Of a stretch of DNA of 64,000 nucleotides, positions 1-64,000 are shown in pieces (position 1 is the first letter of the stretch; the number at the start of each line of letters is the position of its first letter). The notes under the pieces are model-generated. The model saw nothing but the letters and a program-made list of their open reading frames with translations, made no database searches and had not been told where the DNA came from. Origin of the DNA: Nitrospira sp. GTDB lineage: Bacteria; Nitrospirota; Nitrospiria; Nitrospirales; Nitrospiraceae. Location of the stretch: assembly GCA_005116965.1 (NCBI GenBank), contig SWDG01000006.1, positions 17,553-81,552 of the forward strand, in the 5' to 3' direction. Both the position numbers and the translations under genes were made by a program.

Positions 1-108
1 GAGACCTATCTGCATCGCATGTATGCAGAGGCGCGGTACTGTGTCATTCATAGTGTCGAAGCCCTTCCAACCAAGTTGCCGCTCATTTACAGGCAATTGA
101 CAGCCTAA
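1..108 (+). CDS. 3' end of an unidentified CDS entering from upstream of the window
   Basis: Frame 1 is open from nt 1 to TAA at 106-108 (ETYLHRMYAEARYCVIHSVEALPTKLPLIYRQLTA*). No family recognised. Confidence 0.3.
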   Translation, partial: ETYLHRMYAEARYCVIHSVEALPTKLPLIYRQLTA

Positions 109-121
109 CTCCATCAAGCGT

Positions 122-526
122 ATGACCAACTCGACAGGAAAGCCGACGGTTCCCCCCTGGTTGTATAAGCTCTTCACGGGGCATCAGTATCCCTATGTCC
201 GTCGCTTAGCCAAGTTTGGACAGGTGGTAAAGCCCGGCGAAGATCGTGCGGAGCCGACGAAGGAGATGATCGAAACCAAGTTCTGGGACGTCTATCCTCG
301 TTGCCGGGTGAAAGTGCTGCAGGAAGTCAAAGAAGGGATGATCGTGGTCTTTCATGACTTGGCTGAGTATCCTCCGGGTGGCTTTCAGGCACTGGTCGAC
401 AATCCGGAAGAGTTTCTGGCAACAACATTCGGCAAGAAGAAGATCAAGGTCAATTTCTATGACGAAGATAATTTCATCTGCACGATCAACTTTAAAGTTG
501 CGGGCTGGACGGAGCATGGACATTAG
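122..526 (+). CDS. hypothetical protein (134 aa)
   Basis: Clean ATG ORF. The antisense ORF 206-523 looks like a shadow of it. No motif recognised. Confidence 0.5.
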   Translation: MTNSTGKPTVPPWLYKLFTGHQYPYVRRLAKFGQVVKPGEDRAEPTKEMIETKFWDVYPRCRVKVLQEVKEGMIVVFHDLAEYPPGGFQALVDNPEEFLATTFGKKKIKVNFYDEDNFICTINFKVAGWTEHGH

Positions 527-531
527 AGACT

Positions 532-601
532 AGGACTGAGGACGACGTGCTGAGGGCTGAGACGCCGAACTCAAACGGCTTCGTCCTCGGCCCTCAGTCC
601 T
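532..601. repeat. 7-nt-periodic CTGAGG-type inverted repeats able to form a hairpin
   Basis: AGGACTGAGG (532-541) is the exact reverse complement of CCTCAGTCCT (592-601). Inner arms CTGAGGGC/GCCCTCAG and GAGGACG/CGTCCTC are also present. The tract reads as heptamers (ACTGAGG ACGACGT GCTGAGG GCTGAGA ...). Confidence 0.6.
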
Positions 602-620
602 CGATACTTGATGTGAGGTT

Positions 621-1562
621 ATGATGGAACGGACGAAAGTAACGGTAGTCGGTGCGGGGAACGTCGGGGGGACGACGGCGCAGCGGTTGGCTGAGAAGAA
701 TCTCTACGACGTGGTCTTGGTCGATATTGCCCAAGGGGTTCCACAGGGCAAGGCGCTCGATATTTCACAGGCGGGGCCAGTCTGTGGGTACAGCACGCAG
801 GTGCTCGGCACCAATGCGTATACGGAAACCGCGGGATCATCGATCGCCGTGATCACGTCCGGCATGCCGAGAAAGCCGGGCATGAGTCGTGACGAGTTGT
901 TGGCGACGAATGCGAAAATCGTCAAATCTGTCGTCTCGGAATTAGTCTCCCGCTCTCCGGACATTATCCTGATCCTTGTGACCAACCCCTTGGACGCCAT
1001 GGTCCATGTGGCGCGTTCCGTCAGTGGTTTGCCGAAATCGAGAATCATCGGCATGGCGGGTGTGTTGGACTCGGCAAGAATGCGGACCTTTATTGCCGCC
1101 GAACTCAACGTACCAGCCACGGAGGTACAGGCCATGGTGTTGGGCGGTCACGGTGATACGATGGTGCCGCTGCCGCGCTATACCACTGTGAGGGGCAGGC
1201 CTGTGTCGGAACTGATGTCGAAAGAGAAACTCGACGCCATCGTCAAACGAACACGAGATGGTGGAGCTGAAATCGTCGGTCTCTTGAAAACGGGCAGTGC
1301 TTTCTATGCTCCATCCGCTTCGGCGGTGGCGATGGTTGAATCGATCCATAAGGACGAGAAGCAGGTGATGCCTTGCGCAGTCTTGTGTGATGGGGAGTAC
1401 GGACTGAAGGACGTCGTTGTCGGCGTGCCAGTGAAGATCGGCCGGGGCGGGGCCGAGCAGATTCTGGAATATGAACTGACGAGTGATGAGCGGGCGGCGT
1501 TGGACACGTCGGCCAACGCGGTGCGGGACCTCTGTCGTACCGTGGATCGGCTGATGGCCTAA
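621..1562 (+). CDS. mdh: malate dehydrogenase (LDH-like MDH family)
   Basis: 313 aa. Has the Rossmann motif [23 protein letters not shown] and GGHGDTMVP, with length typical of the family. Confidence 0.95.
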
Positions 1563-1702
1563 GGAATCTCCCCCACCATCATCTCACGTGCCTCAGGGCG
1601 GCCAGCGTCGCGCCGACGAAGGTCATTCGTGCGCTTGACATTCGAAGAAACACTACAGTACAGACAATGGGTTAGACAGTTAACCGTTCGGAGGAGAGAG
1701 CA

Positions 1703-2290
1703 ATGAAATTTCTTGAAGATCCGATGCAGACGATGGGGGTGGGATTTGTGCTCACCATCGTGTTGGTAGGGATATATTTGGGGTTAACCGGTATTGGTGC
1801 GGGTGAAGCCGAGTGGGCCTCCCTGGTCCTTCGCTGGGTGCACTTCCTGGCCGGGATCACCTGGATCGGGCTCTTGTATTTCTTCAACTTGATCAATGCC
1901 TCGTTCTTGAAAAGCCTGGATGGGCCGACCAAGAATGTCGTGATTCCAAAACTGATGCCGGCTGCACTCAATTGGTTCCGACATGGAGCCACTGTCACTG
2001 TGGTGGCAGGGGTGTTGTTGTATGGCCACATGTATCATAAAGGCGGAACAGGAGCGGTGGCCTTGGCGATTGGTGGGTTGCTCGGTATCATCATGATGGG
2101 CAATGTCCACGGCATTATCTGGCCGAACCAAAAGAAGATCATTGCCGCCGTCACCGCAGCCGCACAGGGCACTCCGGCGCCACCTGAGATGGCGCAATGG
2201 GGACGGACCGCCTTGTTGGCCTCTCGCGTGAACTTCATGCTCTCGATTCCCATGCTGTTTTTCATGGGAGCCGGCAGCCATTTCAGATAG
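1703..2290 (+). CDS. integral membrane protein resembling the membrane domain of urate hydroxylase PuuD (COG3748-like)
   Basis: 195 aa with several hydrophobic helices. LRWVHFLAGITWIGLLYFFNL matches the pattern I recall for the PuuD N-terminus. There is no cytochrome c domain. Confidence 0.55.
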   Translation: MKFLEDPMQTMGVGFVLTIVLVGIYLGLTGIGAGEAEWASLVLRWVHFLAGITWIGLLYFFNLINASFLKSLDGPTKNVVIPKLMPAALNWFRHGATVTVVAGVLLYGHMYHKGGTGAVALAIGGLLGIIMMGNVHGIIWPNQKKIIAAVTAAAQGTPAPPEMAQWGRTALLASRVNFMLSIPMLFFMGAGSHFR

Positions 2291-2305
2291 AACTCATACT
2301 TTTCT

Positions 2306-2341
2306 TTGGCCGGTGGGGTTGACCTACCGGCCAAGTTTTAT
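2306..2341 (+). terminator. putative rho-independent terminator
   Basis: TTGGCCGGT (2306-2314) pairs with ACCGGCCAA (2326-2334) and is followed by GTTTTATCT. Confidence 0.5.
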
Positions 2342-2505
2342 CTCCCGACCTTATTTCTTCTGCCCCTCTATACCCAGCATCAGAGTAGGTCCCCTAGTCC
2401 TAACTGCTTGAGATTCAGGCCTATTTAGCCTCGTCGCCTTGACGGATGAAGAGATGGAGCCGTATAGTACGGCTTGAACTTTGGGAAGTCACTGACGGGA
2501 CCGTT

Positions 2506-3810
2506 ATGCCTACTGCTGCAGAACCACGCCTTGTCCAACAGATGGAGGGTGCTCCTTGGGAGATTGAGGGGTACCTCAAAGTCGGTGGCTATGAAGCCTG
2601 GAAGCGTTGTGTGAAAGAGTCGAAGGCGACTCAAGTGATTGACGAGCTGAAGAAGTCCGGCCTGCGAGGGCGTGGTGGAGCAGGGTTTCCGACAGGAATT
2701 AAATGGGACAAGGTTCTGAACCATCGAGTCCCTGAACGCTATTTCGTGTGTAATGCTGGGGAGCACGAGCCGGGTACGTTCAAAGATCGCCACTTATTGA
2801 AAACGTTGCCGCATCAGTTGATCGAAGGCTGTCTAATCGCATCCCGCACGGTCAATGCGAAGGCGTCCTTCATCTATATCAATCATGAATATCACGAAGA
2901 ACAGCAGAATCTGAAGAAGGCCATCGCCCAAGCACGAGAGCGTGGGTTTATCGGGAAGAATGTGCTTGGCAGCGGGATCGACATTGAGCTGGAGATTTTT
3001 GACGGCCATGGCAGCTATGTGGCCGGTGAAGAGACGGCTATGCTTGAGTCGATGCAAGGCCGTCCGGCGATGCCGCGACAGAAGCCGCCGTTCTATCCGA
3101 CGGACTTCGGCCTCTATGGCAAACCGACGCTTGTCAACAACGTGGAGACGCTGTGCAACATTCCACGGATTCTCTATAAAGGCTCCTCATGGTTCACGCA
3201 GGTGGGGACGGAGAAGTGTCCGGGGACAATGATGTTTTCGTTGAGTGGGGCGGTCAATCGTCCTGGCGTGTATGAAATGCCCATGGGTGTGACAATCCGC
3301 GAGGTGATTGAGCAATGTGGCGGCGGAGTGCCGAATGGTCGCAAGATCAAGGCTGTCTTTCCCGGTGGTCCAGCCTTCCCTATGGTGACGGCGGATCAGC
3401 TTGATCTCATGATGGACTTCGATTCGCTGAAAAAAGCTGGCACGGGGTTAGGCTCAGCCGGGATGATCGTCGTAGACGAAGCGACCTGCATGGTGGCAAA
3501 AACGCTGCACTTTTCAAATTTTTTCAAGAACGAGAGTTGCGGGCAATGTCCTCCTTGTCGAATGGGGACGATGAACCTTGCCGCACTGATGACGAAAATC
3601 GAAGAAGGCAACGGCACACAGAAAGATCTCGAGAGCATGCTGCAGCTCTGCGGATTTGTCAAAGGGACCGGATACTGTACCCTCGTGACTGGCGCATCGG
3701 TCTTGGTGCAGAGCAGTCTCAAGTTATTTCGTCACGAATATGAAGAGCATATTCGGCTGCAGCGGTGTCCCTCACAGGAAGCACAAGCCGGGATGATTGC
3801 GCATTCCTAG
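2506..3810 (+). CDS. NuoF-like NAD(P)H-binding FMN/4Fe-4S flavoprotein
   Basis: Has SGLRGRGGAGFPTGIKW, EHEPGTFKDR and ESCGQCPPCR. The ORF is open from 2446; the start is placed at ATG 2506. Confidence 0.85.
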   Translation: MPTAAEPRLVQQMEGAPWEIEGYLKVGGYEAWKRCVKESKATQVIDELKKSGLRGRGGAGFPTGIKWDKVLNHRVPERYFVCNAGEHEPGTFKDRHLLKTLPHQLIEGCLIASRTVNAKASFIYINHEYHEEQQNLKKAIAQARERGFIGKNVLGSGIDIELEIFDGHGSYVAGEETAMLESMQGRPAMPRQKPPFYPTDFGLYGKPTLVNNVETLCNIPRILYKGSSWFTQVGTEKCPGTMMFSLSGAVNRPGVYEMPMGVTIREVIEQCGGGVPNGRKIKAVFPGGPAFPMVTADQLDLMMDFDSLKKAGTGLGSAGMIVVDEATCMVAKTLHFSNFFKNESCGQCPPCRMGTMNLAALMTKIEEGNGTQKDLESMLQLCGFVKGTGYCTLVTGASVLVQSSLKLFRHEYEEHIRLQRCPSQEAQAGMIAHS

Positions 3811-3818
3811 GAGGGATC

Positions 3819-4154
3819 ATGCCGCGGGTGACGTTTCTTCATTCCGATGGGCGAAGTGGAGAGGTGGAAGAGAACATTTCGCTTCTCCAGGCCGCGAAAG
3901 AAGTGGGATTTCGATTGAGCTACGACTGTGGAGGAAATGCTTCCTGCACAACCTGCCGAGTGGAGGTCCAGATGGGGCAGGAGCATCTCTCGGAGATCGA
4001 TTTCGATGAGCAAGACCTACTGGATCGGGAAGCGTTGACGCAGCCATGGCATCGCCTGGCGTGCCAAGCACGTGTCCTGGGGGATGTTGTGGTGCGCGTG
4101 CCGGAAGCCAAATGGGAGAATCCAAGAACAGCCACGTCTGAAGCATGGGGTTGA
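3819..4154 (+). CDS. [2Fe-2S] ferredoxin
   Basis: Has CGGNASCTTCRV plus a distal LACQARV Cys (C-x5-C-x2-C...C pattern). GGAGGGA lies 3-9 nt upstream of ATG 3819. Confidence 0.85.
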   Translation: MPRVTFLHSDGRSGEVEENISLLQAAKEVGFRLSYDCGGNASCTTCRVEVQMGQEHLSEIDFDEQDLLDREALTQPWHRLACQARVLGDVVVRVPEAKWENPRTATSEAWG

Positions 4155-4230
4155 TATTCGAGCAAGAGGTGTTAGACTATCACACTAGCTCACGGTCGTG
4201 AGCTAGAACGATCCATAGAGGAGGAAGCCA

Positions 4231-4551
4231 ATGGTTACGATTACACAGGTTGCGGAACAGAAGATACGGGAGCTGATGGCTGAGGAGAAGGATGTAGTTG
4301 GACTGCGGGTGTATGTCCGTGGTGGTGGGTGCAATGGCTACCAGTACGGCATGGCCTTCGAGTCCAAAATGGCCGAGGATGACACCGTCATCGAGAAGGG
4401 TGATGTAAAGGTCATCATGGATTCTCAGAGCGCACCGTTGCTTCAAGGTGCGGAAGTGGACTACGTGGACAGCGTGCAGGGTTCTGGCTTTTCGATCAAG
4501 AATCCTCAGGCCAAAACGACGTGCGGATGCGGCAGCTCGTTTAGCGCATAA
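4231..4551 (+). CDS. erpA: Fe-S cluster insertion protein (HesB/IscA/ErpA family)
   Basis: 106 aa with GGGCNGYQY and a C-terminal CGCGSSF. A strong SD (GAGGAGGAAG) is present. Confidence 0.9.
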   Translation: MVTITQVAEQKIRELMAEEKDVVGLRVYVRGGGCNGYQYGMAFESKMAEDDTVIEKGDVKVIMDSQSAPLLQGAEVDYVDSVQGSGFSIKNPQAKTTCGCGSSFSA

Positions 4552-4597
4552 GAGTCGTCGCGGAGTCCCCGTTAGAATGCGAACAATGGATCTGTAG

Positions 4598-4638
4598 GCA
4601 AGGACCGCTCGTACCCCGAGCGGTCCTTGCTATTTATA
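4598..4638 (+). terminator. rho-independent terminator after erpA
   Basis: A perfect 14-bp stem, GCAAGGACCGCTCG (4598-4611) with CGAGCGGTCCTTGC (4617-4630), is followed by TATTTATA. Confidence 0.75.
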
Positions 4639-4663
4639 CCTTCCACAAGAGATACGCGATCAA

Positions 4664-5068
4664 ATGTCGCAGGTACACGTGACGAGGCGCTATCGATTTT
4701 GCGCCGCCCACCGGCTGAACACGGATCTCCTTTCTCCTGAAGAGAATTGGGCTGTGTTCGGAAAATGTAACAATCCAAACGGTCACGGGCATAACTATGT
4801 TGCGCTGGTTACGGTCAAGAGCGGGATGCTACTGGGAGCGTCCGACCTTGACCGTCTCGACCAGGTGGTCAACGAGAGAATCGTCGAGCGCTTCGATCAT
4901 CGTGACCTGAATGGCGATCCGGCCTTCACGGCCTTGACGACGACGGGGGAGAACCTCGTCAAAGTGATCTGGGACATCTTGGAGCTAGGTCTGCCCGCCG
5001 GCAGTCTACAAAAAGTCGGGGTCATCGAGACGAGAGACAACTATTTCGAATATGCGGGCGCCCAGTGA
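4664..5068 (+). CDS. queD: 6-carboxytetrahydropterin synthase / 6-pyruvoyl-tetrahydropterin synthase family
   Basis: 134 aa with YRFCAAHRL and NGHGHNY motifs. It is adjacent to folE. Confidence 0.85.
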   Translation: MSQVHVTRRYRFCAAHRLNTDLLSPEENWAVFGKCNNPNGHGHNYVALVTVKSGMLLGASDLDRLDQVVNERIVERFDHRDLNGDPAFTALTTTGENLVKVIWDILELGLPAGSLQKVGVIETRDNYFEYAGAQ

Positions 5069-5084
5069 ACGATAGGGGGACTCC

Positions 5085-5732
5085 GTGAGCAAGCAGCAGA
5101 AGAGAGAGAAACGACGGATACCATTGGAAGACGCAAGTGGAAGTGGAAAGCCCGCTGATCTGCCAGTTCTTCAATCGCTGGTCACTGAAATGCTTCTCGC
5201 CCTGGGGGAAAGACCGGGTCGCAACGGTTTGCTGAAAACGCCTGAGCGCGTGGCCAAAGCACTGGCGTTTATGACGCAGGGCTATCAGCATGACATCGAC
5301 CATCTGTTGAACGGTGCGCTCTTTCCGATCGAATACGACGAGATGGTCATCGTCAAGGACATCGATTTCTTCAGTATGTGCGAGCATCACTTACTGCCAT
5401 TTTTTGGGAGGGTCCATGTCGGGTACCTGCCCAATAAGAAAGTCGTCGGTTTGAGCAAGATTCCACGGATTGTGGATACCTTCGCGAGGCGTCTGCAAGT
5501 TCAAGAACGGCTGACCGTGCAGATCGCAGAAACCATCAGCACCAAGTTAAACGCTCATGGAGTTGGAGTCGTTGTCGAAGCACGGCACCTCTGTATGATG
5601 ATGCGCGGGGTGGAAAAACAAAACACGCTTGCCGTTACCAGCTCCATGTTAGGAGTATTCCGCAGTCAAGCACAGACTCGCGTGGAATTTCTGAAATTGA
5701 TTCGCCGCGGCAGCGTCGGTGATCCGGACTGA
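5085..5732 (+). CDS. folE: GTP cyclohydrolase I
   Basis: [31 protein letters not shown] start. Confidence 0.9.
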
Positions 5733-5766
5733 TCTCAGGATACATACCCCTCATCGTCGAGCGCAG

Positions 5767-6593
5767 TTATCTCGTCTCATTCCCAATAAACTCGCGTACA
5801 GTATTGTTGAAGGCGTCTGGCTTTTCCAGGTTCGAAAGATGGGCGGCGGCTGGAATGATGGCCAAGCGGGCATTGGGAATCCGATCTGCCATGAGTGTGG
5901 CGTCGGAAGGTGGGGTGGGAAGGTCCAGTTCACCGACGATGATCTGGGTGGGACACGTGATGTGCTTCAAGAGTGTGACGGAATCAGGCCGTTCAGCCAT
6001 TGCCATCAAGTCTCCCGCGATGCCGCCGATCTGATTACCCTCGATCATTGCACGTACGTGTCGGACGAGTCCCGGATTCGTCTGGACTGTTGCGGGCTCA
6101 GTAATTTGGGGATCATGATGTCGGCAATGGCCGATGGTCCTTTCTGGTAGGCCGTCTGCGCCATCTGAAACCGCGCTTCTTTCCCTTCTGCCGTATCAGC
6201 CTGCGCTCTTGTGTCAGCCAGTACCAAGCCTTTTACGCGATCCGCATACTTTCGATAGAGAGCAAATAGGATGTAGCCGCCCATGGACAGTCCCACGAAA
6301 ACCGCCTGCCGGATCGAGAGGTGATCAAGCAACCCGATCACATCATCGGCGGCTTGGTCCAGGGTATACCGCCAGAGCGGCGCGTCGGATTCTCGATGCT
6401 CGCGCAAGTCAATCGTCACGACTCGAAACTGTGACGACAACGCTTTCTCCTGCTCTGCCCACATGGTGCGGTTGAGCGGAAAGGCGTGGAGAAAGAAGAT
6501 GGGAAGGCCAGAGCCCTGGTCGTTATAGGCAAGGGTGATACCATTGACCTGGGTGTGCACGGTGCGCTCCGTAAGTTGTGGTGTTCGTACCAT
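5767..6593 (-). pseudogene. alpha/beta-fold hydrolase (enol-lactonase-like) split by a frameshift
   Basis: ORF 6045-6593 carries the HAFP oxyanion region and the GLSMGG nucleophile elbow and ends in ...KLLSPQQSRRIRDSSDTYVQ*. In the frame of ORF 5767-6048 the same DNA reads ...ATVQTNPGLVRHVRAMIEGNQ... and continues to the C-terminal AAHLSNLE catalytic His region. Confidence 0.7.
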
Positions 6594-6674
6594 CGGCTGC
6601 CCGCAGGGTCAAGAGGCCATTTGCGATCATCCGGCACGGCGTATACAATTCCTGCTCTTTGACGGAGGAGGAAG

Positions 6675-7967
6675 ATGACTCGTTCTCGTGATCCGGCTCC
6701 TGATTTGTTCACGTCTCCAGATCGTGATGACACGGTCGAGGCTCCGCTCGCTGAGCGGATGCGGCCACGTGTATTTGCGGATTTCGTGGGGCAAGACGAC
6801 ATCACGGCACCGGATCGGGCGCTTCGGCGGGCCATCGAGGCAGACCAGCTCTCGTCCGTAATCTTCTGGGGGCCGCCCGGTTCGGGGAAGACAACGCTGG
6901 CCCATCTGATTGCCCGGCATACGAAGGCGCAGTTTATTCCGTTTTCGGCTGTGACCAGCGGCGTGCCTGAGCTACGCACGATCATTAAGGCCGCTGACCA
7001 ACGCCGAGCGATCAATGGGCAGCGGACCATCTTATTCGTTGATGAAATCCACCGCTTCAACAAGGCACAGCAAGACGCGTTTCTTCCGCATGTCGAGCGA
7101 GGCACCATCATTCTTGTCGGCGCGACCACGGAGAATCCCTCCTTCGAAGTTATCAGCCCACTCTTGTCCCGTTCGCTGGTCGTCGTGCTCAAACCGCTTA
7201 CCGAGGACGCGTTAGGTCAGATTCTTGATCGCGCGCTTGCCGATGTCGAACTCGGGCTGGGGAAATGGGAAACGCGCTTCTTACCGGAGGCACGCCAACG
7301 AATGATTTCGTTTGGCAATGGCGATGCGAGGGCGCTGCTCACATCGTTGGAATTTGTGGTGACGCAAGCGCCGGCAGGATCCGATGGCGCGCGCGTGATT
7401 GATGAAGCGATATTGGGAGCGGCACTGGGCACGAAGGCCCTGCGCTACGATAAGTCAGGCGAAGAACACTACAACGTCATTTCGGCCTACATTAAAAGCC
7501 TGCGAGATTCCGATCCAAATGGGGCGCTGTACTGGCTGGCCAGGATGCTGGATGCCGGCGAAGATCCGAAATTCATCGCTCGACGTATGGTGATCTTTGC
7601 CTCGGAGGATATCGGTAATGCTGATCCCCTCGCCCTTCTCGTTGCCACATCGGTGGCACAAGCTGTCCAGTTCGTAGGGCTCCCCGAGGCGCAGATCAAC
7701 CTGGCACAAGGCACCACCTACTTGGCTTCACGGCCCAAAGACAATGCGTCCTACGTCGGTCTTTTGGAAGCGCTAAAAGACGCGAAAGCCTATGGCAATT
7801 TGGGGGTCCCGGTCCATCTCCGGAACGCCGTGACCTCACTGATGAGGGACCTAGGCTATGGAACCAACTACCGCTATGTCCACGACGATCCGTCAGCACG
7901 AACGGAACAAACCCACCTCCCACTACCACTTCAAGGTCGACTGTACTACCGCCCAAAGCCTCTGTAA
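6675..7967 (+). CDS. rarA: replication-associated recombination protein A (AAA+ ATPase)
   Basis: 430 aa. Has Walker A GPPGSGKTTLA, Walker B ILFVDEIHRFNK and the C-terminal MgsA-type region ARMLDAGEDPKFIARR. Confidence 0.9.
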   Translation: MTRSRDPAPDLFTSPDRDDTVEAPLAERMRPRVFADFVGQDDITAPDRALRRAIEADQLSSVIFWGPPGSGKTTLAHLIARHTKAQFIPFSAVTSGVPELRTIIKAADQRRAINGQRTILFVDEIHRFNKAQQDAFLPHVERGTIILVGATTENPSFEVISPLLSRSLVVVLKPLTEDALGQILDRALADVELGLGKWETRFLPEARQRMISFGNGDARALLTSLEFVVTQAPAGSDGARVIDEAILGAALGTKALRYDKSGEEHYNVISAYIKSLRDSDPNGALYWLARMLDAGEDPKFIARRMVIFASEDIGNADPLALLVATSVAQAVQFVGLPEAQINLAQGTTYLASRPKDNASYVGLLEALKDAKAYGNLGVPVHLRNAVTSLMRDLGYGTNYRYVHDDPSARTEQTHLPLPLQGRLYYRPKPL

Positions 7968-8021
7968 TAGGGCCGATTGTCCCGGTTTACATTCTTTTCT
8001 AATCGGTTATACTTAGAGTAT

Positions 8022-8414
8022 ATGAAGCGAGGGGAAGAAAAACCATCGGCCAGCGTGGTGGCACTGAGTGAGCGGAGGAAATTTGTTCGGGCCACTCTGG
8101 TCGGCTCCGCCTTGATGTCGCCGAAGAGCGGCGGGCGCGCCTGTACCGCAGTCCTGGATAATGTGAACAAGCTCGGGGCCGGACTTCACACCAAAGATCG
8201 CTTTCCATCTAATGAGAAGGTCACGGTCTCGCTTGCCTTTCTCGATTCCGATCGAGTTGAGCAACAGGAAAAACTCGATGGGACTGTCGCCTGGGTCAGG
8301 CCCTGGGAAAAGAAAGGATTCTTGATCGGCGTTGTCTGGGATGAATTGGTGACGAAAGAGAAGAACCGCTGGTTGTACTACTATCTAGAAGAAACCCTCA
8401 AAGCCTCTGTCTAA
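8022..8414 (+). CDS. PilZ-like domain protein
   Basis: RRKFVR and DNVNKLGAG resemble the RxxxR / D-x-S-x-x-G pair of PilZ. The ORF is open from 7977; the start is placed at ATG 8022. Confidence 0.45.
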   Translation: MKRGEEKPSASVVALSERRKFVRATLVGSALMSPKSGGRACTAVLDNVNKLGAGLHTKDRFPSNEKVTVSLAFLDSDRVEQQEKLDGTVAWVRPWEKKGFLIGVVWDELVTKEKNRWLYYYLEETLKASV

Positions 8415-8461
8415 AACACTCTCTGAGTACCGCACATACGAACTCAAAATGGATTACAGAA

Positions 8462-8887
8462 CTAGCCCAACGAGACTAGCTGTTGTTTGACGTTTTCTAA
8501 TTCAGCCGACAGTGATTCCCACCGAGCAGTTAGTCGCTCAAGATCGCGTTTCCAATCCCTCTGCTCGTGCTGCAGAAGGTTCCACCTATCGAACTGTTCG
8601 TAGAGCTTCGGATCAGCCAATTCTGCCTCGCGGGTTCTGATCTTCTCTTCGGCCTCACTAATCTCGGTTTCGGCGCGTGATACCTGTTTCTCCAATCGCG
8701 CCTGGGTCTTAGTGAGATCACGGCGCTCCCCACCGCGCCCTTTTGGCAGTACTTGCTGTTCCATTGCCCGAGTAGGGCCTGAAGAGGAGCGGGGCGATGC
8801 TCGTTCGAGCTCGTCACTCGTTTCTTTAATCGACTCAAACTCTTGGGTCTTCTTCCACAAATAATACTCGTAGTAAAGCAATCGACC
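8462..8887 (-). pseudogene. C-terminal fragment of an ABC-F family ATPase (coiled-coil tail only)
   Basis: The translation ...GRLLYYEYYLWKKTQEFE...ELADPKLYEQFDRWNLLQHEQ...LTARWESLSAELE matches only the last ~140 aa of Uup/YheS-type ABC-F proteins. No Walker motifs lie upstream. Confidence 0.6.
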
Positions 8888-9867
8888 GCGCATCGGAACA
8901 GTCCAAAGGGTCACGGAAAATCGGCACGACCGGACGTGGAATTGGACCCTCGTATGCCGACAAGATGGCGCGGATCGGAATTCTCATGGGGGATCTGCTG
9001 AACCCACCATTGTTCAAGAAAAAACTCGAAGAAAATCTTATCGAGATGAACTGGTTCTTAGAGCGACTCTACAAAGTTGAGACATTTCAGGTCGACAAAG
9101 TCTTCGACCAATATATGGCGTATGCCGATCGACTCAGGAGTTATATCGTCGATACAACCACGTTGCTCAATCGCGCGATTGGGAAGAACAAGACTGTCTT
9201 GTTTGAAGGGGCGCAAGGTACGCATCTGGATGTGGATTTCGGCACCTATCCTTACGTGACTTCGTCCAGTTCAGCGGCAGGTGGCGCTTGTACGGGAACT
9301 GGCGTGGGTCCCACGATGATCGATGCGGTTCTGGGCATTGCGAAGGCCTATACCACCAGGGTGGGCAGTGGCCCCTTTCCAACTGAGCTGACCGACGAGG
9401 TCGGACAGGGGTTACAAGAACGTGGAAAGGAGTTCGGTTCGACTACCGGGCGTGCCAGAAGATGTGGCTGGTTCGATGCTGTCGTCGTCCGCCATGCGAC
9501 ACAAGTCAACGGATTATCCTCCCTGGCCGTGACCAAGCTCGATGTGCTCGACGGCTGCAAGGAGTTGAAACTTTGTACCGGCTACAGGTATGGGAACACC
9601 ATTCATAAAGACATGCCGGCCGATCTGGACGTGTTGACCGGTTGCGAGCCGGTCTATCAACGGATGAAAGGGTGGACCGCTGCGACGACAGGGATGACCA
9701 GCTATAAGCGGCTCCCGGTCGAAGCGAAACGATACCTTGCCCGCATCGAAGAGTTGGCACAGTGCCGAATCGACATGATTTCGACCGGATCCAAGCGTGC
9801 CGAAACGATCATGCTCCGCAATCCGTTGGATTGTTCTCGACGGCGTTCTCGGTTGACCGGCCACTGA
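8878..9867 (+). pseudogene. purA: adenylosuccinate synthetase lacking its first ~110-130 codons
   Basis: The frame reads [34 protein letters not shown]..., then FEGAQGTHLDVDFGTYPYVTSS and TTGRARRCGWFD. The N-terminal GDEGKG P-loop region is absent. The frame is closed by TAA at 8827-8829, and sequence upstream of ~8878 is not PurA-like. Confidence 0.75.
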
Positions 9868-10328
9868 CGAGTGGGCGATCTCAATCATTTCTTGTTGCCC
9901 TCCAGACTGCTTGCGCTCTCACTCAACGTGCAACGAGATGCGACCAACACATGAGCGCCGAAGAGCATGCGACTCTGAGCCTGAGCTTGGCTCACTGCCA
10001 TTCACTGCGGACCATGGTGTCTGTGGTGAGACATGTCCAGCACCGGGAGCCACGAATTAGGCAGTAGCCCCCCTGTCGCGCCTGTACTGCACAGACGCAG
10101 GTCACTGCCTGAACCCGTCAGTCTCTGCGATCGCGGAAACTTACGGACTCTTGGCTGTGGCAATCTATCCAGACCTCAGCTGACTGAGGGCTGCTTACCT
10201 GAAGAGATTACCGGACGGCTCCGCTGCGCGGATCCTGACGACATGCGCAAACACCTCTCGTAAGAAAGCATTGTGGTAGGCTCCTTCAGAGAATCGCGTC
10301 ACTCTGGATAACACCTGCGAGACCTTAC

Positions 10329-11819
10329 GTGAATCTCAACGACCGTCTTCGAAGTTCCATCTCTTGGTTGGCTTGTTCGAAAGTGGTCGTGCAAGGCATC
10401 TCGCTCCTCAGTACCCTAATAGTTGCTCGATTACTGACGCCGGACAATTATGGGGTGATGGCACTTTCGGCCTTTTGGACATCATCCCTGTTGATGGTGA
10501 GCGAACTGGGAGCGGGCGCGGCGGTCATCCAGTTTCAGAATCTCAAAAAGCAAGAGCTGAATATCCTCTTCGGGTTCACGACCAGCTTATCACTCCTCGG
10601 CTATCTTGTGCTGTTCCTGCTCGCTCCGTTCATCGGAGACTGGTTCGCCAGCGAGCAGCTTTCGTCAGTGCTCCGCGTCGCCGGCATGGCACTTCCCATC
10701 GCGACGCTCAGAGTTGTTCCCGAGGGACTCTTGCGCAAAGAATTTCGGTTTGATCTCATCGCGAAGACCAACATCGTGTCGTCATCGTTATCGATTCCTG
10801 TTGCGTTGATGTGTGCATTTTCCGGTGCAGGCGTATGGGCGTTGGTTGCATCCTCGCTCGTGGGCGCACTGGCGCAGACGCTTCTGATTTTTCACTACGA
10901 GCAATGGCGGCCATCCACTGCTATGAAATCAGAACGCTGGGATCGGCTCATGCGATTTTGTCTGCAGTCTTTTGGAGGGAGAATCTGTTGGGCCGTGTAT
11001 CAACAGTTGGACGTATTGATCCTAGGAAAATTTGAAGGAGCTGTGAGTGTCGGGATCTACACGATGGCGCTGCAACTAATCACGTTTCCAGTCGAGAAAG
11101 TGTTCAGCATCGTGAATGAAATCGCGTATCCTGCCATGGCGCACCTTCAAGACGATGTGGCACAACTCCGTTCTTCATTCGCACAGAGTCTCCGTATCCT
11201 CACGGCAGTGGCATGTCCGCTGTATATCGGGCTGGCCTTCGTAGCGGAGGATCTTATTCAAATCATTCTGACTGACAAATGGAGTGATTCCGCAGGGGTA
11301 CTCAAATTGCTGGTGCCCTATGGATTGCTTACCGCACTTGCCGTGTTACCTGCGCCGATTCTGCTATCTCGGTATCGAGCCGATCTCGTCTTCCGGTACA
11401 CGTTTGCACAATTATTAATCATGCCACTGGCCTTTTGGATTGGAGCGCGTCAGGCTGGGGCAATTGGAGTCGCGATGGCCTGGGTGGTTGTCTATCCGTT
11501 TAGCCTGTCTTGGCTGTTCATTCAGGTGTTCAGGGAAGTGCAGATTACCTGGTATGAAGCATGGGTGGCGGTCAAGCCAGCTATGAGTGCGGCCGCATGC
11601 ATGGGTGCTGCGCTCATGGCGCTTAAAATTGGACTGGCTCATGGAGGCGTAAACCAAGCAGCCGTTACGTTGGTGATCACCGTTGTTACTGGAGCCGTGA
11701 CCTATGTGTGCGGATTGTGGGTATATGGGAGAGATCTCTTAATCGAGATGCTCGCAATGAGTACCTCACTGGTTCGGAGAAATGCTCCCGCCAAAGAAAA
11801 GCTTCCCGCTCGCGACTGA
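10329..11819 (+). CDS. polysaccharide/oligosaccharide flippase (Wzx-like, MOP superfamily)
   Basis: 496 aa with roughly 12-14 hydrophobic segments. The N-terminus KVVVQGISLLSTLIVARLLTPDNYGVMAL is typical of the PST family. GTG start. Confidence 0.75.
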   Translation: MNLNDRLRSSISWLACSKVVVQGISLLSTLIVARLLTPDNYGVMALSAFWTSSLLMVSELGAGAAVIQFQNLKKQELNILFGFTTSLSLLGYLVLFLLAPFIGDWFASEQLSSVLRVAGMALPIATLRVVPEGLLRKEFRFDLIAKTNIVSSSLSIPVALMCAFSGAGVWALVASSLVGALAQTLLIFHYEQWRPSTAMKSERWDRLMRFCLQSFGGRICWAVYQQLDVLILGKFEGAVSVGIYTMALQLITFPVEKVFSIVNEIAYPAMAHLQDDVAQLRSSFAQSLRILTAVACPLYIGLAFVAEDLIQIILTDKWSDSAGVLKLLVPYGLLTALAVLPAPILLSRYRADLVFRYTFAQLLIMPLAFWIGARQAGAIGVAMAWVVVYPFSLSWLFIQVFREVQITWYEAWVAVKPAMSAAACMGAALMALKIGLAHGGVNQAAVTLVITVVTGAVTYVCGLWVYGRDLLIEMLAMSTSLVRRNAPAKEKLPARD

Positions 11820-12644
11820 TCTGTTTCCTTTTCCATTCTGTTCAGATCACCCGACCTTTCAGACTAGCGGTTTCGTTAAGCCTACTGATCTTGGGGTCTG
11901 ACAGGAATGTATCAGGCCTGCTAGAGGCGGAAGCTGAGGGGGAACATTTGAATGGTTGTTTCTTGAGCCTTAAGGAGGAGCGTGTCTGGCAAGGCGTTGC
12001 AAACATTTGACGAGGAACGGCACAGAGCTGGGACTGGCGCTATTGGCGTGGCCATGGATGCTCATTATGGTGTCCCGCACTACTGGATCTGGTCCAATGC
12101 AGTGTCTAGATTGCTCGATTTCAAATCAGCACCGCTTTCTCTTGCCGAATGATCCCTCGGCTTCTGTGGTACGCAGAGAGTGGTTGGTTTACTACGGGCT
12201 TGTACTCGCGGGACCAACGCGTGGGCAATGAAATCGACTAAGCAAGTCAACTGTGAGGTGAGACGTGCATACCCCTACTAACGAGTGAGGACAATTTCGT
12301 CAGGCATCTGCTACCGTGCCACACTTGCTCTACTCTACAGCTTGCTGCGGAGAACTTTAGTTCTCCCTAAGGTGAGAGGCGTGTGAAATCCAGAGCAGTC
12401 AAGATGCATCACCGCCTTCTCTATTCTTGTTGATGGGCTGGAGTGTTTTTACACCGCCGTGCAGGTGTTGAAGTTTCGTTCTCGTTTTGAGCTGCGAGTA
12501 CGGAAGAGCTTATCGATCCATCGCAATCCTCTTTGTCGGATGGATTCAGTGTGCCCACAATTAGGCCGAAGAATGGGCCAGCCACCTGTACCAAACGGAC
12601 GACTTTTTCGGCGCGATCGAGTTTTTCGTTAGCTGGAGGTGTAT

Positions 12645-14228
12645 ATGTTGGCCTATTCCTCTGCTACTGCCTCATCAAGCATGAAACTCGGCAGCTTCTT
12701 CGGTGATTACTTCATTTCTATCCGAAAGCAGGAAGGCGAGTTTACGGTAAAGGGGAACAAGGATCTATTCATCGGTCACCAAATCGGTGAAGAAGGGACC
12801 TTCTTACAATGGGAATGGACAGGGCTTCAATTGGTGGTCCGCAACGATCGGTATGGTTTATGTCCAGCATATTATAGTCAAGGGCCCAAGGGATTCATCA
12901 TCGCAACTTCCGTTCAACGCCTGATAGCGGAAGGTGTCTCTCCAGAACTAAACTACGACGCATTGGCGGTATTCCTTCGTCTCGGCACGTTTGTCGGAGA
13001 CGATACTCCATACTCGGCTATTCGAGCCCTGCCGCCGGGCACACAGTTTACATGGTCGGGTGGCAGCGAATGTCCTACCGGGTGTGTGATCCTAGGTGAA
13101 GCCACGACCGGCCTCACCCGTGAAGCGGCCTACGAGCGCTACAACGAGCTTTTCAGCGAGGCCGTTCAAAGAAGATCGACTGTTGCCGGTGATGTGGCAG
13201 TTGCTCTTTCGGGGGGGATGGACTCGCGGCATATCCTCTTAGAGCTATGCCGACTGGGAAGAAAGCCAAAGCTTTGCGTGACGGCTCAGATCTATTCGGG
13301 TGAGTCCAGTGAAGATTTGGATTATGCCAAACAAGTGGCCCAAGCTCTCGCGGTCCCCCACATCGAAATCGAACAACCAAGGGATTGGTTGAATGCGGAA
13401 ATTCAGAAGCTCCAGGCCACTAGCCTCGGTGCCTTGGAGCATAATTGGGGGATGGTCGTTGGACCTTATTTGCAACACAAAGTTGTGACGGTTTTTGATG
13501 GCTTGGGGGGGGATGTGCTCTCGGACTGTCGACACATTGTCACGCCTGCGCGACATGAGGCTTTCCACGCTGGACGCTTTGCCGTCCTTGCTGAGGACTT
13601 TCTGCAAAATGAGTACGGAGGCGTCCGCTATTTGAAGCCCGAACTGGCACGGCTGTTAAGCCGTGAACGGGCTATTCACCGCCTCTCGGTCGAGGCCGCG
13701 CGTTTTGCTGGGGCTCCCAATCCGGTAGTAGCCTTTACGTTCTGGAATCGGACTCGCCGAGCCGTCAGTCTGCTCCCTCATGGAGTTTGGAATCGATCGG
13801 TACAGGTGTTGACTCCATTTCTCGACCATACATTGTTTGACTTCCTCATCGGTCTCCCCGTGGAGTTCGTCGGAGACTATACCTTTCATGCCGAAACGAT
13901 CCGGCGCCACTATCCCACCCTCGCGCACATTCCATTTGTTTCAGGCCCTTGCCGAAGACCGAGCAACGGATCCCCTATTTTTCGAAAGATGGCACTCGAT
14001 CTGCTAACGCATGGGCTCCGATCCATTCCCTCATCCTACGTATCATTTCGACATGTCTTGCCACGGCTCATGAGGGCAATCATTGATCCAAGTTATAGCC
14101 CCTCTGTGCTATGGTTGGGACCAAGCATGTTGTATGGATTGGAACTGGAGAATTGCTCGACAGCCTCTAAATTCTTTGATGGCTTCAGCCAACCCGCGAG
14201 CTCGATCAACAGAATGGATGCTGAGTAG
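12645..14228 (+). CDS. asparagine synthetase B-like PP-loop ATPase with a degenerate N-terminal domain
   Basis: Has the PP-loop VALSGGMDSRHILLEL and the N-terminal remnant VVRNDRYGLCPAYYS...IIATSVQRL. It lacks the Met-Cys Ntn nucleophile. GGAGG lies 5 nt upstream of ATG 12645; the ORF is open from GTG 12639. Confidence 0.7.
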   Translation: MLAYSSATASSSMKLGSFFGDYFISIRKQEGEFTVKGNKDLFIGHQIGEEGTFLQWEWTGLQLVVRNDRYGLCPAYYSQGPKGFIIATSVQRLIAEGVSPELNYDALAVFLRLGTFVGDDTPYSAIRALPPGTQFTWSGGSECPTGCVILGEATTGLTREAAYERYNELFSEAVQRRSTVAGDVAVALSGGMDSRHILLELCRLGRKPKLCVTAQIYSGESSEDLDYAKQVAQALAVPHIEIEQPRDWLNAEIQKLQATSLGALEHNWGMVVGPYLQHKVVTVFDGLGGDVLSDCRHIVTPARHEAFHAGRFAVLAEDFLQNEYGGVRYLKPELARLLSRERAIHRLSVEAARFAGAPNPVVAFTFWNRTRRAVSLLPHGVWNRSVQVLTPFLDHTLFDFLIGLPVEFVGDYTFHAETIRRHYPTLAHIPFVSGPCRRPSNGSPIFRKMALDLLTHGLRSIPSSYVSFRHVLPRLMRAIIDPSYSPSVLWLGPSMLYGLELENCSTASKFFDGFSQPASSINRMDAE

Positions 14229-14339
14229 GGCAAGAAGCCTCTCGATCGCACCACCTCATGAAGAATCCTGATTGACAACGCGTTATCCGGTAGTGCAGCA
14301 TCGGCTTCTTGTCAGCAGCCAGCCCACATTGAATTGGGT

Positions 14340-14415
14340 GAGCCGGTAGCTCAGTCGGTAGAGCATCGCCCTTTTAAGGCGAGGGCCCTGGGTTCGAGTC
14401 CCAGCCGGCTCACCA
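14340..14415 (+). tRNA. tRNA-Lys (anticodon UUU), CCA encoded
   Basis: Hand-folded cloverleaf: acceptor GAGCCGG/CCGGCTC, D stem GCTC/GAGC, anticodon stem TCGCC/GGCGA with loop CTTTTAA, T stem CTGGG/CCCAG with loop TTCGAGT, discriminator A, then CCA. Confidence 0.9.
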
Positions 14416-14661
14416 TTAAACATTAACGAGTTAGTGCATCAGGCCTATGCCATCCGCATTCCTTGCTTCAATTTTGTGCCAACCTTGAATAGCTTTTCCA
14501 GTACGCTAACTGTCAAAGGTTCCTTCTTCAGGATAAAGTCCGAGGGCAACCTCGAACGTGTCTAGGGCGGATACCGGGGGCTTCTTTCGGCTTTACCCTG
14601 TTGCGTTGCAAGCAGAGAATCTTGTGAGGTAGCCGAGAGATGGAGAGCGTGCAGATTCAGT

Positions 14662-14997
14662 CTATTGAGTCAACATCGCTCGAACCGCTTGGTTGAGCGT
14701 TGGGACTTTGTTCTTCACGATGTCCCAGACGATTTCCGAATCGAGGCCGAAATACTCATGAATCAGAATGTCGCGAAGCCCGGCCATTTTCTTCCATTCC
14801 AGTGACGGATATTGGGCTCGGAGGTCTTCTGGAAGTTTCTTGACTGCCTCACCAATCACTTCGAGATTCCGGACCACGGCATCGAAGGTCTTCTCATCTT
14901 CAAGAAACGCGGCTTTGGATAGGTTCGCCGTATAGGATGCGATCTTGCGAGTGGCCTCCAGAATATCTTCCAGGTAGACCCTAGAATCCCGGGGCAT
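14662..14997 (-). CDS. hepT: HepT (DUF86, HEPN-fold) toxin
   Basis: 111 aa. The R-x4-H-x-Y motif is present in GLRDILIHEYFG. It overlaps the upstream mntA by 17 nt. Confidence 0.85.
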   Translation of the reverse strand: MPRDSRVYLEDILEATRKIASYTANLSKAAFLEDEKTFDAVVRNLEVIGEAVKKLPEDLRAQYPSLEWKKMAGLRDILIHEYFGLDSEIVWDIVKNKVPTLNQAVRAMLTQ

Positions 14998-15280
14998 AGA
15001 CGGCTTCTCGTTGAATAATCGGCAGGAGGCGCGGCTTGATGGAACTCATCGTGACTAGGTCCACGCGTGACTGGAAGAGGTCTTCAAGGAAGAGCTTCGT
15101 ATCCATATAGGCATCGAAGGACTTCTCCGACAGCTCGACTACAAAATCGAGATCACTCCCTGGCATGGCCTCGCCCCGGGCATAGGACCCAAACAGGCCA
15201 AGCCGGCGAACTCCCAATCTTCTTAGGGTCGCCTGATTTTGCTCAACGAGCTTCAGCACTTCGTCTCGACTTGTGAGCAT
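14981..15280 (-). CDS. mntA: MntA-type nucleotidyltransferase antitoxin
   Basis: Has GSYARGEAMPGSDLDFVV (GS-x10-DxD). The ORF is open to 15379; the start is placed at ATG 15280. Confidence 0.85.
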   Translation of the reverse strand: MLTSRDEVLKLVEQNQATLRRLGVRRLGLFGSYARGEAMPGSDLDFVVELSEKSFDAYMDTKLFLEDLFQSRVDLVTMSSIKPRLLPIIQREAVYAPGF

Positions 15281-15872
15281 CGCTGGAGGATTCCTTCTGG
15301 TTCGATCACGCTCTTGCATACGATCCATGCACCGGATTCCACAATCTGTCCTCCGATGAGATCGTGAGTATTCTAGCATGAGGAAGAGTAGGTGGCATCA
15401 TCAGGACTTCTTTTCTGAGCCATCTTCCGTTCAGGGAGTGCTACTCGGAACAAATGCTGCGCGAGACACTGTTCGCGGTCGCCTGCGGGCAGTGCCTCAA
15501 TCTGAACCTGTAAGCACCACTCCAAGTAGCCTCTCAGGAAGAGCCCAACCGAGCAATATTGCAGCAAATAGTTGCGAAACCGGTGCAATAGCGAGCACTT
15601 GTCACAACCTCTTTCATCAGGACGAACTCTGGCTCTATCTCCTCAACTTGAACTGATCCAGAATTTATTCGGGATTGGAGTCTCAGTTGGTTCATTCAGT
15701 TGCTCTCATCGCTCCGTCGCTCGTCCTCCTCTTTTGTGGTCCTGCCTTTGCAAACCTACTGGTTCGACGCACCAAACAGAGACAAACTGATGCATAATGC
15801 GCCAGGCAGTCTGGTTCGCTGTCGCATTTTGGGGCAGGCGAAGCTTTGTACTTTGCTTAAGGGGAGAATGTC

Positions 15873-17252
15873 ATGACCGAAGAATGGGGCGCGATCCTCG
15901 TCGTCGATGATGATGCAGATATGCGGGAATTGGCCTATGACATGCTGAAAGATCGAGGTCATCAGGTCACGATGGCTGGCAGTGGAGAGGAAGCGCTGAA
16001 ACGATTGGCCGAAGAAGACCATGCGGTCGTCCTCACGGATCTTCGTATGAAAGGGATGCAGGGGCTTGAATTGCTGACCCAGATCAAACGAGACCATCCG
16101 GAGATCAACGTGATTCTCATGACCGCCTTTGGATCGGTCGAGACGGCGGTCGAAGCGATGAAACACGGGGCGAGCGACTATCTCACCAAGCCGGTCAAGA
16201 AAGACGAGCTGATCCGCGTCATCGAACGGGTGATCAGAGAAGCGGCGCTTCGGCGGGAGGTCAGACGGCTTAGAAAAGAGGTCCACAAGGAATACAGTTT
16301 TCATCACATCTTAGGTAAGAGCAAGGCGATCCAGGCGGTGTTCGATTTGATTCGCCGGGTGGCTGATAGTCCGACCAACGTCCTGATTACAGGAGAAAGT
16401 GGGACAGGCAAAGAATTGGTTGCCAAAGCCATTCACTACAACAGTGACAGAAAGGACGCTCCCTTTATTCCGGTGAACTGTGCGGCGATTCCGGAGCAAC
16501 TCTTGGAGAGTGAACTGTTCGGGCATATGCGAGGCGCCTTTACCGATGCGAAGATGGATAAGCGGGGGCTGTTTGAAGAAGCGCAGAAAGGCACGCTGTT
16601 TCTCGACGAGATCAGTGAGCTGCCGCTCATGCTTCAGGCCAAAATTCTTCGCGCGATTCAGGAAAAGGAAATCCGGCGGGTCGGAGCGAACAAGTCGATT
16701 TCGGTGGATGTGCGCATCATCGCGGCCACTAACTTGAACCTCAATGAGGAGATCAAGAATAAGCGCTTTCGGGAAGATTTGTACTACCGACTCAACGTCA
16801 TTGAGCTGAAGTTGCCGCCGTTACGAGAACGACGCGAAGATATTCCGCTCCTGGTAGAGGCCTTTCTTAAGAAGTGCGGCGAGGCCCGAGGGAAGGAGGT
16901 CAAGGGTGTCAGCGAGGCCACTTTGGCGATGTTGATGGACTATGCCTGGCCCGGGAACGTGCGCGAACTGGAGAATGTCATCGAGCGGGCTGTGACGCTC
17001 AGCCGGGGGGAGAAGATCTCGCCCGATGATCTGCCCACGCCGGTGCAAGGGGCACGCGGCGACCGGCGTGTCTTGGACGAAGCGGCTGAGCAGGCGCTGC
17101 CCCTGCATGAGCTTGAAAAAGAGTACATTAAGAAGATCCTCGAAAAAACCGGCGGCAACAAGTATCAGGCCGCTCATGCCCTTGGCATCGATCGCAAGAC
17201 CCTGTATCGTAAGCTCGCCGAAATCGAGGGCAAGCCTCATCCAGAGGAATAA
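15873..17252 (+). CDS. sigma-54-dependent response regulator (REC-AAA+-Fis HTH, NtrC family)
   Basis: The REC domain has VVDDDADMR...LTDLRMKGM. The AAA+ domain has [14 protein letters not shown] and LFLDEISE. The C-terminus reads NKYQAAHALGIDRKTLYRKL. Confidence 0.9.
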   Translation: MTEEWGAILVVDDDADMRELAYDMLKDRGHQVTMAGSGEEALKRLAEEDHAVVLTDLRMKGMQGLELLTQIKRDHPEINVILMTAFGSVETAVEAMKHGASDYLTKPVKKDELIRVIERVIREAALRREVRRLRKEVHKEYSFHHILGKSKAIQAVFDLIRRVADSPTNVLITGESGTGKELVAKAIHYNSDRKDAPFIPVNCAAIPEQLLESELFGHMRGAFTDAKMDKRGLFEEAQKGTLFLDEISELPLMLQAKILRAIQEKEIRRVGANKSISVDVRIIAATNLNLNEEIKNKRFREDLYYRLNVIELKLPPLRERREDIPLLVEAFLKKCGEARGKEVKGVSEATLAMLMDYAWPGNVRELENVIERAVTLSRGEKISPDDLPTPVQGARGDRRVLDEAAEQALPLHELEKEYIKKILEKTGGNKYQAAHALGIDRKTLYRKLAEIEGKPHPEE

Positions 17253-17320
17253 TTGCCAGGTTCTGATCATCACGACAAGATCGTGAACTGACACTCCCGC
17301 TCCAGGCCGAGATCGATCAC

Positions 17321-19612
17321 ATGAAGGATATCGACCGTCTTGCCATGCGCACTGAGTTTTGGATAATCCCCCTCCTTACGGTAGGAATTTTTGTCCTAGA
17401 CCTGTTGACGCCGGTCGGCGTGGCGGTGTCGATTTTGTATCTCATTCCACTGCTGTTGACGTATCCATCTCCCCGCACCAGGGATCCGCTCTACTTCTCT
17501 GCTGTAGCCACGGTGCTCATCTGGGCGGACGTTCTGCTGAAACCGGCTGGTCTTCCGATTCCCTACGCATTGTTCAACCGTACGTTAGGTATGATGGTCA
17601 TCTGGGTCATCGCCATCGGGCTGATTCGGTATAAGCGAACCCAGCACGAGTTGAAAACTGCACGGATTGAGCAGGCCCATGCCGAAGGTCTGATGATGGA
17701 GGCGCAAGAGGCCCGCTACTATGCGGATAGGGAAGCGGTGCGTGCCGTGGTCGGTCGTGAAGCAGCTGAAGAGCAGCTTCTGGTCAGCCAACTCAGGCTG
17801 GAGAGCATCATTGAATCCGCGATGGACGCCATCATCACAGTGGATGAGGATCAGAAAGTTGTGTTGTTCAACCGGGCGGCCGAACATCTGTTCGGCTGTT
17901 CCACTCGAGAAGCCATTGGGCAGCCGCTCGATCGATTCTTGCCGACACGCTTCCGAGACGCCCATCGTCATCATGTTCACGATTTCGGGCAAGCCGGTGT
18001 CACGAGCCGGAAGATGGGCAAACTCGGTACCGTGATGGGGTTCCGCTCGAACGGAGAGGAGTTTCCGATTGAAGCCGCGATCTCGCATATCGTTGTGGAG
18101 AGGAAGACCTACTATACCGTCATTCTCCGGGACATCACCGAACGAAAACGGGCTGAACACTCTCACCAAGAGAGCCAGCGGCAACTCGCCACCTTGATCA
18201 GCAATCTCCCAGGCTTCGTCTATCGGAGTCGGAACGATCGTAACTGGACATTCGAGTATCTCAGTGAGGGCGTGTCAGATTTGACTGGATATCCCGTCGA
18301 GGACTATCTCGTACAGCGAACGATCTCGTACGGTGCCAATACCCATCCAGGGGACCGTGAGCGCATTTGGCAGGAGGTTCAGACGGCCGTGGGGCAGCAT
18401 CGCCCGTTCGAGATGACCTACCGAGTCCTGACCAAATCGGGCGAAGTCAAATGGGTCTGGGAGCGGGGTGAAGGCATTTACGCTCAGGATGGCACACTCA
18501 ATTATTTGGAAGGGTTCGTCACCGACATCACTGAACGCAAACGAGCCGAACACTTGTTACGGCAAAGTGAAGAACGCTACCGGCGCCTGATCACCATTTC
18601 GCCCTATGCGATCTTAGTGCATCGAGGCGACCACATCATCTTTGCCAATGATCAAGCCATCAAGCTGTTCGGAGCGGTGAAGGCCGAGGAGATCCTCGAA
18701 AAGTCACCGATGGACCTGTTCCATCCTGATTATCACGTCGTCATTCGAGAGCGAATCCATGAACTGCTTGAAGGCAGAGTACAACTGCCCATGCTCGAGG
18801 AACAAATCATGACGCTCGATGGGAGGGCGATTGACGTCGAGGTCAGTACGGCGCGGTTCGTGGATGAAGAAGGTCCGGCTATCTTGGTCATGCTCCGAGA
18901 CATCAGTGAGCGGAAACGACTGCAGGAACAATTGCGTAAGACCGAGCGAATCGCCGAACTGGGTACGCTAGCCTCCGGCATGGCCCATGAAATCGGGACA
19001 CCGATGAACGTCATTCTCGGCCGTGCCGAATATCTGATGGACCGTGTGACGGAAGAGCCAGTGAAAAAAGGGCTTCAAACCATTGTCACGCAGGTTGAGC
19101 GAATTACGAAGGTGATGAATCAGTTGCTGACGTTCGCGCGACGCAACGCCCCTGAGCGGTGCCCCCTGGACCTTCGTGGAACGATAGAAGTCGGCATGGA
19201 GTTGTTTCAGGAACGTCTCGCACGAAGTCAGATCCAGGTGGAGCTAGCGTTGGCTGACGACTGTCCACTGGCGCTGGCCGATCCGGATCAGATGAGCCAG
19301 GTCTTCATCAATCTCGTGATGAACGCCGTGCATGCCATGCCGGACGGCGGAACGCTACGAATCGGCCTGGCGCCGGAGAAACACATGGTGAAACTCACGA
19401 TAGCCGATACGGGCCATGGCATTCCCCAGGATGTGATCGAAAAAGTCTTCGAGCCGTTCTTTACGACGAAAGAATTCGGTCAGGGAACAGGATTGGGACT
19501 GACCGTGGTCAAGGGCATCATCGAAGAACATCAGGGCTCCATCGTTGTTGAGAGTGGAGAAGGGAAGGGCACGACGTTTACAATTTTGCTTCCGCAAGCT
19601 GACAGCCAGTGA
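17321..19612 (+). CDS. membrane-anchored multi-PAS sensor histidine kinase
   Basis: 763 aa with N-terminal TM helices. Three repeats end in (R/T)DITERKRAE / RDISERKRL, which is typical of PAS-PAC units. The H-box is SGMAHEIGTP and the HATPase region has DTGHGIP and GTGLGL. Confidence 0.9.
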   Translation: MKDIDRLAMRTEFWIIPLLTVGIFVLDLLTPVGVAVSILYLIPLLLTYPSPRTRDPLYFSAVATVLIWADVLLKPAGLPIPYALFNRTLGMMVIWVIAIGLIRYKRTQHELKTARIEQAHAEGLMMEAQEARYYADREAVRAVVGREAAEEQLLVSQLRLESIIESAMDAIITVDEDQKVVLFNRAAEHLFGCSTREAIGQPLDRFLPTRFRDAHRHHVHDFGQAGVTSRKMGKLGTVMGFRSNGEEFPIEAAISHIVVERKTYYTVILRDITERKRAEHSHQESQRQLATLISNLPGFVYRSRNDRNWTFEYLSEGVSDLTGYPVEDYLVQRTISYGANTHPGDRERIWQEVQTAVGQHRPFEMTYRVLTKSGEVKWVWERGEGIYAQDGTLNYLEGFVTDITERKRAEHLLRQSEERYRRLITISPYAILVHRGDHIIFANDQAIKLFGAVKAEEILEKSPMDLFHPDYHVVIRERIHELLEGRVQLPMLEEQIMTLDGRAIDVEVSTARFVDEEGPAILVMLRDISERKRLQEQLRKTERIAELGTLASGMAHEIGTPMNVILGRAEYLMDRVTEEPVKKGLQTIVTQVERITKVMNQLLTFARRNAPERCPLDLRGTIEVGMELFQERLARSQIQVELALADDCPLALADPDQMSQVFINLVMNAVHAMPDGGTLRIGLAPEKHMVKLTIADTGHGIPQDVIEKVFEPFFTTKEFGQGTGLGLTVVKGIIEEHQGSIVVESGEGKGTTFTILLPQADSQ

Positions 19613-19745
19613 CTTCTATCTCCTGTGGCATCCCGCGACACCTGATCCATCCTTGACTGTGGTTTTTCTCATCAGGCGAGGCATCTTTATTCCTCATCAT
19701 GGCTTGATTTTCAAGGAATTAGCCCTACTGCTGTTCCCCTCCTCG

Positions 19746-19761
19746 TGGCATACCTCTTGCC
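19746..19761 (+). promoter_or_regulatory. candidate sigma-54 (-24/-12) promoter
   Basis: TGGCAT-ACCTC-TTGCC matches TGGCAC-N5-TTGCW in both the GG/GC invariants and the spacing. It is intergenic, ~50 nt upstream of ATG 19811. Confidence 0.55.
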
Positions 19762-19810
19762 AGTTAGCCAACCTAAGAGCGTGCGAAAGACCAGATATAG
19801 GCCGGAGAGG

Positions 19811-20209
19811 ATGTCGCGTATGACGAAGGGAAAAGCCGCTGTGTTGCTGATCGTCGAGGATGACCGTGACATGCGCAGTCTGCTATGCGATGAATTTTGC
19901 GGAACAGGATATCAGCTGCGTGAAGCAAGGGATGGGGACGAAGCCTTTCTGGCGGTTCTGCAGTCCGTGCCGGATCTGATTTTGACGGACCTACGGATGC
20001 CGGCAGGAGGAGATGATTACATCAGCCGGTTGAGAACCGTGGCACCCAGGTGTCCCATCGTTGTCATCACGGGATTCGGCGATGCGGTATTGAAAGCTCA
20101 GGTATTGAAAGCAGGAGCGAACGCGTACTTTGACAAGCCTGTCCGTGTTGCCGAGCTGAAGGCTTGTGTGCAACAATTGCTCGACCACAGACCCAGAGCT
20201 GAGAGCTGA
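19811..20209 (+). CDS. single-domain response regulator (REC)
   Basis: [11 protein letters not shown]...LILTDLRMP...AYFDKP. GGAGAGG lies upstream of ATG 19811; the ORF is open from 19745. Confidence 0.85.
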
Positions 20210-20222
20210 CGGCATAGGCCGT

Positions 20223-21632
20223 ATGCTCTTCATCTCGAGAAATGAGCCCGCTTTGTGTGACTCAGAACGCCTTGACGGATCACTGCAGACGGATCCCATC
20301 GTTGCCGCGCGAATCGAAGCAATCAAGCAGCTAGCAGACGGACTCTCGGACCGCGTGGCGGTGATGGACTCCTCATTCAACGTCGTCTATGCGAACGAGG
20401 CAGCCTGGGCTGTCGACCAGACTCACACACCTTGCCGACCTCACGCCAAATGTTATGAAGCGTTTGCGCATCGGACCGACCCTTGTGGGACCTGTCCGGC
20501 CATAAGGGTATTTGAGGCATCCGAGGTCCAGTGCGTGTCTTGTTCCAGCGGAGGAGACGGCACGGCCTGCGGGATGCAACAAGCATTTCCCTTAGCGGAT
20601 GCGAAGGGAACGGTGGCATCAATGCTGGTGCTCTTTCATCCCACACCGAAGGCTCATAGTCGAGCAACGCCGGAGGATTCCACCGGTCAGGCGGGAGGCG
20701 ACGGGCTAGGGGATTTGATCGGTCGAAGTCCGGCCATGCGGCAGCTGTTCGACATGACTCGTCTTGTGGCGGATAGTTCGGCGACCGTCCTCATACAAGG
20801 GGAGAGTGGAACGGGTAAAGAAATCCTGGCGAGAACGATTCATGTGCTCAGCAGCCGGAAAGATCAGCCGTTCGTCGTCGTCGATTGCGGATCCCTGCCA
20901 GAGACACTGCTCGAAAGTGAACTGTTTGGGCATGTGAAGGGCGCCTTCACCGGGGCGGTCGCCAATAAGCGTGGGCTCTTCGAAGAGGCAGACGGCGGGA
21001 CCATCTTTCTCGATGAGATCGCCGATACCACGCCGACCTTTCAAGCGAAGCTGCTCCGCGTCCTGCAAGAGGGCGAGATCAAGCCCGTGGGTGGAACCAG
21101 GTCGCTGAAGATCCATGCGCGGGTCCTCTCTGCCTCGAACAAAGATCTGGCCGAACTGGTGAAGGCCAAGACGTTTCGGCAGGATCTGTACTATCGACTC
21201 GCCGTATTGCCTCTCTATTTGCCGGCTCTCCGAGAACGGCGAGACGACATCCCGCTGTTAGTCCGGCACTTCGTTGCTGCTTCGTGCGCTCGACATCATC
21301 AACCGGTTCGGCAGGTCGCTGAGCGAACGATGAGGACGTTGCGCGACGCCCCGTGGCCCGGCAATGTCCGACAATTGCAGCATTACGTCGAACGGGTTGT
21401 GGTGACGACCGCCGGGCCGTGGCTCGTATGTGATGATCTCCTCGACGTCGGCACCGCTGACGAGCACGAAAGTTTACGGTCAACGTCGCGGGGGGTGGTT
21501 GCCCAGGCTGAGCGCACACGAATCGTTGACGCGCTAGAAAAGACTGCCGGAAACCGATTGAAAGCCGCCAAGTTGCTCAAGATCAGCCGAGCGAGTCTTT
21601 ATAACAAACTTCGTGCCTATAGCATCGACTAG
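20223..21632 (+). CDS. sigma-54-dependent transcriptional activator with a Cys-rich N-terminal sensor domain
   Basis: The AAA+ domain has [14 protein letters not shown] and IFLDEIAD. The C-terminus reads [20 protein letters not shown]. The N-terminal ~150 aa contain [13 protein letters not shown]...[12 protein letters not shown]...VQCVSCSS...TACG. The start is uncertain (ORF open from 20166). Confidence 0.85.
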
Positions 21633-22159
21633 CTTGTTGGTTGTCCTCGTCCAGCTCTTTCTTCAGGTCATAGCTCTCCACGTATCTCAATAGTCTACTC
21701 CATTGAAGCTCTGGATAACGGTCCGGATGCCTGCCGGAGCTGTGTAGAACCTGCGCTTCAGCTCCTGCTATCTGGCCGGACAGAGCTGAATGTGAAGGTT
21801 GTCCCTCGTGTGTTCCTTTTCGCCTTTCTTTCACGGACGGACGTCTATGGCCGTGGACAGCATAAGTGGATGATATCTAAACGATCGAGCGAGATCTCCC
21901 TTGCGATTGTCCAAACTGATGGATTGCGTTGGGCACTCCAAAAAGACGCTGATACTCGATATGAACCTCCCATCGTCGCTCTTCATACGCGAATAATTCG
22001 TTGGAGAGACGGTGAACAAGCATGGCATGAACGTTGCGGTTGTCAGAAGCATAGACAGAGGTCTGGCTCTGTCGGAGTTAGCTAGTGATTCGCCCTGTCA
22101 GTAGTTAGCTCCATTCGCTCGGGAGCGAGCGGTTGTCCTGACCGCTACGTGCCAGCGAT

Positions 22160-22200
22160 GAGGGGGTCACAGGTGAGAGTGGCCCCCTCGTTTTCTATTT
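22160..22200 (+). terminator. putative rho-independent terminator with no annotated gene upstream
   Basis: GAGGGGGTCAC (22160-22170) pairs with GTGGCCCCCTC (22179-22189), with one G-U pair, and is followed by GTTTTCTATTT. Confidence 0.45.
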
Positions 22201-22336
22201 AGTCCGGGCCAGCGGATGGCACACATGGTTTGAGTGCGAAGCAACATGCAAGACGATAGGAAACTATCTCTTGTACATGACTACCAGTGGGTGTCGGACA
22301 CGCCGTGAAGGCCGCCCGTTGGGAAAGAAGAGGCCC

Positions 22337-23194
22337 ATGCCGAGGATTAGCCCTGTGGCCGACATGGAAAGCAATCTTGTAGAAGCTGTCGAGGGGATGG
22401 ATCGCTCTCTCCTTCATCAAGCCTATTGGGATCAGAACGAGTTTCTGTTGTTGGAACAGTTTATCCCGCCGTCGGTAGTCAAGCCCTGCCTATGCGAGAC
22501 CGAGCAGCTCAGCGGTGAAGTCCATCGTAATTACGTACCCGGCCACAAGCAGGGAGGCAGCGTCAGCTCCTACGTCATTCGTGAAAAATCGCCGGTGATT
22601 TTAGCCTTATATCGGTCGCCCGCGCTTCGGACGTTCCTCAGCCGGCTGGTCGACGCTCCTCTCATGCTCTGTCCCGAAGACGATCCGCATGCCTGCGCGT
22701 TGTATTACTACACGAAGCCCGGCGACCACATCGGCTTTCACTATGACAGGTCCTACTACAAAGGCGCCCGCTATACGGTTCTCATCGGCCTAGTCGAGCA
22801 ATCCGAGCATTGCCGGTTGGTGGCGCGGGTGCATAAGGGTAAGGCTCCCACCGAGATCAGCGAAACTCGCATCCCAATGGAGCCGGGAACGATGGTGGTC
22901 TTCAACGGCGACAAACTCTGGCATGCCGTCACACCGCTTGGTGTTCAGGAACGGCGGGTGATCTTGACGCTGCAATACGTGACGGATCAGCGGATGGGGC
23001 CGCTCAAGAAACTGTTCTCCAACATGAAGGATGCGTTTGCCTACTTCGGGCCGGCCGCGCTGATGCAACGGCCCAAGGCGAAGCAGACCTCGATCAACGA
23101 CCGCGCGATGATCCGGTCCGACATGATGACCGATCATCCGACGCTGCAATTTCTCACGGGAGCATGGAGTGCATCTCTCAATCGCGATTCCTGA
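22337..23194 (+). CDS. Fe(II)/2-oxoglutarate-dependent oxygenase family protein
   Basis: Has an H-x-D in GFHYDRS and a distal His in KLWHAVTP, followed by RVILTLQY (2OG-binding Arg region). The start is uncertain (ORF open from 22271). Confidence 0.55.
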   Translation: MPRISPVADMESNLVEAVEGMDRSLLHQAYWDQNEFLLLEQFIPPSVVKPCLCETEQLSGEVHRNYVPGHKQGGSVSSYVIREKSPVILALYRSPALRTFLSRLVDAPLMLCPEDDPHACALYYYTKPGDHIGFHYDRSYYKGARYTVLIGLVEQSEHCRLVARVHKGKAPTEISETRIPMEPGTMVVFNGDKLWHAVTPLGVQERRVILTLQYVTDQRMGPLKKLFSNMKDAFAYFGPAALMQRPKAKQTSINDRAMIRSDMMTDHPTLQFLTGAWSASLNRDS

Positions 23195-23675
23195 GGCGCA
23201 GGTGGTGGAAGCCCCGGCCTTGCTGCGGATAGTCCGAATGGCGCCGGCCTGCGATGTCGAGGCTGATGAACAGGGGGCGTCGTATGTCGCGCTCTTCGAT
23301 GATTTCCCCAAATCGGTCGAAATCGTCGTACGACTGATCGAGGAGGCGTGGGACCTACACGATGTCCACATCACACTCGAAGGCAGACCCGTCGTGAGCC
23401 GGATAAACTTCTATGCCGCCCTCCGCTGCTATCACGAGAGTCTTGGTGCGCCGGATGCGGAAGCCTACTGTCTTCAGCAGGCGTCGAGTGTGAACAATGA
23501 AGCAGGGTGCCCTGATCGAGCGTGTCTGTCCCATTGTCAGTTTATGTGTTCACGATGTGTGGGACTGTCGCGCCATCAGAGTGCGCCTCCGATGTCGATT
23601 CAACTCTTGGAACTGGCGCGCCGGGCGGAAGTGGACTGGTGTCCGAACCTGCGCATCGCGAAGGTAGATGCGTGA
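23169..23675 (+). CDS. hypothetical Cys-rich protein
   Basis: 168-aa GTG ORF overlapping the oxygenase stop. The C-terminal cluster is GCPDRACLSHCQFMCSRCVG. No family recognised. Confidence 0.35.
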   Translation: MHLSIAIPEAQVVEAPALLRIVRMAPACDVEADEQGASYVALFDDFPKSVEIVVRLIEEAWDLHDVHITLEGRPVVSRINFYAALRCYHESLGAPDAEAYCLQQASSVNNEAGCPDRACLSHCQFMCSRCVGLSRHQSAPPMSIQLLELARRAEVDWCPNLRIAKVDA

Positions 23676-23860
23676 ACTAGCACATGAAGGTGAAGCGAAG
23701 CCAAGATCAGGCGTTCGCATTTCTTGTGTCTTTTGATCGGTTGAGGACGTGCGGAATTACTTATTCACCAAGCTGAGGCCTCGGGCCGGAGGGCGTCTGT
23801 CAGCTGATTGCTCGAAGGAGGGCCGTGCTCCTCGATGCATAACCAGGGAGGGGGAGTGTC

Positions 23861-24547
23861 ATGCAGGTTCAGAAGAGCAGGAGGAACATCGGAGAATGGT
23901 CTGTCGCGGCTTCGCTTGCCGCCGTGCTCGCCCTGACTAGTGTGGGAACGGCTTTGGCTGAAGATACGACCACAACAGGAAACCGCGTATTCTTTCGTGG
24001 AGGCTATGGACAGATGCTGAGTGATCGGGCTGGTGAGTTTATCACCGACGTCCATGGAGCCGGTGGTAAGAATGATGGAACCGGGGGCTATTACATCGGC
24101 GGTGGCGCGGAGCTGATGGTCACCAAGGATCTGTGGGGTATGCTGCCAGGTGTCGCGCTTGTGGGCGAGATCGGATTGGAATTCAAGCGATGGAGTTCCA
24201 GCAGTGTCGTGAGCGGAGAAGCCCTGACGCCTGTCAGCAATTTTACTCCGGCCAAGGTGCAGATGACCATGTTGACGGCAAGCGTCGCGCCGAAAGTGAA
24301 GTTCCGGCAGGGGACCGACTTCCAACCTTGGATCATTCCGGCCGGGTTGGATTTCCACGTCATCAGCCCAACATCGAGTCAGATCAATTACTTGGACATC
24401 GGGGTTCAGTTTGGTGGGGGTGCTGAGTTTCGCCTGTGGAAAGAGCTGTGGTTGGGTCTCGACAGCCGCTTCCACCTGGCCTCCAATCAAACTAACACGG
24501 TGAATAATTTCTGGACTGCCGGCATCTATGGGGCCATCGGCTTCTAA
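23861..24547 (+). CDS. outer-membrane beta-barrel protein (OmpW/OmpA-barrel-like)
   Basis: Has a signal peptide (...AAVLALTSVGTALA-EDT), alternating amphipathic strands and a C-terminal ...IYGAIGF. The SD is GGGAGGGGGA. Confidence 0.7.
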   Translation: MQVQKSRRNIGEWSVAASLAAVLALTSVGTALAEDTTTTGNRVFFRGGYGQMLSDRAGEFITDVHGAGGKNDGTGGYYIGGGAELMVTKDLWGMLPGVALVGEIGLEFKRWSSSSVVSGEALTPVSNFTPAKVQMTMLTASVAPKVKFRQGTDFQPWIIPAGLDFHVISPTSSQINYLDIGVQFGGGAEFRLWKELWLGLDSRFHLASNQTNTVNNFWTAGIYGAIGF

Positions 24548-24608
24548 ACAGCGGTGATGGTGGAGGAAGTGCCGTCATTTTATCCCTAAACCGCAGAAGC
24601 CTGTTCGC

Positions 24609-24736
24609 GGGAAGCGTATTTCGTGAAGCGTGAAGCCCGCTCCGCCGACGATGCGAGGCGAGTGCAGGACGGAAGGGGAAGGTATCTCCTCTTTATTTGC
24701 GCGATACGCTTCACGAGATACGAGCGACGAATTATC
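24609..24736. repeat. intergenic heptamer-repeat element, copy A
   Basis: Contains GAAGCGTATTTCGTGAAGCGTGAAGC (24611-24636), and 24701-24736 reads as the heptamers GCGATAC GCTTCAC GAGATAC GAGCGAC GAATTAT. It shares GAAGCGTATT with copy C and GAGATACGA-type units with copies B and C. Confidence 0.6.
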
Positions 24737-24759
24737 CAGATGTTCTACAAGGAGTTTCA

Positions 24760-25461
24760 ATGTCCATCCCTGAACAAGCCCCAGTGCCTCAGGCACCCAC
24801 ACGCCAATATGTGAACTTCATTTTCTATAAAGTCGACCCAGCCTGGCGGCGCCTACCAGAAGATGTGCGGACCCAGGGCAAACAGGAGTTCCTCCGGGCC
24901 GTGGAGGACTACAATGGCAAAGTCCTGGTGGTGCCCTATTCCACCATCGGCATTCGCGGCGACTGCGACTTTATGCTCTGGCGGATCAGCTATGATCTGG
25001 ACCTCTTCCAAGACATGAGCGCTAAGATCCTCGCCTCCGGCCTGGGGCAATACCTCACGACCCCGTATTCCTATCTCGCGATCACGAAGCGCTCGGTCTA
25101 CGTGGACCATCACACCCACGCGGGACAGGAAGGGAAACGGCTGACGGTGGTGCCGGGGAAGAGCAAATATAACTTCGTGTATCCGTTCCTGAAAACGCGC
25201 GAGTGGTTCCTGCTCACGAAGGCGGCGCGACAGGGCATGATGGATGAGCATATCGAAGTGGGCCATCGGTTTCCGTCCGTGAAGCTGAATACGGCCTATT
25301 CGTTTGGGTTGGATGATCAGGAATGGGTGGTGGCGTTTGAAAGCGATAAGCCGGAAGACTTTCTGGAACTTGTGATGGCGCTGCGAGAAACCGAAGGCTC
25401 ACGCTACACGCTGCGTGACCTAAACCGGACACTTCTCGTGCTACAAAAACCGGACAGATGA
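24760..25461 (+). CDS. chlorite dismutase-family protein (Cld-like / coproheme decarboxylase-like)
   Basis: FIFYKVDPAWRRLP..., DFMLWRISYDL, VYPFLKTREWFLL, MMDEHIEVG, WVVAFESDKPEDFLELV. AAGGAG lies upstream of ATG 24760. No signal peptide. The extreme C-terminus (RDLNRTLLVLQKPDR) looks atypical. Confidence 0.75.
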   Translation: MSIPEQAPVPQAPTRQYVNFIFYKVDPAWRRLPEDVRTQGKQEFLRAVEDYNGKVLVVPYSTIGIRGDCDFMLWRISYDLDLFQDMSAKILASGLGQYLTTPYSYLAITKRSVYVDHHTHAGQEGKRLTVVPGKSKYNFVYPFLKTREWFLLTKAARQGMMDEHIEVGHRFPSVKLNTAYSFGLDDQEWVVAFESDKPEDFLELVMALRETEGSRYTLRDLNRTLLVLQKPDR

Positions 25462-25462
25462 T

Positions 25463-26395
25463 GTGCTAGCTACAAGGGAAGTTTCGCACAGCATGTTCCC
25501 CGGCTACCCGATCCATTCCATTACCAACGGAGTGCACGCGATGACGTGGACCGCTCCATCATTCCAGAAACTCTTCGATACCCATCTGCCGGACTGGCGG
25601 CGCGATCAACTCTCGCTGCGCTATGCCGTGAGTATTCCCACCTCGGACATCTGGGCGGCCCATGTGGAAGCCAAGCGTACGTTGGTCGAACATGTGAATC
25701 GGGAAGCGAATGCGGGTTTTGATCGCGAAGTATTGACGATTGGATTTGCCCGTCGGTTTGCGGCCTACAAACGGGCCGGCATGATCTTTCAGGATCTCGC
25801 GCGGCTCAAGCAGATTGTCCGAGCGGCGGGGCCGATCCAGATCGTCTTTGCCGGCAAGGCGCATCCGCATGACCGCGAGGGCAAGGACCTGATCGCGCAT
25901 ATTCATGAGATGCGTGACGCGCTGCACGGGAGTATCAACGTTGCCTACCTGACCAACTATGATATGGAGGTGGCCAAGATGTTCTGTGCCGGTGTGGATG
26001 TGTGGCTCAATACACCGTTACCTCCGCTGGAGGCATCGGGAACGAGTGGGATGAAGGCGGCGATGAACGGAGTACCGAGTCTGAGTGTGCTGGACGGCTG
26101 GTGGATCGAAGGCCATCTCGAAGGCGTAACCGGTTGGTCGATCGGCGATCGAGTGGAAGCTTGTATGGAGCCTGGTGGAGGCATGGATTCCTTCCATGCT
26201 GCAGCGCTGTACGACAAGCTAGAACAAAAAGTGTTGCCCTGTTTCTACAAGGACCGTGAACGTTTTATCGAAATCATGCGGCAGGCCATTGCATTGAACG
26301 GTGGGTTCTTCAATACTCAGAGAATGATGGCCCAGTATCTTCACGACGCCTATCGGCTGGGGCAATCCCCAGTGGTGCAGCCGGGGTCGGCGTGA
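25463..26395 (+). pseudogene. glgP: alpha-glucan phosphorylase (GT35), C-terminal half only
   Basis: 310 aa starting inside the family at ...REVSHSMFPGYPIHSITNGVHAMTW and including the PLP-Lys region LEASGTSGMKAAMNGV. The N-terminal ~300 aa of the family (GGLG.LAGD region) is absent. The start abuts the stop of the preceding gene. Confidence 0.75.
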
Positions 26396-26399
26396 CACG

Positions 26400-27626
26400 T
26401 TGTCATCTCAGATCTCGGGGGATACTGTGATTCTGCCGCAGACGAAGGGGCTTATCCTCACAGTCAACGGCGGGTCATCGAGTCTCAAGTTTGCCCTGTT
26501 TCAAGATCCAGATTCTCCCGCGCCGATTGCACGAGGCACGATCGAGCGGATCGGACTGCCTGATACTGTGCTGATGGTGAATGATGTCGTGGCGCAACGA
26601 CAGGAACGTCAACCCGTCAATGCACCTGATCATCAGGCCTGCGTGGGAGTCTTGATCGACTGGCTGGAACGCCGGGTCGAAATGAAGCGCCTGCGCGCTG
26701 TTGGCCATCGGATTGTCCATGGCGGGATGACCTACAACAGGCCTGCGTCCGTGACACCCAGCATGTTGGAAGAATTGAGGAGGATCAGCCCGTACGATCC
26801 AGAGCATTTGCCGTCAGAGATCAGTTTGATCGAAGCCTTCAGCCGACGTTATCCGAATCTTCCCCAAATCGCCTGCTTCGATACGGCGTTCCATCATGAT
26901 ATGCCTCAAGTTGCTCGGCTTCTGCCGATCCCAAGACGCTTCTACAAGCTCGGCCTGCGGCGGTATGGTTTTCATGGGTTGTCTTATGCCTTTCTCATGA
27001 GGGAGTTGTCCAGAATAGGGACGCCTGGCGAAGCCAACGGTCGCCTCATCCTCGCGCATCTCGGGAACGGTGCGAGTATGGCTGCGGTGAAGGACGGAAA
27101 GGCAGTTGATACGACGATGAGTTTCACTCCTACCTCGGGCCTGGTCATGAGCCGTCGGTCAGGAGATCTCGATCCAGGGCTGATCTCTTACTTGGCCCAA
27201 ACAGAAGGCATGACGGTGGAGCAATTTCATCGCATGGTCAACATTGAATCGGGCCTCCTCGGCGTATCAGAGACCAGTGCCGACATGCGAGACCTCCTCA
27301 AGCAAGAGCAGAATGATCCACGAGCCGCCGAGGCGATCGAGTTATTTTGTTATCAGGCCAGAAAATGGATCGGTGCGCTGGCTGCGACACTGGGTGGCTT
27401 GGACACATTGGTGTTTAGTGCCGGGATTGGGGAAAATGCTCCCGCGATTCGAGCGCGTATCTGTACTGGGCTGCAGCACCTTGGCGTCACGCTGGATGAG
27501 ATGCGCAATGAGGCCGGAGAAGCTGTGATTTCCCCTGATGATAGCAGGGCAGCCGTCCGTGTGATGCATACAGATGAAGAAAGTGAGATCGCCCGGTCCG
27601 TCGCTGAGTTATTGCAGGCAACCTAA
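26400..27626 (+). CDS. ackA: acetate kinase
   Basis: VNGGSSSLKFALF, GHRIVHGG, CFDTAFHHDMP, GFHGLSY, FSAGIGEN. TTG start. Confidence 0.9.
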   Translation: MSSQISGDTVILPQTKGLILTVNGGSSSLKFALFQDPDSPAPIARGTIERIGLPDTVLMVNDVVAQRQERQPVNAPDHQACVGVLIDWLERRVEMKRLRAVGHRIVHGGMTYNRPASVTPSMLEELRRISPYDPEHLPSEISLIEAFSRRYPNLPQIACFDTAFHHDMPQVARLLPIPRRFYKLGLRRYGFHGLSYAFLMRELSRIGTPGEANGRLILAHLGNGASMAAVKDGKAVDTTMSFTPTSGLVMSRRSGDLDPGLISYLAQTEGMTVEQFHRMVNIESGLLGVSETSADMRDLLKQEQNDPRAAEAIELFCYQARKWIGALAATLGGLDTLVFSAGIGENAPAIRARICTGLQHLGVTLDEMRNEAGEAVISPDDSRAAVRVMHTDEESEIARSVAELLQAT

Positions 27627-27638
27627 ACGGGAGATGAG

Positions 27639-30044
27639 ATGATCATGGGTCGAACGAGCAAGAATTCGGTCAGTTCCAAGTTGTTGAACAAGATGGATGC
27701 CTACTGGCGGGCGGCCAACTATCTGTCAGTCGGTCAGATCTATCTGTATGACAACCCGCTGTTGAGGAAGCCGCTGACGCGTGATCACATCAAGCCTCGC
27801 CTGCTCGGTCATTGGGGAACGACGCCGGGCTTGAACTTTATCTATGTGCATCTGAACCGGATCATCACACAACATGATCTCAACATGATCTATATCGCCG
27901 GTCCCGGCCACGGCGGACCAGGGATTGTCGCCAATGCCTACCTCGAAGGGACCTATAGCGAGGTCTATCCAAACATCTCGCAGGATGAACAGGGTCTGAA
28001 ACGGTTGTTCAAGCAATTTTCTTTCCCCGGCGGCATCCCCAGCCATGTGTCTCCAGAAACACCAGGTTCCATTCACGAAGGCGGCGAGTTAGGCTATTCC
28101 CTCTCGCATGCCTCTGGGGCCGTCTTCGACAATCCGGATCTGATCGCAGCCTGTGTGGTCGGCGACGGTGAAGCGGAAACCGGCCCGTTGGCCACGAGCT
28201 GGCATTCTAACAAATTTCTGAATCCGGCGACCGACGGGGTGGTCCTGCCGATTCTCCATCTAAACGGCTATAAGATCGCGAGTCCAACAGTCTTGGCCCG
28301 CATCAGTCATGATGAGCTGGATCACCTCTTTCGCGGTTACGGCTACAGTCCCTATTTCGTCGAGGGCCACGATCCGTCGAAGATGCACCGACTCATGGCT
28401 TCGACACTTGATGCCGTTATGCAAGACATCCAACGGATCAAAGCCGATGCGGGCCGAAAGGGCGCCGCGCGAAGACCGTTCTGGCCAATGATTGTGCTCC
28501 GAACACCCAAAGGCTGGACCTGTCCTCCACAGATCGACGGCAAGCGGACCGAAGACTACTGGCGATCCCATCAAGTTCCGATGGGTGATATGGACAAGCA
28601 AGCCCATATCAGAATTCTTGAACAGTGGATGAAGAGCTACAAGCCGGAAACACTGTTTGATAAGACAGGACGATTCAAGCCCGAACTCGCCGAGCTCGCG
28701 CCCAAGGGAGCGCGTCGCATGAGCGCGAACCCTCACGCGAACGGTGGCCTGCTTCTCAGAGATCTGTGTCTGCCTGATTTCCGCGACTATGCCGTCAAGG
28801 TCACGAAACCAGGTGCGCTTGATGTCGAGTCTACCCGGCTCATGGGGACATTCCTGCGGGACACGATGAAGCTGAACATGGCGAGCCGGAACTTCCGTCT
28901 TTTTAGCCCGGACGAGAACAACTCAAATCGCTGGCAGGATGTGTTGGAGGTGACCAACCGCGCTTGGATGGCGGATCGCTATCCGTACGACGACCATCTG
29001 GCGCCGGACGGCCGGGTGATGGAGATGCTCAGTGAGCACCAGTGCCAGGGGTGGTTGGAAGGGTATCTCTTGAGCGGCCGACATGGCTTCTTTTCCTGTT
29101 ACGAAGCATTCATCCACATCATTGATTCAATGTTCAACCAACATGCCAAGTGGCTGAAGGTCTGCAACCACATCCCGTGGCGACGACCGATTGCCTCGCT
29201 GAATTATTTGTTGTCCTCCCATGTCTGGCGGCAGGATCACAATGGCTTCAGCCATCAAGATCCTGGGTTTATCGATCACGTGGTCAACAAGAAAGCCGAG
29301 GTGATCCGGGTCTATCTGCCACCCGATGCCAATACGCTGCTGTCTGTCACCGACCATTGTCTGCGCAGTCGCAACCATGTGAACGTCATCGTGGCTGGCA
29401 AGCAGTCGGCGCCGCAATGGCTTGACATGGATGCTGCGGTGAAGCATTGCACAGCCGGCATCGGCATTTGGGAATGGGCGAGTAACGATCGAAATAGTGA
29501 GCCGGACGTAGTGATGGCCTGTTGCGGCGATGTACCGACGCTGGAAACGTTGGCGGCCGTCTCCTTGTTGCGGGGCTACTTGCCGGATGTGAAAGTGCGA
29601 GTGGTCAACGTGGTGGATCTCATGAAGCTGCAACCATCCGCTGAACATCCGAACGGATTGTCCGACAAGGACTTCGATGCCTTGTTCACGACAGACAAGC
29701 CGGTCATCTTCGCGTTCCACGGCTACCCGTGGCTGATTCACCGGCTCACCTACCGACGGACGAATCACAAGAACCTGCACGTGCGCGGATACAAAGAAGA
29801 AGGGACCACGTCGACTCCGTTCGATATGGTGGTGATGAACGATCTCGATCGGTTTCATCTGGTCGCTGATGTCATCGACCGGATATCACTACGCGGCTCG
29901 CGGGCCGACTATGCCAAGCAGGCCCTCCGCGACAAGCGCATCGAACATAAGCAATATATCGCTGAGCACGGTGAAGACATGCCGGAGATCCGCCAATGGA
30001 AGTGGGACTTGAGCCAGAAACCCGTCCGAAGGAGGCGCGGGTAA
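27639..30044 (+). CDS. xfp: xylulose-5-phosphate/fructose-6-phosphate phosphoketolase
   Basis: 801 aa with [36 protein letters not shown] and [11 protein letters not shown], all typical of the family. Confidence 0.95.
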
Positions 30045-30212
30045 ACAGCGAACCGCTCCAAGACGTGTACAACTATGCTGCACATACGAGCGTGCAGCTA
30101 GTCAGCAATGCTTCTCAATATCTATGAATTTCTTCCCACAATATGCTATCGAAGGGCCCTATGAAGGGTGTTCAGCTCGCTTCATGCAAAAATGTTAAAG
30201 GGGAGGAAAGGT

Positions 30213-31184
30213 ATGGGCCGGAGGGTGCTGTCTTACGATCGATGGATAGGTGGAATACTGTCTCTTATGGTTCTACTGGCAGGACAAGCCTATGCGGGCG
30301 ATACAGATGACAAGAAGCCGGATGATCCGAAGCCGAAGGAGCTGCTCGATTGTCGGTATGGGCAAACCTATGAGAAGACCGATGGTGAAACCGTTGGAGA
30401 AGCCTTTCCTTCCGACGACGTCTTCCGTCCCCTGCTGGCGGACCCCAAGCAGCCGCAGTTCTTTGCGACCTGGCGCGCGACCCAATCGCGTACCGACCGC
30501 ACAACCTCCAACATCGGGTCCGTGGCGATCGGAGAAAACTTTGGCTTTTATACGAGGCGGGAAGGATGTAATGGGTGGCAGATCAGCCTGCTCACCGGCA
30601 TTTTTGCTCAATTCGACTTAGATGAAAAGAACGCTCAATTGATCAACACGGACTTTAATGTCGGGATCCCAATTACCTGGCGCTCTGGAAATTGGTCCGC
30701 ACGATTGCGCTATTATCATCAAAGCAGCCACATCGGCGACGAATTTTTGGGGGCCAACCCAGGGTTTAAGTCGATTACGTTTATTCTTGAGGAAGTGGAC
30801 GCGATTCTTTCCTATGAATACCGATGGCTGCGTCTCTATGGAGGAGGCGGGTATCTCGTGCATCGCGAACCAGCCACGTTCGACCGAGGGAAGGTCCAGT
30901 GGGGATTTGAAGCACGGGCACCGTCGATGCGTACAGGGATCTTGGGATCGTTCCTTGATCGGTTGGTCGTCACGCCCGTGCTGTCTGCGGATTTCAAGTC
31001 GATCCAAGCGCACGATTGGATCATTGACACCAATGTGCTTGGCGGGTTCGAATGGTCACGAACGGGCTCTTTCCGACGGTTTCGGATCATGGCGACGTAT
31101 TTCCACGGTTATAATCCCTATGGGCTGTTTGTGATCAACCAGAAGATCGAATCGATAGGGCTTGGGGCCTACTTCATGTTTTAG
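30213..31184 (+). CDS. DUF1207 family outer-membrane protein
   Basis: Has a signal peptide (LMVLLAGQAYA) and FPSDDVFRPLLADPKQPQFFATW, which matches the DUF1207 signature as I recall it. GGGGAGGAAAGG lies upstream of ATG 30213. Confidence 0.6.
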   Translation: MGRRVLSYDRWIGGILSLMVLLAGQAYAGDTDDKKPDDPKPKELLDCRYGQTYEKTDGETVGEAFPSDDVFRPLLADPKQPQFFATWRATQSRTDRTTSNIGSVAIGENFGFYTRREGCNGWQISLLTGIFAQFDLDEKNAQLINTDFNVGIPITWRSGNWSARLRYYHQSSHIGDEFLGANPGFKSITFILEEVDAILSYEYRWLRLYGGGGYLVHREPATFDRGKVQWGFEARAPSMRTGILGSFLDRLVVTPVLSADFKSIQAHDWIIDTNVLGGFEWSRTGSFRRFRIMATYFHGYNPYGLFVINQKIESIGLGAYFMF

Positions 31185-31231
31185 CGGCTCTCAGGTCGCG
31201 ACCCCCGTATTCTTGAAAAGGAGCGAGAACG

Positions 31232-33058
31232 ATGAATAAAACAACCTCCTTTTCCATTTGGTACGTGCTCCTCGCCATCATGGCCGTGGTGCTCGTACAT
31301 GATTTCATCCTTGCCCTGAATAAGGTCGAGGAGCTCCCCTACAGTCAGTTTAAGAATTTGGTGGTGACCGGGAAAGTGGCGGAAGTCTCCGTGACCAGCC
31401 ACATACTGACCGGCAAGTTGAAGGCCGAAGGCGAATCCAAGGAGCAGAAAGCCTTTACGACCGTGCGCGTCGACGATCAGGACCTGGTCCGCGAACTCAA
31501 CCAACACGGGGTTACGTTCACCGGTGTCATTGAATCCACGTTTTGGCGCGATCTCTTGTCGTGGGTGATCCCGGTCGCTCTGTTCGCAGGGATCTGGTTT
31601 TTTATCTTTCGCCGGTTTGGCCAAGCCCAAGGCGGATTCATGCAGGTGGGGCAATCCAAAGCGAAGATCTACGTGGAAAAGGACATTAAGGTCACGTTCG
31701 CGGATGTTGCCGGTGTGGACGAAGCCAAAGAAGAACTGGGTGAGGTGATCGAGTTCCTCAAGACGCCGGAGAAGTTCACCAAACTTGGCGGCAAGATTCC
31801 CAAGGGCATACTCCTGGTCGGTCCACCCGGGACCGGCAAGACGTTGCTGGCTCGTGCGGTGGCCGGTGAGGCCGGCGTGACGTTCTTCAGCATCAGCGGC
31901 TCGGAGTTCGTCGAAATGTTCGTCGGGGTCGGGGCGGCCCGGGTCCGTGATCTCTTCGATCAGGCCAAGCTGAAAGCCCCCTGCATTATTTTCATCGATG
32001 AGTTGGATGCGCTCGGAAAAGCCCGTGGCGCGGGGCCCATGGGGCATGAGGAGCGAGAGCAAACGCTCAATCAGCTGCTCGTCGAGATGGACGGCTTTGA
32101 TCCTCGCATCGGCGTCATTCTCATGGCCGCGACCAATCGCCCCGAGATTCTTGATCCTGCGTTGCTGCGGGCCGGCCGATTCGATCGTCATGTGGTGGTG
32201 GACCGTCCGGACAAGATCGGTCGCCTTGCCATTCTTCGTGTGCATGCCAAACAGGTGACACTGGGCCCCGACGCGGATCTGGAAAACATCGCCGCGATGA
32301 CGCCTGGGTTCTCCGGAGCAGATTTGGCCAACATCATCAATGAGGCGGCGTTGCTGGCAGTGCGGCGCAGCAAGGATCAGGTCGGTTTTTCTGAATTACA
32401 GGAGGCGGTCGAGCGAGTCATTGCCGGCTTGGAGAAGAAGAATCGCGTCCTGAATAAGATGGAGAAGGAGCGGGTGGCTTACCATGAGACGGGTCATGCC
32501 CTCGTTGCCATGTCCTTGCCGGGGATGGATCAGGTCCAGAAGATCTCGATCATTCCGCGCGGCGTGGCGGCCCTCGGCTATACCTTGCAACTTCCGACCG
32601 AAGACCGGTTTCTGATGACGAAATCGGAATTAGAGAATAAAGTTGCCGTGCTACTCGGCGGGCGGATCGCAGAAGAAACGATCTTCGGGGAAGCCTCCAC
32701 GGGGGCTCAGAATGATCTGGTGAAGGCCACCGACATTGCAAAAAGCATGGTGAAGGCTTATGGAATGAGCGAGAAGCTCGGTACTATCACCTTGGAGCGA
32801 GAACGACAGCCTCAATTCCTCCAACTTCCGGTTGCGTCGGAACGAGGGGACTACTCCGAAGAGACTGCGCGTGAAATCGATTGTGAAGTGCGGCGGATCA
32901 TTGACGAGCAGTACGGACGGGTGAAGTCCTTGCTGGAGGAGAACAAAGCCGCTCTGCAACAGGGGGCCACACTGTTGTTAGAACGAGAGGTGATCACAGG
33001 GGCTGAGCTGAAAACTATTATGGGGAAGCTGTCAGCGGACGTGAGGGCCTTCTTGTGA
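31232..33058 (+). CDS. ftsH: ATP-dependent zinc metalloprotease FtsH
   Basis: [20 protein letters not shown], zinc site HETGHAL. 608 aa with two N-terminal TM helices. Confidence 0.95.
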
Positions 33059-33124
33059 TCTTCAGGCGACGGTCCTCATGAAGCGTGATGTGTGGCGGCG
33101 TGACGAGTCGAAGCGACTGACGGA

Positions 33125-34246
33125 GTGAAGCCGGTGGAACAACAGGCAACTATCTCGGTCGAGGACAATGTGATTCGCTGCCGGGGGTCTTGGACTCTTC
33201 CACATTTGTCCCGGCTGGAGCAGCGAGGCCGAGCGCTTCGATGGCCTGAGACTCCTACCGTCCTTTACGACGCCGGTGAAGTGACGGCCATGGATACGGG
33301 CGGCGCGCTCATACTGCAGCGTTGCATCGACGGCGTGCGGCACAAGGGGCAGCAGACTGCACTCCAAGGGTTGAAACCTGAATTCGACGAGTTGCTCAGG
33401 AAAGTGGAAGTCGAGTGGTCCCGACCCGAGGGAAGCGGTGCGGGTCCCGGGATGAGCTGGGTGGAACGTCTCACGAGTGCTGTGCAGTCTCGGCAGGTGT
33501 CTGCGATTCACGCGCTCGCATTTGTCGGAGAAAGTACCATCGCATTCGGCCGAGCGCTGATACGGCCGCGTTCCATACGATGGCGGGCACTCCTGCGAAT
33601 CGTGGAATTGGATGGTGTGCGGGCCTTGCCGATCACCGGCCTGCTGACGTTTCTGGTCGGTGTCGTGATTGCCTATCAGGGTGCAGAACAACTCCGGAAG
33701 TTCGGCACCAACATCTTTATCGTGGACCTGGTCGGCATCTCGCTGTTGCGTGAAATTGCGCCGTTGATCGTGGCGATCCTCATCGCCGGGCGTTCCGGAT
33801 CAGCCTATGCGGCGGAGATCGGCACGATGAAGGTCACCGAAGAATTGGACGCGGTGCGGACACTGGGTATTTCGCCCATGAACTTGCTCGTGCTGCCGCG
33901 AGCGTTTGGCCTGGTCATCGCCCTCCCTCTGTTGACGGTGTACGCGGATGCCGTAGGCGTATTCGGCGGCATGCTCATCGCCCTGGGAGAGCTCAATGTG
34001 AGTTTCGCCGAATTTTTGGCTCGATTCGAGGAAGCCGTTCCTGTGCGTCACTTGCTCATTGGGTTAGGGAAGGCACCATTCTTTGCAGCGATCATCGCCT
34101 TGGTGGGTTGCTATCAAGGATTTCAGATCAGAGGTGGCGTCGATGACGTGGGTCGACACACCACCATCAGTGTCGTGCAAGGAATTTTTCTCGTAATCGT
34201 GTTCGATGCAATCTGCAGTATCCTGCTCAATTGGTGGGATTTATAA
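33125..34246 (+). CDS. mlaE: MlaE-family ABC permease with N-terminal STAS-like domain
   Basis: 373 aa. The C-terminal ~260 aa are polytopic with REIAPLIVAILIAGRSGSAYAAEIGTMKVTEELDA (MlaE signature region). GTG start. Confidence 0.8.
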   Translation: MKPVEQQATISVEDNVIRCRGSWTLPHLSRLEQRGRALRWPETPTVLYDAGEVTAMDTGGALILQRCIDGVRHKGQQTALQGLKPEFDELLRKVEVEWSRPEGSGAGPGMSWVERLTSAVQSRQVSAIHALAFVGESTIAFGRALIRPRSIRWRALLRIVELDGVRALPITGLLTFLVGVVIAYQGAEQLRKFGTNIFIVDLVGISLLREIAPLIVAILIAGRSGSAYAAEIGTMKVTEELDAVRTLGISPMNLLVLPRAFGLVIALPLLTVYADAVGVFGGMLIALGELNVSFAEFLARFEEAVPVRHLLIGLGKAPFFAAIIALVGCYQGFQIRGGVDDVGRHTTISVVQGIFLVIVFDAICSILLNWWDL

Positions 34247-34280
34247 CCGGTATGCGACAATCAGTCAGGGGTGGTCACTG

Positions 34281-35096
34281 ATGCCGTCGGTTACGAATAT
34301 GGCGGCCACGGTGATTGATGTGAGCCACGTCGCGACGAAGTTTGGACAGGCCGTCGTGCATGAGGACGTCAGTCTGTCCATCCAACGGGGCGAAATTTTC
34401 GCGATTGCCGGTGGCAACGGGTGCGGCAAGACGACGCTATTACGTGAGATCATCGGCCTGATCACACCCTCAGCCGGAATGATTCAAATTCTTGGGGTAG
34501 ACAGTCGGCAGCTGGAAGAAGGCAATGGCCGACCGATTCACCGGCGGTTCGGTGTGATGTTCCAGCATGGCGCGTTGTTCAGCTCGTTTACGCTGGCGGA
34601 GAATGTTGCCGTGCCGCTGCGCGAGCATACGACTCTGAGTGAGGCACTGATCTGTGATATTGTCGCTGCCAAGATTGCCATGGTGGGGTTACCGCCTGCG
34701 AGTGCAGCGAAGTATCCCAACGAACTCAGCGGAGGGATGCGAAGACGAGCTGCGCTCGCCCGAGCGATTGTGATGGATCCGGAGTTGTTGTTTCTCGACG
34801 AGCCGACCGCTGGGCTCGATCCGATCATCGCTGCAGGATTTGATGATCTCGTGCTCTCATTGAAAAGTCTTTTGGGACTGACGGTGGTGATGGTGACACA
34901 TGATCTGGATTCACTGTGGCGGATCGCCAATCGTGTGGCAGTGCTTGGTCGTGGAACGGTCCTGGGAATCGGCACCATGCAGGAGTTGTCCCGATCAGAC
35001 GATCCCATTATCCGTGAATACTTCCGTGGCCCACGTGGAAGGGCGGCGAGCGAACAGGCAGCGTGGAACCATGGGAACGTGAAGCGTGAAGCGTAG
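34281..35096 (+). CDS. mlaF: ABC transporter ATP-binding protein (MlaF-like)
   Basis: GGNGCGKTTL, LSGGMRRRAALARA, LLFLDEPTAGLDP. The last codons (GTGAAGCGTGAAGCGTAG) belong to repeat copy B. Confidence 0.9.
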   Translation: MPSVTNMAATVIDVSHVATKFGQAVVHEDVSLSIQRGEIFAIAGGNGCGKTTLLREIIGLITPSAGMIQILGVDSRQLEEGNGRPIHRRFGVMFQHGALFSSFTLAENVAVPLREHTTLSEALICDIVAAKIAMVGLPPASAAKYPNELSGGMRRRAALARAIVMDPELLFLDEPTAGLDPIIAAGFDDLVLSLKSLLGLTVVMVTHDLDSLWRIANRVAVLGRGTVLGIGTMQELSRSDDPIIREYFRGPRGRAASEQAAWNHGNVKREA

Positions 35097-35232
35097 CTCG
35101 CACTCAGTTTCGAGTTCCAGATTTCTCGTTTCAAGTTTGGAGACGATACTTTCTTGCAACTTGCAACGTGCAACGTGCAACTTGAAACTTTGAACTCAGG
35201 ATCGAGATGCGAATGACGAGATATCAAGAAGG
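35078..35232. repeat. intergenic heptamer-repeat element, copy B
   Basis: GTGAAGCGTGAAGCG lies at 35078-35092. Six tandem heptamers TTGCAAC TTGCAAC GTGCAAC GTGCAAC TTGAAAC TTTGAAC occupy 35154-35195, followed by TCAGGAT CGAGATG CGAATGA CGAGATA. The upstream arm contains the reverse complement GTTTCAAGTT. Confidence 0.75.
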
Positions 35233-35239
35233 CATCTAG

Positions 35240-36202
35240 ATGGAACCAAAGGTCAACTATATCCTGGTTGGATCGTTTGTGGCGTTTCTTGGAGCGGCTG
35301 TCCTGGTTGGAATTTTGTGGCTAGGGAAGACCGACTACCGCGGCTCTTATGACCGGTACGAGGCCTACATGCGTGAGTCGGTGGCAGGATTGAGCGTGGA
35401 TTCGACTGTCAAATATCGTGGCGTGGATGTTGGGCGGGTTAAGTCCATTACCTTGAGACCGGATAATCCGGAAGAAGTGCTGTTGACCCTTGATGTTGTT
35501 CGGGGAACGCCGGTCAAGACCGACACAATCGCCAAACTAGAAACCCAGGGTCTTACAGGTCTTGCCACAATTAATTTGACTGGGGGGAGTCGAGATGCTC
35601 TGTCCCTGCAGGCCCAGACGGGACAAGTTTACCCGGTCATCAAGACCGGTCCTTCGCTTTTCTTCCGTTTGGATGAAGCAGTTTCCCGCTTACTCTCGGA
35701 GGAAGGTTTGGCTCAACTGTTGGTTGATCTTGATTCCGCGGCAAAAGGAGCGGCAAAGGTTCTCGATGAAGACAATCGTATACTGCTGAAGCGGACGATC
35801 AAGGATCTTTCGGATGTAGCACAGACGGTTGCGACCCACAAGACTCAAATTGAGCAAAGCTTGAATGGTGCGGCCAAAAGTGCCGACAACCTAGTCAAAC
35901 TCACGGCGTCCCTGAACGAGCAGGTCCCGACTCTGCTCGCCGGCCTCAACAAGAGCGTCGCTGCGTTGGGTACTGCGACCGATGAACTGGCTCGGACCAG
36001 CAAGGCCGTTGGCACTGTTGTTAATGAAGCCAGACCAGAGCTGCAGCAGTTCACGCGACGGACTTTGCCTGAAGCCGGGCAGTTGGTCACGGAACTTAGA
36101 CAGCTCACTGGTACACTAAATCGGGTGGCTAGAGAATTGGAACGAGAGCCGAGTTCGCTCATGTTTGGACGAAAAACGCCATCACGCGGACCAGGGGAGT
36201 AA
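35240..36202 (+). CDS. mlaD: MlaD/MCE-domain substrate-binding protein
   Basis: Has an N-terminal TM anchor, an MCE core GLSVDSTVKYRGVDVGRVKSI and a long helical C-terminus. Confidence 0.85.
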   Translation: MEPKVNYILVGSFVAFLGAAVLVGILWLGKTDYRGSYDRYEAYMRESVAGLSVDSTVKYRGVDVGRVKSITLRPDNPEEVLLTLDVVRGTPVKTDTIAKLETQGLTGLATINLTGGSRDALSLQAQTGQVYPVIKTGPSLFFRLDEAVSRLLSEEGLAQLLVDLDSAAKGAAKVLDEDNRILLKRTIKDLSDVAQTVATHKTQIEQSLNGAAKSADNLVKLTASLNEQVPTLLAGLNKSVAALGTATDELARTSKAVGTVVNEARPELQQFTRRTLPEAGQLVTELRQLTGTLNRVARELEREPSSLMFGRKTPSRGPGE

Positions 36203-36229
36203 TATACGGAAGAATGATGCGAGCATGAG

Positions 36230-36868
36230 ATGATGACCTCTCGACTCATACATATAGCCTGTGCGCTGTTAGTGTTGACGGCGGCTGGTTGCCTGTCGCC
36301 CCGTGGGGATTCCGCGGAGATTCACACGTATCAGTTGAGTCTGGATAGATGGTCCAGCGAGACCCGTTCCGGCGAGAGTGATGGCCCGGTGCTGCTTGTG
36401 AGTCAGCCTCAAGCCGAGCCAGGCTTTGAGTCACAGCGCATGGTGTACGTCAAGCGTCTGTACGAGCTAGAGTACTATGCCGTGAATCAATGGGCCGAGA
36501 CACCGGTGCGCATGTTTGCCCCGTTACTAGTCCAGGTGCTCAACCAGAGTGGCGTGTGGCGCGCCGTGATTCCGCTACCGAGCTCGGTTCGAGGGGACTA
36601 TCGCCTCGATTCATATGGATTCGTCCTACAGCAGGAGTTTCTCCAGCAACCCAGTCGTGTGAGGGTCATGCTTCGCGCACAGCTGGTCGACTTACAAGAG
36701 TCGACAATCCTGAGTGCGAGAACGTTTGAGGTCGTGGAGAACGCCACGAGCGAGAATCCCTATGCGGGTGTCCAGGCTGCTAACCGAGCGGTTGCCGGGT
36801 TACTCGATCAAATCGGTTCGTGGCTTCGGCAGTGTATCCAGCATGCGCCTGAGTGCAGCCGCGCATAG
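36230..36868 (+). CDS. ABC-type transport auxiliary lipoprotein (DUF330/PqiC-like)
   Basis: Has the lipobox LTAAGC. It sits immediately after the MCE gene, and its size and position are typical for the family. Confidence 0.65.
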   Translation: MMTSRLIHIACALLVLTAAGCLSPRGDSAEIHTYQLSLDRWSSETRSGESDGPVLLVSQPQAEPGFESQRMVYVKRLYELEYYAVNQWAETPVRMFAPLLVQVLNQSGVWRAVIPLPSSVRGDYRLDSYGFVLQQEFLQQPSRVRVMLRAQLVDLQESTILSARTFEVVENATSENPYAGVQAANRAVAGLLDQIGSWLRQCIQHAPECSRA

Positions 36869-36992
36869 ATATTCGTGAACTGATCTTTATGCATCGATGA
36901 AACGGATTGACGCTCTCTCCTTTGGGCTGCAACTCACCCGGTTTCATTGTTGCAGCAAACGGTTGTCTCGCCAAAAAAAGACAAGCATATTC

Positions 36993-37442
36993 ATGTGGAA
37001 CCCTATCGCATTGGCATCCGTGCTTCTTGCAGCGTTGCTGCTTCATGAATCGACTTGGGGCGCTGGCCTTGCTGCGGGAGGTGGAGCGAATCAGCCGCAT
37101 CGTATCATCATGCATCTCAACGCGAGTGACGAAAAGGTCCAGCGCGGCACCCTCAACAACATCAAACATCTCTATCAGGAACTCGGGCCGCAGAACCTCA
37201 CGGTTGAACTGGTGGTGCATGGGGCAGGCCTTCCACTTCTGACAAAAAAAGGCACAGCATTTGCTGCTGAGTTGGCTGATTTAAAGAAGACGTATGGCAT
37301 CAACTACACGGCCTGTTCCAACACCATGAAGACTATGCAGGTGACGAGGGAGGATTTGATCGGCGAAGTAGATGATACCGTGCCGGCGATGGTCCGGCTC
37401 ATGGAGCGACAGGAACAAGGTTGGGTGTACATAAAGCCGTAA
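36993..37442 (+). CDS. DsrE/DsrF-like family protein (COG1416-like) with signal peptide
   Basis: HRIIMHLNASD...VELVVHGAGL...NYTACSNTMK. The N-terminus MWNPIALASVLLAALLL looks like a signal peptide. The ORF is open from 36897. Confidence 0.55.
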   Translation: MWNPIALASVLLAALLLHESTWGAGLAAGGGANQPHRIIMHLNASDEKVQRGTLNNIKHLYQELGPQNLTVELVVHGAGLPLLTKKGTAFAAELADLKKTYGINYTACSNTMKTMQVTREDLIGEVDDTVPAMVRLMERQEQGWVYIKP

Positions 37443-37482
37443 CCGATGGGTATTGATTCAAAGCTAGAGCCGTGGAGGAAGA

Positions 37483-37917
37483 ATGGAACAAAAGAGTAAA
37501 GTGTATCTGTATCAGACCGCAGTGAAGTGGACGGAACAGCGCAAGGGCGTGATCGCTTGTACGGGGAAGCCTGATGTGCAGGTGGCAACACCGCCGGAGT
37601 TCAAGGGACATGACGGCATCTGGTCTCCCGAGGATCTCTTCGTGGCCTCCGCCAATGTCTGTTTAATGACGACGTTTCTCGCAGTGGCGGAACGAGCCGG
37701 ACTCGCCTTCTCTGCCTATGAGAGCACGGCGGAAGGTCGATTGGAGTTGGTGGAGGGAAAATTTCAATTCACTGCCATCACGATCAGGCCTTCCATCACC
37801 GTGAAGTCTGGAGAGGATGCGGGCAAAGCCAAGGAGCTGATTGAAAAAGCTGAGCGGAATTGTTTGATTTCCAACTCGATGAAAGCCTCAGTGACCTTGG
37901 AGGCGGTCATCTATTAG
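37483..37917 (+). CDS. OsmC/Ohr family peroxiredoxin-like protein
   Basis: 144 aa with SPEDLFVASANVCLMTTF and AERNCLISNS (the two conserved Cys). Confidence 0.8.
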   Translation: MEQKSKVYLYQTAVKWTEQRKGVIACTGKPDVQVATPPEFKGHDGIWSPEDLFVASANVCLMTTFLAVAERAGLAFSAYESTAEGRLELVEGKFQFTAITIRPSITVKSGEDAGKAKELIEKAERNCLISNSMKASVTLEAVIY

Positions 37918-37998
37918 CACTGCGGAACTACTTGCCACTGAGGCTTGTGTTGGTGAGTAGGAAGGTGGAGTTGTGAGGTCACAGTCAACGGAGAGCGG

Positions 37999-38784
37999 TT
38001 ACTGGTGCTCGAGATCGAACTGTGTAACCGAGTCTAAGCTCTTGGCAGCCACCGCTGCCTCCCATCCCGTTTCACAAGAGAGAAGGCGAACCTGCAACGT
38101 ATCCGTGAACTGCGCACCCAATCGTGCCCGAACTTCCGTGCAGACTTCGTCGGCCTCAAGGAAGATTTCGCAGTCGGGCAGTCCCTGAAGACCGATACCT
38201 TGTGCCTTGAGCAGCGCCTCTTTCGCAACCCAGTAGCGGAAGAATCGCACGGCTCGTTGTTCCTCAGGAGCCTCCATGATCGCCGTGTGTTCGGAACGAG
38301 TAAAATAGCGCTTGGATAATTTCGCAACCTCGACTTCTGAACGAACGCATTCAAGATCCACTCCGACTTCCTGCGCCTGTGAGACTGCGATGAGCGCACG
38401 GCCATAGGCGTGAGACAAATTGAACGTGATCGCTGACCGATCTCGTAGTTCCCTCGTCAGGAAGGGCTTGCCTGTTGCACTGCGCTCCAGCGCGACCACA
38501 TCCGGAGTGATTCCAAGGTACTTACTCAGCACGGCTCTCAGACCTCCGTGAGCCAGCACGTAACGCTGCCGGATATCGTCCCGAACAAGGCGCGCCGCTC
38601 GGTGCCGCTCGATTTCATCCAACCAGCTGGTGCATTGTTCCAGGCAGCGCTGCGATCCGTCGAGCTCAATTCCCCACAGGTGAACTGTGTTCGATGGAAG
38701 GCAGATATGATTCCGCCGCCGTGTATCGGCTAGACGCTCAAGTGATTGGAACGAGATCAACATCTTGCAGTTCCAAATGCACAC
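37999..38784 (-). CDS. Sfp-type 4'-phosphopantetheinyl transferase
   Basis: FNLSHAYG, EVGVDLECV and WVAKEALLKAQGIG motifs. It is the last gene of the NRPS operon. Confidence 0.85.
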   Translation of the reverse strand: MCIWNCKMLISFQSLERLADTRRRNHICLPSNTVHLWGIELDGSQRCLEQCTSWLDEIERHRAARLVRDDIRQRYVLAHGGLRAVLSKYLGITPDVVALERSATGKPFLTRELRDRSAITFNLSHAYGRALIAVSQAQEVGVDLECVRSEVEVAKLSKRYFTRSEHTAIMEAPEEQRAVRFFRYWVAKEALLKAQGIGLQGLPDCEIFLEADEVCTEVRARLGAQFTDTLQVRLLSCETGWEAAVAAKSLDSVTQFDLEHQ

Positions 38785-38793
38785 GTCCCGACA

Positions 38794-40455
38794 TCATGTC
38801 GTCATCCTTGCGCTGCTGTCTTTCACATGCTCCACAACCTTCCCGTCATCCAATTTAATGACCTGGTTGCCGAGATGGAAATACCGATCATCGTGAGTAA
38901 TCACGATAACCGTTTTCCCTCGCGCGCGTAGGTCTGGAAGCAATGTCTTGTAAAACACCTCTTTGTACTGCGGATCTTGATCCGCTGCCCATTCATCAAA
39001 CACATAGATCGAGCGATCCTCCAGGTAGGCCGTAATAAGCGCCAACCGCTTGCGTTGCCCTTGAGAGAGATCAAGGGTTGAGAAGGTGCGATCGCGTACA
39101 GTGACTTTGTGATCCAAATGCAGCAATCGCAAGTATTGAGGCGCGAGGCTATGGACCTGAGAATCCGAGTGACCAAGGAGTTTCTTGAAGAGGTAAAAGT
39201 CTGAAAATATGACTGAGAAGTGTTCGCGGTACCACTCTCGATTGGCATCAGTGATCATCGTACCAGCTAGTTTCACGTCTCCTCGTAGCGGCTGATACAA
39301 CCCCGAAAGAACTTTTACAAGTGTGGATTTCCCGCTTCCATTCCCTCCGATGATGAACACCAATTCGCCCGGACATAACTCTAGGCTGATGGGACCCAGC
39401 GTGAAGGGCGTTTCGGCATCATTATCTTGCCCGTAAGAAAACACGACATCGGTCCATTGCACGATGGGAGAGATCCCAGGCTCGAGACCTACTACTTCTC
39501 TCGTCTGGACGTCCTCTGGACAGACATCCAGCGATATGCCCAATCGTTCAATATTTTCCAATGCCACTTGACCTCGTTCGAGAGTTGGTGCCGTACTGAT
39601 GAGACTTGAAATGGGGCCCATCATATAGATCATGGCGACAATGTATCCAGTCAGTGCCTCTGAAGAGATAAGCCCAAAAGATGGAAATAGGAAAATGATG
39701 AAACCGATGAGGGAGTATAGGGAGACCGCATTCCAGGCTCCAAGCAGCGCTTGTATCCGCGTTGCTTCCAGATTCGTCTTTCTATAGAGTTCTGCCGCTC
39801 CTCGCACTTCCTCATCGACAAACTCCTGTCGTCGCGCCCGATGCATCAACAGCTCCTTTAGCCCGTCGGTGAGCGAGCGAAATCGTTGAAACAACTCAGC
39901 TCTGGCATCACGGGATGCGGCAATGATGTCGCGGACACTGGTGTGTAACCACTGATGTACTACGACACTCACGACAGCAACTCCGAGCACTGCGAGAAAT
40001 ACGCTCCACGACAACCAAGCAAGGAAGATTCCGCAGCCCAACACAAGTGCGCCATTCATGAGAAAACTAGGGAAACATTGGATCGCCCAGGTAACCCAAC
40101 TCACGTCATCCGTTAGGGTGACCAGAATATGGTTGGCCCCTCGTTGTTCGGAACGAAGTAACGGAGCCCGCAAGATCTTTGCGCAGAGAGACAAAGAGAG
40201 GTCCAAGATTGTGTCTTGTGAAAAGCGGACGAGCAGAACCTGGGATCCAAGCTGTGCCAGAATCTTGCCGGCGACAAGGCCGACAAACCCTAGCAGTACA
40301 AGAAGGGAATGGTCAGAGGGATGATGAACCACATAATTGATGAGTGCTAAGACTCCGGCGCTCAATAGCCCAGACAGGATGCCGACACAAAGCATGAGCC
40401 AGGCCATGGAGCTCGACCGTTGCACGATAAAGCGGAAAAATCGTCCAAAGGGCAT
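38794..40455 (-). CDS. cyclic-peptide export ABC transporter (fused TMD-NBD, SyrD/YojI-like)
   Basis: 553 aa. An N-terminal six-helix TMD is followed by GGNGSGKSTL, LSQGQRKRLA and VFDEWAADQDP, which is characteristic of this subfamily. Confidence 0.85.
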   Translation of the reverse strand: MPFGRFFRFIVQRSSSMAWLMLCVGILSGLLSAGVLALINYVVHHPSDHSLLVLLGFVGLVAGKILAQLGSQVLLVRFSQDTILDLSLSLCAKILRAPLLRSEQRGANHILVTLTDDVSWVTWAIQCFPSFLMNGALVLGCGIFLAWLSWSVFLAVLGVAVVSVVVHQWLHTSVRDIIAASRDARAELFQRFRSLTDGLKELLMHRARRQEFVDEEVRGAAELYRKTNLEATRIQALLGAWNAVSLYSLIGFIIFLFPSFGLISSEALTGYIVAMIYMMGPISSLISTAPTLERGQVALENIERLGISLDVCPEDVQTREVVGLEPGISPIVQWTDVVFSYGQDNDAETPFTLGPISLELCPGELVFIIGGNGSGKSTLVKVLSGLYQPLRGDVKLAGTMITDANREWYREHFSVIFSDFYLFKKLLGHSDSQVHSLAPQYLRLLHLDHKVTVRDRTFSTLDLSQGQRKRLALITAYLEDRSIYVFDEWAADQDPQYKEVFYKTLLPDLRARGKTVIVITHDDRYFHLGNQVIKLDDGKVVEHVKDSSARMTT

Positions 40456-40503
40456 CGTCGACTAGCCTCACTGTCACCAGGAAAGGAGAGAGGATGTGCA
40501 CAC

Positions 40504-43500
40504 CTAAATTACGTTGGCCAAAGGGACTGGCTTGTTTTGAGTATCCTTGCCAAGGAAAGCCTGCAGATGCTTTATCACTTCTTCCACATGTGGCGTGACA
40601 AGGAGCTGCCCTGAATTGATAGCTGCAACCTGCACGGTCTTGCTCCCTTCGCCCCCAAAGTCTGGCCAGACATGTCTGGTATCCGTTACCGACTGAGCGA
40701 CATACCGCTTTGATGCCACGATATTAAGAATATGCCCAGGGTATTTGCGAACGTCGTAGCGAGCCACAGCCTGGAGCGTGGCTCGGGTCACTCGTTCGAC
40801 TTGGAATTCGACAAATAGCTCATCGTTAGCGGCATTGGTTTGCGATAACGACATGAGTCTCTTGTATTTACGTTGGAGAAATGAAACCCAGTCTTTGATC
40901 GGCAAACAAACGAGCCTGGGAATAGTACGCAGTATCCTCCACAGCATAAACAGGGGCAGCCCAAACGTCATCGGCAACCTATAACGATGTGGGCGATATG
41001 TGGTTGGATGCCATGTGTCACTCATCACAAGTGTGACGGCCTGCCCCTGACCGACAAGTTGCTGAGCCATTTCATACGCGATCAGTCCGCCGGTACAACT
41101 ACCAAGGACGATATACGGCCCGTTCGGGCGAAAGCGACGGATCTGTGCAACATAATGACTCGCCATCTCCGGCACCGATGTAAACGGCGTCTCTTTTCCG
41201 TCCAGTCCTCGCGCCTGTAACCCGTAGGAGGGTTGATTCGGCCCCAGCAGCTTTGCCAGCTGAGCAAAGACCAAGACATTACCCCCAACTCCGGGTACCA
41301 TGAAAATCGGTGTCGCGTTCCCGCTCGGCTGAATGGCGACAAGGGATTGCCATGGCGGTGTCCACTGCTCATGTGAAAGTTTCGACGCGAACTCGGCAAT
41401 GGTTGGTGCTTGAAACAGTGTTGAAAGCGGAAGATGTCGCCCATAGACTTGTTCAATGAGAAAGAAGAGCTGGGCGGCTTTGAGTGAGTGGCCGCCGAGA
41501 TCAAAGAAGTTGTCGTGAATCCCGACCTTGTCGATTTCGAAAACCTGTTGCCACAAGGCCGCCATCTGTATATCCATTCGATCGTGCGGGGCAACATGAA
41601 CCGCATCATTAGAGACCGAGGAGACGGGAGAGGGTAAGGCGTTCCGGTCGATCTTGTTATTGGCCGTCAAGGGCAGGGTTTTCAGAAAGACGAAGAGGGA
41701 GGGGACCATGTAGTCCGGAATCTCGGACCGAAGAAATAAGCGAAGGTCCTGCTGGCTTGGCGCAGAGCCCTCTTGGCAGACCAGATACGCCACCAACTGC
41801 TTTGCACCGTGCGGGTCCTCCCGCGCGAGGACTGCTGCCTGACGGATCGCTTGATGACGGCTCAGCGCGGTCTCGATCTCACCCAATTCGATCCGATACC
41901 CTCTGATCTTAACCTGGTGATCCAATCGACCGAGATGCACGATGCGTCCATCTGGGCGATACCGTGCTAAGTCTCCCGTTCGATAGAGTCTTGCGAGGGG
42001 CTCCGGAGAAAATGGATGAGGGATGAACCGCTCCGCTGTTAAGTCAGGCTGTCCCCGATAGCCTCGGGCTAACCCATGGCCGCCGATATAGAGCTCACCG
42101 GCAACCCCGACTGGAGCCGGCTGCAGGAATTGATCCAAGATGTACACGTCTGTATTGGCGATTGGTCTCCCAATGGTGATCTCCCGATCAGTCCGTTCGA
42201 TTCGTTCGACCGTAGACCAAATCGTGGTTTCAGTCGGACCATACATGTTCCACAAGGCGACGCAACGTTCCAGCAGTGACGCCGCAAGATCCGGAGGAAG
42301 GGCCTCCCCTCCACAGAGTACCGTCAGGCTGCTACTACCGCGCCATCCCGCCTCAACCAGCATGCGCCATGTGGCAGGGGTCGCTTGCATGATCGTCGGC
42401 TGAACGGTTTCACAGAGATCACGTAATGGTCGTCCATCCATCGCGACCGCTCGACTGGCGATCTCGACACGGGCTCCAGCCAGCAACGGCACATACAATT
42501 CCAAGCCGAAAATATCAAAGGAGATTGTCGTCACCGAGAGCATGACATCGTGAGCGGTACATCCCGGCTCTTGCCGTATCGAACTCACGAAGTTCACAAG
42601 GGCGCGGTGCGGAATTTCCACGCCCTTGGGCTGTCCTGTGGAACCAGACGTATACAGAATATACGCCAGGTCTTGCGGTGTGGCGATCGGGCCTAGATTG
42701 TGGTCTGCTTCCTGCGCGATGCGGCTCTCCTCGCGGTCCAGACACAGCAGACGGCAGACCTGCGCATCAAATCGATCGGCGAGGGAGGCGAATGTGAGCA
42801 CAATGGCGAGGGAGGCGTTCTCGGCCATATACCGGAGTCGATCCCGTGGAAACTCAGGGTCGAGAGGGACATAGGCCGCACCGGTTTTCAGCACGGCCAG
42901 CAACGCAATGACCATCTCCAAGGATCGATCGAGACTAATACCCACCGTGACACCAGGCTTGGCGCCCAGGGTTCGCAGGTAGCCTGCCAGCTGATTGGCC
43001 CGGACATTCAGCTCACCGTACCGCAGTGCCTTCGGTCCCATCGACAACGCAACGGCATCGGGCGTCCGCTTGACCTGCGCTTCAAACAACTGAGGAAAAC
43101 ATTCAGACTGTGGATACTCTCGTTGCGTGCGGTTCCAATCCTGCAGCATCTGTTGCTGCTCGGGCGCCGTCAGTGTTGGGAGCTCGGACAGTTTACGCTG
43201 AGGATTGGCCAATGCGCTCTGGAGTAGGAGCTTATACTGTCCGAGCATCCGCTCAGCAGTCTGAGGCTCGAAGAGATTGGTGTTGAACGTCAAATACGCT
43301 CTCCGGGAGAACTCTGTCTCGATCGTCAAACTTAAGTCGAATTGTGCGGCTTGCGTCTCCACCTCGAACGGCACCCAACTCAACCCTTGGACGTTGATCT
43401 CCCCTATTGGAGCATTCGGGACATTGAAGAGGACCTGCACCAGGGGGGCAGAGCTTTGGTCACGAGAGGAGTGCATCATCTCAACTAATTTGTCGAACGG

Positions 43501-46500
43501 GAAGTCCTGATTGGCATAGGCCTCTAACGCCGTGTCACGCACCCGTGTTATCAACTCGATGAACGTCGGATCGCCGGAGAGATCGGTACGGAGCACGAGT
43601 GTATTGACAAACGAGCCGATGATCGACTCGACCGCAGATTGAGTTCGGTTGGCGATGGGAGAGCCGATAGCCACATCAGTTTGGCCGGAATAGCGCCGCA
43701 AGAGAATCTGGAAGCCCGCCAACAGGGACATGAACACCGTCGCATTATGTTCCGCGCTGAATTGTTTCAGGCGGTCAATCAATGAGGTGGGCAATTCCAC
43801 CATGCGATGTGAGCCGTTAAACGTTTGTACGACGGGCCGTGGATAATCGGTCGGCAACGAAAGCTTTGACAGCCCGGCCAGCTTCTTTTGCCAATAGTCC
43901 GATTGTGTGCTCAGCCAGTCGTCGGTCAGACAACGTCGTTGCCACACGGCATAGTCGGCATACTGAAGAGGGATCGGTTTTGCCGACGGAATGTCTCCTC
44001 GGCAAAACGCGTTGTAGAAGAAGGCAAACTCATGGCCGATGACTCCGAATGACCACTGGTCTCCGATGATATGGTGCATCGTGAGCACCAACACATGGTC
44101 CTCAGGCTCGACTTCGATCAAGAGGAATCGTGCCAGCGGGCCTTGCTCAAGATCGAACCGCTGGTTTGCTTCCTGCTCCACAAGCTGGGCCGCTTGCTGT
44201 TGTCGTTCCTCGCGAGGCCGCTGGGTAAGATCAACTTCGACCCAATGGGGAGGGCGAAAGGGGTGGATCGTTTGGACTGGTCCCTCACCCTTCATCATAA
44301 ACGTCGTTCGAAAAGCCTCATGGCGGTGACAGATGGCATCGACCGTGCTCCGGAGAGCTGATTTGTTGAGCCGTCCCATTTGCCGTGACGCAAACGACAT
44401 GTTATACGCCGTGCTCTCAGGGGCCAGCTGATACATCAGCCACATACGTTGCTGAGAATAGGACAAGGGGAGTGGCTGATCTCTCGGCACCGGAGTGATC
44501 GGTGGCATCACGGAAGCCTGCTGGTCCTTCTGGCGCAACCGCGCCACTTCTTCGGCCAATGCCGCAATCGTTGGTCGCTCAAACAGGGCCGGGAGTGAAA
44601 CATCAACCTCAAAGAGCTCGCGTATCCGAGAGACGAGCTGAGTTGCCAAGAGCGAATGACCTCCCTGCTCAAAAAAATGGTCGTGGACACCGGCCTCTGG
44701 GACTTGAAGCACGGATTTCCACAGCTCAGCCAGGGACTCTTCGACCTGATTTCTCGGAGCCACCCTGGGAGCCACTTGACCTGTTGTGGTGTTCGGAGCG
44801 GGAAGAGCATGTCGATTCACTTTTCCTGTGGCACTGAGCGGCATCGTGTCAAGCCACAGAATCATGGATGGCACCATGTAGTGTGGCAGTCGAGCTGTGA
44901 GAAAACGCCGAACCTCTTCAAGCCTTTCGTTCAGCGACGACTCGCCGGTGACATAGCCGACCAACCGGTACTGGTCCCGTTTATCCTGCCGAAGCAGCAC
45001 CGCCACGTGATGCACACCCGGAAAGTTACTCAGCACATACTCAATCTCTCCGAGTTCGATCCGATAGCCACGCAGCTTCACTTGTTGATCCACCCGACCC
45101 AAAAACTCCACATTGCCATCGGCGCGATACCGAGCCAGGTCACCGGTCCGATACAATCTGGTGCCGGGCGCGTAGGGATTCGCAAGAAACCGCTCTTGGG
45201 TCAATTGCGGCTGGTTGACATAGCCGCGGGCCAGACACTCTCCCGCGATATAAAGTTCTCCCGGCACGCCGATCGGCATCAGTTGCAGACTTGCATCCAG
45301 CACATACAGTTGCATGTGGGCAATGGGTTTGCCGATTGGAACGCGGGCTGCAGCTTCGTCCCGAGTCGTGTGATATACGCTACACCAGACCGTGGCTTCC
45401 GTCGGTCCATATTCGTTGTACAGCGTGGCATGGGGCAGGAGTTCGTAATGTCGTCGCACGAGTTCAAGGGGCAGGCTTTCTCCGGCCGTAATGCTGATAC
45501 GAAGCGATTCCAGCTGAGCACTTAACGCCTCGCCCAGCACGGCGTGGTACAAAGAAGGAACCCACACGATGTGTGAGATGCGATGGTGCTCGATGAGCGA
45601 CGCAAGCTCCGTTGGGTCGCGATGGGCGGTCTCCGGTGGAATGACCAGTTCCCCCCCCTGCAGCAACGTCCAAAATATACCTGTCACAGACCCATCAAAG
45701 GCCAGAGAGAAGGTCAGTAGGAATCGGGATACCGGGTCCGGATAGTACTGCAGTCTGGCATGTAGAGAGGTCACCAGGCTGCGGTGTGTCACGGCCACAC
45801 CCTTGGGTCTTCCTGTCGAACCCGAGGTGTAGATGATATAGGCGAGCTGATCCGGGGAGACCGAAAGCGCGAGGTTCCCCTCCTCCGCTCCGCTTCCTGT
45901 GGGTGCAGAGAGGGTTTCTACATCACAGATCTGGCCGCCATAGCTCTGTATATGGTGACGGAGATGCGCCTGTGTAACGACGATGGAAACGTGCGAGTCC
46001 TCCAGCATGAGCTGGAGACGATGATCAGGGAAGGACGGATCCAGGGGAACATACCCGCCTCCTGCTTTGAGAATACCTACGAGGCCCACGAGGGCATCTA
46101 CCGAGCGCTCGACACAGAGCCCCACCGGGAGATCCGCACCGACCCCCAATTTCTGTAGGGCGCGAGCAACTCGATTCGCTCGTCGGTTCAGCTCTTGGTA
46201 GCTGATGGACTGGTCTCCGCACGTGACGGCGAGTGCCAGGGGAGTCCGTTCCACCTGTGCCTCAATGAGTGTATGGATACTAGAGGCCTGGGCGGACGGT
46301 TCGTCCCACGTCAACTGAATGTTCTGTCGCTCCTCGGCGGTGAGGAATGACAGTTGATCAAGGCGGGCCTCAGGTTTCTTGAGAAATTCCTCAAGCAAGA
46401 TCTCCAGCTGTCCCAGCATTCGGTCCACCGTCGAATCGTCAAAAATCGTCGAGTCATGGAGAAACGCCAGTTCCAGGCCATGCGCCGTATTCACGACCAT

Positions 46501-49500
46501 TAACACGAGGTCGAACTCTGATGCAGTCGGCTCCCAAGGGAGATGCGTGACCTCAAGATTCCTGACGGTGAACGTGGACAAGGGGTCGTCCTCACACACG
46601 ATCATCACATTGAAGAGTGGAGACAGGGATCGCTCACGTTGTAACGACAGTGCCTCGATTACCTCCTCAAATGGGAGTTCTTGGTGGTCATAGGCCTGCA
46701 CCACTATACGGCGTATCTGTTTCAACAACTCGTGTCCTGTCAGCCCATCCGACACCTCAGATCGCAACGCCACCGTATTGACGCAATACCCCATCACGTC
46801 TTCGAGCTCTCTCCGACGCCTGCCGGCCACGATCGATCCAATGACGATATCCGACTCGTGTGTGTAACGATGGAGCCACGTCGCAAAGACGGCGTACAGC
46901 ACCATGAACGTCGTGAGGCTCTGGCGTTGGCAGAAATGATCGAGACGGGTTGAAAGCTCTGGAGGGAGCGATCGGGACCGCACGCCTCCCTCGAACGTGC
47001 GCACCCTCGGCCGCTGACGATCGACCGGTAGTTCAGCGGGTGGTCGGGCACCGCTCAATTGCCCGATCCAGTAGGCTTGATGGACTTCACGAAGGCCTTG
47101 ATCCAGCCTGGTTCTCTGCCAATCGGCATAGTCCGCATACTGAACGGTCAGCGTGGGCAGTAGAGCCTTGTGAACATCACCACCGGCTTCCCACAGAAGG
47201 GCCAGCTCCTTCCAGAAGATACGGAGAGACCACCCGTCAGCGACGAGGCGGTGGAATGTCACGGTCAGGACATGCACGTCTTGCTCAAGCGCCAGCAGAG
47301 TCAGCCTCCATAGCGGTCCCTGTCGTAAGTCGAATGGCCGGTTCCTCTCCGTTCGTAGGAATTGCTGCACCTGAATGTCTTGCGCCGCAGGGGCTAATCC
47401 TTGGAAATCTTGCCGTCCTATCGTGACAATCGCCTCAGAAGACACTCCCGCGAATCCTTCCCCTCGCTCCGATCCGAAACGCGTTCGAAGAATCTCGTGG
47501 CGACGGGCGATTTCCCGTACCGACCGCTCCAATACCTCAGGGTTGACCGGTCCACGGATGCGTACGCTCATGGAAATATGATTGATCGCGCTCCCAGGAT
47601 GCACTTGCTCTAAGAACCAGAGTCGCTGCTGAGATGGGCTGAGAGGAATTCTGCCTTCCCTTCTGGATGTCGAGCGAAGCGGAATGCGCGGAATCCCAGC
47701 CCTGCCGCCTTCTGCGTCATCTGGACTCGTACTCAGTTCATCGATCCGAGTGGCCAGTGCGAACAAGGTCGGACATTCGAACAGCACGCTGAGGGGGAGT
47801 TCGACGTGGAAGACGTCGAGGATACGCGCCACAACCTGTGCGGCAAGGAGCGAATTGCCGCCGAGTGAGAAGAAGTTCGCGTGACGGTGCGGAAGGGGTC
47901 CTCCAAGCACCTCGTGCCAGATATCGGCCAGCCCTGTTTCGAGAGCGGTTTGCGGACTCTCATTCGAGACTCCGTCGGTTTCAACATTCTGATCGGAATC
48001 CAACGTGTTTTCTCTGACGACGGCAAGCTGGCCAGCCTCAAAGGCGGCCTTGCAGGCGCCTCGTTGAATTTTTCCGCTCGAGGTTCGTGGGATTGTGCCG
48101 GACTTGATCAGTACCACGGTGTGGAGTTCGAGTTCATACTCATCCGCCAGCGCACGACGGATGCAGTTCACCACGTCCATCAAATCGGATTCGGACACCT
48201 GCTTCTCGATCTCATGGACCAGCGCCACACGTTCTCCGGTCTTGTCCTCAATCGAGAAGGCCGCTCCATATCCTCGTCGCAAGCCGGGGTGCGCGTGCTG
48301 GGCCGACCACTCCAGATCGTGGGGATAATAGTTCCGCCCACGCACGATGATCAGATCCTTGAGGCGTCCGGTCAGGAACAGCTCTCCGCTGTGGATAAAT
48401 CCCAGATCGCCGGTCCGTAAATAGGGACCCTCACCTGACCCAGTAAGAGCGGCGTTAAATGTGGCATCCGTTTCTTCTGGTTTGCCCCAGTATCCAGCGC
48501 CGATCCCGGTTCCGGCCAGCCACACCTCTCCTACGAAGCCTGATGGGCATTCAGCGTGAGTCACAGGATTCACAATCCGTACATGCGTTTCTTCAAGAGG
48601 TTCTCCGCATCCGACCAATGTTCGGGTTCCCTGTTCCGAGGCGGGAGCCTCTTTGATGATCGAGTCGGCCAACGCCTCAGCCTCAACACGCAAGAAGCTC
48701 GGCTCCGCATCGGCCCGCTTCACTGTCACCAAGAGCGTGGCTTCTGCAAGTCCATACGCCGGGGCAAACGTCGTTCGCCGGAATCCCCGTGGACCAAAGG
48801 TGTCGATAAACTGCTCCACTGTCTCCGGACGGATGGGTTCGGCGCCGCAACTGGCGACCAGCCACGTGCTCAAGTCAGCCTGCCATCCTGGCTGTTGCCG
48901 CACAGCCCTGAGACACGCCTCATAGGAAAAATTCGGTCCCCCGCTGTGGGTAATCTCAAATCGAGACACCGCATCGAGCCAGCGTAATGGCCGCCGGAGG
49001 AACGTGACGGGTGACATCAGATAGGCAGGAATGCCGGCGTAGAACGGGGCGAGGATTCCGTGCAGTAATCCATAGTCATGAAAATACGGCAACCAGCAGA
49101 GCGACCGGCTGCGGTCCGATACGTCTCCGGCCAGACTCAAGGCCCTGCAGTGAGCGAGTACATTTCCCTGGCTGATCATGACACCGCGAGGCGTGGCCGT
49201 CGATCCAGAGGTGTATTGCAGGTAGGCGAGGGCGTTGTCGTGTGGCTGTGGCCACTCAATCGAGTCGCTTGACTCGTAGGGTTGATCGGTCGTCACCCAC
49301 GTGATCGGACCCGTCTCATTGGCGAGTGAAAGTTCCGAAGACAACGCCGTGCTACGTGAAGTCGTGAGGACCAGCGAGACCCGGGCATCCTCGATAATAC
49401 TGCGCAGTCTGGGCAGCGCATGTTTCCGCCTGATGGGGTCGGGAGCCGGAGCAGGAACTGGGACAAGCCCGGCACAGACACAGGCCCAAAACGCGCATGC

Positions 49501-49896
49501 GACATCGAGTCCCTGAGGGTAGAGCAGAAGGGCTCTGGTTCCCGGTCGAGCCACGTGTGTGAGATGGCCGGCGAGCGAACGTACGGTCCCTTCGAGTTGC
49601 GCATAGGTCAGCTGATGCTCAATCTCGAGGTTGTCACGAAGCAGCGCATAGGCCAGAGCCGCTGGCTGGTGGCGGCATCGATGCTCGAAGAGATCAGGGA
49701 GGTTGTGGATCGCCCGAGGTGGAAGTTTAGACATGGATGCGAGACACAGGCTGCCCTTGAATCGCTCAGAATAGCCGCGATCACCTATCTGTCTAGCGAC
49801 GAGTACAACCGTAGAATGGTTGATGATAAATGAAAAGAATTTCTCGTTTTTCAACCGGTCCAGAAATTGACCACCGTGTAGTGTGGCAGTCCTCAT
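40504..49896 (-). CDS. non-ribosomal peptide synthetase, FAAL-ACP-C-A-T-C-A-T-TE
   Basis: 3130-aa ORF. FAAL region: LLLYPQGLDVACAFWAC..., YLQYTSGSTATPRG. Carrier Ser residues: Ser682 (FFSLGGNS, codon 47851-47853), Ser1748 (FFEQGGHS, 44653-44655), Ser2804 (FFDLGGHS, 41485-41487). C motifs: FHRLVADGW (aa 881-889) and MHHIIGDQW (aa 1940-1948). A cores: LAYIIYTSGSTGRPKG and LAYILYTSGSTGQPKG. TE: LGSCTGG (Cys2934). The likely true start is ATG 49734 (MSKLPPRAIHNLPDLFEH...). Confidence 0.95.
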   Translation of the reverse strand: MRTATLHGGQFLDRLKNEKFFSFIINHSTVVLVARQIGDRGYSERFKGSLCLASMSKLPPRAIHNLPDLFEHRCRHQPAALAYALLRDNLEIEHQLTYAQLEGTVRSLAGHLTHVARPGTRALLLYPQGLDVACAFWACVCAGLVPVPAPAPDPIRRKHALPRLRSIIEDARVSLVLTTSRSTALSSELSLANETGPITWVTTDQPYESSDSIEWPQPHDNALAYLQYTSGSTATPRGVMISQGNVLAHCRALSLAGDVSDRSRSLCWLPYFHDYGLLHGILAPFYAGIPAYLMSPVTFLRRPLRWLDAVSRFEITHSGGPNFSYEACLRAVRQQPGWQADLSTWLVASCGAEPIRPETVEQFIDTFGPRGFRRTTFAPAYGLAEATLLVTVKRADAEPSFLRVEAEALADSIIKEAPASEQGTRTLVGCGEPLEETHVRIVNPVTHAECPSGFVGEVWLAGTGIGAGYWGKPEETDATFNAALTGSGEGPYLRTGDLGFIHSGELFLTGRLKDLIIVRGRNYYPHDLEWSAQHAHPGLRRGYGAAFSIEDKTGERVALVHEIEKQVSESDLMDVVNCIRRALADEYELELHTVVLIKSGTIPRTSSGKIQRGACKAAFEAGQLAVVRENTLDSDQNVETDGVSNESPQTALETGLADIWHEVLGGPLPHRHANFFSLGGNSLLAAQVVARILDVFHVELPLSVLFECPTLFALATRIDELSTSPDDAEGGRAGIPRIPLRSTSRREGRIPLSPSQQRLWFLEQVHPGSAINHISMSVRIRGPVNPEVLERSVREIARRHEILRTRFGSERGEGFAGVSSEAIVTIGRQDFQGLAPAAQDIQVQQFLRTERNRPFDLRQGPLWRLTLLALEQDVHVLTVTFHRLVADGWSLRIFWKELALLWEAGGDVHKALLPTLTVQYADYADWQRTRLDQGLREVHQAYWIGQLSGARPPAELPVDRQRPRVRTFEGGVRSRSLPPELSTRLDHFCQRQSLTTFMVLYAVFATWLHRYTHESDIVIGSIVAGRRRRELEDVMGYCVNTVALRSEVSDGLTGHELLKQIRRIVVQAYDHQELPFEEVIEALSLQRERSLSPLFNVMIVCEDDPLSTFTVRNLEVTHLPWEPTASEFDLVLMVVNTAHGLELAFLHDSTIFDDSTVDRMLGQLEILLEEFLKKPEARLDQLSFLTAEERQNIQLTWDEPSAQASSIHTLIEAQVERTPLALAVTCGDQSISYQELNRRANRVARALQKLGVGADLPVGLCVERSVDALVGLVGILKAGGGYVPLDPSFPDHRLQLMLEDSHVSIVVTQAHLRHHIQSYGGQICDVETLSAPTGSGAEEGNLALSVSPDQLAYIIYTSGSTGRPKGVAVTHRSLVTSLHARLQYYPDPVSRFLLTFSLAFDGSVTGIFWTLLQGGELVIPPETAHRDPTELASLIEHHRISHIVWVPSLYHAVLGEALSAQLESLRISITAGESLPLELVRRHYELLPHATLYNEYGPTEATVWCSVYHTTRDEAAARVPIGKPIAHMQLYVLDASLQLMPIGVPGELYIAGECLARGYVNQPQLTQERFLANPYAPGTRLYRTGDLARYRADGNVEFLGRVDQQVKLRGYRIELGEIEYVLSNFPGVHHVAVLLRQDKRDQYRLVGYVTGESSLNERLEEVRRFLTARLPHYMVPSMILWLDTMPLSATGKVNRHALPAPNTTTGQVAPRVAPRNQVEESLAELWKSVLQVPEAGVHDHFFEQGGHSLLATQLVSRIRELFEVDVSLPALFERPTIAALAEEVARLRQKDQQASVMPPITPVPRDQPLPLSYSQQRMWLMYQLAPESTAYNMSFASRQMGRLNKSALRSTVDAICHRHEAFRTTFMMKGEGPVQTIHPFRPPHWVEVDLTQRPREERQQQAAQLVEQEANQRFDLEQGPLARFLLIEVEPEDHVLVLTMHHIIGDQWSFGVIGHEFAFFYNAFCRGDIPSAKPIPLQYADYAVWQRRCLTDDWLSTQSDYWQKKLAGLSKLSLPTDYPRPVVQTFNGSHRMVELPTSLIDRLKQFSAEHNATVFMSLLAGFQILLRRYSGQTDVAIGSPIANRTQSAVESIIGSFVNTLVLRTDLSGDPTFIELITRVRDTALEAYANQDFPFDKLVEMMHSSRDQSSAPLVQVLFNVPNAPIGEINVQGLSWVPFEVETQAAQFDLSLTIETEFSRRAYLTFNTNLFEPQTAERMLGQYKLLLQSALANPQRKLSELPTLTAPEQQQMLQDWNRTQREYPQSECFPQLFEAQVKRTPDAVALSMGPKALRYGELNVRANQLAGYLRTLGAKPGVTVGISLDRSLEMVIALLAVLKTGAAYVPLDPEFPRDRLRYMAENASLAIVLTFASLADRFDAQVCRLLCLDREESRIAQEADHNLGPIATPQDLAYILYTSGSTGQPKGVEIPHRALVNFVSSIRQEPGCTAHDVMLSVTTISFDIFGLELYVPLLAGARVEIASRAVAMDGRPLRDLCETVQPTIMQATPATWRMLVEAGWRGSSSLTVLCGGEALPPDLAASLLERCVALWNMYGPTETTIWSTVERIERTDREITIGRPIANTDVYILDQFLQPAPVGVAGELYIGGHGLARGYRGQPDLTAERFIPHPFSPEPLARLYRTGDLARYRPDGRIVHLGRLDHQVKIRGYRIELGEIETALSRHQAIRQAAVLAREDPHGAKQLVAYLVCQEGSAPSQQDLRLFLRSEIPDYMVPSLFVFLKTLPLTANNKIDRNALPSPVSSVSNDAVHVAPHDRMDIQMAALWQQVFEIDKVGIHDNFFDLGGHSLKAAQLFFLIEQVYGRHLPLSTLFQAPTIAEFASKLSHEQWTPPWQSLVAIQPSGNATPIFMVPGVGGNVLVFAQLAKLLGPNQPSYGLQARGLDGKETPFTSVPEMASHYVAQIRRFRPNGPYIVLGSCTGGLIAYEMAQQLVGQGQAVTLVMSDTWHPTTYRPHRYRLPMTFGLPLFMLWRILRTIPRLVCLPIKDWVSFLQRKYKRLMSLSQTNAANDELFVEFQVERVTRATLQAVARYDVRKYPGHILNIVASKRYVAQSVTDTRHVWPDFGGEGSKTVQVAAINSGQLLVTPHVEEVIKHLQAFLGKDTQNKPVPLANVI

Positions 49897-50096
49897 GTCT
49901 GAATGAAGAACGCTGTTTGCAAACTGACGTGCAGGTCATGCTCCGCAGTGAAGGCTGTGGCATCTTGCGACAGTAGGCGAGGAGGCACCGGGGTATTTGT
50001 CACCAGCTCAATCCCTTATTTCCCGCACCATCCTAGCAAAACAATATAACTAATTGAATAATAATGAGAAAGCTCTCTAGATTCGTTGAGAGGCAA

Positions 50097-50112
50097 TGGC
50101 ACATTGATCGCA
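50097..50112 (+). promoter_or_regulatory. candidate sigma-54 (-24/-12) promoter ahead of the cytochrome island
   Basis: TGGCAC-ATTGA-TCGCA has the GG and GC invariants at canonical spacing, with one mismatch in the -12 box. It lies ~27 nt upstream of ATG 50139. Confidence 0.4.
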
Positions 50113-50138
50113 AGGTTTGGTCCTCGAAGGGAGCACAC

Positions 50139-50528
50139 ATGCAGACTACTGGACGACTGGTGGCGTGTTGCGCAGTGTTAGCCGGTATGTCGGGGTTGGG
50201 CTTCAGCAATCTTGGGGTGAAGGAGTTTGCTGTCACGGCCAAGGGTGGTGATCCAGTTAGTGGACGCGAAATCTACGTGAACACCTGCATCCGCTGCCAC
50301 GGAATCGACGGGAAAGGCGCACTAGGAATCAAACTTGTTCCACCTCCGGCGGATCTGACCTCGCTCACTATTCAAAGTCGGCTCGATGGGACCTTATTTC
50401 GACGGATTCACGAAGGCAAACCGAATACCGCCATGGGTGCGTGGAAACATGCGCTCTCCGATGAAGAAATTTGGGATGTCTTGGCCTATGTGCGCACATT
50501 CAGGGTCGAGTCGGGTGGGCAACCATAA
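50139..50528 (+). CDS. class I c-type cytochrome (monohaem)
   Basis: Has a signal-like N-terminus MQTTGRLVACCAVLAGMSG, a CIRCHG haem site and a distal NTAMGAW Met. The ORF is open from 50064. Confidence 0.8.
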   Translation: MQTTGRLVACCAVLAGMSGLGFSNLGVKEFAVTAKGGDPVSGREIYVNTCIRCHGIDGKGALGIKLVPPPADLTSLTIQSRLDGTLFRRIHEGKPNTAMGAWKHALSDEEIWDVLAYVRTFRVESGGQP

Positions 50529-50614
50529 AGTTGAATCCAATAGGTGGGAGTTGTCTCATACGAGTGTGTCAGGAAAATACAATCAACTCCATTTTTCGAT
50601 GAGGAGGTAATGTC

Positions 50615-50833
50615 ATGACGTGCAATGTTGGAGGGATTGAGAGACCTATACGAATTGGAGCAGGGCTCGTGGCAATCATCATCGGGCTTTTTGCAGGGCT
50701 CTCGACTACGATGTCGGGGGCTGCTCTTGCTGTTGGGGTCATCCTCCTGTTCACCGGGGCAATGGGATTTTGCCCGTTGTTTACCTTACTTGGGATTAAT
50801 ACCTGCACTCCGGCATCCGGTGTGAAGAAATGA
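50615..50833 (+). CDS. DUF2892 (YgaP-like) small membrane protein
   Basis: 72 aa with NVGGIERPIRIGAGL...LFTGAMGFCPLFTLLGINTC, the family pattern. The SD is GAGGAGG. Confidence 0.75.
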   Translation: MTCNVGGIERPIRIGAGLVAIIIGLFAGLSTTMSGAALAVGVILLFTGAMGFCPLFTLLGINTCTPASGVKK

Positions 50834-50843
50834 GGCCCACTCT

Positions 50844-51698
50844 ATGAGCCGACCGGTCATTGCAAGCGTTGTGTTGGTGAGTACGCTGGTGTGGACGATC
50901 GGTTGTGTCCCACCTCCACGGGTGATGGAGAACGAGGAGGCGGCTGTTCGTCGGAGCACGGGGTCGCCGGTCGATGCGCTGTTTGTCCCGCCATCGCCTG
51001 AAACAATTCCAGGTGATTTGAGGGGCGAGCAGATTCGCCTGGGCTACAAGATGATTGTCGACACACAGGAATATGGGAAACGGTATGTGGGAAACGCACT
51101 CAACTGCACCAATTGTCATTTAGATGCGGGACTCAACCCGAATTCCGCATCCTTCGTCGGTATCGCCACGCTCTACCCACAGTATCGTCAACGGGCCGGC
51201 CGACAGATGACGCTGGCCGATCGAATCAACGAGTGTTTCGAACGCAGTATGAACGGAAAACCTCTGCCGCCCGACAGCGTGAAGCTCACGGCCATTGTCG
51301 CATACGTCACATGGTTATCACAGAATATGCCGCCCGGCGTTGAGGTCCCATGGCGAGGCATCCCACGCCTGACCTCGACCCATCAGCCGGACCCTCTCAA
51401 CGGCAAAAAGGTCTTTGAGAAAAAGTGTGTCTTCTGCCACGGCTCCGACGGGCAAGGCACCATGGCGGCACCGCCTGTGTGGGGGCCTCGTTCATACAAC
51501 ATCGGTGCAGGCATGGCGCGAATCAGCGTGGCCGCTGGATTTATCAAGGCCAACATGCCACGAGGCTGGGGCTGGACGGTGACGGATGACGAAGCCATCG
51601 ATGCGGCAGTCTATATCAACACACAGCCTCGACCGGACTTTCCCGACAAAATTCACGATTGGCCGAAGGGGGGCAAGCCGGCGGATGTGCCGTATTGA
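50844..51698 (+). CDS. TsdA-like dihaem c-type cytochrome (thiosulfate dehydrogenase family)
   Basis: Two CxxCH sites (CTNCH, CVFCH). IRLGYKMIVDT...RYVGNALNCTNCHLDAG, then ADRINECFERSMNGKPLP with a Cys at the position of the TsdA haem-1 Cys ligand, then IGAGMARISVAAGFIKANMP. The N-terminus has a possible lipobox (VWTIGC). Confidence 0.7.
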   Translation: MSRPVIASVVLVSTLVWTIGCVPPPRVMENEEAAVRRSTGSPVDALFVPPSPETIPGDLRGEQIRLGYKMIVDTQEYGKRYVGNALNCTNCHLDAGLNPNSASFVGIATLYPQYRQRAGRQMTLADRINECFERSMNGKPLPPDSVKLTAIVAYVTWLSQNMPPGVEVPWRGIPRLTSTHQPDPLNGKKVFEKKCVFCHGSDGQGTMAAPPVWGPRSYNIGAGMARISVAAGFIKANMPRGWGWTVTDDEAIDAAVYINTQPRPDFPDKIHDWPKGGKPADVPY

Positions 51699-51754
51699 GG
51701 CAACACCTATCATTCGTGGGAAGTATGGCGATCGCATCAGGAAACGATTGAGGC

Positions 51755-52315
51755 GTGATGACCAACGAGCCATGGAAGCTAAATGATACGGGGTATGCGG
51801 TGCCGGTAATGCCCTGGTGGGCCGGGGGTCTCGGAATCGGGATTGTTCTGCTCATCGCCGTGGCACTCGTGCAACCGATCGGAGTCTCGACGCAGTATGT
51901 GGTGTTAGACGGTGTGCTGTTGCATGCGCTGAGTCCAGACCTTGCCGATGACAGCCCGTATCTAAAGGAAGCCAGCAAGGGATGGACCTTGGCCACCTAC
52001 GAATTCTTCTTCGTCGTTGGGATCCCCATCGGTGCGTTTCTGGCTGCAGCAATCACGAAACGATTCAGTACCCGAGTGGTGCCTCCGCTGTGGGCCTATC
52101 GATTTGGACAGGCGCCAGGAAAACGTCTGGCGTGGTCGTTTATCGGGGGTTTTCTTCTGCTGTTCGGAGCTCGCTTTGGAGGGGGATGCACGTCCGGCCA
52201 TATGATTAGCGGGGTCTCGCAGCTGGCCGTGAGTTCATTCATTTTTTCCGCCGCGTTGTTTGCCAGTGCAATTGTTACGGCCCGCTGGCTGTACCCTGAG
52301 CAGGTGAAACAGTGA
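51755..52315 (+). CDS. YeeE/YedE family (sulfur-transport, PF04143-like) membrane protein
   Basis: Polytopic, with FGGGCTSGHMISG. Its stop overlaps the next start (GTGA). Confidence 0.8.
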   Translation: MMTNEPWKLNDTGYAVPVMPWWAGGLGIGIVLLIAVALVQPIGVSTQYVVLDGVLLHALSPDLADDSPYLKEASKGWTLATYEFFFVVGIPIGAFLAAAITKRFSTRVVPPLWAYRFGQAPGKRLAWSFIGGFLLLFGARFGGGCTSGHMISGVSQLAVSSFIFSAALFASAIVTARWLYPEQVKQ

Positions 52316-52839
52316 ACTTGCTTCTAGGGTTCCTTCTTGGAGCGGCCTTTGGCGCGATCCTCCAGCTCTCCGGAGCGTCGAGCTATACAAAGATCCTCGA
52401 AACCTTGCGGCTCAAAGACTTGACGATCATGAAGGTCATCATGACAGCCATCGGTGTCGGGTTGATCGGGGTTCATGGATTGGATGTGTTGGGTGTCGCT
52501 CATCTGAAGGTCAAGGATCTATATCTCCCAGGGATCGTCATCGCTGGCCTGATCTTTGGAATGGGATTTGCCCTCACGGGTTACTGTCCTGGGACAGCGC
52601 TTGCTGCCGCAGCAGAGGGAAAACTTGATGCGTGGGTGACTATTGTCGGAGGTCTGTTCGGCGCGTTGACGTTTGCTTTCCTGTTTCCCAATCTCGAATC
52701 GTTTTTGGCCTCCTTCGGAGGATTCGGGCCCGTGACGATTCATGGATCGTTCGGGGTCAACGGCTTGCTCATTGCATTGCCGCTCGGTGTGCTGTGTCTT
52801 TGGGGCGCGGCGAAACTTCCTGGATCAGGAACGACATGA
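52312..52839 (+). CDS. YeeE/YedE family membrane protein, second half-size paralogue
   Basis: Polytopic, with FALTGYCPGTA. Its stop overlaps the next start (ATGA). Confidence 0.8.
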   Translation: MNLLLGFLLGAAFGAILQLSGASSYTKILETLRLKDLTIMKVIMTAIGVGLIGVHGLDVLGVAHLKVKDLYLPGIVIAGLIFGMGFALTGYCPGTALAAAAEGKLDAWVTIVGGLFGALTFAFLFPNLESFLASFGGFGPVTIHGSFGVNGLLIALPLGVLCLWGAAKLPGSGTT

Positions 52840-53252
52840 AACTCACGGCCACTTTTCATAGCGGGACTCGCTACGACATTGTGAGCGGCCAACATCGCGT
52901 CATCACCGACCAGTCGGTGGAAGACGGAGGGCAGGATGCCGGAATGGGTCCGGTTGAACTGTTCGTTGGTTCGGTCGCAAGTTGTGTGGCGTACTTTGTC
53001 GGGCAATTTTGTGGGCGCCACGGTATCTCCCGAGAGGGCTTGACGGTCGAGGCGGAATGGACGATGGCCGAAGTTCCTCATCGAGTTGGTCGTATCGACC
53101 TCGGAATCCACCTCCCCCACCGCATCAGCGCAGAGCAAAAAGAGCGATTACTTAAGGTGGCACATGGCTGCACCGTGCATCAATCCCTCGCGGTGCCTGC
53201 CGGTGTGGCGATCGAACTCAATCCTCATCCTCGTGCGGAGAAACCCTTGTGA
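52836..53252 (+). CDS. OsmC-like protein
   Basis: GMGPVELFVGSVASCVAYF and KVAHGCTVHQSL (two conserved Cys). It is translationally coupled to the YeeE pair. The ORF is open from 52632. Confidence 0.75.
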   Translation: MKLTATFHSGTRYDIVSGQHRVITDQSVEDGGQDAGMGPVELFVGSVASCVAYFVGQFCGRHGISREGLTVEAEWTMAEVPHRVGRIDLGIHLPHRISAEQKERLLKVAHGCTVHQSLAVPAGVAIELNPHPRAEKPL

Positions 53253-53263
53253 AAGGAGCAGCG

Positions 53264-54673
53264 ATGTTGAATGTGAGAGTCCGGGTGTTCATTGGAAGCG
53301 CTGCGCTTGTCTTGTTGGGATTCATGTCGTCCCCGCAATTGTCGTTTGGGAGCGATCACACGCGCGCCAAGGAGCTTATCCAACAGACCTGTGTGCAATG
53401 TCACCGGCTGGAAGGTCAGCCGGATTCGCGCTTCAAGCTTCACGCTCCTGACTTGATGTGGGCCGGTAGTAAGTACCAACGGTCGTGGCTCATTCGTTGG
53501 CTGACCGGTGAGGAGGCTCCGCTCTATGCGAAGGGATATATGTGGGACCTGACCACCGTTCCGTCCAAACACCCGATGGTCACAGCGTCGGAGGCGAACG
53601 CACTTGCGGATTACTTTGCCGAGCATAACAAAGATCCGCGCGTCACTATTGGCGCGTTCGATCTCTCGAAAGTCACCAAGTTCGACGTGAAGTTTGGTGC
53701 GGCGGCTTTTAAAGCCCACGCCTGTCTTGGCTGCCACACGATCGAGGAAAACGGCAAGCTCATCGGCGGCCCGCAGAGTGCCGCGTTGCAGAATGCCGGC
53801 CAGCGGTACAACTCGGACTGGCTCTTCCGATTCGGGCAGAATCCGCAAGACTTCACGCCGCACAGCGGCGAGTTTTTGGCCGATGCGACGGAGCCACAAC
53901 TCCGCGCGGTGATCGGGTTTCTTATGGTGCAGGGCGTGAAGGACTTCACGTATTACGAGCCCTGGACGAGCCGTGAATTCGAGATGGCCAGCGTGGATCG
54001 AGGGAAGGTGGTTTATAAGGAGTATTGTTCGCAGTGTCACGGCGCGACGGGCAAAGGCGACGGACCGGCAGCTTCCGGCCTGGAACCCAAACCGGCGATA
54101 CATGCCAACATGCCATTCGAAAAGCTCCCGATCGAATACCTCTACAACGTCATCAATCATGGCGGACCGGCAGTAGGCAAATCGCCGAACATGCCTTATT
54201 GGAATTTGACGATCGGTCAACAGGGCGTGGCGGATGTGATCGCCTATTTGAAAGTGACATTCAAGGGAGTGCCGGATATCGCCGCTGCGCAGAGTGCAAG
54301 TCAGGGCGGTGCCTGTGTGCAACCCCGTAAGACAACCAAGGCTCCGGAAGAATTTCTCGGTAAAGCGAACCCGGTTCCCTCCTCTTCGGGTGCCGTCCGG
54401 GCGGGAAAAGAATTGTTTCTGAAGACCGCGCAGCCGGTCGCCTGCGTCATGTGCCATGGTGAGCAAGGAGATGGCAAAGGATTGATGGGTGCGGCCTTGG
54501 TGCCGCCGCCACGAAATTTCACCTGTGGCGCGATGATGCGGGAGATTCCGGATGGTCAGCTGTTTTGGATCATCAAGAATGGGTCTCCGGGGACTGGAAT
54601 GATGCCGTTTGCCACGTTGCCGGATGAGCAGGGCTGGCAACTGATCCACTACATTAGGAGTTTGGCCAAGTAA
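53264..54673 (+). CDS. tetrahaem c-type cytochrome (four class-I-like domains)
   Basis: Has a signal peptide (VFIGSAALVLLGF) and four CxxCH sites: CVQCH, CLGCH, CSQCH, CVMCH. AAAGGAG lies upstream of ATG 53264. Confidence 0.85.
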   Translation: MLNVRVRVFIGSAALVLLGFMSSPQLSFGSDHTRAKELIQQTCVQCHRLEGQPDSRFKLHAPDLMWAGSKYQRSWLIRWLTGEEAPLYAKGYMWDLTTVPSKHPMVTASEANALADYFAEHNKDPRVTIGAFDLSKVTKFDVKFGAAAFKAHACLGCHTIEENGKLIGGPQSAALQNAGQRYNSDWLFRFGQNPQDFTPHSGEFLADATEPQLRAVIGFLMVQGVKDFTYYEPWTSREFEMASVDRGKVVYKEYCSQCHGATGKGDGPAASGLEPKPAIHANMPFEKLPIEYLYNVINHGGPAVGKSPNMPYWNLTIGQQGVADVIAYLKVTFKGVPDIAAAQSASQGGACVQPRKTTKAPEEFLGKANPVPSSSGAVRAGKELFLKTAQPVACVMCHGEQGDGKGLMGAALVPPPRNFTCGAMMREIPDGQLFWIIKNGSPGTGMMPFATLPDEQGWQLIHYIRSLAK

Positions 54674-54717
54674 GAGTGAGGAGGGTGCATGTGTACATAT
54701 CAACAAGGAGGCAGATT

Positions 54718-55212
54718 ATGAGAGTGAGTCGATATGGAGCGGTGAAGTCAGTCGTTCTGGTTGCAGTCGCTGCGTGGGCGGTATTGGCCGGTGGCCATGA
54801 TATCGCCTATGCACAGGCTGCGGGGATGGGAGCGCCGCCCTCCAAGGTGGAGATCATCATCAAGGACCGTCAGCACGGCTATGAGACCGCCGGGTTCACG
54901 ATGCCGTCGCAAGACACGATCATCGTCGTCCGCAACCAGGATTCTGTCACGCACGGGTTTGCGTCAAAGTTGTTCAAAGACATTCCCGTGAAGGTGGAGG
55001 GAGGAACTGAGGTACGAGGAAAACAGTTCAAGGCCTTTCATGTCGATGCGGGAAAGACAATGACACTCCGTTTTGCCACAGTGCCCTCGAACTTCGATCC
55101 AGCGACCGGTGGAGCTGAAAGTGTGCGGCATGCCCTGTGGTGTGACATCCATCCTGAAGTCAAAGGAGAACTGTTTGTCATTGAAACCCGAGGGGATGTC
55201 GGAGGGGGCTGA
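54718..55212 (+). CDS. cupredoxin-like protein, axial Met replaced
   Basis: Has a signal peptide. VRNQDSVTHGF provides His and WCDIHPEVKGELFV follows an amicyanin-like C-x2-H-x2-(M) pattern with Val in the Met position. Confidence 0.55.
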   Translation: MRVSRYGAVKSVVLVAVAAWAVLAGGHDIAYAQAAGMGAPPSKVEIIIKDRQHGYETAGFTMPSQDTIIVVRNQDSVTHGFASKLFKDIPVKVEGGTEVRGKQFKAFHVDAGKTMTLRFATVPSNFDPATGGAESVRHALWCDIHPEVKGELFVIETRGDVGGG

Positions 55213-55412
55213 GTCGCATCCCTGTTCCGTTCTGAAACGCGCTCACTGCGGTGTGGAAGCGGGCATCTCTCCTGTGAGAGTGCAAGAGTTCCAGTCCTGG
55301 CCGGCAACGTTCACACCGAAGCTGAGCCAGGACTGGTGGAGCTGTTTCTGTGATAGGTAGCGCTGAGGTGAGCGGCTGTGCCGGTTCTGCAGTGGATGAA
55401 GGAGACCCCCAC

Positions 55413-55880
55413 ATGAACTGGGTCATGAGAGGCTCCGCTCATCTCGCGGGCGTATGTCTTGGATTGGCAGTCAGCACAGGTTCGCTTGTCATGCCGCTCA
55501 CCGGATGGGGCAAGGAGATTTCCTTTGTGGCACGTGATGTCGAAGATCAGCAAGCGGTGTGGCTTCCCAGTGAAATCATCATTCACCGCAGTGCGGATTT
55601 CAGGGAGCCGTTGATTTTTCGGTTTGATAATCCAACTGTACGGACCCATGTGTTCGAAGCCCCGGGCTTGTTTGAGTCGGTAGAGGAAAGCGGTGTTCGG
55701 ATCACCAGGCCGGTGCGGATTACCATTGCGCCAGAGGGGACCGAGCAGACCGTGATCGACAGAGACCGGATGGCGAGCGATGCGATCACTGCCGAAGGAG
55801 AGACGGTGACCTATCAATTCTACTGCCCCCTCCATCAAGCCGATGCAGACATAGGTGGGAAAATCGTGGTGCGGCAATAA
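55413..55880 (+). CDS. cupredoxin-like protein 2
   Basis: Has a signal peptide. VRTHVFEAPG and YCPLHQADADIGGKIVV fit an H...C-x2-H pattern without an obvious Met. GAAGGAG lies upstream of ATG 55413. Confidence 0.5.
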   Translation: MNWVMRGSAHLAGVCLGLAVSTGSLVMPLTGWGKEISFVARDVEDQQAVWLPSEIIIHRSADFREPLIFRFDNPTVRTHVFEAPGLFESVEESGVRITRPVRITIAPEGTEQTVIDRDRMASDAITAEGETVTYQFYCPLHQADADIGGKIVVRQ

Positions 55881-55883
55881 CAC

Positions 55884-56006
55884 CAACGTGAAGCGTATTG
55901 GCCAACGGTTTCATGTGCCATGTTTCCGCACAACTTGAAACGTTGAACGTGAAACTTGGAACTAAGCAACTCAGGATCGCGATACGAGATACGAACGACG
56001 AGTGAC
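55884..56006. repeat. intergenic heptamer-repeat element, copy C
   Basis: AACGTGAAGCGTATTGG comes first. Heptamers GCACAAC TTGAAAC GTTGAAC GTGAAAC TTGGAAC occupy 55928-55962, followed by TCAGGAT CGCGATA CGAGATA CGAACGA CGAG. It is colinear with copy B. Confidence 0.75.
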
Positions 56007-56019
56007 GGAGGAGAACACA

Positions 56020-56379
56020 ATGGCCACGTTCATTATTTCAGGTAGTCGAGGAACGGATGACCCCACAATGGCAACGTTGCCGTTCATGGCGGCGAAGACG
56101 GCGAAGGAGCAGGGGCATGATGTTGTGCTCTGGTTGTGGAATGAAGCCGTCACCTTAGGTCGGAAAGGTGTCGCTGATCATATCACCGGTGTAAACCTGA
56201 CTCCGTTGAAAGAACTGCTCGCTGCCGTGCAGGCAGCGGGTGTGCCGATCTGGGTCTGTGGGGCCTGTGCGGTGGCCAGACAGGTTGGCGGAGGGGATTT
56301 AGTAGCTGGGGCCTCTATCAAAGGTATGCCGGATTACATCAAAGCCGTGGCCGAGCGAGACCGGAACGTCATGTTCTGA
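56020..56379 (+). CDS. DsrE/DsrF/TusD-family protein
   Basis: 120 aa with ATFIISGSRGTDDP...LPFMAAKTA...VLWLWNEAV...IWVCGACA. GGAGGAG lies upstream of ATG 56020. Confidence 0.7.
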   Translation: MATFIISGSRGTDDPTMATLPFMAAKTAKEQGHDVVLWLWNEAVTLGRKGVADHITGVNLTPLKELLAAVQAAGVPIWVCGACAVARQVGGGDLVAGASIKGMPDYIKAVAERDRNVMF

Positions 56380-56406
56380 TCGAAGGCAAAATGAAGGAGG
56401 CTTCGA

Positions 56407-57444
56407 ATGGCAGCTGACGGCGAATCGGTCGGGAAGTCGAAGGAACGGAAAGAGCGGAGAGATCCGGCAAATGTCGACGAAGATATGAATGGGCTGGAGG
56501 CGATTCCCACGAGGGTGCCGCGGGAGGGGGACGGGTACCAGGTCCCGCGCAGCGCCTTGATCGCCCAGGGGTTCGGACGTATTGGCGAGCCGGGCTACGC
56601 CTTGACTGCGGATGATCTCCGAAGGGTCAACACAAGGAAAGGATTTCTGAAGCTCCTCGCAAACAAAGCCGTCGATATCGAGGAAGTACGCAAGACTCTG
56701 CTGTACGAACAGGAGTTGCGGCAACTACAAGTTGAACTTGTCAGGCTGCAACGGTGGGTGCAGAGCAGTGGGGAGCGTATCGCCATTTTGGTCGAAGGAC
56801 GGGATGCAGCCGGGAAGGGCGGTACGATTCGCCGGTTCACCGAGCATCTGAATCCTCGCGCCATGCGCGTCGTGGCTCTGCCAAAGCCGACCGATGCAGA
56901 ACGGGGCCAGTGGTATTTCCAGCGCTATATTCACCAGCTCCCCAATAGGGGTGAAATCGTCTTCTTCGACCGGAGTTGGTACAACCGTGCCGTCGTCGAG
57001 CCGGTGATGGGATTCTGCACTAAGAAGGAGCATCAACGGTTCCTGCAACAGGTCCCAGAATTCGAGCACATGCTCTATGAAGACGGTGTGACCATCATCA
57101 AGTTCTGGTTCTCCATCTCCAAGGACGAACAAGCTAGGCGATTCGAAGCGAGGCGGCAGAATCCGCTCAAGCAGTGGAAGCTCAGCCCGGTCGATGAGAA
57201 GGCGCAGGAGCTGTGGGACGCGTATACCCGCTGCAAAGAGGAAATGTTCAGCAAAACGCACTCGACCTTTAGCCCCTGGATCATCGTGCAGGCGAACGAC
57301 AAACAGGCGGCGCGACTGGAAAGCTTGCGTTACGTCCTGAACCTTCTTCCCTACAAAGGAAAGGACGAAGCGCAGATCAGGCTGACGCCCGATCCGAATG
57401 TGATCGTTCGATTCCACCGCAAGATGGTGGAACTGGATCTGTAA
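56407..57444 (+). CDS. ppk2: polyphosphate kinase 2 family protein
   Basis: ILVEGRDAAGKGGTIRRF (Walker A), IVFFDRSWYNR, WKLSPVD, SPWIIVQANDK. Confidence 0.9.
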   Translation: MAADGESVGKSKERKERRDPANVDEDMNGLEAIPTRVPREGDGYQVPRSALIAQGFGRIGEPGYALTADDLRRVNTRKGFLKLLANKAVDIEEVRKTLLYEQELRQLQVELVRLQRWVQSSGERIAILVEGRDAAGKGGTIRRFTEHLNPRAMRVVALPKPTDAERGQWYFQRYIHQLPNRGEIVFFDRSWYNRAVVEPVMGFCTKKEHQRFLQQVPEFEHMLYEDGVTIIKFWFSISKDEQARRFEARRQNPLKQWKLSPVDEKAQELWDAYTRCKEEMFSKTHSTFSPWIIVQANDKQAARLESLRYVLNLLPYKGKDEAQIRLTPDPNVIVRFHRKMVELDL

Positions 57445-57486
57445 TGTCGGAAGGTAGTTGGCACCGCCGACGAAAGGAACAAGAGG

Positions 57487-58023
57487 ATGAAGACGAGTCT
57501 GTCGATGTTCATAGTCGCTGCGCTGTGCTGTGCGGTCCCTGCCGGTGCGGCAGAGCGCCACATGATGCAGCCGATCGTACCTGCCGGTAAGTTGGCTGAG
57601 GCGAGGGGGCTCAAGAACCCCTTGTCGAATTCGCCCGAAGTCATTGAGCAGGGAAAATCTGTGTACAACGGCAAGGGCGGCTGCGTCACCTGTCATGGCA
57701 TAGACGGAGACGGCAAAGGGCCGGCGTCTGCGACTATGAATCCCTCACCTCGCAACTTCCAGCACCACGGTTTCTGGCGGCATCGCACCGAGGGAGAAGT
57801 CTTCTGGGCCATCAAATATGGGTCACCAGGCACAGCCATGATCGCATTTGGTTCGGTATTGTCCGACAAAGAAATCTGGGCCCTCATCCAATATGAGCGC
57901 ACCTTCGCCGGCAGCCATGGGCCTGGCATGATGGGGCGTGGAGGGGGGATGGGACCTGGCGGTGGTATGGGTGGGAGAGAAGGTATGGGACATCGCGGGC
58001 GCAAAGGCGGAAAAGATGAGTGA
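57487..58023 (+). CDS. class I c-type cytochrome with Gly/Met-rich C-terminal tail
   Basis: Has a signal peptide, a CVTCHG site and a PGTAMIAF distal Met. The tail is GPGMMGRGGGMGPGGGMGGREGMGHRGRKGG. Confidence 0.8.
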   Translation: MKTSLSMFIVAALCCAVPAGAAERHMMQPIVPAGKLAEARGLKNPLSNSPEVIEQGKSVYNGKGGCVTCHGIDGDGKGPASATMNPSPRNFQHHGFWRHRTEGEVFWAIKYGSPGTAMIAFGSVLSDKEIWALIQYERTFAGSHGPGMMGRGGGMGPGGGMGGREGMGHRGRKGGKDE

Positions 58024-58091
58024 GAGTCTTGAGGCTGAGAACCGCTCTATAGGAATAACACCAACATTTATCAATCCTGGAGGTCTTGGTC

Positions 58092-58688
58092 ATGACGAAG
58101 TTGTGGAAGCGCTGGATGGTTGCAGTTGGAGGAGCCGTAGTGGTCATTGCGATGACAGTGTTCCCTGTCTTTGCCGATGAAGGCCATGGGAAGATGGGGC
58201 ATGGTGGCCACGATCAGGATGATCAGGGCGATCATAGTGGGGACTATCTGAAGCATCTGCTGAAACATGTCAAAGAGATCGGGTTGACGCCGGAACAAAT
58301 CACCAAGCTTAAATCCATGCAGCTGGACTTTAAACGAACCGAGGCCAGGTTGGAAGCCGACGCGAAGGTGGCAAAACTCGAACTGCATGCGCTGTTGGAA
58401 GATGAGCAGGCTGACCTCATTGCGATACAGGCGAAAGTCGATCAACTGAAAAAAGCGGAATCGGCCTGTCTGTTCACAGCCATCAAAAGTACGCGTAACG
58501 CCATGGCCATGTTGACTCCCGACCAACGGGAAAAGGACCGTGCCGTTCATGAACACATGAAGAGTGGAACCCAGCACGGAGGTGGAATGGGAGGGATGAT
58601 GGGGGGTATGGGAGGTGGAATGATGGGAGGCGGCGGGCATGGACAGAGCAGTGGTGCTGCCAGTGGCGGGCAGCAACACCAGCATTGA
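58092..58688 (+). CDS. periplasmic Spy/CpxP/ZraP-family (LTxxQ) protein with His-rich N-terminal and Gly/Met/His-rich C-terminal tracts
   Basis: Has a signal peptide, two LTxxQ motifs (LTPEQITKL, LTPDQREK), an N-terminal tract HGKMGHGGHDQDDQGDH and a C-terminal tract GGGMGGMMGGMGGGMMGGGGHGQ. Confidence 0.7.
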   Translation: MTKLWKRWMVAVGGAVVVIAMTVFPVFADEGHGKMGHGGHDQDDQGDHSGDYLKHLLKHVKEIGLTPEQITKLKSMQLDFKRTEARLEADAKVAKLELHALLEDEQADLIAIQAKVDQLKKAESACLFTAIKSTRNAMAMLTPDQREKDRAVHEHMKSGTQHGGGMGGMMGGMGGGMMGGGGHGQSSGAASGGQQHQH

Positions 58689-58731
58689 ACATCGAGCGTC
58701 GTCGTCCGTTCTTGAAAGAAGAGGAGCGCGC

Positions 58732-59091
58732 ATGTCCTTACGTATTGTGGTTAGCCTCGTCGTAGTGGCGTTGACTGCTTCGTGGGCTCTGGCTCAGAGC
58801 CATTATGGAAACACGAAGAACGGAGAGAGAATCTTTCAACAACACTGTGCTGGATGCCATGGAACCTCGGGTGATGGGCTTGGGCCTGAGATCAAGGAAT
58901 TAATTGTGCCACCGGCGAATTTTCGAGCGGTGAAATCACGCACGAAGACCGATATGGAACTGTATCTTGCGGTCAAGCAGGGAGTCCTCTTCAGTCCAAT
59001 GCACAGCTGGGCGGATCGGCTGTCAAACCAGGAGATGTGGGACGTCTTGAGCTACATCCGTACGTTGGCTCCGTTCAACCCACTCGGCTAG
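58732..59091 (+). CDS. class I c-type cytochrome (monohaem)
   Basis: Has a signal peptide (VVALTASWALA), a CAGCHG site and a SPMHSW distal Met. GAGGAG lies upstream of ATG 58732. Confidence 0.8.
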   Translation: MSLRIVVSLVVVALTASWALAQSHYGNTKNGERIFQQHCAGCHGTSGDGLGPEIKELIVPPANFRAVKSRTKTDMELYLAVKQGVLFSPMHSWADRLSNQEMWDVLSYIRTLAPFNPLG

Positions 59092-59116
59092 CTCCGCTTA
59101 ACTACGACTCATGGAT

Positions 59117-59139
59117 CCCTGTCGCATTCTGCGACAGGG
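59117..59139 (+). terminator. hairpin after the last cytochrome gene (weak terminator candidate)
   Basis: CCCTGTCGCA-TTC-TGCGACAGGG is a perfect 10-bp stem. The tail ATATTTCAT is only weakly T-rich. Confidence 0.4.
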
Positions 59140-59247
59140 ATATTTCATGGTGAGACCTAGAACGCCACAGGCGAGAGGTCTCCCATTTGAATCGTTCAGC
59201 AAGCTCTCGTCATATCACAACAATTCCCGCCACACTTGTCACTTTCG

Positions 59248-59263
59248 TGGCACGGACTTGGCT
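59248..59263 (+). promoter_or_regulatory. candidate sigma-54 (-24/-12) promoter ahead of ytxH-like gene
   Basis: TGGCAC-GGACT-TGGCT has GG and GC at canonical spacing, with one mismatch in the -12 box. It lies ~45 nt upstream of ATG 59306. Confidence 0.4.
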
Positions 59264-59305
59264 CTCTCAACCAACAGCACGTTCCTAATCTACGGAGGAT
59301 TCGTC

Positions 59306-59617
59306 ATGTCAAATCAGGACGCCAAGTGTTCACCAGAAACCGTTGTCCTCGCATTTCTCGGCGGAGCGATCGGGGGGATGATTGCCGGTATCCTTCTCGC
59401 TCCCAGGTCGGGCGAGGAAACGCGTCGTGAATTAAAGAGCCAGGCTCGAAGGACGGAAGAAGAGCTCATCGAGAAAGCCAAGGAGGCGCGCGCCGCTCTT
59501 GATGAGGTCATTGAGCGTGGCAAGCACTTCGTGGCGGAGAAACGCGCGGATGTTGAAGCTGCGGTCACGGCAGGGAAGGAAGCCATGAAAGAGAAGATGG
59601 ACAAATGCTGTAACTGA
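59306..59617 (+). CDS. YtxH-domain protein
   Basis: LAFLGGAIGGMIAGILLAPRSGEETRRELK is followed by a charged helical region. GGAGGA lies upstream of ATG 59306. Confidence 0.75.
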   Translation: MSNQDAKCSPETVVLAFLGGAIGGMIAGILLAPRSGEETRRELKSQARRTEEELIEKAKEARAALDEVIERGKHFVAEKRADVEAAVTAGKEAMKEKMDKCCN

Positions 59618-59646
59618 CGCGGTCATCGTCAGGAAGGAGTAGCCGG

Positions 59647-60003
59647 ATGCTACGAGTCGACAATATTCGAAAGAAGCTGATTTCCCAACGGCGTGAGCTG
59701 TTTCGGGAAGTGGCCAAGACGGAAGAGGATCTGCGCTGGCTCCAAAGCGATATCGAAAGCGAAGTGGAGGAGCGGGGGCAGGAGGAGGCTATGGTTCGGC
59801 TGCTCGATCGTCTGGATGGGCGAGGGAAAGCCGAGATCGAGGCGATCGACCGGGCGCTCTTCAAGCTGGGTTCTGAGCAGTACGGTCGATGTGAGCAATG
59901 CGGGAAGGCCATCCCCCAATCCAGGCTAGAGGCGGTCCCCGCGGCTGCTATGTGCATGGCTTGCGAGCAGGCAGAGGAGAACCAGGCGGCGCTGAGGAAA
60001 TAG
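59647..60003 (+). CDS. DksA/TraR-family C4 zinc-finger protein
   Basis: A coiled-coil N-terminus is followed by CEQCGKAI...MCMAC. Confidence 0.8.
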   Translation: MLRVDNIRKKLISQRRELFREVAKTEEDLRWLQSDIESEVEERGQEEAMVRLLDRLDGRGKAEIEAIDRALFKLGSEQYGRCEQCGKAIPQSRLEAVPAAAMCMACEQAEENQAALRK

Positions 60004-60094
60004 GCGAGTAAGCCGTCAGCGATCATATCAGGAGCGCGAGTCGCTGCCTGTTGGAAGCCGGTCAGCGGATATCTTTTGTGAAAGGAGATCGCCG

Positions 60095-60487
60095 ATGGAA
60101 ATCAAAGTGCTGTTGTGTAACTGCAAGGGGCTCTGCGATTCATTCAAAGACTCCGATATGAATAAACTCCCTTTCGAGGTCGAATCAGATCTGGATGTCA
60201 AGTATACGGTTCTCAGTCCGCAGTTGTGCGGGCAGGGCGGGAATGCCATTTTGGAAGAGGCGATGAAGACGTCTAAGCCGGACGATTACTTGCTCGTGGG
60301 CGCCTGCGCTCCGAAGGCCCAGGAGAAGCTCTTCAAAAAGCTCATTCGTGCGACTGGCTTCAATGAGAAGCATTTTGTGCCGGTCGATATCCGGGGCACC
60401 GATAACACGGGAATTCTGGGTCGTCTGCGCGAATCTGTCGAAGGCGTTCTTAAGCAGGCGGAAGCCGGACCAAGTCCTGCAGCATAA
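60095..60487 (+). CDS. Cys-rich hypothetical protein
   Basis: 130 aa. The N-terminus is IKVLLCNCKGLCDSF, with later LCGQGG and LLVGACAP. Good SD (AAAGGAG). Family not recognised. Confidence 0.5.
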   Translation: MEIKVLLCNCKGLCDSFKDSDMNKLPFEVESDLDVKYTVLSPQLCGQGGNAILEEAMKTSKPDDYLLVGACAPKAQEKLFKKLIRATGFNEKHFVPVDIRGTDNTGILGRLRESVEGVLKQAEAGPSPAA

Positions 60488-60523
60488 GCAGGAAGATGAT
60501 TGGCATGAGAAGGTGAGCGCAAT

Positions 60524-61282
60524 TTGGACACGAGCAATATTCTCCAGCTTGATGAGGTGAGCGTCGAGGTCGGCGGACGGTCGATCCTCCACGATGTCAG
60601 CTTGCGGATCAGACCGGGAGAGACGCATGTGCTCTTCGGTCCGAACGGATCGGGCAAATCCTCGTTGCTGATGGCCATCATGGGGCTGAGTCGGTACCGC
60701 GTCACCAAGGGCCGGATCTTGTTTCAGGGCCAGGACATCACCCGCCTTCCTGTTGATGAGCGCGCGCGTCTGGGGATCGGCCTCATGCAGCAGCGCCCTC
60801 CGAGTGTGCGCGGTATTCCGTTGGGACAGCTTGCCGAAGTCTCGGCACAGGGAAAGGACGGCAAACGGGTTGCGGAACTGGCGGATCAGCTTGGCTGCTC
60901 CAGTTTGCTCGCGCGCGATGTGAACGTGGGGTTTTCAGGCGGCGAAATCAAGAAGGCCGAACTGCTCCAGCTCATGGCTCAGCAGCCAGCGTTGGCCCTG
61001 GTCGATGAACCAGACGCCGGCGTTGATCTGGACAGTATTGCAGTGGTGGGGCAAGCGCTCGCTTGCCTCGTGAAGCAGCCGAGTGCCGAGGCCGTGGCGC
61101 CAGCGGCACTCATCATTACGCATACCGGACACATCCTCAATTATCTGCGGGCGGATGTGGGGCATGTGCTCTATGGCGGCACGCTCGTCGGAGAAGGGGA
61201 AGGACTCCAGCTGCTGGAAGAAATTCGTAAACACGGGTACGGGAAATGTCCGATCTGTCGCTCACACATTCCGGTCCAATAA
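60524..61282 (+). CDS. sufC: Fe-S cluster assembly ATPase SufC
   Basis: FGPNGSGKSSLL, FSGGEIKKAELLQL, ALVDEPDAGVDLD. TTG start. Confidence 0.9.
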   Translation: MDTSNILQLDEVSVEVGGRSILHDVSLRIRPGETHVLFGPNGSGKSSLLMAIMGLSRYRVTKGRILFQGQDITRLPVDERARLGIGLMQQRPPSVRGIPLGQLAEVSAQGKDGKRVAELADQLGCSSLLARDVNVGFSGGEIKKAELLQLMAQQPALALVDEPDAGVDLDSIAVVGQALACLVKQPSAEAVAPAALIITHTGHILNYLRADVGHVLYGGTLVGEGEGLQLLEEIRKHGYGKCPICRSHIPVQ

Positions 61283-62523
61283 GCGCCAGGGAAGAGTCGC
61301 TCCGGGCTCGCGCAATCCAGGCCCAGGCGCGGCCGTCACCCTATGGCCCCGATCTGGACCTGACGACGTTCAGTCAGCCTGTCGAGCAGCAACGCCAACG
61401 GGTCGAGGCCTTGCGATCGCTGGAGCAGCAGATGCGGGAAGCCGCATTACTGGCTGGCATCGACAGCGAGGAGACCGGCAGGGCGGCATCGTATTTTCAA
61501 GTCGACTACTCCGCCATCTACGAACGCATCCAGCGGCGCTATCAAGGCCAGATCGAACTCATGACCGTGACCGAGGCTCTCAAATCCTACGACTGGTTGC
61601 GGGACTATTGGTGGCAGGCGGTCGAGGTCGATCAGGACAAGTACACGGCGGCGGTGGAACTGGCTCAAACGGGCGGCTTCTTCTTACGGGTCTTTGCGGG
61701 CCAGCGCGTCACAGAACCAATCCAGGCCTGTCTGCTCGTGCAGGAAAACAATATCAGCCAGAACGTCCACAATGTAATCCTGATTGAAGAAGGCGCCGCC
61801 GCCCAGCTAATTACGGGCTGTACCCTCCATCCACGTGTTGAAACGGGGCTGCACATCGGTGTGACCGAGGTGTTCCTCAAGAAGGGAGCGACGCTCGCGG
61901 AGACGATGATCCACAACTGGGCCGAAGGGTTCCATGTCCGGCCCAGGACAGGCATCATTGCCGAAGAGAGTGCGACGTTTGTGAGCAACTACATTCTGCT
62001 CCGTCCCGTACGGTCGGTGCAGGGCTATCCGCGTGTCTTCCTTCGTGGAGCGGGTGCACGGGCCCAGTTCAACAGCATCATGGTGGGCCTCAAGGAGTCC
62101 CTCATCGATATGGGGACTTATGCGGAGCTGACGGGGCAGGGCACCCGAGCCGACGCGATCTCACGGGCTGTCGCCAGAGACCAGTCCACCATGTATTTGC
62201 GGGGTGAGTTAGTCGGTCAGCACAACGAGAGTCGGGGCCATCTGGACTGCCGCGGCATGCTGCTCTCCGAGCACGCCAAGATGCATGCGATTCCAGAATT
62301 GCTGGCTGACTCGGCGCCACGGAGTCAGTTGTCACATGAAGCGGCTGTCGGCCCGATCGCTGAAGAAGCGGTGGAATATCTCATGACGCGCGGGCTACCG
62401 CGAGACGTTGCGATCTCGACCCTGGTTCGCGGCTTCATGCAGATCGAGCTGCCGGGCCTTCCGGACATCCTGACCAAACACATCCAGCGGGTGCTCGCAG
62501 CCACGGCAGAGCACTCCTTATAA
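61246..62523 (+). CDS. SufB/SufD-family Fe-S assembly scaffold protein
   Basis: 425 aa. The C-terminus reads RGMLLSEHAKMHAIPELL...SHEAAVGPIAEEAVEYLMTRGLPRDVAISTLVRGF, typical of SufB/SufD. Confidence 0.85.
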   Translation: MSDLSLTHSGPISAREESLRARAIQAQARPSPYGPDLDLTTFSQPVEQQRQRVEALRSLEQQMREAALLAGIDSEETGRAASYFQVDYSAIYERIQRRYQGQIELMTVTEALKSYDWLRDYWWQAVEVDQDKYTAAVELAQTGGFFLRVFAGQRVTEPIQACLLVQENNISQNVHNVILIEEGAAAQLITGCTLHPRVETGLHIGVTEVFLKKGATLAETMIHNWAEGFHVRPRTGIIAEESATFVSNYILLRPVRSVQGYPRVFLRGAGARAQFNSIMVGLKESLIDMGTYAELTGQGTRADAISRAVARDQSTMYLRGELVGQHNESRGHLDCRGMLLSEHAKMHAIPELLADSAPRSQLSHEAAVGPIAEEAVEYLMTRGLPRDVAISTLVRGFMQIELPGLPDILTKHIQRVLAATAEHSL

Positions 62524-62537
62524 AAGAGCAGTAGAGA

Positions 62538-62801
62538 ATGATCACGAAGGAAGAAGTGCTGGAGGCGTTACAAACGGTTCAGGACCCGGAGCTGGGTCAG
62601 GATCTGGTCAGTCTCGACATGATTCGGGACGTTCGGATCGAAGGGGACCGGGTCTCCTTCACCGTCGTCCTCACGACTCCAGCCTGCCCGCTGGGGATGG
62701 AATTCCAGGAACGGTGTGAGGAAGCGGTTCGGCGGCTGCCCGGCGTTCGGGACGTGGGAATCACGATGAGTGCCGACGTGGGGTCAATCGACGGCGTATG
62801 A
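62538..62801 (+). CDS. DUF59 (MIP18/SufT-like) Fe-S assembly domain protein, Mrp N-terminal type
   Basis: VQDPELGQDLVSLDMIRDVRIEGDRVSFTVVLTTPACP. 87 aa with no ATPase domain following. Confidence 0.75.
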   Translation: MITKEEVLEALQTVQDPELGQDLVSLDMIRDVRIEGDRVSFTVVLTTPACPLGMEFQERCEEAVRRLPGVRDVGITMSADVGSIDGV

Positions 62802-62855
62802 CGGATCGTACCTTGTGTGATCCCGAGGTCATCCAACAGAAGAGGACCCTCCGCG

Positions 62856-64000
62856 ATGAACGTACGGCGAATACTCACGATCGACGGCAATGAAGCCGTG
62901 GCCTCGGTCGCCTACCGGACGAACGAGGTGATCGCGATCTATCCGATCACCCCCGCTTCCTCGATGGGCGAACTGGCCGACGAATGGGCAACACAACAGA
63001 AGCCGAATCTCTGGGGGACGATTCCCACCATTGCGCAGATGCAGTCGGAAGGCGGAGCTGCCGGGGCAGTCCACGGCGCTCTGCAGGCCGGCGCCTTGAC
63101 CACCACGTTCACGGCCTCGCAGGGCCTTCTACTTATGATTCCCAACCTCTACAAGATCGCCGGAGAACTCACGGCCTTCTGCATGCATGTGGCCACGCGC
63201 ACCGTCGCCACCCACGCCCTGTCCATCTTCGGCGATCATTCCGATGTGATGGCCTGTCGCCAAACCGGGTTCGCCATCCTGACCTCCGGCTCCGTACAGG
63301 AGGCGCATGACCTCGCCTGCGTCGCCCAGGCCGCGACCCTGGCCACGAGGATTCCCTTCATCCATTGCTTCGACGGCTTCCGCACGTCCCATGAAATCGC
63401 CAAGATCGAGGAACTGACGGATGCAGATCTCCGCGCGATGCTCGACGAGGGCTCCATTCAGGCGCACCGGAAGCGAGCCTTGACCCCGGACCGGCCGATC
63501 CTGCGCGGCACGGCGCAGAATCCGGATGCCTTCTTCCAGGCACGCGAAGCCTGCCAGCCGTTTTACTCGGCCTGTCCAGACCGCGTGCAATGGGTCATGG
63601 ACCAATTCGCGGCACTCACCGGCCGCCCGTATCACCTGTTCGACTACGTCGGCCATCCAGATGCCGAACGCGTGATCGTGCTGATGGGCTCAGGCGCTGA
63701 GACCGTTCATGAGACGGTCAACTGGCTGCTCGAACGTGGTGAGCGCGTTGGTGTGCTGAAGGTCCGCCTCTATCGTCCGTTCGACGTTCAGCGATTCCTG
63801 GCTGCTCTTCCATCGACCACCCGAGCCCTCGCCGTGCTGGATCGGACGAAAGAGCCTGGTTCGGTGGGCGAGCCGCTCTATCTCGACGTGGTCGCCGCCT
63901 TGCATGAGGGACGTGCCGAGGGACTGAGCCGTTTTACGGAAGAGCCGACCGTCATCGGCGGACGGTATGGGCTCTCCTCGAAAGAATTCACGCCGGCCAT
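62856..64000 (+). CDS. pyruvate:ferredoxin (flavodoxin) oxidoreductase, NifJ-type, 5' part (runs off the window)
   Basis: Not in the ORF track because no stop is reached. My manual translation from ATG 62856 gives MNVRRILTIDGNEAVASVAYRTNEVIAIYPITPASSMGELADEW...GAAGAVHGALQAGALTTTFTASQGLLLMIPNLYKIAGEL...FDGFRTSHE. Confidence 0.9.
   Translation, partial: MNVRRILTIDGNEAVASVAYRTNEVIAIYPITPASSMGELADEWATQQKPNLWGTIPTIAQMQSEGGAAGAVHGALQAGALTTTFTASQGLLLMIPNLYKIAGELTAFCMHVATRTVATHALSIFGDHSDVMACRQTGFAILTSGSVQEAHDLACVAQAATLATRIPFIHCFDGFRTSHEIAKIEELTDADLRAMLDEGSIQAHRKRALTPDRPILRGTAQNPDAFFQAREACQPFYSACPDRVQWVMDQFAALTGRPYHLFDYVGHPDAERVIVLMGSGAETVHETVNWLLERGERVGVLKVRLYRPFDVQRFLAALPSTTRALAVLDRTKEPGSVGEPLYLDVVAALHEGRAEGLSRFTEEPTVIGGRYGLSSKEFTPA

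Follow-up and report, generated by a model that had tools for sequence, protein, structure and literature searches.

A lineage-wide Nitrospira operon predicted to make a small acyl-X-Gly lipopeptide with a cysteine thioesterase

What would a nitrifying bacterium make with its own NRPS, and does such a locus belong to its core physiology or to the sporadic antibiotic clusters? The question is raised by three minus-strand ORFs (40504-49896, 38794-40455 and 37999-38784) in a 64,000-nucleotide stretch of a Nitrospira genome, referred to here as the window. Nitrospira are dominant nitrite oxidisers, including complete ammonia oxidisers, and inhabit soils, drinking-water filters and wastewater plants. 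To our knowledge, their specialised metabolism is almost wholly uncharted.

An intact operon shared across the lineage

The three-gene operon is confirmed as genuine and intact. A preliminary description of the window had placed the three ORFs correctly in position and strand, and had rightly taken the host for a nitrifier. The NRPS length of 3130 aa that it gave needs revision. That ORF, which runs on to 49896, is over-extended and starts at M55 (3076 aa), because orthologues (approximately 85 clusters at 98% query coverage) measure 3066-3098 aa and begin at MSKLPP; the first 54 codons are therefore probably not translated. The 48-nt gap after the NRPS gene is correct, while the 9-nt gap before the PPTase gene holds only with the GTG start at 38784. 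An identical metagenome contig calls that start seven codons later, giving 254 aa and a 30-nt gap. Coordinates are collected in Table 1.

Table 1. Genes of the operon and domains of the NRPS, in window coordinates
Feature	Position	Strand	Evidence and details
NRPS gene	40504..49734	-	3076 aa from M55; Pfam/NCBIfam, orthologue lengths and N-termini
FAAL domain, aa 70-626	48019..49689	-	PF00501 and PF23024; NCBIfam FAAL models; best PDB matches
Carrier domain T0 (ACP), aa 656-718	47743..47931	-	PF00550; Ser682 at 47851-47853
Condensation domain C1, aa 747-1193	46318..47658	-	PF00668, 4e-97
Adenylation domain A1, aa 1212-1692	44821..46263	-	PF00501/PF13193; code DGT(V/W)IAEVWK
Carrier domain T1, aa 1721-1783	44548..44736	-	PF00550; Ser1748
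Condensation domain C2, aa 1809-2251	43144..44472	-	PF00668, 1e-106; motif HHIIGDQWS
Adenylation domain A2, aa 2271-2748	41653..43086	-	Pfam; motif-anchored code extraction; code DILQLGMIWK (predicted Gly)
Carrier domain T2, aa 2779-2838	41383..41562	-	PF00550; Ser2804; opens the apparently exchangeable 3' cassette
Thioesterase domain, aa 2863-~3120	40537..41310	-	PF00975, AF2 model, Foldseek, conservation
ABC exporter (fused permease-ATPase, 553 aa), SyrD/PvdE/YojI family	38794..40455	-	TIGR01194; PF00664 and PF00005
Sfp/HetI-like 4'-phosphopantetheinyl transferase (PPTase)	37999..38763	-	254 aa from ATG at 38763; PF22624 and PF01648

Both accessory genes are of the types first proposed. The SyrD/YojI-type exporter scores 449.6 bits against TIGR01194 (cutoff 286.2) over residues 14-545 of 553 and reaches 394 against the YojI equivalog (cutoff 604). 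The family covered by TIGR01194 includes the pyoverdine exporter PvdE. The Sfp-type PPTase has two domains (PF22624, 35.3 > 27; PF01648, 62.4 > 25), falls under the HetI equivalog cutoff (164 vs 370), and, in all loci where sufficient sequence is available, comes after the NRPS or ABC gene.

The operon is a Nitrospira lineage-wide locus and is not particular to the window. It occurs in at least about 57 Nitrospira/Nitrospiraceae GTDB species representatives at 69-95% identity, intact full-length orthologues form approximately 85 protein clusters, and the flanking genes are shared with the one other genome examined (4.4 Mb). Given this intactness and shared neighbourhood, a part in core physiology is likelier than a sporadic antibiotic cluster. 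Candidate core roles include aggregation, surface behaviour, signalling and envelope function.

The orphan status suggested earlier is upheld, with no product in the literature and the nearest non-Nitrospira proteins at most 43% identical. All NCBIfam equivalogs for characterised NRPSs score under cutoff on this protein, and no tailoring genes were found in any locus examined. Judged by sequence comparison, this is a genuine orphan lipopeptide cluster of a known architectural kind whose product is predicted. Its simple predicted masses and 12-kb operon make it a tractable target.

Domain order and predicted building blocks

Pfam searches with the whole protein and with six overlapping pieces found three AMP-binding, three PP-binding, two Condensation and one Thioesterase domain in the order FAAL-T-C-A-T-C-A-T-TE, with E-values of 1e-13 to 1e-238, far beyond chance. 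The preliminary description had proposed this order and staked it on domain HMMs, and Pfam confirms it. All three carrier serines that it had read (Ser682, Ser1748 and Ser2804) are present and conserved, the GGNS motif of T0 in 29/29 orthologues. The A domains are those of a modular type I NRPS, with PF00501 and PF13193 found twice and TIGR01733 at 1061 bits (> 317). The NRPS is architecturally ordinary, though uncharacterised.

The loading domain belongs, by its sequence matches, to the FAAL rather than the acyl-CoA synthetase families. Its best PDB matches are all FAALs at 450-226 bits (7R7E-G at 450, 3KXW and FadD32/23/28), against approximately 87 bits for acyl-CoA synthetases. NCBIfam FAAL models score 504-524 bits on the domain, which is under cutoffs set for stand-alone proteins. 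The FAAL carries the PF23024 C-terminal subdomain, directly followed by T0. C1 was also considered as a lipoinitiation starter (Cs) domain and rejected, as elongation-type C domains are closer (Txo1/2, 246-248 bits); it scores 130 bits against the PvdL C domain and 101 bits against a surfactin synthetase C domain (8F7F/8F7H), which we take to be of the starter type.

Motif-anchored extraction returned the same ten-residue A codes as those read by hand, position 278 alone being ambiguous by one residue under MAFFT, and both codes include the A10 Lys (K517). For module 2, the glycine assignment is borne out: DILQLGMIWK is given verbatim as a Gly-activating code among published signatures (PMC12283262), and the A2 code is the Gly code in 39/39 complete orthologue codes. 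The module 1 code, DGTVIAEVWK, had been described as matching no familiar code. In the tables of PMC12283262, however, it agrees with a His code at 7/10 positions (DSALIAEVWK), a Tyr code at 7/10 (DGTITAEVAK) and a Trp code at 6/10 (DAAIIGEVWK), with Trp codes overall at 6-7/10. These nearest codes all carry Glu322, and the A1 code is conserved in 38/41 loci. The predicted residue loaded by A1 (X) is an aromatic one able to act as side-chain hydrogen-bond donor to Glu322, namely Trp, His or Tyr, among which the code alone cannot choose. As the NRPS has no E domain, X would be in the L-form.

Release, export and competing readings

Taken together, a vertically inherited operon that makes a small acyl-X-Gly lipopeptide, released by a Cys-type thioesterase and exported by a SyrD-type pump, is the probable reading. 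The PPTase would turn the three carrier domains holo, and the FAAL would adenylate a free fatty acid and load it onto T0. Under the colinearity rule, C1 would then N-acylate the X that A1 has placed on T1, and C2 would append the glycine that A2 has loaded. The acyl-X-Gly chain would move by transthioesterification to Cys2934 of the thioesterase before leaving. Hydrolysis to the free acid is the default expectation for this last step, and the conserved Cys suggests that transfer to a nucleophile or cyclisation may also occur. In loci that have the ABC gene, this one included, the product would be exported by the SyrD-type pump. By analogy with an Acinetobacter baumannii system, the product may act as a surface-active or signalling lipid.

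The thioesterase has a feature that the preliminary description missed. Its nucleophile is not serine but Cys2934 (41095-41097, motif GSCTGG), invariant in 40/40 orthologues and present in 89/110 full-length TE-family relatives. In an AF2 model (pLDDT 81.5, lid of approximately 80 aa) the Cys lies at the nucleophile elbow. The catalytic acid is ambiguous: position I is Asp2960 here and D/E/N across orthologues, while an invariant Asp3072-Thr-Arg follows model strand 212-217, with Asp3072 lying 31 residues before His3103 and putatively at topological position II. His3103, the putative catalytic His, is Tyr or Ser in four orthologues. A Foldseek search with the model matched TE structures, with AB3403 giving the best query-normalised TM-score (0.68).

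The invariant Cys lends some weight to a different release, in which the thioesterase transfers acyl-X-Gly to a specific acceptor (an amine, thiol, lipid or sugar hydroxyl) or cyclises it onto a hydroxyl or nitrogen of the chain. Instead of a linear acid, the cell would then make a conjugate, a cyclic depsipeptide or some reactive species. The Cys-TEs of ObiF and SulM close rings and do not hydrolyse, and ObiF C1146S shifts to hydrolysis. The modelled position of the invariant Asp-Thr-Arg would match that of ObiF, SulM and RifR, and the transfer/branching TEs Pks13 and oocydin TE are among the structural neighbours. However, the operon holds no acceptor-forming or hydroxylating gene, and the Asp at position I is also that of hydrolytic/cyclising EntF/AB3403-type TEs. 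Moreover, the terminal Gly has no beta-substituent, so that ring closure to a beta-lactone or beta-lactam, as by ObiF/SulM, is impossible. Transfer or cyclisation is possible, if clearly the less favoured outcome.

Variation at the 3' end of the locus also bears on release. The ABC gene is found in about 27/44 orthologous loci and is missing from approximately 40%; it is therefore not obligatory, and export by this pump is not essential. Two locus forms exist, T2-TE(Asp/Glu) with the ABC gene and T2-TE(Asn) without it, and TE subtype co-varies perfectly with exporter presence (24/24 and 16/16). Between-group and within-group identity profiles set the boundary at approximately aa 2740, and on this basis the two T2-TE forms appear to be an exchangeable 3' cassette. 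Under the transfer or cyclisation reading, the two cassettes would differ in how the product is released or exported.

A more speculative extension, which we consider rather unlikely as a whole, joins these observations. Here, the C(HHxxxDQ)-A(Gly)-T-TE(Cys) unit common to Nitrospira, AB3403 and hundreds of metagenomic NRPSs would perform an undescribed release chemistry, and in Nitrospira it would yield a surface-active or signalling lipid, made across the lineage, that governs microcolony and biofilm behaviour. One cassette (with ABC) would encode a secreted form of the product and the other (without ABC) a form kept in the cell. The glycyl thioester might be handed to a cellular acceptor or yield a reactive species, a possibility hinted at by the Cys-Gly thioether of acinetin 505.

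Both C-domain motifs had been reported as visible, which is true of C2: its HHxxxDQ motif, HHIIGDQWS, is invariant in 29/29 orthologues, and HHxxxDQWS also precedes Gly A domains across the wider family. It is not true of C1, which reads F-H882-R883-LVADG (47248-47253), HRxxxDG in place of HHxxxDG. The second His is usually held important for condensation. It is Arg in 24/29 orthologues and in 33/38 Nitrospira loci, and HH is retained in the most divergent orthologues and all distant homologues. The replacement could mean that C1 is dead, as in the parallel case of the HRxxxDD X-domains of glycopeptide NRPSs, so that a free X-Gly dipeptide is made or FAAL-T0 serves another purpose. This is improbable. 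FAAL-T0-C1 is intact and constrained in all orthologues, the mean identity of C1 (0.73-0.76) being near that of the FAAL (0.75), and the remaining core motifs SxxQxRLWFL, RHExLRTxF, YADYADW and CVNTVALR are intact. The HH and HR lineages also share architecture and A codes, and some C domains, VibH among them, can do without the second His.

Slightly less probable still is a role as metallophore, such as a ligand of Cu, Fe or Zn that is anchored in the membrane and serves the metal needs of nitrification enzymes through a His/Tyr/Trp side chain and a carboxylate. In its favour, A1 may activate His, the host that conserves the locus is a chemolithoautotroph with a high metal demand, the exporter's family includes PvdE and the best NCBIfam match is a PvdL-type model. 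Against it, that match is far under cutoff, a single side chain offers weak denticity, and no hydroxamate, catechol or thiazoline (chelating-group) genes, TonB-dependent receptor or uptake genes were found in the operon or flanks.

Comparison with known systems

The PvdL model (NF004282/PRK05691) matches aa 68-2434 at 2333 bits against a cutoff of 4090. Both proteins share an N-terminal layout of acyl-adenylating domain-T-C-A-T-C-A, and both take their acyl chain from a fused carrier domain, not from acyl-CoA. The identification as PvdL was nevertheless rejected: the score is under cutoff, the Nitrospira NRPS has only two modules and a TE, its A codes are not those of PvdL and its surroundings show no pyoverdine context. 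PvdL itself has an E domain and a third module further on, and no TE.

The beta-lactone- and beta-lactam-forming Cys-TEs of ObiF1 and SulM share with the Nitrospira TE the nucleophile motif GxCxG, and in all of them an Asp is conserved approximately 30 residues before the catalytic His (the candidate position II). However, position I is Gly in ObiF1/SulM and Asp/Glu/Asn in Nitrospira, and their substrates end in beta-hydroxy or beta-amino residues, not in Gly. The Nitrospira TE also differs in having neither the Gln-Cys-Asn motif nor an MbtH domain. The ObiF1 module match is weaker (439 bits), and ObiF1 is not among the sequence matches to the Nitrospira TE.

Uncharacterised metagenomic NRPSs (represented by P0166-P0226, P0111 and P0101) have the same kind of termination unit, C(HHxxxDQWS)-A(Gly)-T-TE(Cys), with the Gly code and a D-x-R motif in the Cys-TE. 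Several are primed by a FAAL and comprise one to three modules; their module-1 codes differ (for example DTEDIGTVAK, DALMIGAVAK, DAFVLGFEDK and DAG[VM]IGEVWK), and their C1 retains HH. On sequence grounds, this unit represents a large, mostly uncharacterised family, of which AB3403 is the sole solved member.

Of the solved structures, AB3403 also matches the complete termination module best (700 bits). It has a Cys nucleophile and an Asp at position I (PMC11298585). Cys2934 falls on the Cys of GWCFGG in AB3403, and Asp2960 on the Asp of its MIDTRAP, in an alignment that covers only the N-terminal half of the Nitrospira TE. The Gly code, Cys nucleophile and position-I Asp of the AB3403-type module are all found here, whereas exporter-less orthologues have Asn at position I.

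The A. baumannii A1S_0112-0119 operon (NRPS AB3403/A1S_0115; acinetin 505, or Ac-505) resembles the Nitrospira operon in its FAAL and acyl carrier followed by C-A(Gly)-T-TE(Cys), its dedicated efflux pump and its Sfp-type PPTase. In Nitrospira, however, the NRPS incorporates the FAAL and ACP, which stand alone in A. baumannii, and carries one more module, C-A(X)-T. Nitrospira has no acyl-CoA dehydrogenase in operon or flanks and no A1S_0117 or 0118 homologue, and its pump is of the ABC rather than the RND type. AB3403 has itself been described as 'uncharacterized', and the Ac-505 structure was read from mass spectrometry only. That structure contains a thioether-linked Cys-Gly and other non-standard linkages that simple hydrolysis does not explain, which favours transfer or cyclisation by the TE.

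The termination module is thus common to Nitrospira and to a quorum-sensing-regulated A. baumannii motility and biofilm lipopeptide system with an ill-defined product. Working out one of the two systems would shed light on the other, and on how Cys-type thioesterases act on glycyl thioesters.

Gene content and domain order of the operon

The preliminary description had placed three co-directional ORFs on the minus strand, encoding an NRPS, an ABC exporter and an Sfp-type PPTase, and all three were confirmed at these places, far beyond chance. The intergenic gaps of 48 and 9 nt hold for the ORFs themselves, but the PPTase was called shorter on an identical metagenome contig, which widens the second gap to 30 nt. 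Whole-protein searches with Pfam and NCBIfam, together with Pfam searches of six overlapping fragments of the large ORF, gave one unambiguous domain string, FAAL-T0-C1-A1-T1-C2-A2-T2-TE, in the order originally read and with its catalytic and carrier residues in place. The top PDB matches of the FAAL domain are all fatty acyl-AMP ligases (7R7E-G at 450 bits, 3KXW, FadD32/23/28), against ~87 bits for acyl-CoA synthetases. The SyrD/YojI-type exporter assignment also stood, with 449.6 bits to TIGR01194 'cyclic peptide export ABC transporter', whose cutoff is 286.2 bits, as did that of the PPTase, which contains both Pfam domains of the Sfp type and is HetI-like, yet scores below the equivalog cutoff.

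Coordinates of the operon, its domains and other features of the window (nt, window positions; aa, residues of the 3130-aa ORF)
Feature	Position	Strand	Remarks
NRPS ORF	40504-49896	-	3130 aa, over-extended; predicted start M55 at 49734, not the ATG at 49896
Over-extension	49735-49896	-	first 54 codons
ABC exporter ORF	38794-40455	-	553 aa
PPTase ORF	37999-38784	-	261 aa; 254 aa as called on identical metagenome contig
FAAL	aa 70-470		C-terminal subdomain 514-626
T0	aa 656-718
C1	aa 747-1193
H882-R883 of C1	47248-47253	-
A1	aa 1212-1692
T1	aa 1721-1783
C2	aa 1809-2251
A2	aa 2271-2748
T2	aa 2779-2838
TE	aa 2863-~3120
T2-TE	40537-41562	-
His3103	40588-40590	-	presumed catalytic
Operon neighbours	33125-37917	+
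Operon neighbours	50064-52839	+
tRNA-Lys(UUU)	14340-14415	+
Halogenase D-like ORF	22271-23194	+	307 aa
Chlorite dismutase	24697-25461	+
Glycogen-phosphorylase-like fragment ORF	25463-26395	+
Acetate kinase	26400-27626	+
Phosphoketolase	27639-30044	+
Long ORF	53225-54706	-	probably spurious antisense
Multi-haem cytochrome c	53249-54673	+

The NRPS gene probably starts downstream of its first ATG. In ~85 orthologue clusters (3066-3098 aa, 98% query coverage) the N-terminus is MSKLPP, which places the predicted start at M55, and all orthologues begin at the equivalent of this residue. The start was taken from the orthologues because neither candidate ATG is preceded by a clear Shine-Dalgarno sequence. 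Scanning 37.4-50.2 kb for promoters and terminators gave counts no better than those of shuffles. Rfam and tRNA scans detected no RNA gene associated with the operon; the sole RNA gene found in the window (Rfam, ARAGORN) was a tRNA-Lys(UUU).

Distribution, neighbourhood and alternative 3' ends

All named orthologues come from Nitrospira, Nitrospiraceae or Nitrospirota, and the window encodes chlorite dismutase and many cytochromes c, in agreement with the nitrifier-type host proposed earlier. Chlorite dismutase is typical of Nitrospira, and its gene fits this assignment. When one genome per GTDB species was scanned, orthologues at 69-95% identity turned up in ~57 representatives, the closest being MFD04651.bin.1.135 (95%) and Nitrospira sp. 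CG24B (93%), while matches outside the clade were all 36-43% identical and all in larger NRPSs. The RefSeq record of Nitrospira sp. BLG_1 is among the orthologue sources. A contig with a 76% orthologue (locus L029, CAADGK010000104.1) bears the label 'uncultured Nitrosospira sp. isolate CMX' and, because of its gene content, is probably from a comammox Nitrospira under the wrong name. A pseudogene or decaying cluster was rejected, given intact full-length orthologues in >50 species.

The genomic position is also shared. Another Nitrospira genome, of 4.4 Mb, has the NRPS flanked by the genes that surround it here (154-aa cytochrome c, SoxA/TsdA-like cytochrome, OsmC, DsrE and Mla genes). One side of the operon holds MlaE/F/D and auxiliary lipoprotein lipid-transport genes, a DsrE-like gene and OsmC; the other holds the 154-aa cytochrome c and SoxA/TsdA-like dihaem cytochrome, together with two YeeE-type sulfur-transport genes in the window. 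In the other genome (locus L003), a sulfite-oxidase-like Mo enzyme is also encoded on the cytochrome side. The shared neighbours and a GC content matching that of the window (0.53-0.58 in the operon vs 0.52-0.62) point to vertical inheritance rather than a recent island. A horizontally acquired island was rejected on the same grounds, the flanks containing no mobile-element genes.

No tailoring genes were found beside the operon in any locus examined. Within the window, an ORF of 307 aa matches PF23169 'Halogenase D' weakly (E 1e-12); it is 15 kb away from the NRPS and outside the conserved operon. An acetate kinase gene lies directly upstream of a phosphoketolase gene, preceded by a glycogen-phosphorylase-like fragment. 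Elsewhere, two long ORFs overlap on opposite strands; the minus-strand ORF is probably spurious because the plus-strand ORF encodes a multi-haem cytochrome c (Pfam).

The operon occurs in two forms: among loci with enough downstream sequence, ~27 are NRPS-ABC-PPTase and ~17 are NRPS-PPTase. The thioesterase varies with the form (loci L005-L070). Position I, one of two alternative placements of the TE catalytic acid, is the residue after the strand that comes after the nucleophile helix; exporter-plus loci have Asp or Glu there (24/24) and exporter-minus loci have Asn (16/16), a perfect co-variation. In neighbour-joining trees of the TE segment, the two groups are each monophyletic with no intruders, whereas they are thoroughly intermixed in trees of the FAAL, T0-C1, A1-T1, C2 and A2-T2 segments. 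Relative to within-group identity, identity between the groups drops from 0.99 to ~0.8 at aa ~2740, in the A2-T2 linker. Together, the co-variation, the decoupled TE phylogeny and this boundary argue for two alternative 3' cassettes, T2-TE(Asp/Glu)+ABC and T2-TE(Asn), that behave as exchangeable.

Mosaic proteins were also observed. For example, protein-cluster representative P0081 (locus L024, Nitrospira sp. RSF6) is divergent over its first ~500 aa (FAAL) and a typical orthologue thereafter. Another, P0166, has a Nitrospira-type T2-TE (87%/69%; 89% to some loci), with the rest of the protein distant (FAAL 45%, C1 34%, A1 39%) and a module-1 code of DTEDIGTVAK. The MAG Nitrospira sp. RBC044 contains both an exporter-minus and an exporter-plus NRPS (L010, L055), whose upstream parts share only 61-84% identity; the pair represents either paralogues within a single genome or a mixed bin.

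Predicted product and its release

Stachelhaus positions were set with a GrsA-PheA sequence, which returns DAWTIAAICK, followed by motif-anchored extraction. The A2 code, DILQLGMIWK, is the same in 39/39 complete orthologue codes and exactly matches a published Gly-activating signature (PMC12283262), which upholds the earlier glycine assignment. The A1 code, DGTVIAEVWK (W at position 278 under MAFFT, with a one-residue local ambiguity), had been thought to match no known code, a view that does not survive comparison with the code tables of PMC12283262. There, codes for His (DSALIAEVWK, DSPLIAEVWK) and for Tyr (DGTITAEVAK, DGTLTAEVAK; fengycin/plipastatin) agree with A1 at 7/10 positions and a Trp code (DAAIIGEVWK) at 6/10, or 7/10 against a divergent form. 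Across loci, the code is DGTV[I/V]AEVWK in 38/41 and DG[I/L]AIGEVWK in the three divergent ones. Because A1 and the compared His, Tyr and Trp codes all have Glu322, the module-1 residue X is best read as carrying an H-bond-donating aromatic or heteroaromatic side chain: Trp, His or Tyr. The nearest solved A domains of A1 in the PDB did not discriminate between substrates. X should be in the L-form, since the NRPS has no E domain.

Assembly of an acyl-X-Gly product is likely, with the order of steps following the NRPS colinearity rule. The PPTase would prime T0, T1 and T2, and the FAAL would adenylate a fatty acid and load it on T0. C1 would then N-acylate X-S-T1, and C2 would condense acyl-X with Gly-S-T2. 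The chain would pass to Cys2934 of the TE by transthioesterification before release, and the product would be exported by the ABC pump where present.

The TE nucleophile is a cysteine (G-S-C2934-T-G-G), invariant in 29/29 and 40/40 orthologues. An AlphaFold2 model based on 50 orthologues (pLDDT 81.5, pTM 0.79) predicts an alpha/beta-hydrolase TE fold with C2934 in the nucleophile elbow. Foldseek searches with this model returned TE domains only, with the highest query-normalised TM-score for AB3403, an A. baumannii NRPS (0.68), and with 7CRN (an epimerising/cyclising TE), GbnD6, the oocydin branching TE, EntF, FASN, NocB, Pks13 and Vlm2 close behind. The triad acid is ambiguous between two candidates. 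Asp2960 is aligned to the Asp that AB3403 and 7CRN have at position I; Asp3072, in an invariant Asp-Thr-Arg after the next-to-last strand and 31 residues ahead of His3103, is modelled at the topological 'position II', where RifR, ObiF and SulM have their acid. His3103 is >90% conserved and is Tyr or Ser in P0032, P0084, P0085 and L037. Seven residues further on, the window, these four orthologues and both TE consensus sequences all have a second His. The lid has ~80 residues in four helices, many of them basic or hydrophobic.

Within acyl-X-Gly assembly, non-hydrolytic release by transfer or cyclisation is a tentative possibility. It would be consistent with the invariant Cys, with known Cys-TEs (ObiF C1146S results in hydrolysis) and with the co-variation of TE subtype and exporter. 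The terminal Gly rules out beta-lactone or beta-lactam closure by the TE.

The C domains that would build this acyl-X-Gly chain were both described as having visible motifs. This is true of C2 (HHIIGDQWS, unchanged in 29/29 orthologues), but C1 reads F-H882-R883-LVADG, with Arg replacing the second His of HHxxxDG. HR occurs in 24/29 and 33/38 orthologues; HH persists in the most divergent of them and in every distant homologue, which makes HR a state derived within Nitrospira. A catalytically dead C1 is very improbable, however, given the conservation of the domain: the remaining core motifs are intact and mean pairwise identity (0.73) is about that of the FAAL (0.75), which argues that C1 is not decaying. 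C1 was rejected as a classical starter C domain. A metallophore role for the product is harder still to credit, as chelator-forming and uptake genes are missing.

Relation to a wider family and known systems

No product of the Nitrospira operon has been described in the literature. An exhaustive HMMER search with the TE against 1.84 billion representatives found 404 relatives at E ≤ 1e-30. Among the best 150 of these, 106 have a nucleophile Cys, and 110 match over the full length; in this full-length set, Cys is found in 89, Asp/Glu at position I in 96 and a position-II D-x-R motif in about 72. A recurring unit in the TE relatives, C(HHxxxDQWS)-A(Gly, DILQLG[LMV][IV]WK)-T-TE(GxCxGG), appears in four settings: by itself in proteins of ~1340 aa, as in AB3403; preceded by FAAL-T (~2040 aa); preceded by FAAL-T-C-A(X)-T, in which the X code varies (~3035-3119 aa); and in three-module forms (~4145 aa).

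The operon is an uncharacterised NRPS cluster of ordinary architecture. What raises it above a routine orphan is its conservation across the clade of a keystone nitrifier in a syntenic position, the exchangeable T2-TE(+/-ABC) cassette, and an invariant Cys-TE on a glycyl terminus, common to a large uncharacterised family and an A. baumannii motility and biofilm system.

Equivalog membership of AusA, SolG, MxcG, EntF and PvdL was rejected, with all scores below curated cutoffs. The SulM and ObiF TEs form beta-lactam/lactone rings, and AB3403, itself uncharacterised, is the only one of the other structurally characterised proteins compared with them to have a Cys nucleophile (PMC11298585). Of the three defining features of these ring-forming TEs, the Nitrospira TE has the nucleophilic Cys, differs in the terminal residue of its substrate (Gly) and is ambiguous in the position of the acid, with Asp, Glu or Asn rather than Gly at position I. 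AB3403 is the best complete termination-module match among solved structures (700 bits; SrfA-C 528, ObiF1 439, EntF 405). It corresponds to A1S_0115, encoded in the A1S_0112-0119 operon (FAAL, acyl-CoA dehydrogenase, ACP, NRPS, pump, PPTase), which is under quorum-sensing control. Motility and pellicle formation both depend on that operon, and it is linked to acinetin 505, a lipopeptide-like compound of 505 Da that contains Gly and a thioether-linked Cys-Gly (PMC5376624). The Nitrospira operon resembles a FAAL-primed lipopeptide NRPS and has an AB3403-type termination module.

Follow-up and report, generated by a model that had tools for sequence, protein, structure and literature searches.

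Gene content of the island

The window, a stretch of 64,000 nucleotides from Nitrospira, harbours an island of 14 genes at 50139-59091, all on the plus strand. The genes are as follows.

g01, 50139..50528, plus strand: monohaem class-I cytochrome c with signal peptide (Pfam Cytochrom_C/Cytochrome_CBB3; one CxxCH)
g02, 50615..50833, plus strand: 72-aa two-helix membrane protein, DUF2892/YgaP-like_TM (Pfam PF11127, E 3.4e-19)
g03, 50844..51698, plus strand: TsdA-type dihaem thiosulfate dehydrogenase/tetrathionate reductase (phmmer, Pfam, ligand alignment)
g04, 51755..52315, plus strand: half-size YeeE/YedE, PmpA-like (Pfam Sulf_transp profile positions 176-309, C-terminal half)
g05, 52312..52839, plus strand: half-size YeeE/YedE, PmpB-like (Pfam Sulf_transp positions 14-149, N-terminal half, and DUF6691)
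g06, 52836..53252, plus strand: cytoplasmic OsmC/Ohr-family thiol protein (Pfam OsmC, E 4.8e-12)
g07, 53249..54673, plus strand: periplasmic tetrahaem cytochrome c with four class-I domains (Pfam, four cytochrome c domains)
g08 (cupA), 54718..55212, plus strand: exported cupredoxin-like protein (alignment A2: invariant His79, Cys142, His145; no Met in loop)
g09 (cupB), 55413..55880, plus strand: exported cupredoxin-fold protein (alignment A3: invariant His80, Cys139, His142; no Met in loop)
g10, 56020..56379, plus strand: cytoplasmic DsrE/YchN-like protein (Pfam DsrE, E 5e-19)
g11, 56407..57444, plus strand: polyphosphate kinase 2 (Pfam PPK2, E 3.6e-96)
g12, 57487..58023, plus strand: monohaem cytochrome c with Gly/Met-rich C-terminal tail (Pfam cytochrome c)
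g13, 58092..58688, plus strand: periplasmic Spy/CpxP/ZraP-family protein (Pfam Metal_resist, 36 bits vs cutoff 29.2)
g14, 58732..59091, plus strand: monohaem cytochrome c (Pfam cytochrome c)

All of the ORFs listed in the sequence-only reading, which described fourteen plus-strand genes with short gaps or overlaps, were found. With the likeliest start codons, the spacings from g01 to g14 are 86, 10, 56, -4, -4, -4, 44, 200, 139, 27, 42, 68, and 43 nt, the three stop/start overlaps of 4 nt lying at the g04/g05, g05/g06, and g06/g07 junctions. Position 50097, from which that reading had begun the island, is out of frame for the first gene, whose start is the ATG at 50139 behind GGGAG or, alternatively, the ORF start at 50064; g14 probably starts at 58732. 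The proposed family labels hold, with 12 of the 14 genes passing the Pfam gathering score and the cupredoxin label of the two exceptions, g08 and g09, supported by other means. The CxxCH motifs number nine (1+2+4+1+1), not the eight haem sites counted previously. Export signals are present on every haem and cupredoxin protein and absent from OsmC, DsrE, and PPK2. The arrangement is more than chance, because it is repeated in 80 Nitrospira genome loci whose flanks vary (upstream NRPS, 16/54 loci; DksA, 4/46; SufCD, 0/46).

The TsdA-type enzyme and its sulfur-linked neighbours

In Pfam searches, g03 matched SoxA-TsdA_cyt-c and a second cytochrome c domain above the gathering score. The protein aligns in full with the solved TsdA of A. 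vinosum (phmmer E 3.4e-58, residues 42-272) and also matches the TsdA portion of the 5lo9 fusion (E 1.4e-40). In the alignment with solved TsdA, Cys131 falls at the Cys ligand of haem 1 and the haem-2 Met is likewise matched; the haem-2 site, Lys235-x-Asn237-Met238, is of the C. jejuni type. Both CxxCH motifs, Cys131, and the Lys-x-Asn-Met motif are invariant across 58-59 orthologues. Because g03 has every TsdA ligand residue, each of them invariant, it is, judged by its sequence, a genuine TsdA homologue, and the thiosulfate link is real for this gene. Reassignment of the TsdA-like or YeeE-like genes to unrelated families had been named as a refutation of the proposed module, and HMM and PDB searches keep both in their families. 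The g03 protein is probably lipid-anchored, as a lipoprotein at Cys21. The monohaem g01, whose CxxCH is invariant in 42 orthologues, precedes TsdA at 28/54 loci and is a candidate for its direct redox partner.

We infer that g03 would interconvert two thiosulfate and one tetrathionate at the Cys-ligated haem 1, and that the two electrons would leave via the Met-ligated haem 2 to neighbouring c-type cytochromes, the monohaem g01 and/or the tetrahaem g07. The argument on direction uses the potential of the nitrite/nitrate couple: in an aerobe the cytochrome pool would be poised near this couple, so that thiosulfate oxidation would be favoured, with thiosulfate as a minor supplementary electron donor or a detoxification target. 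The Em of the thiosulfate/tetrathionate couple is +198 mV (PMC9562282). C. jejuni TsdA, in which these residues tune directionality, has the same Asn-Met arrangement as g03 (PMC5146829). A haem-2 site of the Campylobacter type goes with a bias towards reducing tetrathionate (PMC5146829), so the true direction may oppose the one proposed here.

The other sulfur-linked genes encode membrane or cytoplasmic proteins with conserved cysteines. The g02 protein has two hydrophobic segments and conserved Cys, and its gene is found at 23/54 loci. In the YeeE halves, Cys145 of g04 (present at 14/54 loci) is single and invariant, and Cys92 of g05 is invariant. Three Cys residues of g06 are invariant in 58 orthologues, and the gene is directly 5' of the tetrahaem gene in 42/54 loci. 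Conservation within the island is highest for g10, with 82-96% identity and an invariant Cys-x-x-Cys (Cys86/Cys89) in 64 orthologues; its closest solved relative is the uncharacterised E. coli YchN (a weak match, E 1e-3). No NCBIfam model was reached in the DsrE/OsmC comparison. The PmpAB-type split YeeE and the DUF2892 membrane protein would probably carry thiosulfate or a related sulfur anion through the membrane to the cytoplasmic Cys proteins, OsmC-like and DsrE/YchN-like. The tightest neighbours of the tetrahaem gene are those of the cytoplasmic OsmC and DsrE, though the tetrahaem is periplasmic, and this counts against the interpretation that we favour below.

The tetrahaem cytochrome and its gene neighbours

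Four CxxCH motifs and an invariant Cys356/Cys426 pair are common to the g07 family (92 sequences). Outside the 80 Nitrospira genome loci, just one more full-length g07 cluster was found among 1.84 billion representatives, and the distribution is largely Nitrospira and one sister lineage. The TsdB-like acceptor role suggested for g07 is plausible as a role, but g07 has no specific resemblance to the solved fusion of TsdB and TsdA (5lo9), which is absent from its PDB hits; we rejected g07 as a TsdB homologue.

Its identity of 77-95% across the 80 loci, far above that of g01 or of TsdA (58-98%), raises the possibility that the tetrahaem serves the nitrite-oxidising chain as a housekeeping carrier (e.g., from NXR to the terminal oxidase) and that TsdA, OsmC, DsrE, and the others are functionally unlinked neighbours, held together only by inheritance because the genus is young. 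Its near confinement to Nitrospira and its presence in loci without island genes fit this possibility, which we nevertheless consider very improbable: the core order persists despite reshuffled flanks, the OsmC and tetrahaem genes are coupled by 4-nt overlaps, the island copy of a duplicated tetrahaem is kept beside TsdA and DsrE and not lost, and no nxr or oxidase gene is near the tetrahaem in any locus examined.

The two genes downstream, g08 and g09, reached no Pfam threshold, gave no significant sequence match to Pfam or PDB cupredoxins, and have no detectable relationship to each other. The cupredoxin-like label is supported by the His...Cys-x-x-His that is invariant in both; the C-terminal loop lacks Met in both, as previously noted. 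Weak Cupredoxin_1 matches were obtained for 11 of 18 g08 orthologues (best E 0.0033), and g08 orthologues are named cupredoxin or EfeO-type cupredoxin in NCBI/UniRef. The AlphaFold (AF2) model of g09 (pLDDT 72.6) matched laccase and McoA cupredoxin domains in Foldseek (E about 1e-5, TM about 0.5), while that of g08 is poor (pLDDT 46). Both families are found in Nitrospira only. Wherever present, the cupredoxin genes follow a tetrahaem gene, with g08 always immediately 3' of it. A separate three-gene locus consists of a tetrahaem and two cupredoxin genes in housekeeping surroundings, between ispH and a methyltransferase, without sulfur genes; where a genome has two loci, each has its own tetrahaem copy, and those from the stand-alone locus group in a single clade.

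In the sister lineage, the tetrahaem orthologue (53-58% identity, six loci) adjoins not TsdA but a CCP_MauG di-haem cytochrome c peroxidase, as well as a Spy-like gene. The peroxidase neighbour argues, by sequence and gene order, that the tetrahaem family provides partners for haem enzymes in the periplasm. It is also consistent with defence of the periplasm and envelope against redox stress, in which the tetrahaem would feed respiratory electrons to reductive detoxifying enzymes, TsdA would be mainly a tetrathionate reductase or regenerate thiosulfate as an oxidant scavenger, OsmC would be a hydroperoxide reductase, the Gly/Met-rich tails would be sacrificial oxidant or copper sinks, and Spy, PPK2, and the downstream YtxH and DksA/TraR would have stress functions. 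OsmC, PPK2, and Spy suit a stress theme no less well than one of sulfur trafficking. The g06 protein belongs to the OsmC/Ohr family and has its conserved Cys, g13 has a Gly/Met-rich tail as well as two LTxxQ motifs, YtxH comes after the island in 17/46 loci, and the haem-2 site is that of the tetrathionate-reducing C. jejuni type. We regard this explanation as unlikely, however. The window's island has no peroxidase, and among the Nitrospira loci only L025 has one close by; tetrathionate reduction with nitrite electrons is thermodynamically impossible; the island lacks a regulator typical of stress regulons; and TsdA is more steadily conserved than the stress-type genes (PPK2, 25/46 loci, or 54%; Spy, 18/46, or 39%).

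Modularity across Nitrospira and relation to known systems

Over the 80 Nitrospira genome loci, the conserved core comprises a cytochrome c, TsdA (44/54 loci), OsmC (42/54), the tetrahaem, DsrE (33/46), and a second cytochrome c, g12 (32/46), which is often duplicated and whose CxxCH is invariant in 57 orthologues. This core is present in cultured N. inopinata. The sample is one genus and one sister lineage, and shared ancestry contributes to the pattern. The YeeE pair is variable (about 27% of loci), as are the cupredoxin-like pair (50%) and g14 (9/46, or 20%).

These frequencies bear on the proposal that all fourteen genes form one periplasmic and cytoplasmic pathway of thiosulfate or persulfide oxidation or detoxification, with TsdA as the entry, the tetrahaem as TsdB-like acceptor, the YeeE pair and DUF2892 for import, DsrE and OsmC as carriers, and the cupredoxins and other cytochromes leading to the oxidase. 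Every sulfur-linked family label holds, the candidate catalytic Cys residues are all invariant, the genes share one direction and are closely packed, overlapping at three junctions, and close relatives such as L004 repeat the full set. Of the 38 loci with full coverage, however, just 2 have the complete set, and natural variants that keep the core but lack the YeeE pair, the cupredoxin genes, PPK2, or Spy already refute the proposal in part. Furthermore, the tetrahaem-cupredoxin module also stands on its own, away from sulfur genes; the island lacks genes for TusA/YeeD, rhodanese, persulfide dioxygenase, Sqr, and Sox (and the whole window lacks a TusA/YeeD-type YeeE partner and a rhodanese); and PPK2 and Spy are not known to have a sulfur role. 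A single pathway is thus quite unlikely. Of the periplasmic reduced-sulfur module of 14 genes put forward in the sequence-only reading, the thiosulfate link through TsdA and a core co-conserved in relatives stand; the unity of the fourteen genes does not, with optional genes in 20-54% of loci, an independent tetrahaem-cupredoxin locus, and a sister-lineage tetrahaem beside a peroxidase.

The island is several separable modules. We favour, at about even likelihood, a modular cluster for periplasmic electron transfer that is conserved in Nitrospira rather than a linear pathway, with a TsdA core, a tetrahaem hub, and optional add-ons. The tetrahaem g07 would be a shared hub linking periplasmic redox enzymes with the pool of high-potential cytochrome c in the respiratory chain of nitrite oxidation, because cupredoxin genes always follow one, two-locus genomes keep both copies, sulfur genes are missing from the stand-alone locus, and the sister lineage pairs it with a peroxidase. 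The add-ons, namely the sulfur transport genes, the two Met-less cupredoxin-like proteins that would depend on the tetrahaem, and the stress-type genes (PPK2, Spy-like), would join the core differently by species. Our literature search found no paper describing this cluster and no report of thiosulfate use by Nitrospira. With a genuine thiosulfate dehydrogenase and a tetrahaem nearly confined to Nitrospira, the cluster hints at an undescribed use or handling of thiosulfate by nitrite-oxidising Nitrospira.

Several parts of the island resemble known systems. Half-size YeeE proteins with a single conserved Cys per half are known from PmpA/PmpB (PMC11582611), and g04/g05 fit this split scheme, although such a pair occurs in only about a quarter of Nitrospira islands. 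Compared with the YeeE-YeeD (TsuA-TsuB) uptake system, g04/g05 score about 44 bits against TsuA equivalog cutoffs of 400, far below, and the YeeD/TusA partner gene is missing. With the DsrE/TusD/YchN relay and the OsmC/Ohr thiol peroxidases, g10 and g06 share Pfam membership and invariant Cys, but the relay partners DsrF/DsrH and TusA are missing. Like type-1 copper proteins such as the rusticyanin/AcoP that act with cytochromes in Acidithiobacillus ferrooxidans, g08 and g09 are predicted to be small exported beta-sandwich proteins with His...Cys-x-x-His, and as in cupredoxin-cytochrome c chains they are encoded right after a multihaem cytochrome c, the genes always adjacent. The axial Met of type-1 copper proteins is missing from their putative copper-ligand loop, and the resemblance of the poorly modelled g08 to AcoP is not significant. 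The pairing of a di-haem cytochrome c peroxidase with a cytochrome c donor is matched in the sister lineage, whereas in the window's island TsdA takes the neighbour position.

With the TsdA/TsdBA systems of A. vinosum, C. jejuni, and Marichromatium purpuratum, g03 has in common the two haem motifs, the Cys that ligates the catalytic haem, and the strictly conserved haem-2 Met, and its Lys-x-Asn-Met motif is that of CjTsdA. The island differs in having no TsdB gene, the acceptors alongside being a monohaem cytochrome and a four-domain tetrahaem, and in a TsdA that is probably lipid-anchored. Known tsd loci lack OsmC and DsrE, which are conserved cytoplasmic neighbours in Nitrospira, and the host here, unlike those three organisms, is a nitrite oxidiser or comammox organism.

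Layout and family assignment of the island

Fourteen ORFs, here g01 to g14, lie on the plus strand in 50064-59091. With the likeliest starts, the intergenic spacings from g01 to g14 are 86, 10, 56, -4, -4, -4, 44, 200, 139, 27, 42, 68, and 43 nt, so that g04 to g07 are joined through 4-nt stop/start overlaps. The family labels that had been proposed from the DNA sequence without database searches (the sequence-only reading) were borne out for 12 of the 14 proteins, which score above the Pfam gathering scores; the exceptions, g08 and g09, fall below every Pfam threshold.

Island proteins, all plus strand (above the Pfam gathering score except g08 and g09)
g01, g12, g14: monohaem cytochromes c
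g02: DUF2892/YgaP-like transmembrane protein
g03: SoxA/TsdA-type domain and a second cytochrome c domain
g04, g05: C-terminal and N-terminal halves, respectively, of the Sulf_transp (YeeE/YedE) fold
g06: OsmC
g07, 53249-54673: tetrahaem cytochrome, four cytochrome c domains
g08, g09: cupredoxin-like proteins, cupA and cupB
g10: DsrE
g11: PPK2
g13: Metal_resist (Spy/CpxP/ZraP family)

Two details of that reading had to be corrected: the CxxCH motifs number nine instead of eight, and g01 starts at 50139 or 50064 instead of 50097. The start of g14 is probably 58732. N-terminal hydrophobic signals are present in all haem proteins, in the cupredoxin-like proteins, and in the Spy-like protein, and none was seen in OsmC, DsrE, or PPK2. 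No island protein reached a curated NCBIfam cutoff, and equivalog names therefore cannot be assigned. A promoter and terminator scan of 49700-60600 gave counts at or below shuffle expectation and thus yields no operon boundaries, and Rfam and tRNA scans of the 64-kb window found nothing within the island. Two long minus-strand ORFs, 53225-54706 (493 aa, opposite the tetrahaem gene) and 56725-57696 (323 aa, opposite PPK2), are in all likelihood spurious products of GC-rich coding sequence, given the strong homologues of the plus-strand genes. Horizontal acquisition was also considered and set aside; GC content and skew equal those of the surroundings and composition is uniform across the window, so that there is no sign of recent import.

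Features around the island
14340-14415, plus strand: tRNA-Lys (anticodon TTT), sole Rfam/ARAGORN feature in the 64-kb window
37999-38784, minus strand: phosphopantetheinyl transferase
38794-40455, minus strand: ABC exporter
40504-49896, minus strand: 3130-aa NRPS
59111-59617, plus strand: YtxH, directly after the island
59647-60003, plus strand: DksA/TraR zinc-finger protein
60095-60487, plus strand: Cys-rich 130-aa protein beginning MEIKVLLCNCKGLC, no Pfam match
within the post-island stretch 59111-62801, plus strand: SufC-like and SufD-like genes, then an FeS_assembly_P protein

The divergent NRPS cluster upstream spans 37999-49896 on the minus strand. Farther upstream, an Mla lipid-transport operon (33125-36868; MlaE, MlaF, MlaD, and an auxiliary lipoprotein) directly precedes a second DsrE-family ORF (36897-37442, plus strand, 181 aa; Pfam DsrE E value 3.2e-6). 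The Mla operon of N. inopinata is nearer to its island and is not separated from it by an NRPS; there, an OsmC gene follows the Mla genes at a similar position (2135-2569 of the fetched locus L081).

Candidate functional sites in TsdA and its neighbours

The g03 protein has CxxCH motifs at residues 88 and 195, scores 54 bits against the Pfam family SoxA-TsdA_cyt-c (cutoff, 27), and also matches Cytochrome_CBB3. Searched with phmmer, its residues 42-272 match the solved TsdA of Allochromatium vinosum (4wqc, 4wq7, and 4v2k) with E values of 3.4e-58 to 2.4e-57. Judged by these matches, g03 is a genuine TsdA homologue. Cys131, within RINECFERSMNG, aligns to RIGDCFERSLNG of the A. vinosum enzyme, the segment with the Cys ligand of catalytic haem 1, and is a candidate sixth ligand of that haem in g03. 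At haem 2, FIKANMP aligns to FIKHKMP of the A. vinosum enzyme, and the residues concerned are Lys235, Asn237, and Met238. Among 58 to 59 Nitrospira orthologues, both CxxCH motifs, Cys131 (59 sequences), and Lys235, Asn237, and Met238 (58 sequences) are invariant. Haem 2 of TsdA has a strictly conserved Met that is preceded by Lys in the A. vinosum type and by Asn in the Campylobacter jejuni type, and the Lys-x-Asn-Met of g03 is the C. jejuni arrangement (Lys252/Asn254/Met255; PMC5146829). In the C. jejuni enzyme, haem 2 is ligated by the Met, and the adjacent Asn and Lys adjust how far thiosulfate oxidation or the reduction of tetrathionate is favoured (PMC5146829). An assignment of g03 as SoxA was rejected, with 42 bits against a cutoff of 110 for TIGR04484 and no Sox partner (soxX, soxYZ, or soxB) among the island's Pfam assignments.

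The tetrahaem protein g07 had been proposed to play a TsdB-like role. A PDB sequence search with g07 did not return the TsdB-TsdA fusion 5lo9 at an E value of 1e-3 or better, so that homology to TsdB falls away while the role itself is possible. The monohaem g01 also differs from TsdB, which has two haems.

The half-size transporter genes g04 and g05 cover positions 176-309 and 14-149 of the Sulf_transp profile, and Cys145 of g04 and Cys92 of g05 are invariant among orthologues. They fit the scheme of split YeeE proteins, adjacent half-size genes with one conserved Cys each, in which PmpA corresponds to the C-terminal half and PmpB to the N-terminal half and a single Cys occupies an essential position in each (PMC11582611). 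Equivalence to TsuA was discarded (about 43 to 44 bits against an NCBIfam cutoff of 400), and no YeeD/TusA-like partner gene is among the island's Pfam assignments. The OsmC protein (46.6 bits; cutoff, 27.5) has Cys50, Cys112, and also Cys59 invariant in 58 orthologues; these features place it in the OsmC/Ohr family with a putative peroxidase activity, and its closest solved relatives are uncharacterised OsmC-like proteins. DsrE (69 bits; cutoff, 22.7) has an invariant Cys-x-x-Cys (Cys86/Cys89) and is, of all island genes, the most strongly conserved (82 to 96% identity). Its closest solved relative is Escherichia coli YchN (E value 1e-3), and partner subunits of the DsrF/DsrH or TusB/TusC type are not present.

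The label "cupredoxin-like" is reasonable for g08 and g09. The AlphaFold model of g09 (pLDDT 72.6) has Foldseek matches to cupredoxin domains of two-domain laccases and McoA (E value ~1e-5, TM ~0.5). The model of g08 (pLDDT 46) is too poor for a fold assignment, and its Foldseek hits, which include AcoP, are not significant; weak Cupredoxin_1 hits occur in 11 of 18 g08 orthologues. Orthologues are named cupredoxin or EfeO-type cupredoxin in NCBI and UniRef, and His...Cys-x-x-His is invariant in both families. Neither family alignment has the axial Met in the C-terminal loop that marks type-1 copper sites; Met-less type-1 copper sites occur elsewhere. Sequence and profile searches of both proteins against the PDB gave chance-level matches only. 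As paralogues, g08 and g09 were rejected: BLASTP and hhalign were not significant, and the two share only a short N-x-x-x-T-H-x-F motif.

PPK2 (g11) matches PF03976 with an E value of 3.6e-96 over profile positions 7-227 of 229. The g13 protein scores 36 bits against PF13801 (cutoff, 29.2) and combines LTPEQ and LTPDQ with an N-terminal hydrophobic signal, and by this domain and its LTxxQ motifs it is assigned to Spy/CpxP/ZraP (Metal_resist). Gly/Met-rich C-terminal tails are present in g12 (57900-58023; GMGPGGGMGG...) and g13 (58600-58688; GGGMGGMMGGMGGGMMGG...); a possible role for such tails is Cu(I) binding or the sacrificial quenching of oxidants.

Conservation of the core and duplication of the tetrahaem cytochrome

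A genome scan with a tetrahaem alignment gave 237 loci, of which the best 80, all from Nitrospira, were fetched with 10-kb flanks and searched with the window proteins. The synteny evidence covers one genus and one sister lineage.

Genes near the tetrahaem gene among the best 80 of 237 loci
Upstream (54 loci with at least 6 kb): TsdA, 44/54
OsmC, 42/54
g01, 28/54
DUF2892, 23/54
divergent NRPS, 16/54
YeeE pair, 14-15/54
Downstream (46 loci with at least 8 kb): DsrE, 33/46
g12, 32/46
PPK2, 25/46
cupredoxin-like pair, 22-23/46
Spy, 18/46
YtxH, 17/46
g14, 9/46
DksA, 4/46
SufCD, 0/46

The conserved core is cytochrome c, TsdA, OsmC, tetrahaem cytochrome, DsrE, and cytochrome c, and its retention while the flanks turn over points to selection for this arrangement. 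The other genes are variable, the full complement of the window being present in 2 of the 38 fully covered loci, and of the post-island genes YtxH alone recurs after the island in relatives. Cultured N. inopinata has cytochrome c, DUF2892, TsdA, tetrahaem, cupA, DsrE, PPK2, further cytochromes, and Spy-like and Tll0287-like proteins.

Several loci have additional genes. The N. inopinata island also contains a DUF1264 protein and is followed, after YtxH, by a 555-aa pyridine-nucleotide disulfide oxidoreductase with a rhodanese domain (L081, 18335-20002), a sulfur-linked protein of the CoA-disulfide/persulfide reductase type that is absent from the window. Elsewhere, an additional DsrE-like gene (44% identity) lies between tetrahaem and cupA (L010), cupB-DsrE is repeated in tandem (L015), and the g12-type cytochrome has two or three copies in many loci.

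In 13 of the best 80 loci, tetrahaem, cupA, and cupB stand alone; in one case, on a complete chromosome, the trio is flanked by ispH on one side and by an O-methyltransferase and a two-component system on the other, with no sulfur gene nearby. Genomes with the stand-alone trio also have an island with its own tetrahaem gene and no cupredoxin genes (locus pairs L057/L060, L061/L068, and L040/L077). In a neighbour-joining tree, the stand-alone tetrahaem copies form one clade that is nested within the island copies, some of which come from the same genomes. The tetrahaem gene was thus retained in both daughter loci after duplication, as expected if TsdA and the cupredoxin-like proteins both need it. 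The sequence-only reading had suggested that the fourteen genes could form a single module for thiosulfate or reduced-sulfur oxidation or detoxification. Its thiosulfate link holds for the TsdA homologue, and a core of the island is co-conserved; the varying gene content and the independent trio weaken the case for an integrated 14-gene set. Likewise weakened is the explanation that the tetrahaem protein is a housekeeping carrier with incidental neighbours, against which stand the flank turnover, the gene overlaps, and the island copy kept after duplication.

The closest relatives of the tetrahaem and both cupredoxin-like proteins are exclusively from Nitrospira, and a protein 100% identical to g08 is encoded on a 941-kb Nitrospira MAG contig. 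The four-domain architecture of the tetrahaem protein is nearly lineage restricted, with one other full-length cluster (58% identity) among 1.84 billion representatives. A metagenome scan with this single distant full-length relative recovered, on short contigs, a sister lineage whose orthologous tetrahaem proteins show 53 to 58% identity. There, a di-haem cytochrome c peroxidase adjoins the tetrahaem gene in six loci:

L084, 2354-3460: tetrahaem-peroxidase locus
L090, 4100-5302: tetrahaem-peroxidase locus
L085, L088, L093, L094: tetrahaem-peroxidase loci

Spy-like and Tll0287-like proteins, small cytochromes, and a PAS histidine kinase are also near the tetrahaem gene in this lineage, and these short contigs show no TsdA, OsmC, or DsrE. 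All these loci share a tetrahaem cytochrome that would serve redox enzymes of the periplasm. The peroxidase neighbour also favours a rival explanation, in which the island is a periplasmic redox-stress cluster; OsmC, Spy, PPK2, and YtxH agree with this, as does the Campylobacter-type haem-2 site, with which a reductive direction is possible.

Further observations concern the tetrahaem family itself. Cys356 and Cys426 lie outside the four haem motifs and are invariant in 92 of 92 sequences, those of the sister lineage among them. The pair may be a disulfide that ties the linker to domain 4, and a role as haem ligand seems unlikely. Tetrahaem copies occur in tandem in L091, and a 164-aa protein ending in CxxCH (cytochrome c'-like) is encoded near the tetrahaem gene in the sister lineage.

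Proposed electron routes and relation to known systems

In the mechanism that we propose, TsdA, probably lipid anchored on the periplasmic face, would interconvert thiosulfate and tetrathionate and swap electrons with g01, the tetrahaem protein, or both; the tetrahaem protein would in turn connect with the cytochrome c pool, and also with the cupredoxin-like pair in loci that have it. The nitrite/nitrate couple lies far above the thiosulfate/tetrathionate couple. At the +198 mV of the latter (PMC9562282), thiosulfate oxidation would thus run downhill in an aerobic nitrite oxidiser, and with the Campylobacter-type haem 2 the reverse direction, tetrathionate reduction, may also be used. We infer that the PmpAB pair and DUF2892 would move a sulfur anion through the membrane and deliver it to Cys proteins in the cytoplasm, and any reason for the tight flanking of a periplasmic cytochrome by the cytoplasmic OsmC and DsrE is likewise conjectural.

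A bolder proposal, to which we give only a slim chance, is that the tetrahaem protein and the two Met-less cupredoxin-like proteins form a Nitrospira-specific periplasmic hub that connects donors (thiosulfate via TsdA) and sinks (peroxide via the sister-lineage peroxidase) to the nitrite-oxidising chain. If this proposal were true, the most widespread nitrite oxidisers and comammox bacteria could gain energy from thiosulfate. This hub might also turn out to be the carrier that is missing from the path between the periplasmic nitrite-oxidising enzyme NXR and an unusual terminal oxidase.

In soils, fresh water, and treatment plants, nitrite oxidation and complete nitrification are carried out chiefly by Nitrospira, whose known alternative substrates, hydrogen and formate, are few. 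The occurrence across the genus of a TsdA with every ligand residue in place, together with dedicated cytochromes, predicts turnover of thiosulfate or tetrathionate, which is outside current models of Nitrospira physiology. Such turnover would couple nitrification with sulfur cycling where oxic and anoxic zones meet, and the presence of the core cluster in cultured N. inopinata makes the prediction directly testable. The tetrahaem family and the two cupredoxin-like families, restricted to Nitrospira or, for the tetrahaem family, nearly so, are candidates for a poorly understood periplasmic electron route.

TsdA, PmpAB, DsrE, OsmC, PPK2, and Spy are known families. In the literature on Nitrospira together with TsdA, tetrathionate, tetraheme, YeeE, or DsrE, we did not find the cluster, the tetrahaem family, or either cupredoxin-like family described. 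A study of sulfur genes in Nitrospirota mentions for Nitrospirales only SoxCD-like genes and Sqr, and for "Candidatus Nitrotoga," an unrelated nitrite oxidiser, tsdA has been reported in a region that also contains cytochromes and sulfur transporters. The island described here is a TsdA system with a novel, lineage-specific set of partners in an unexpected host.
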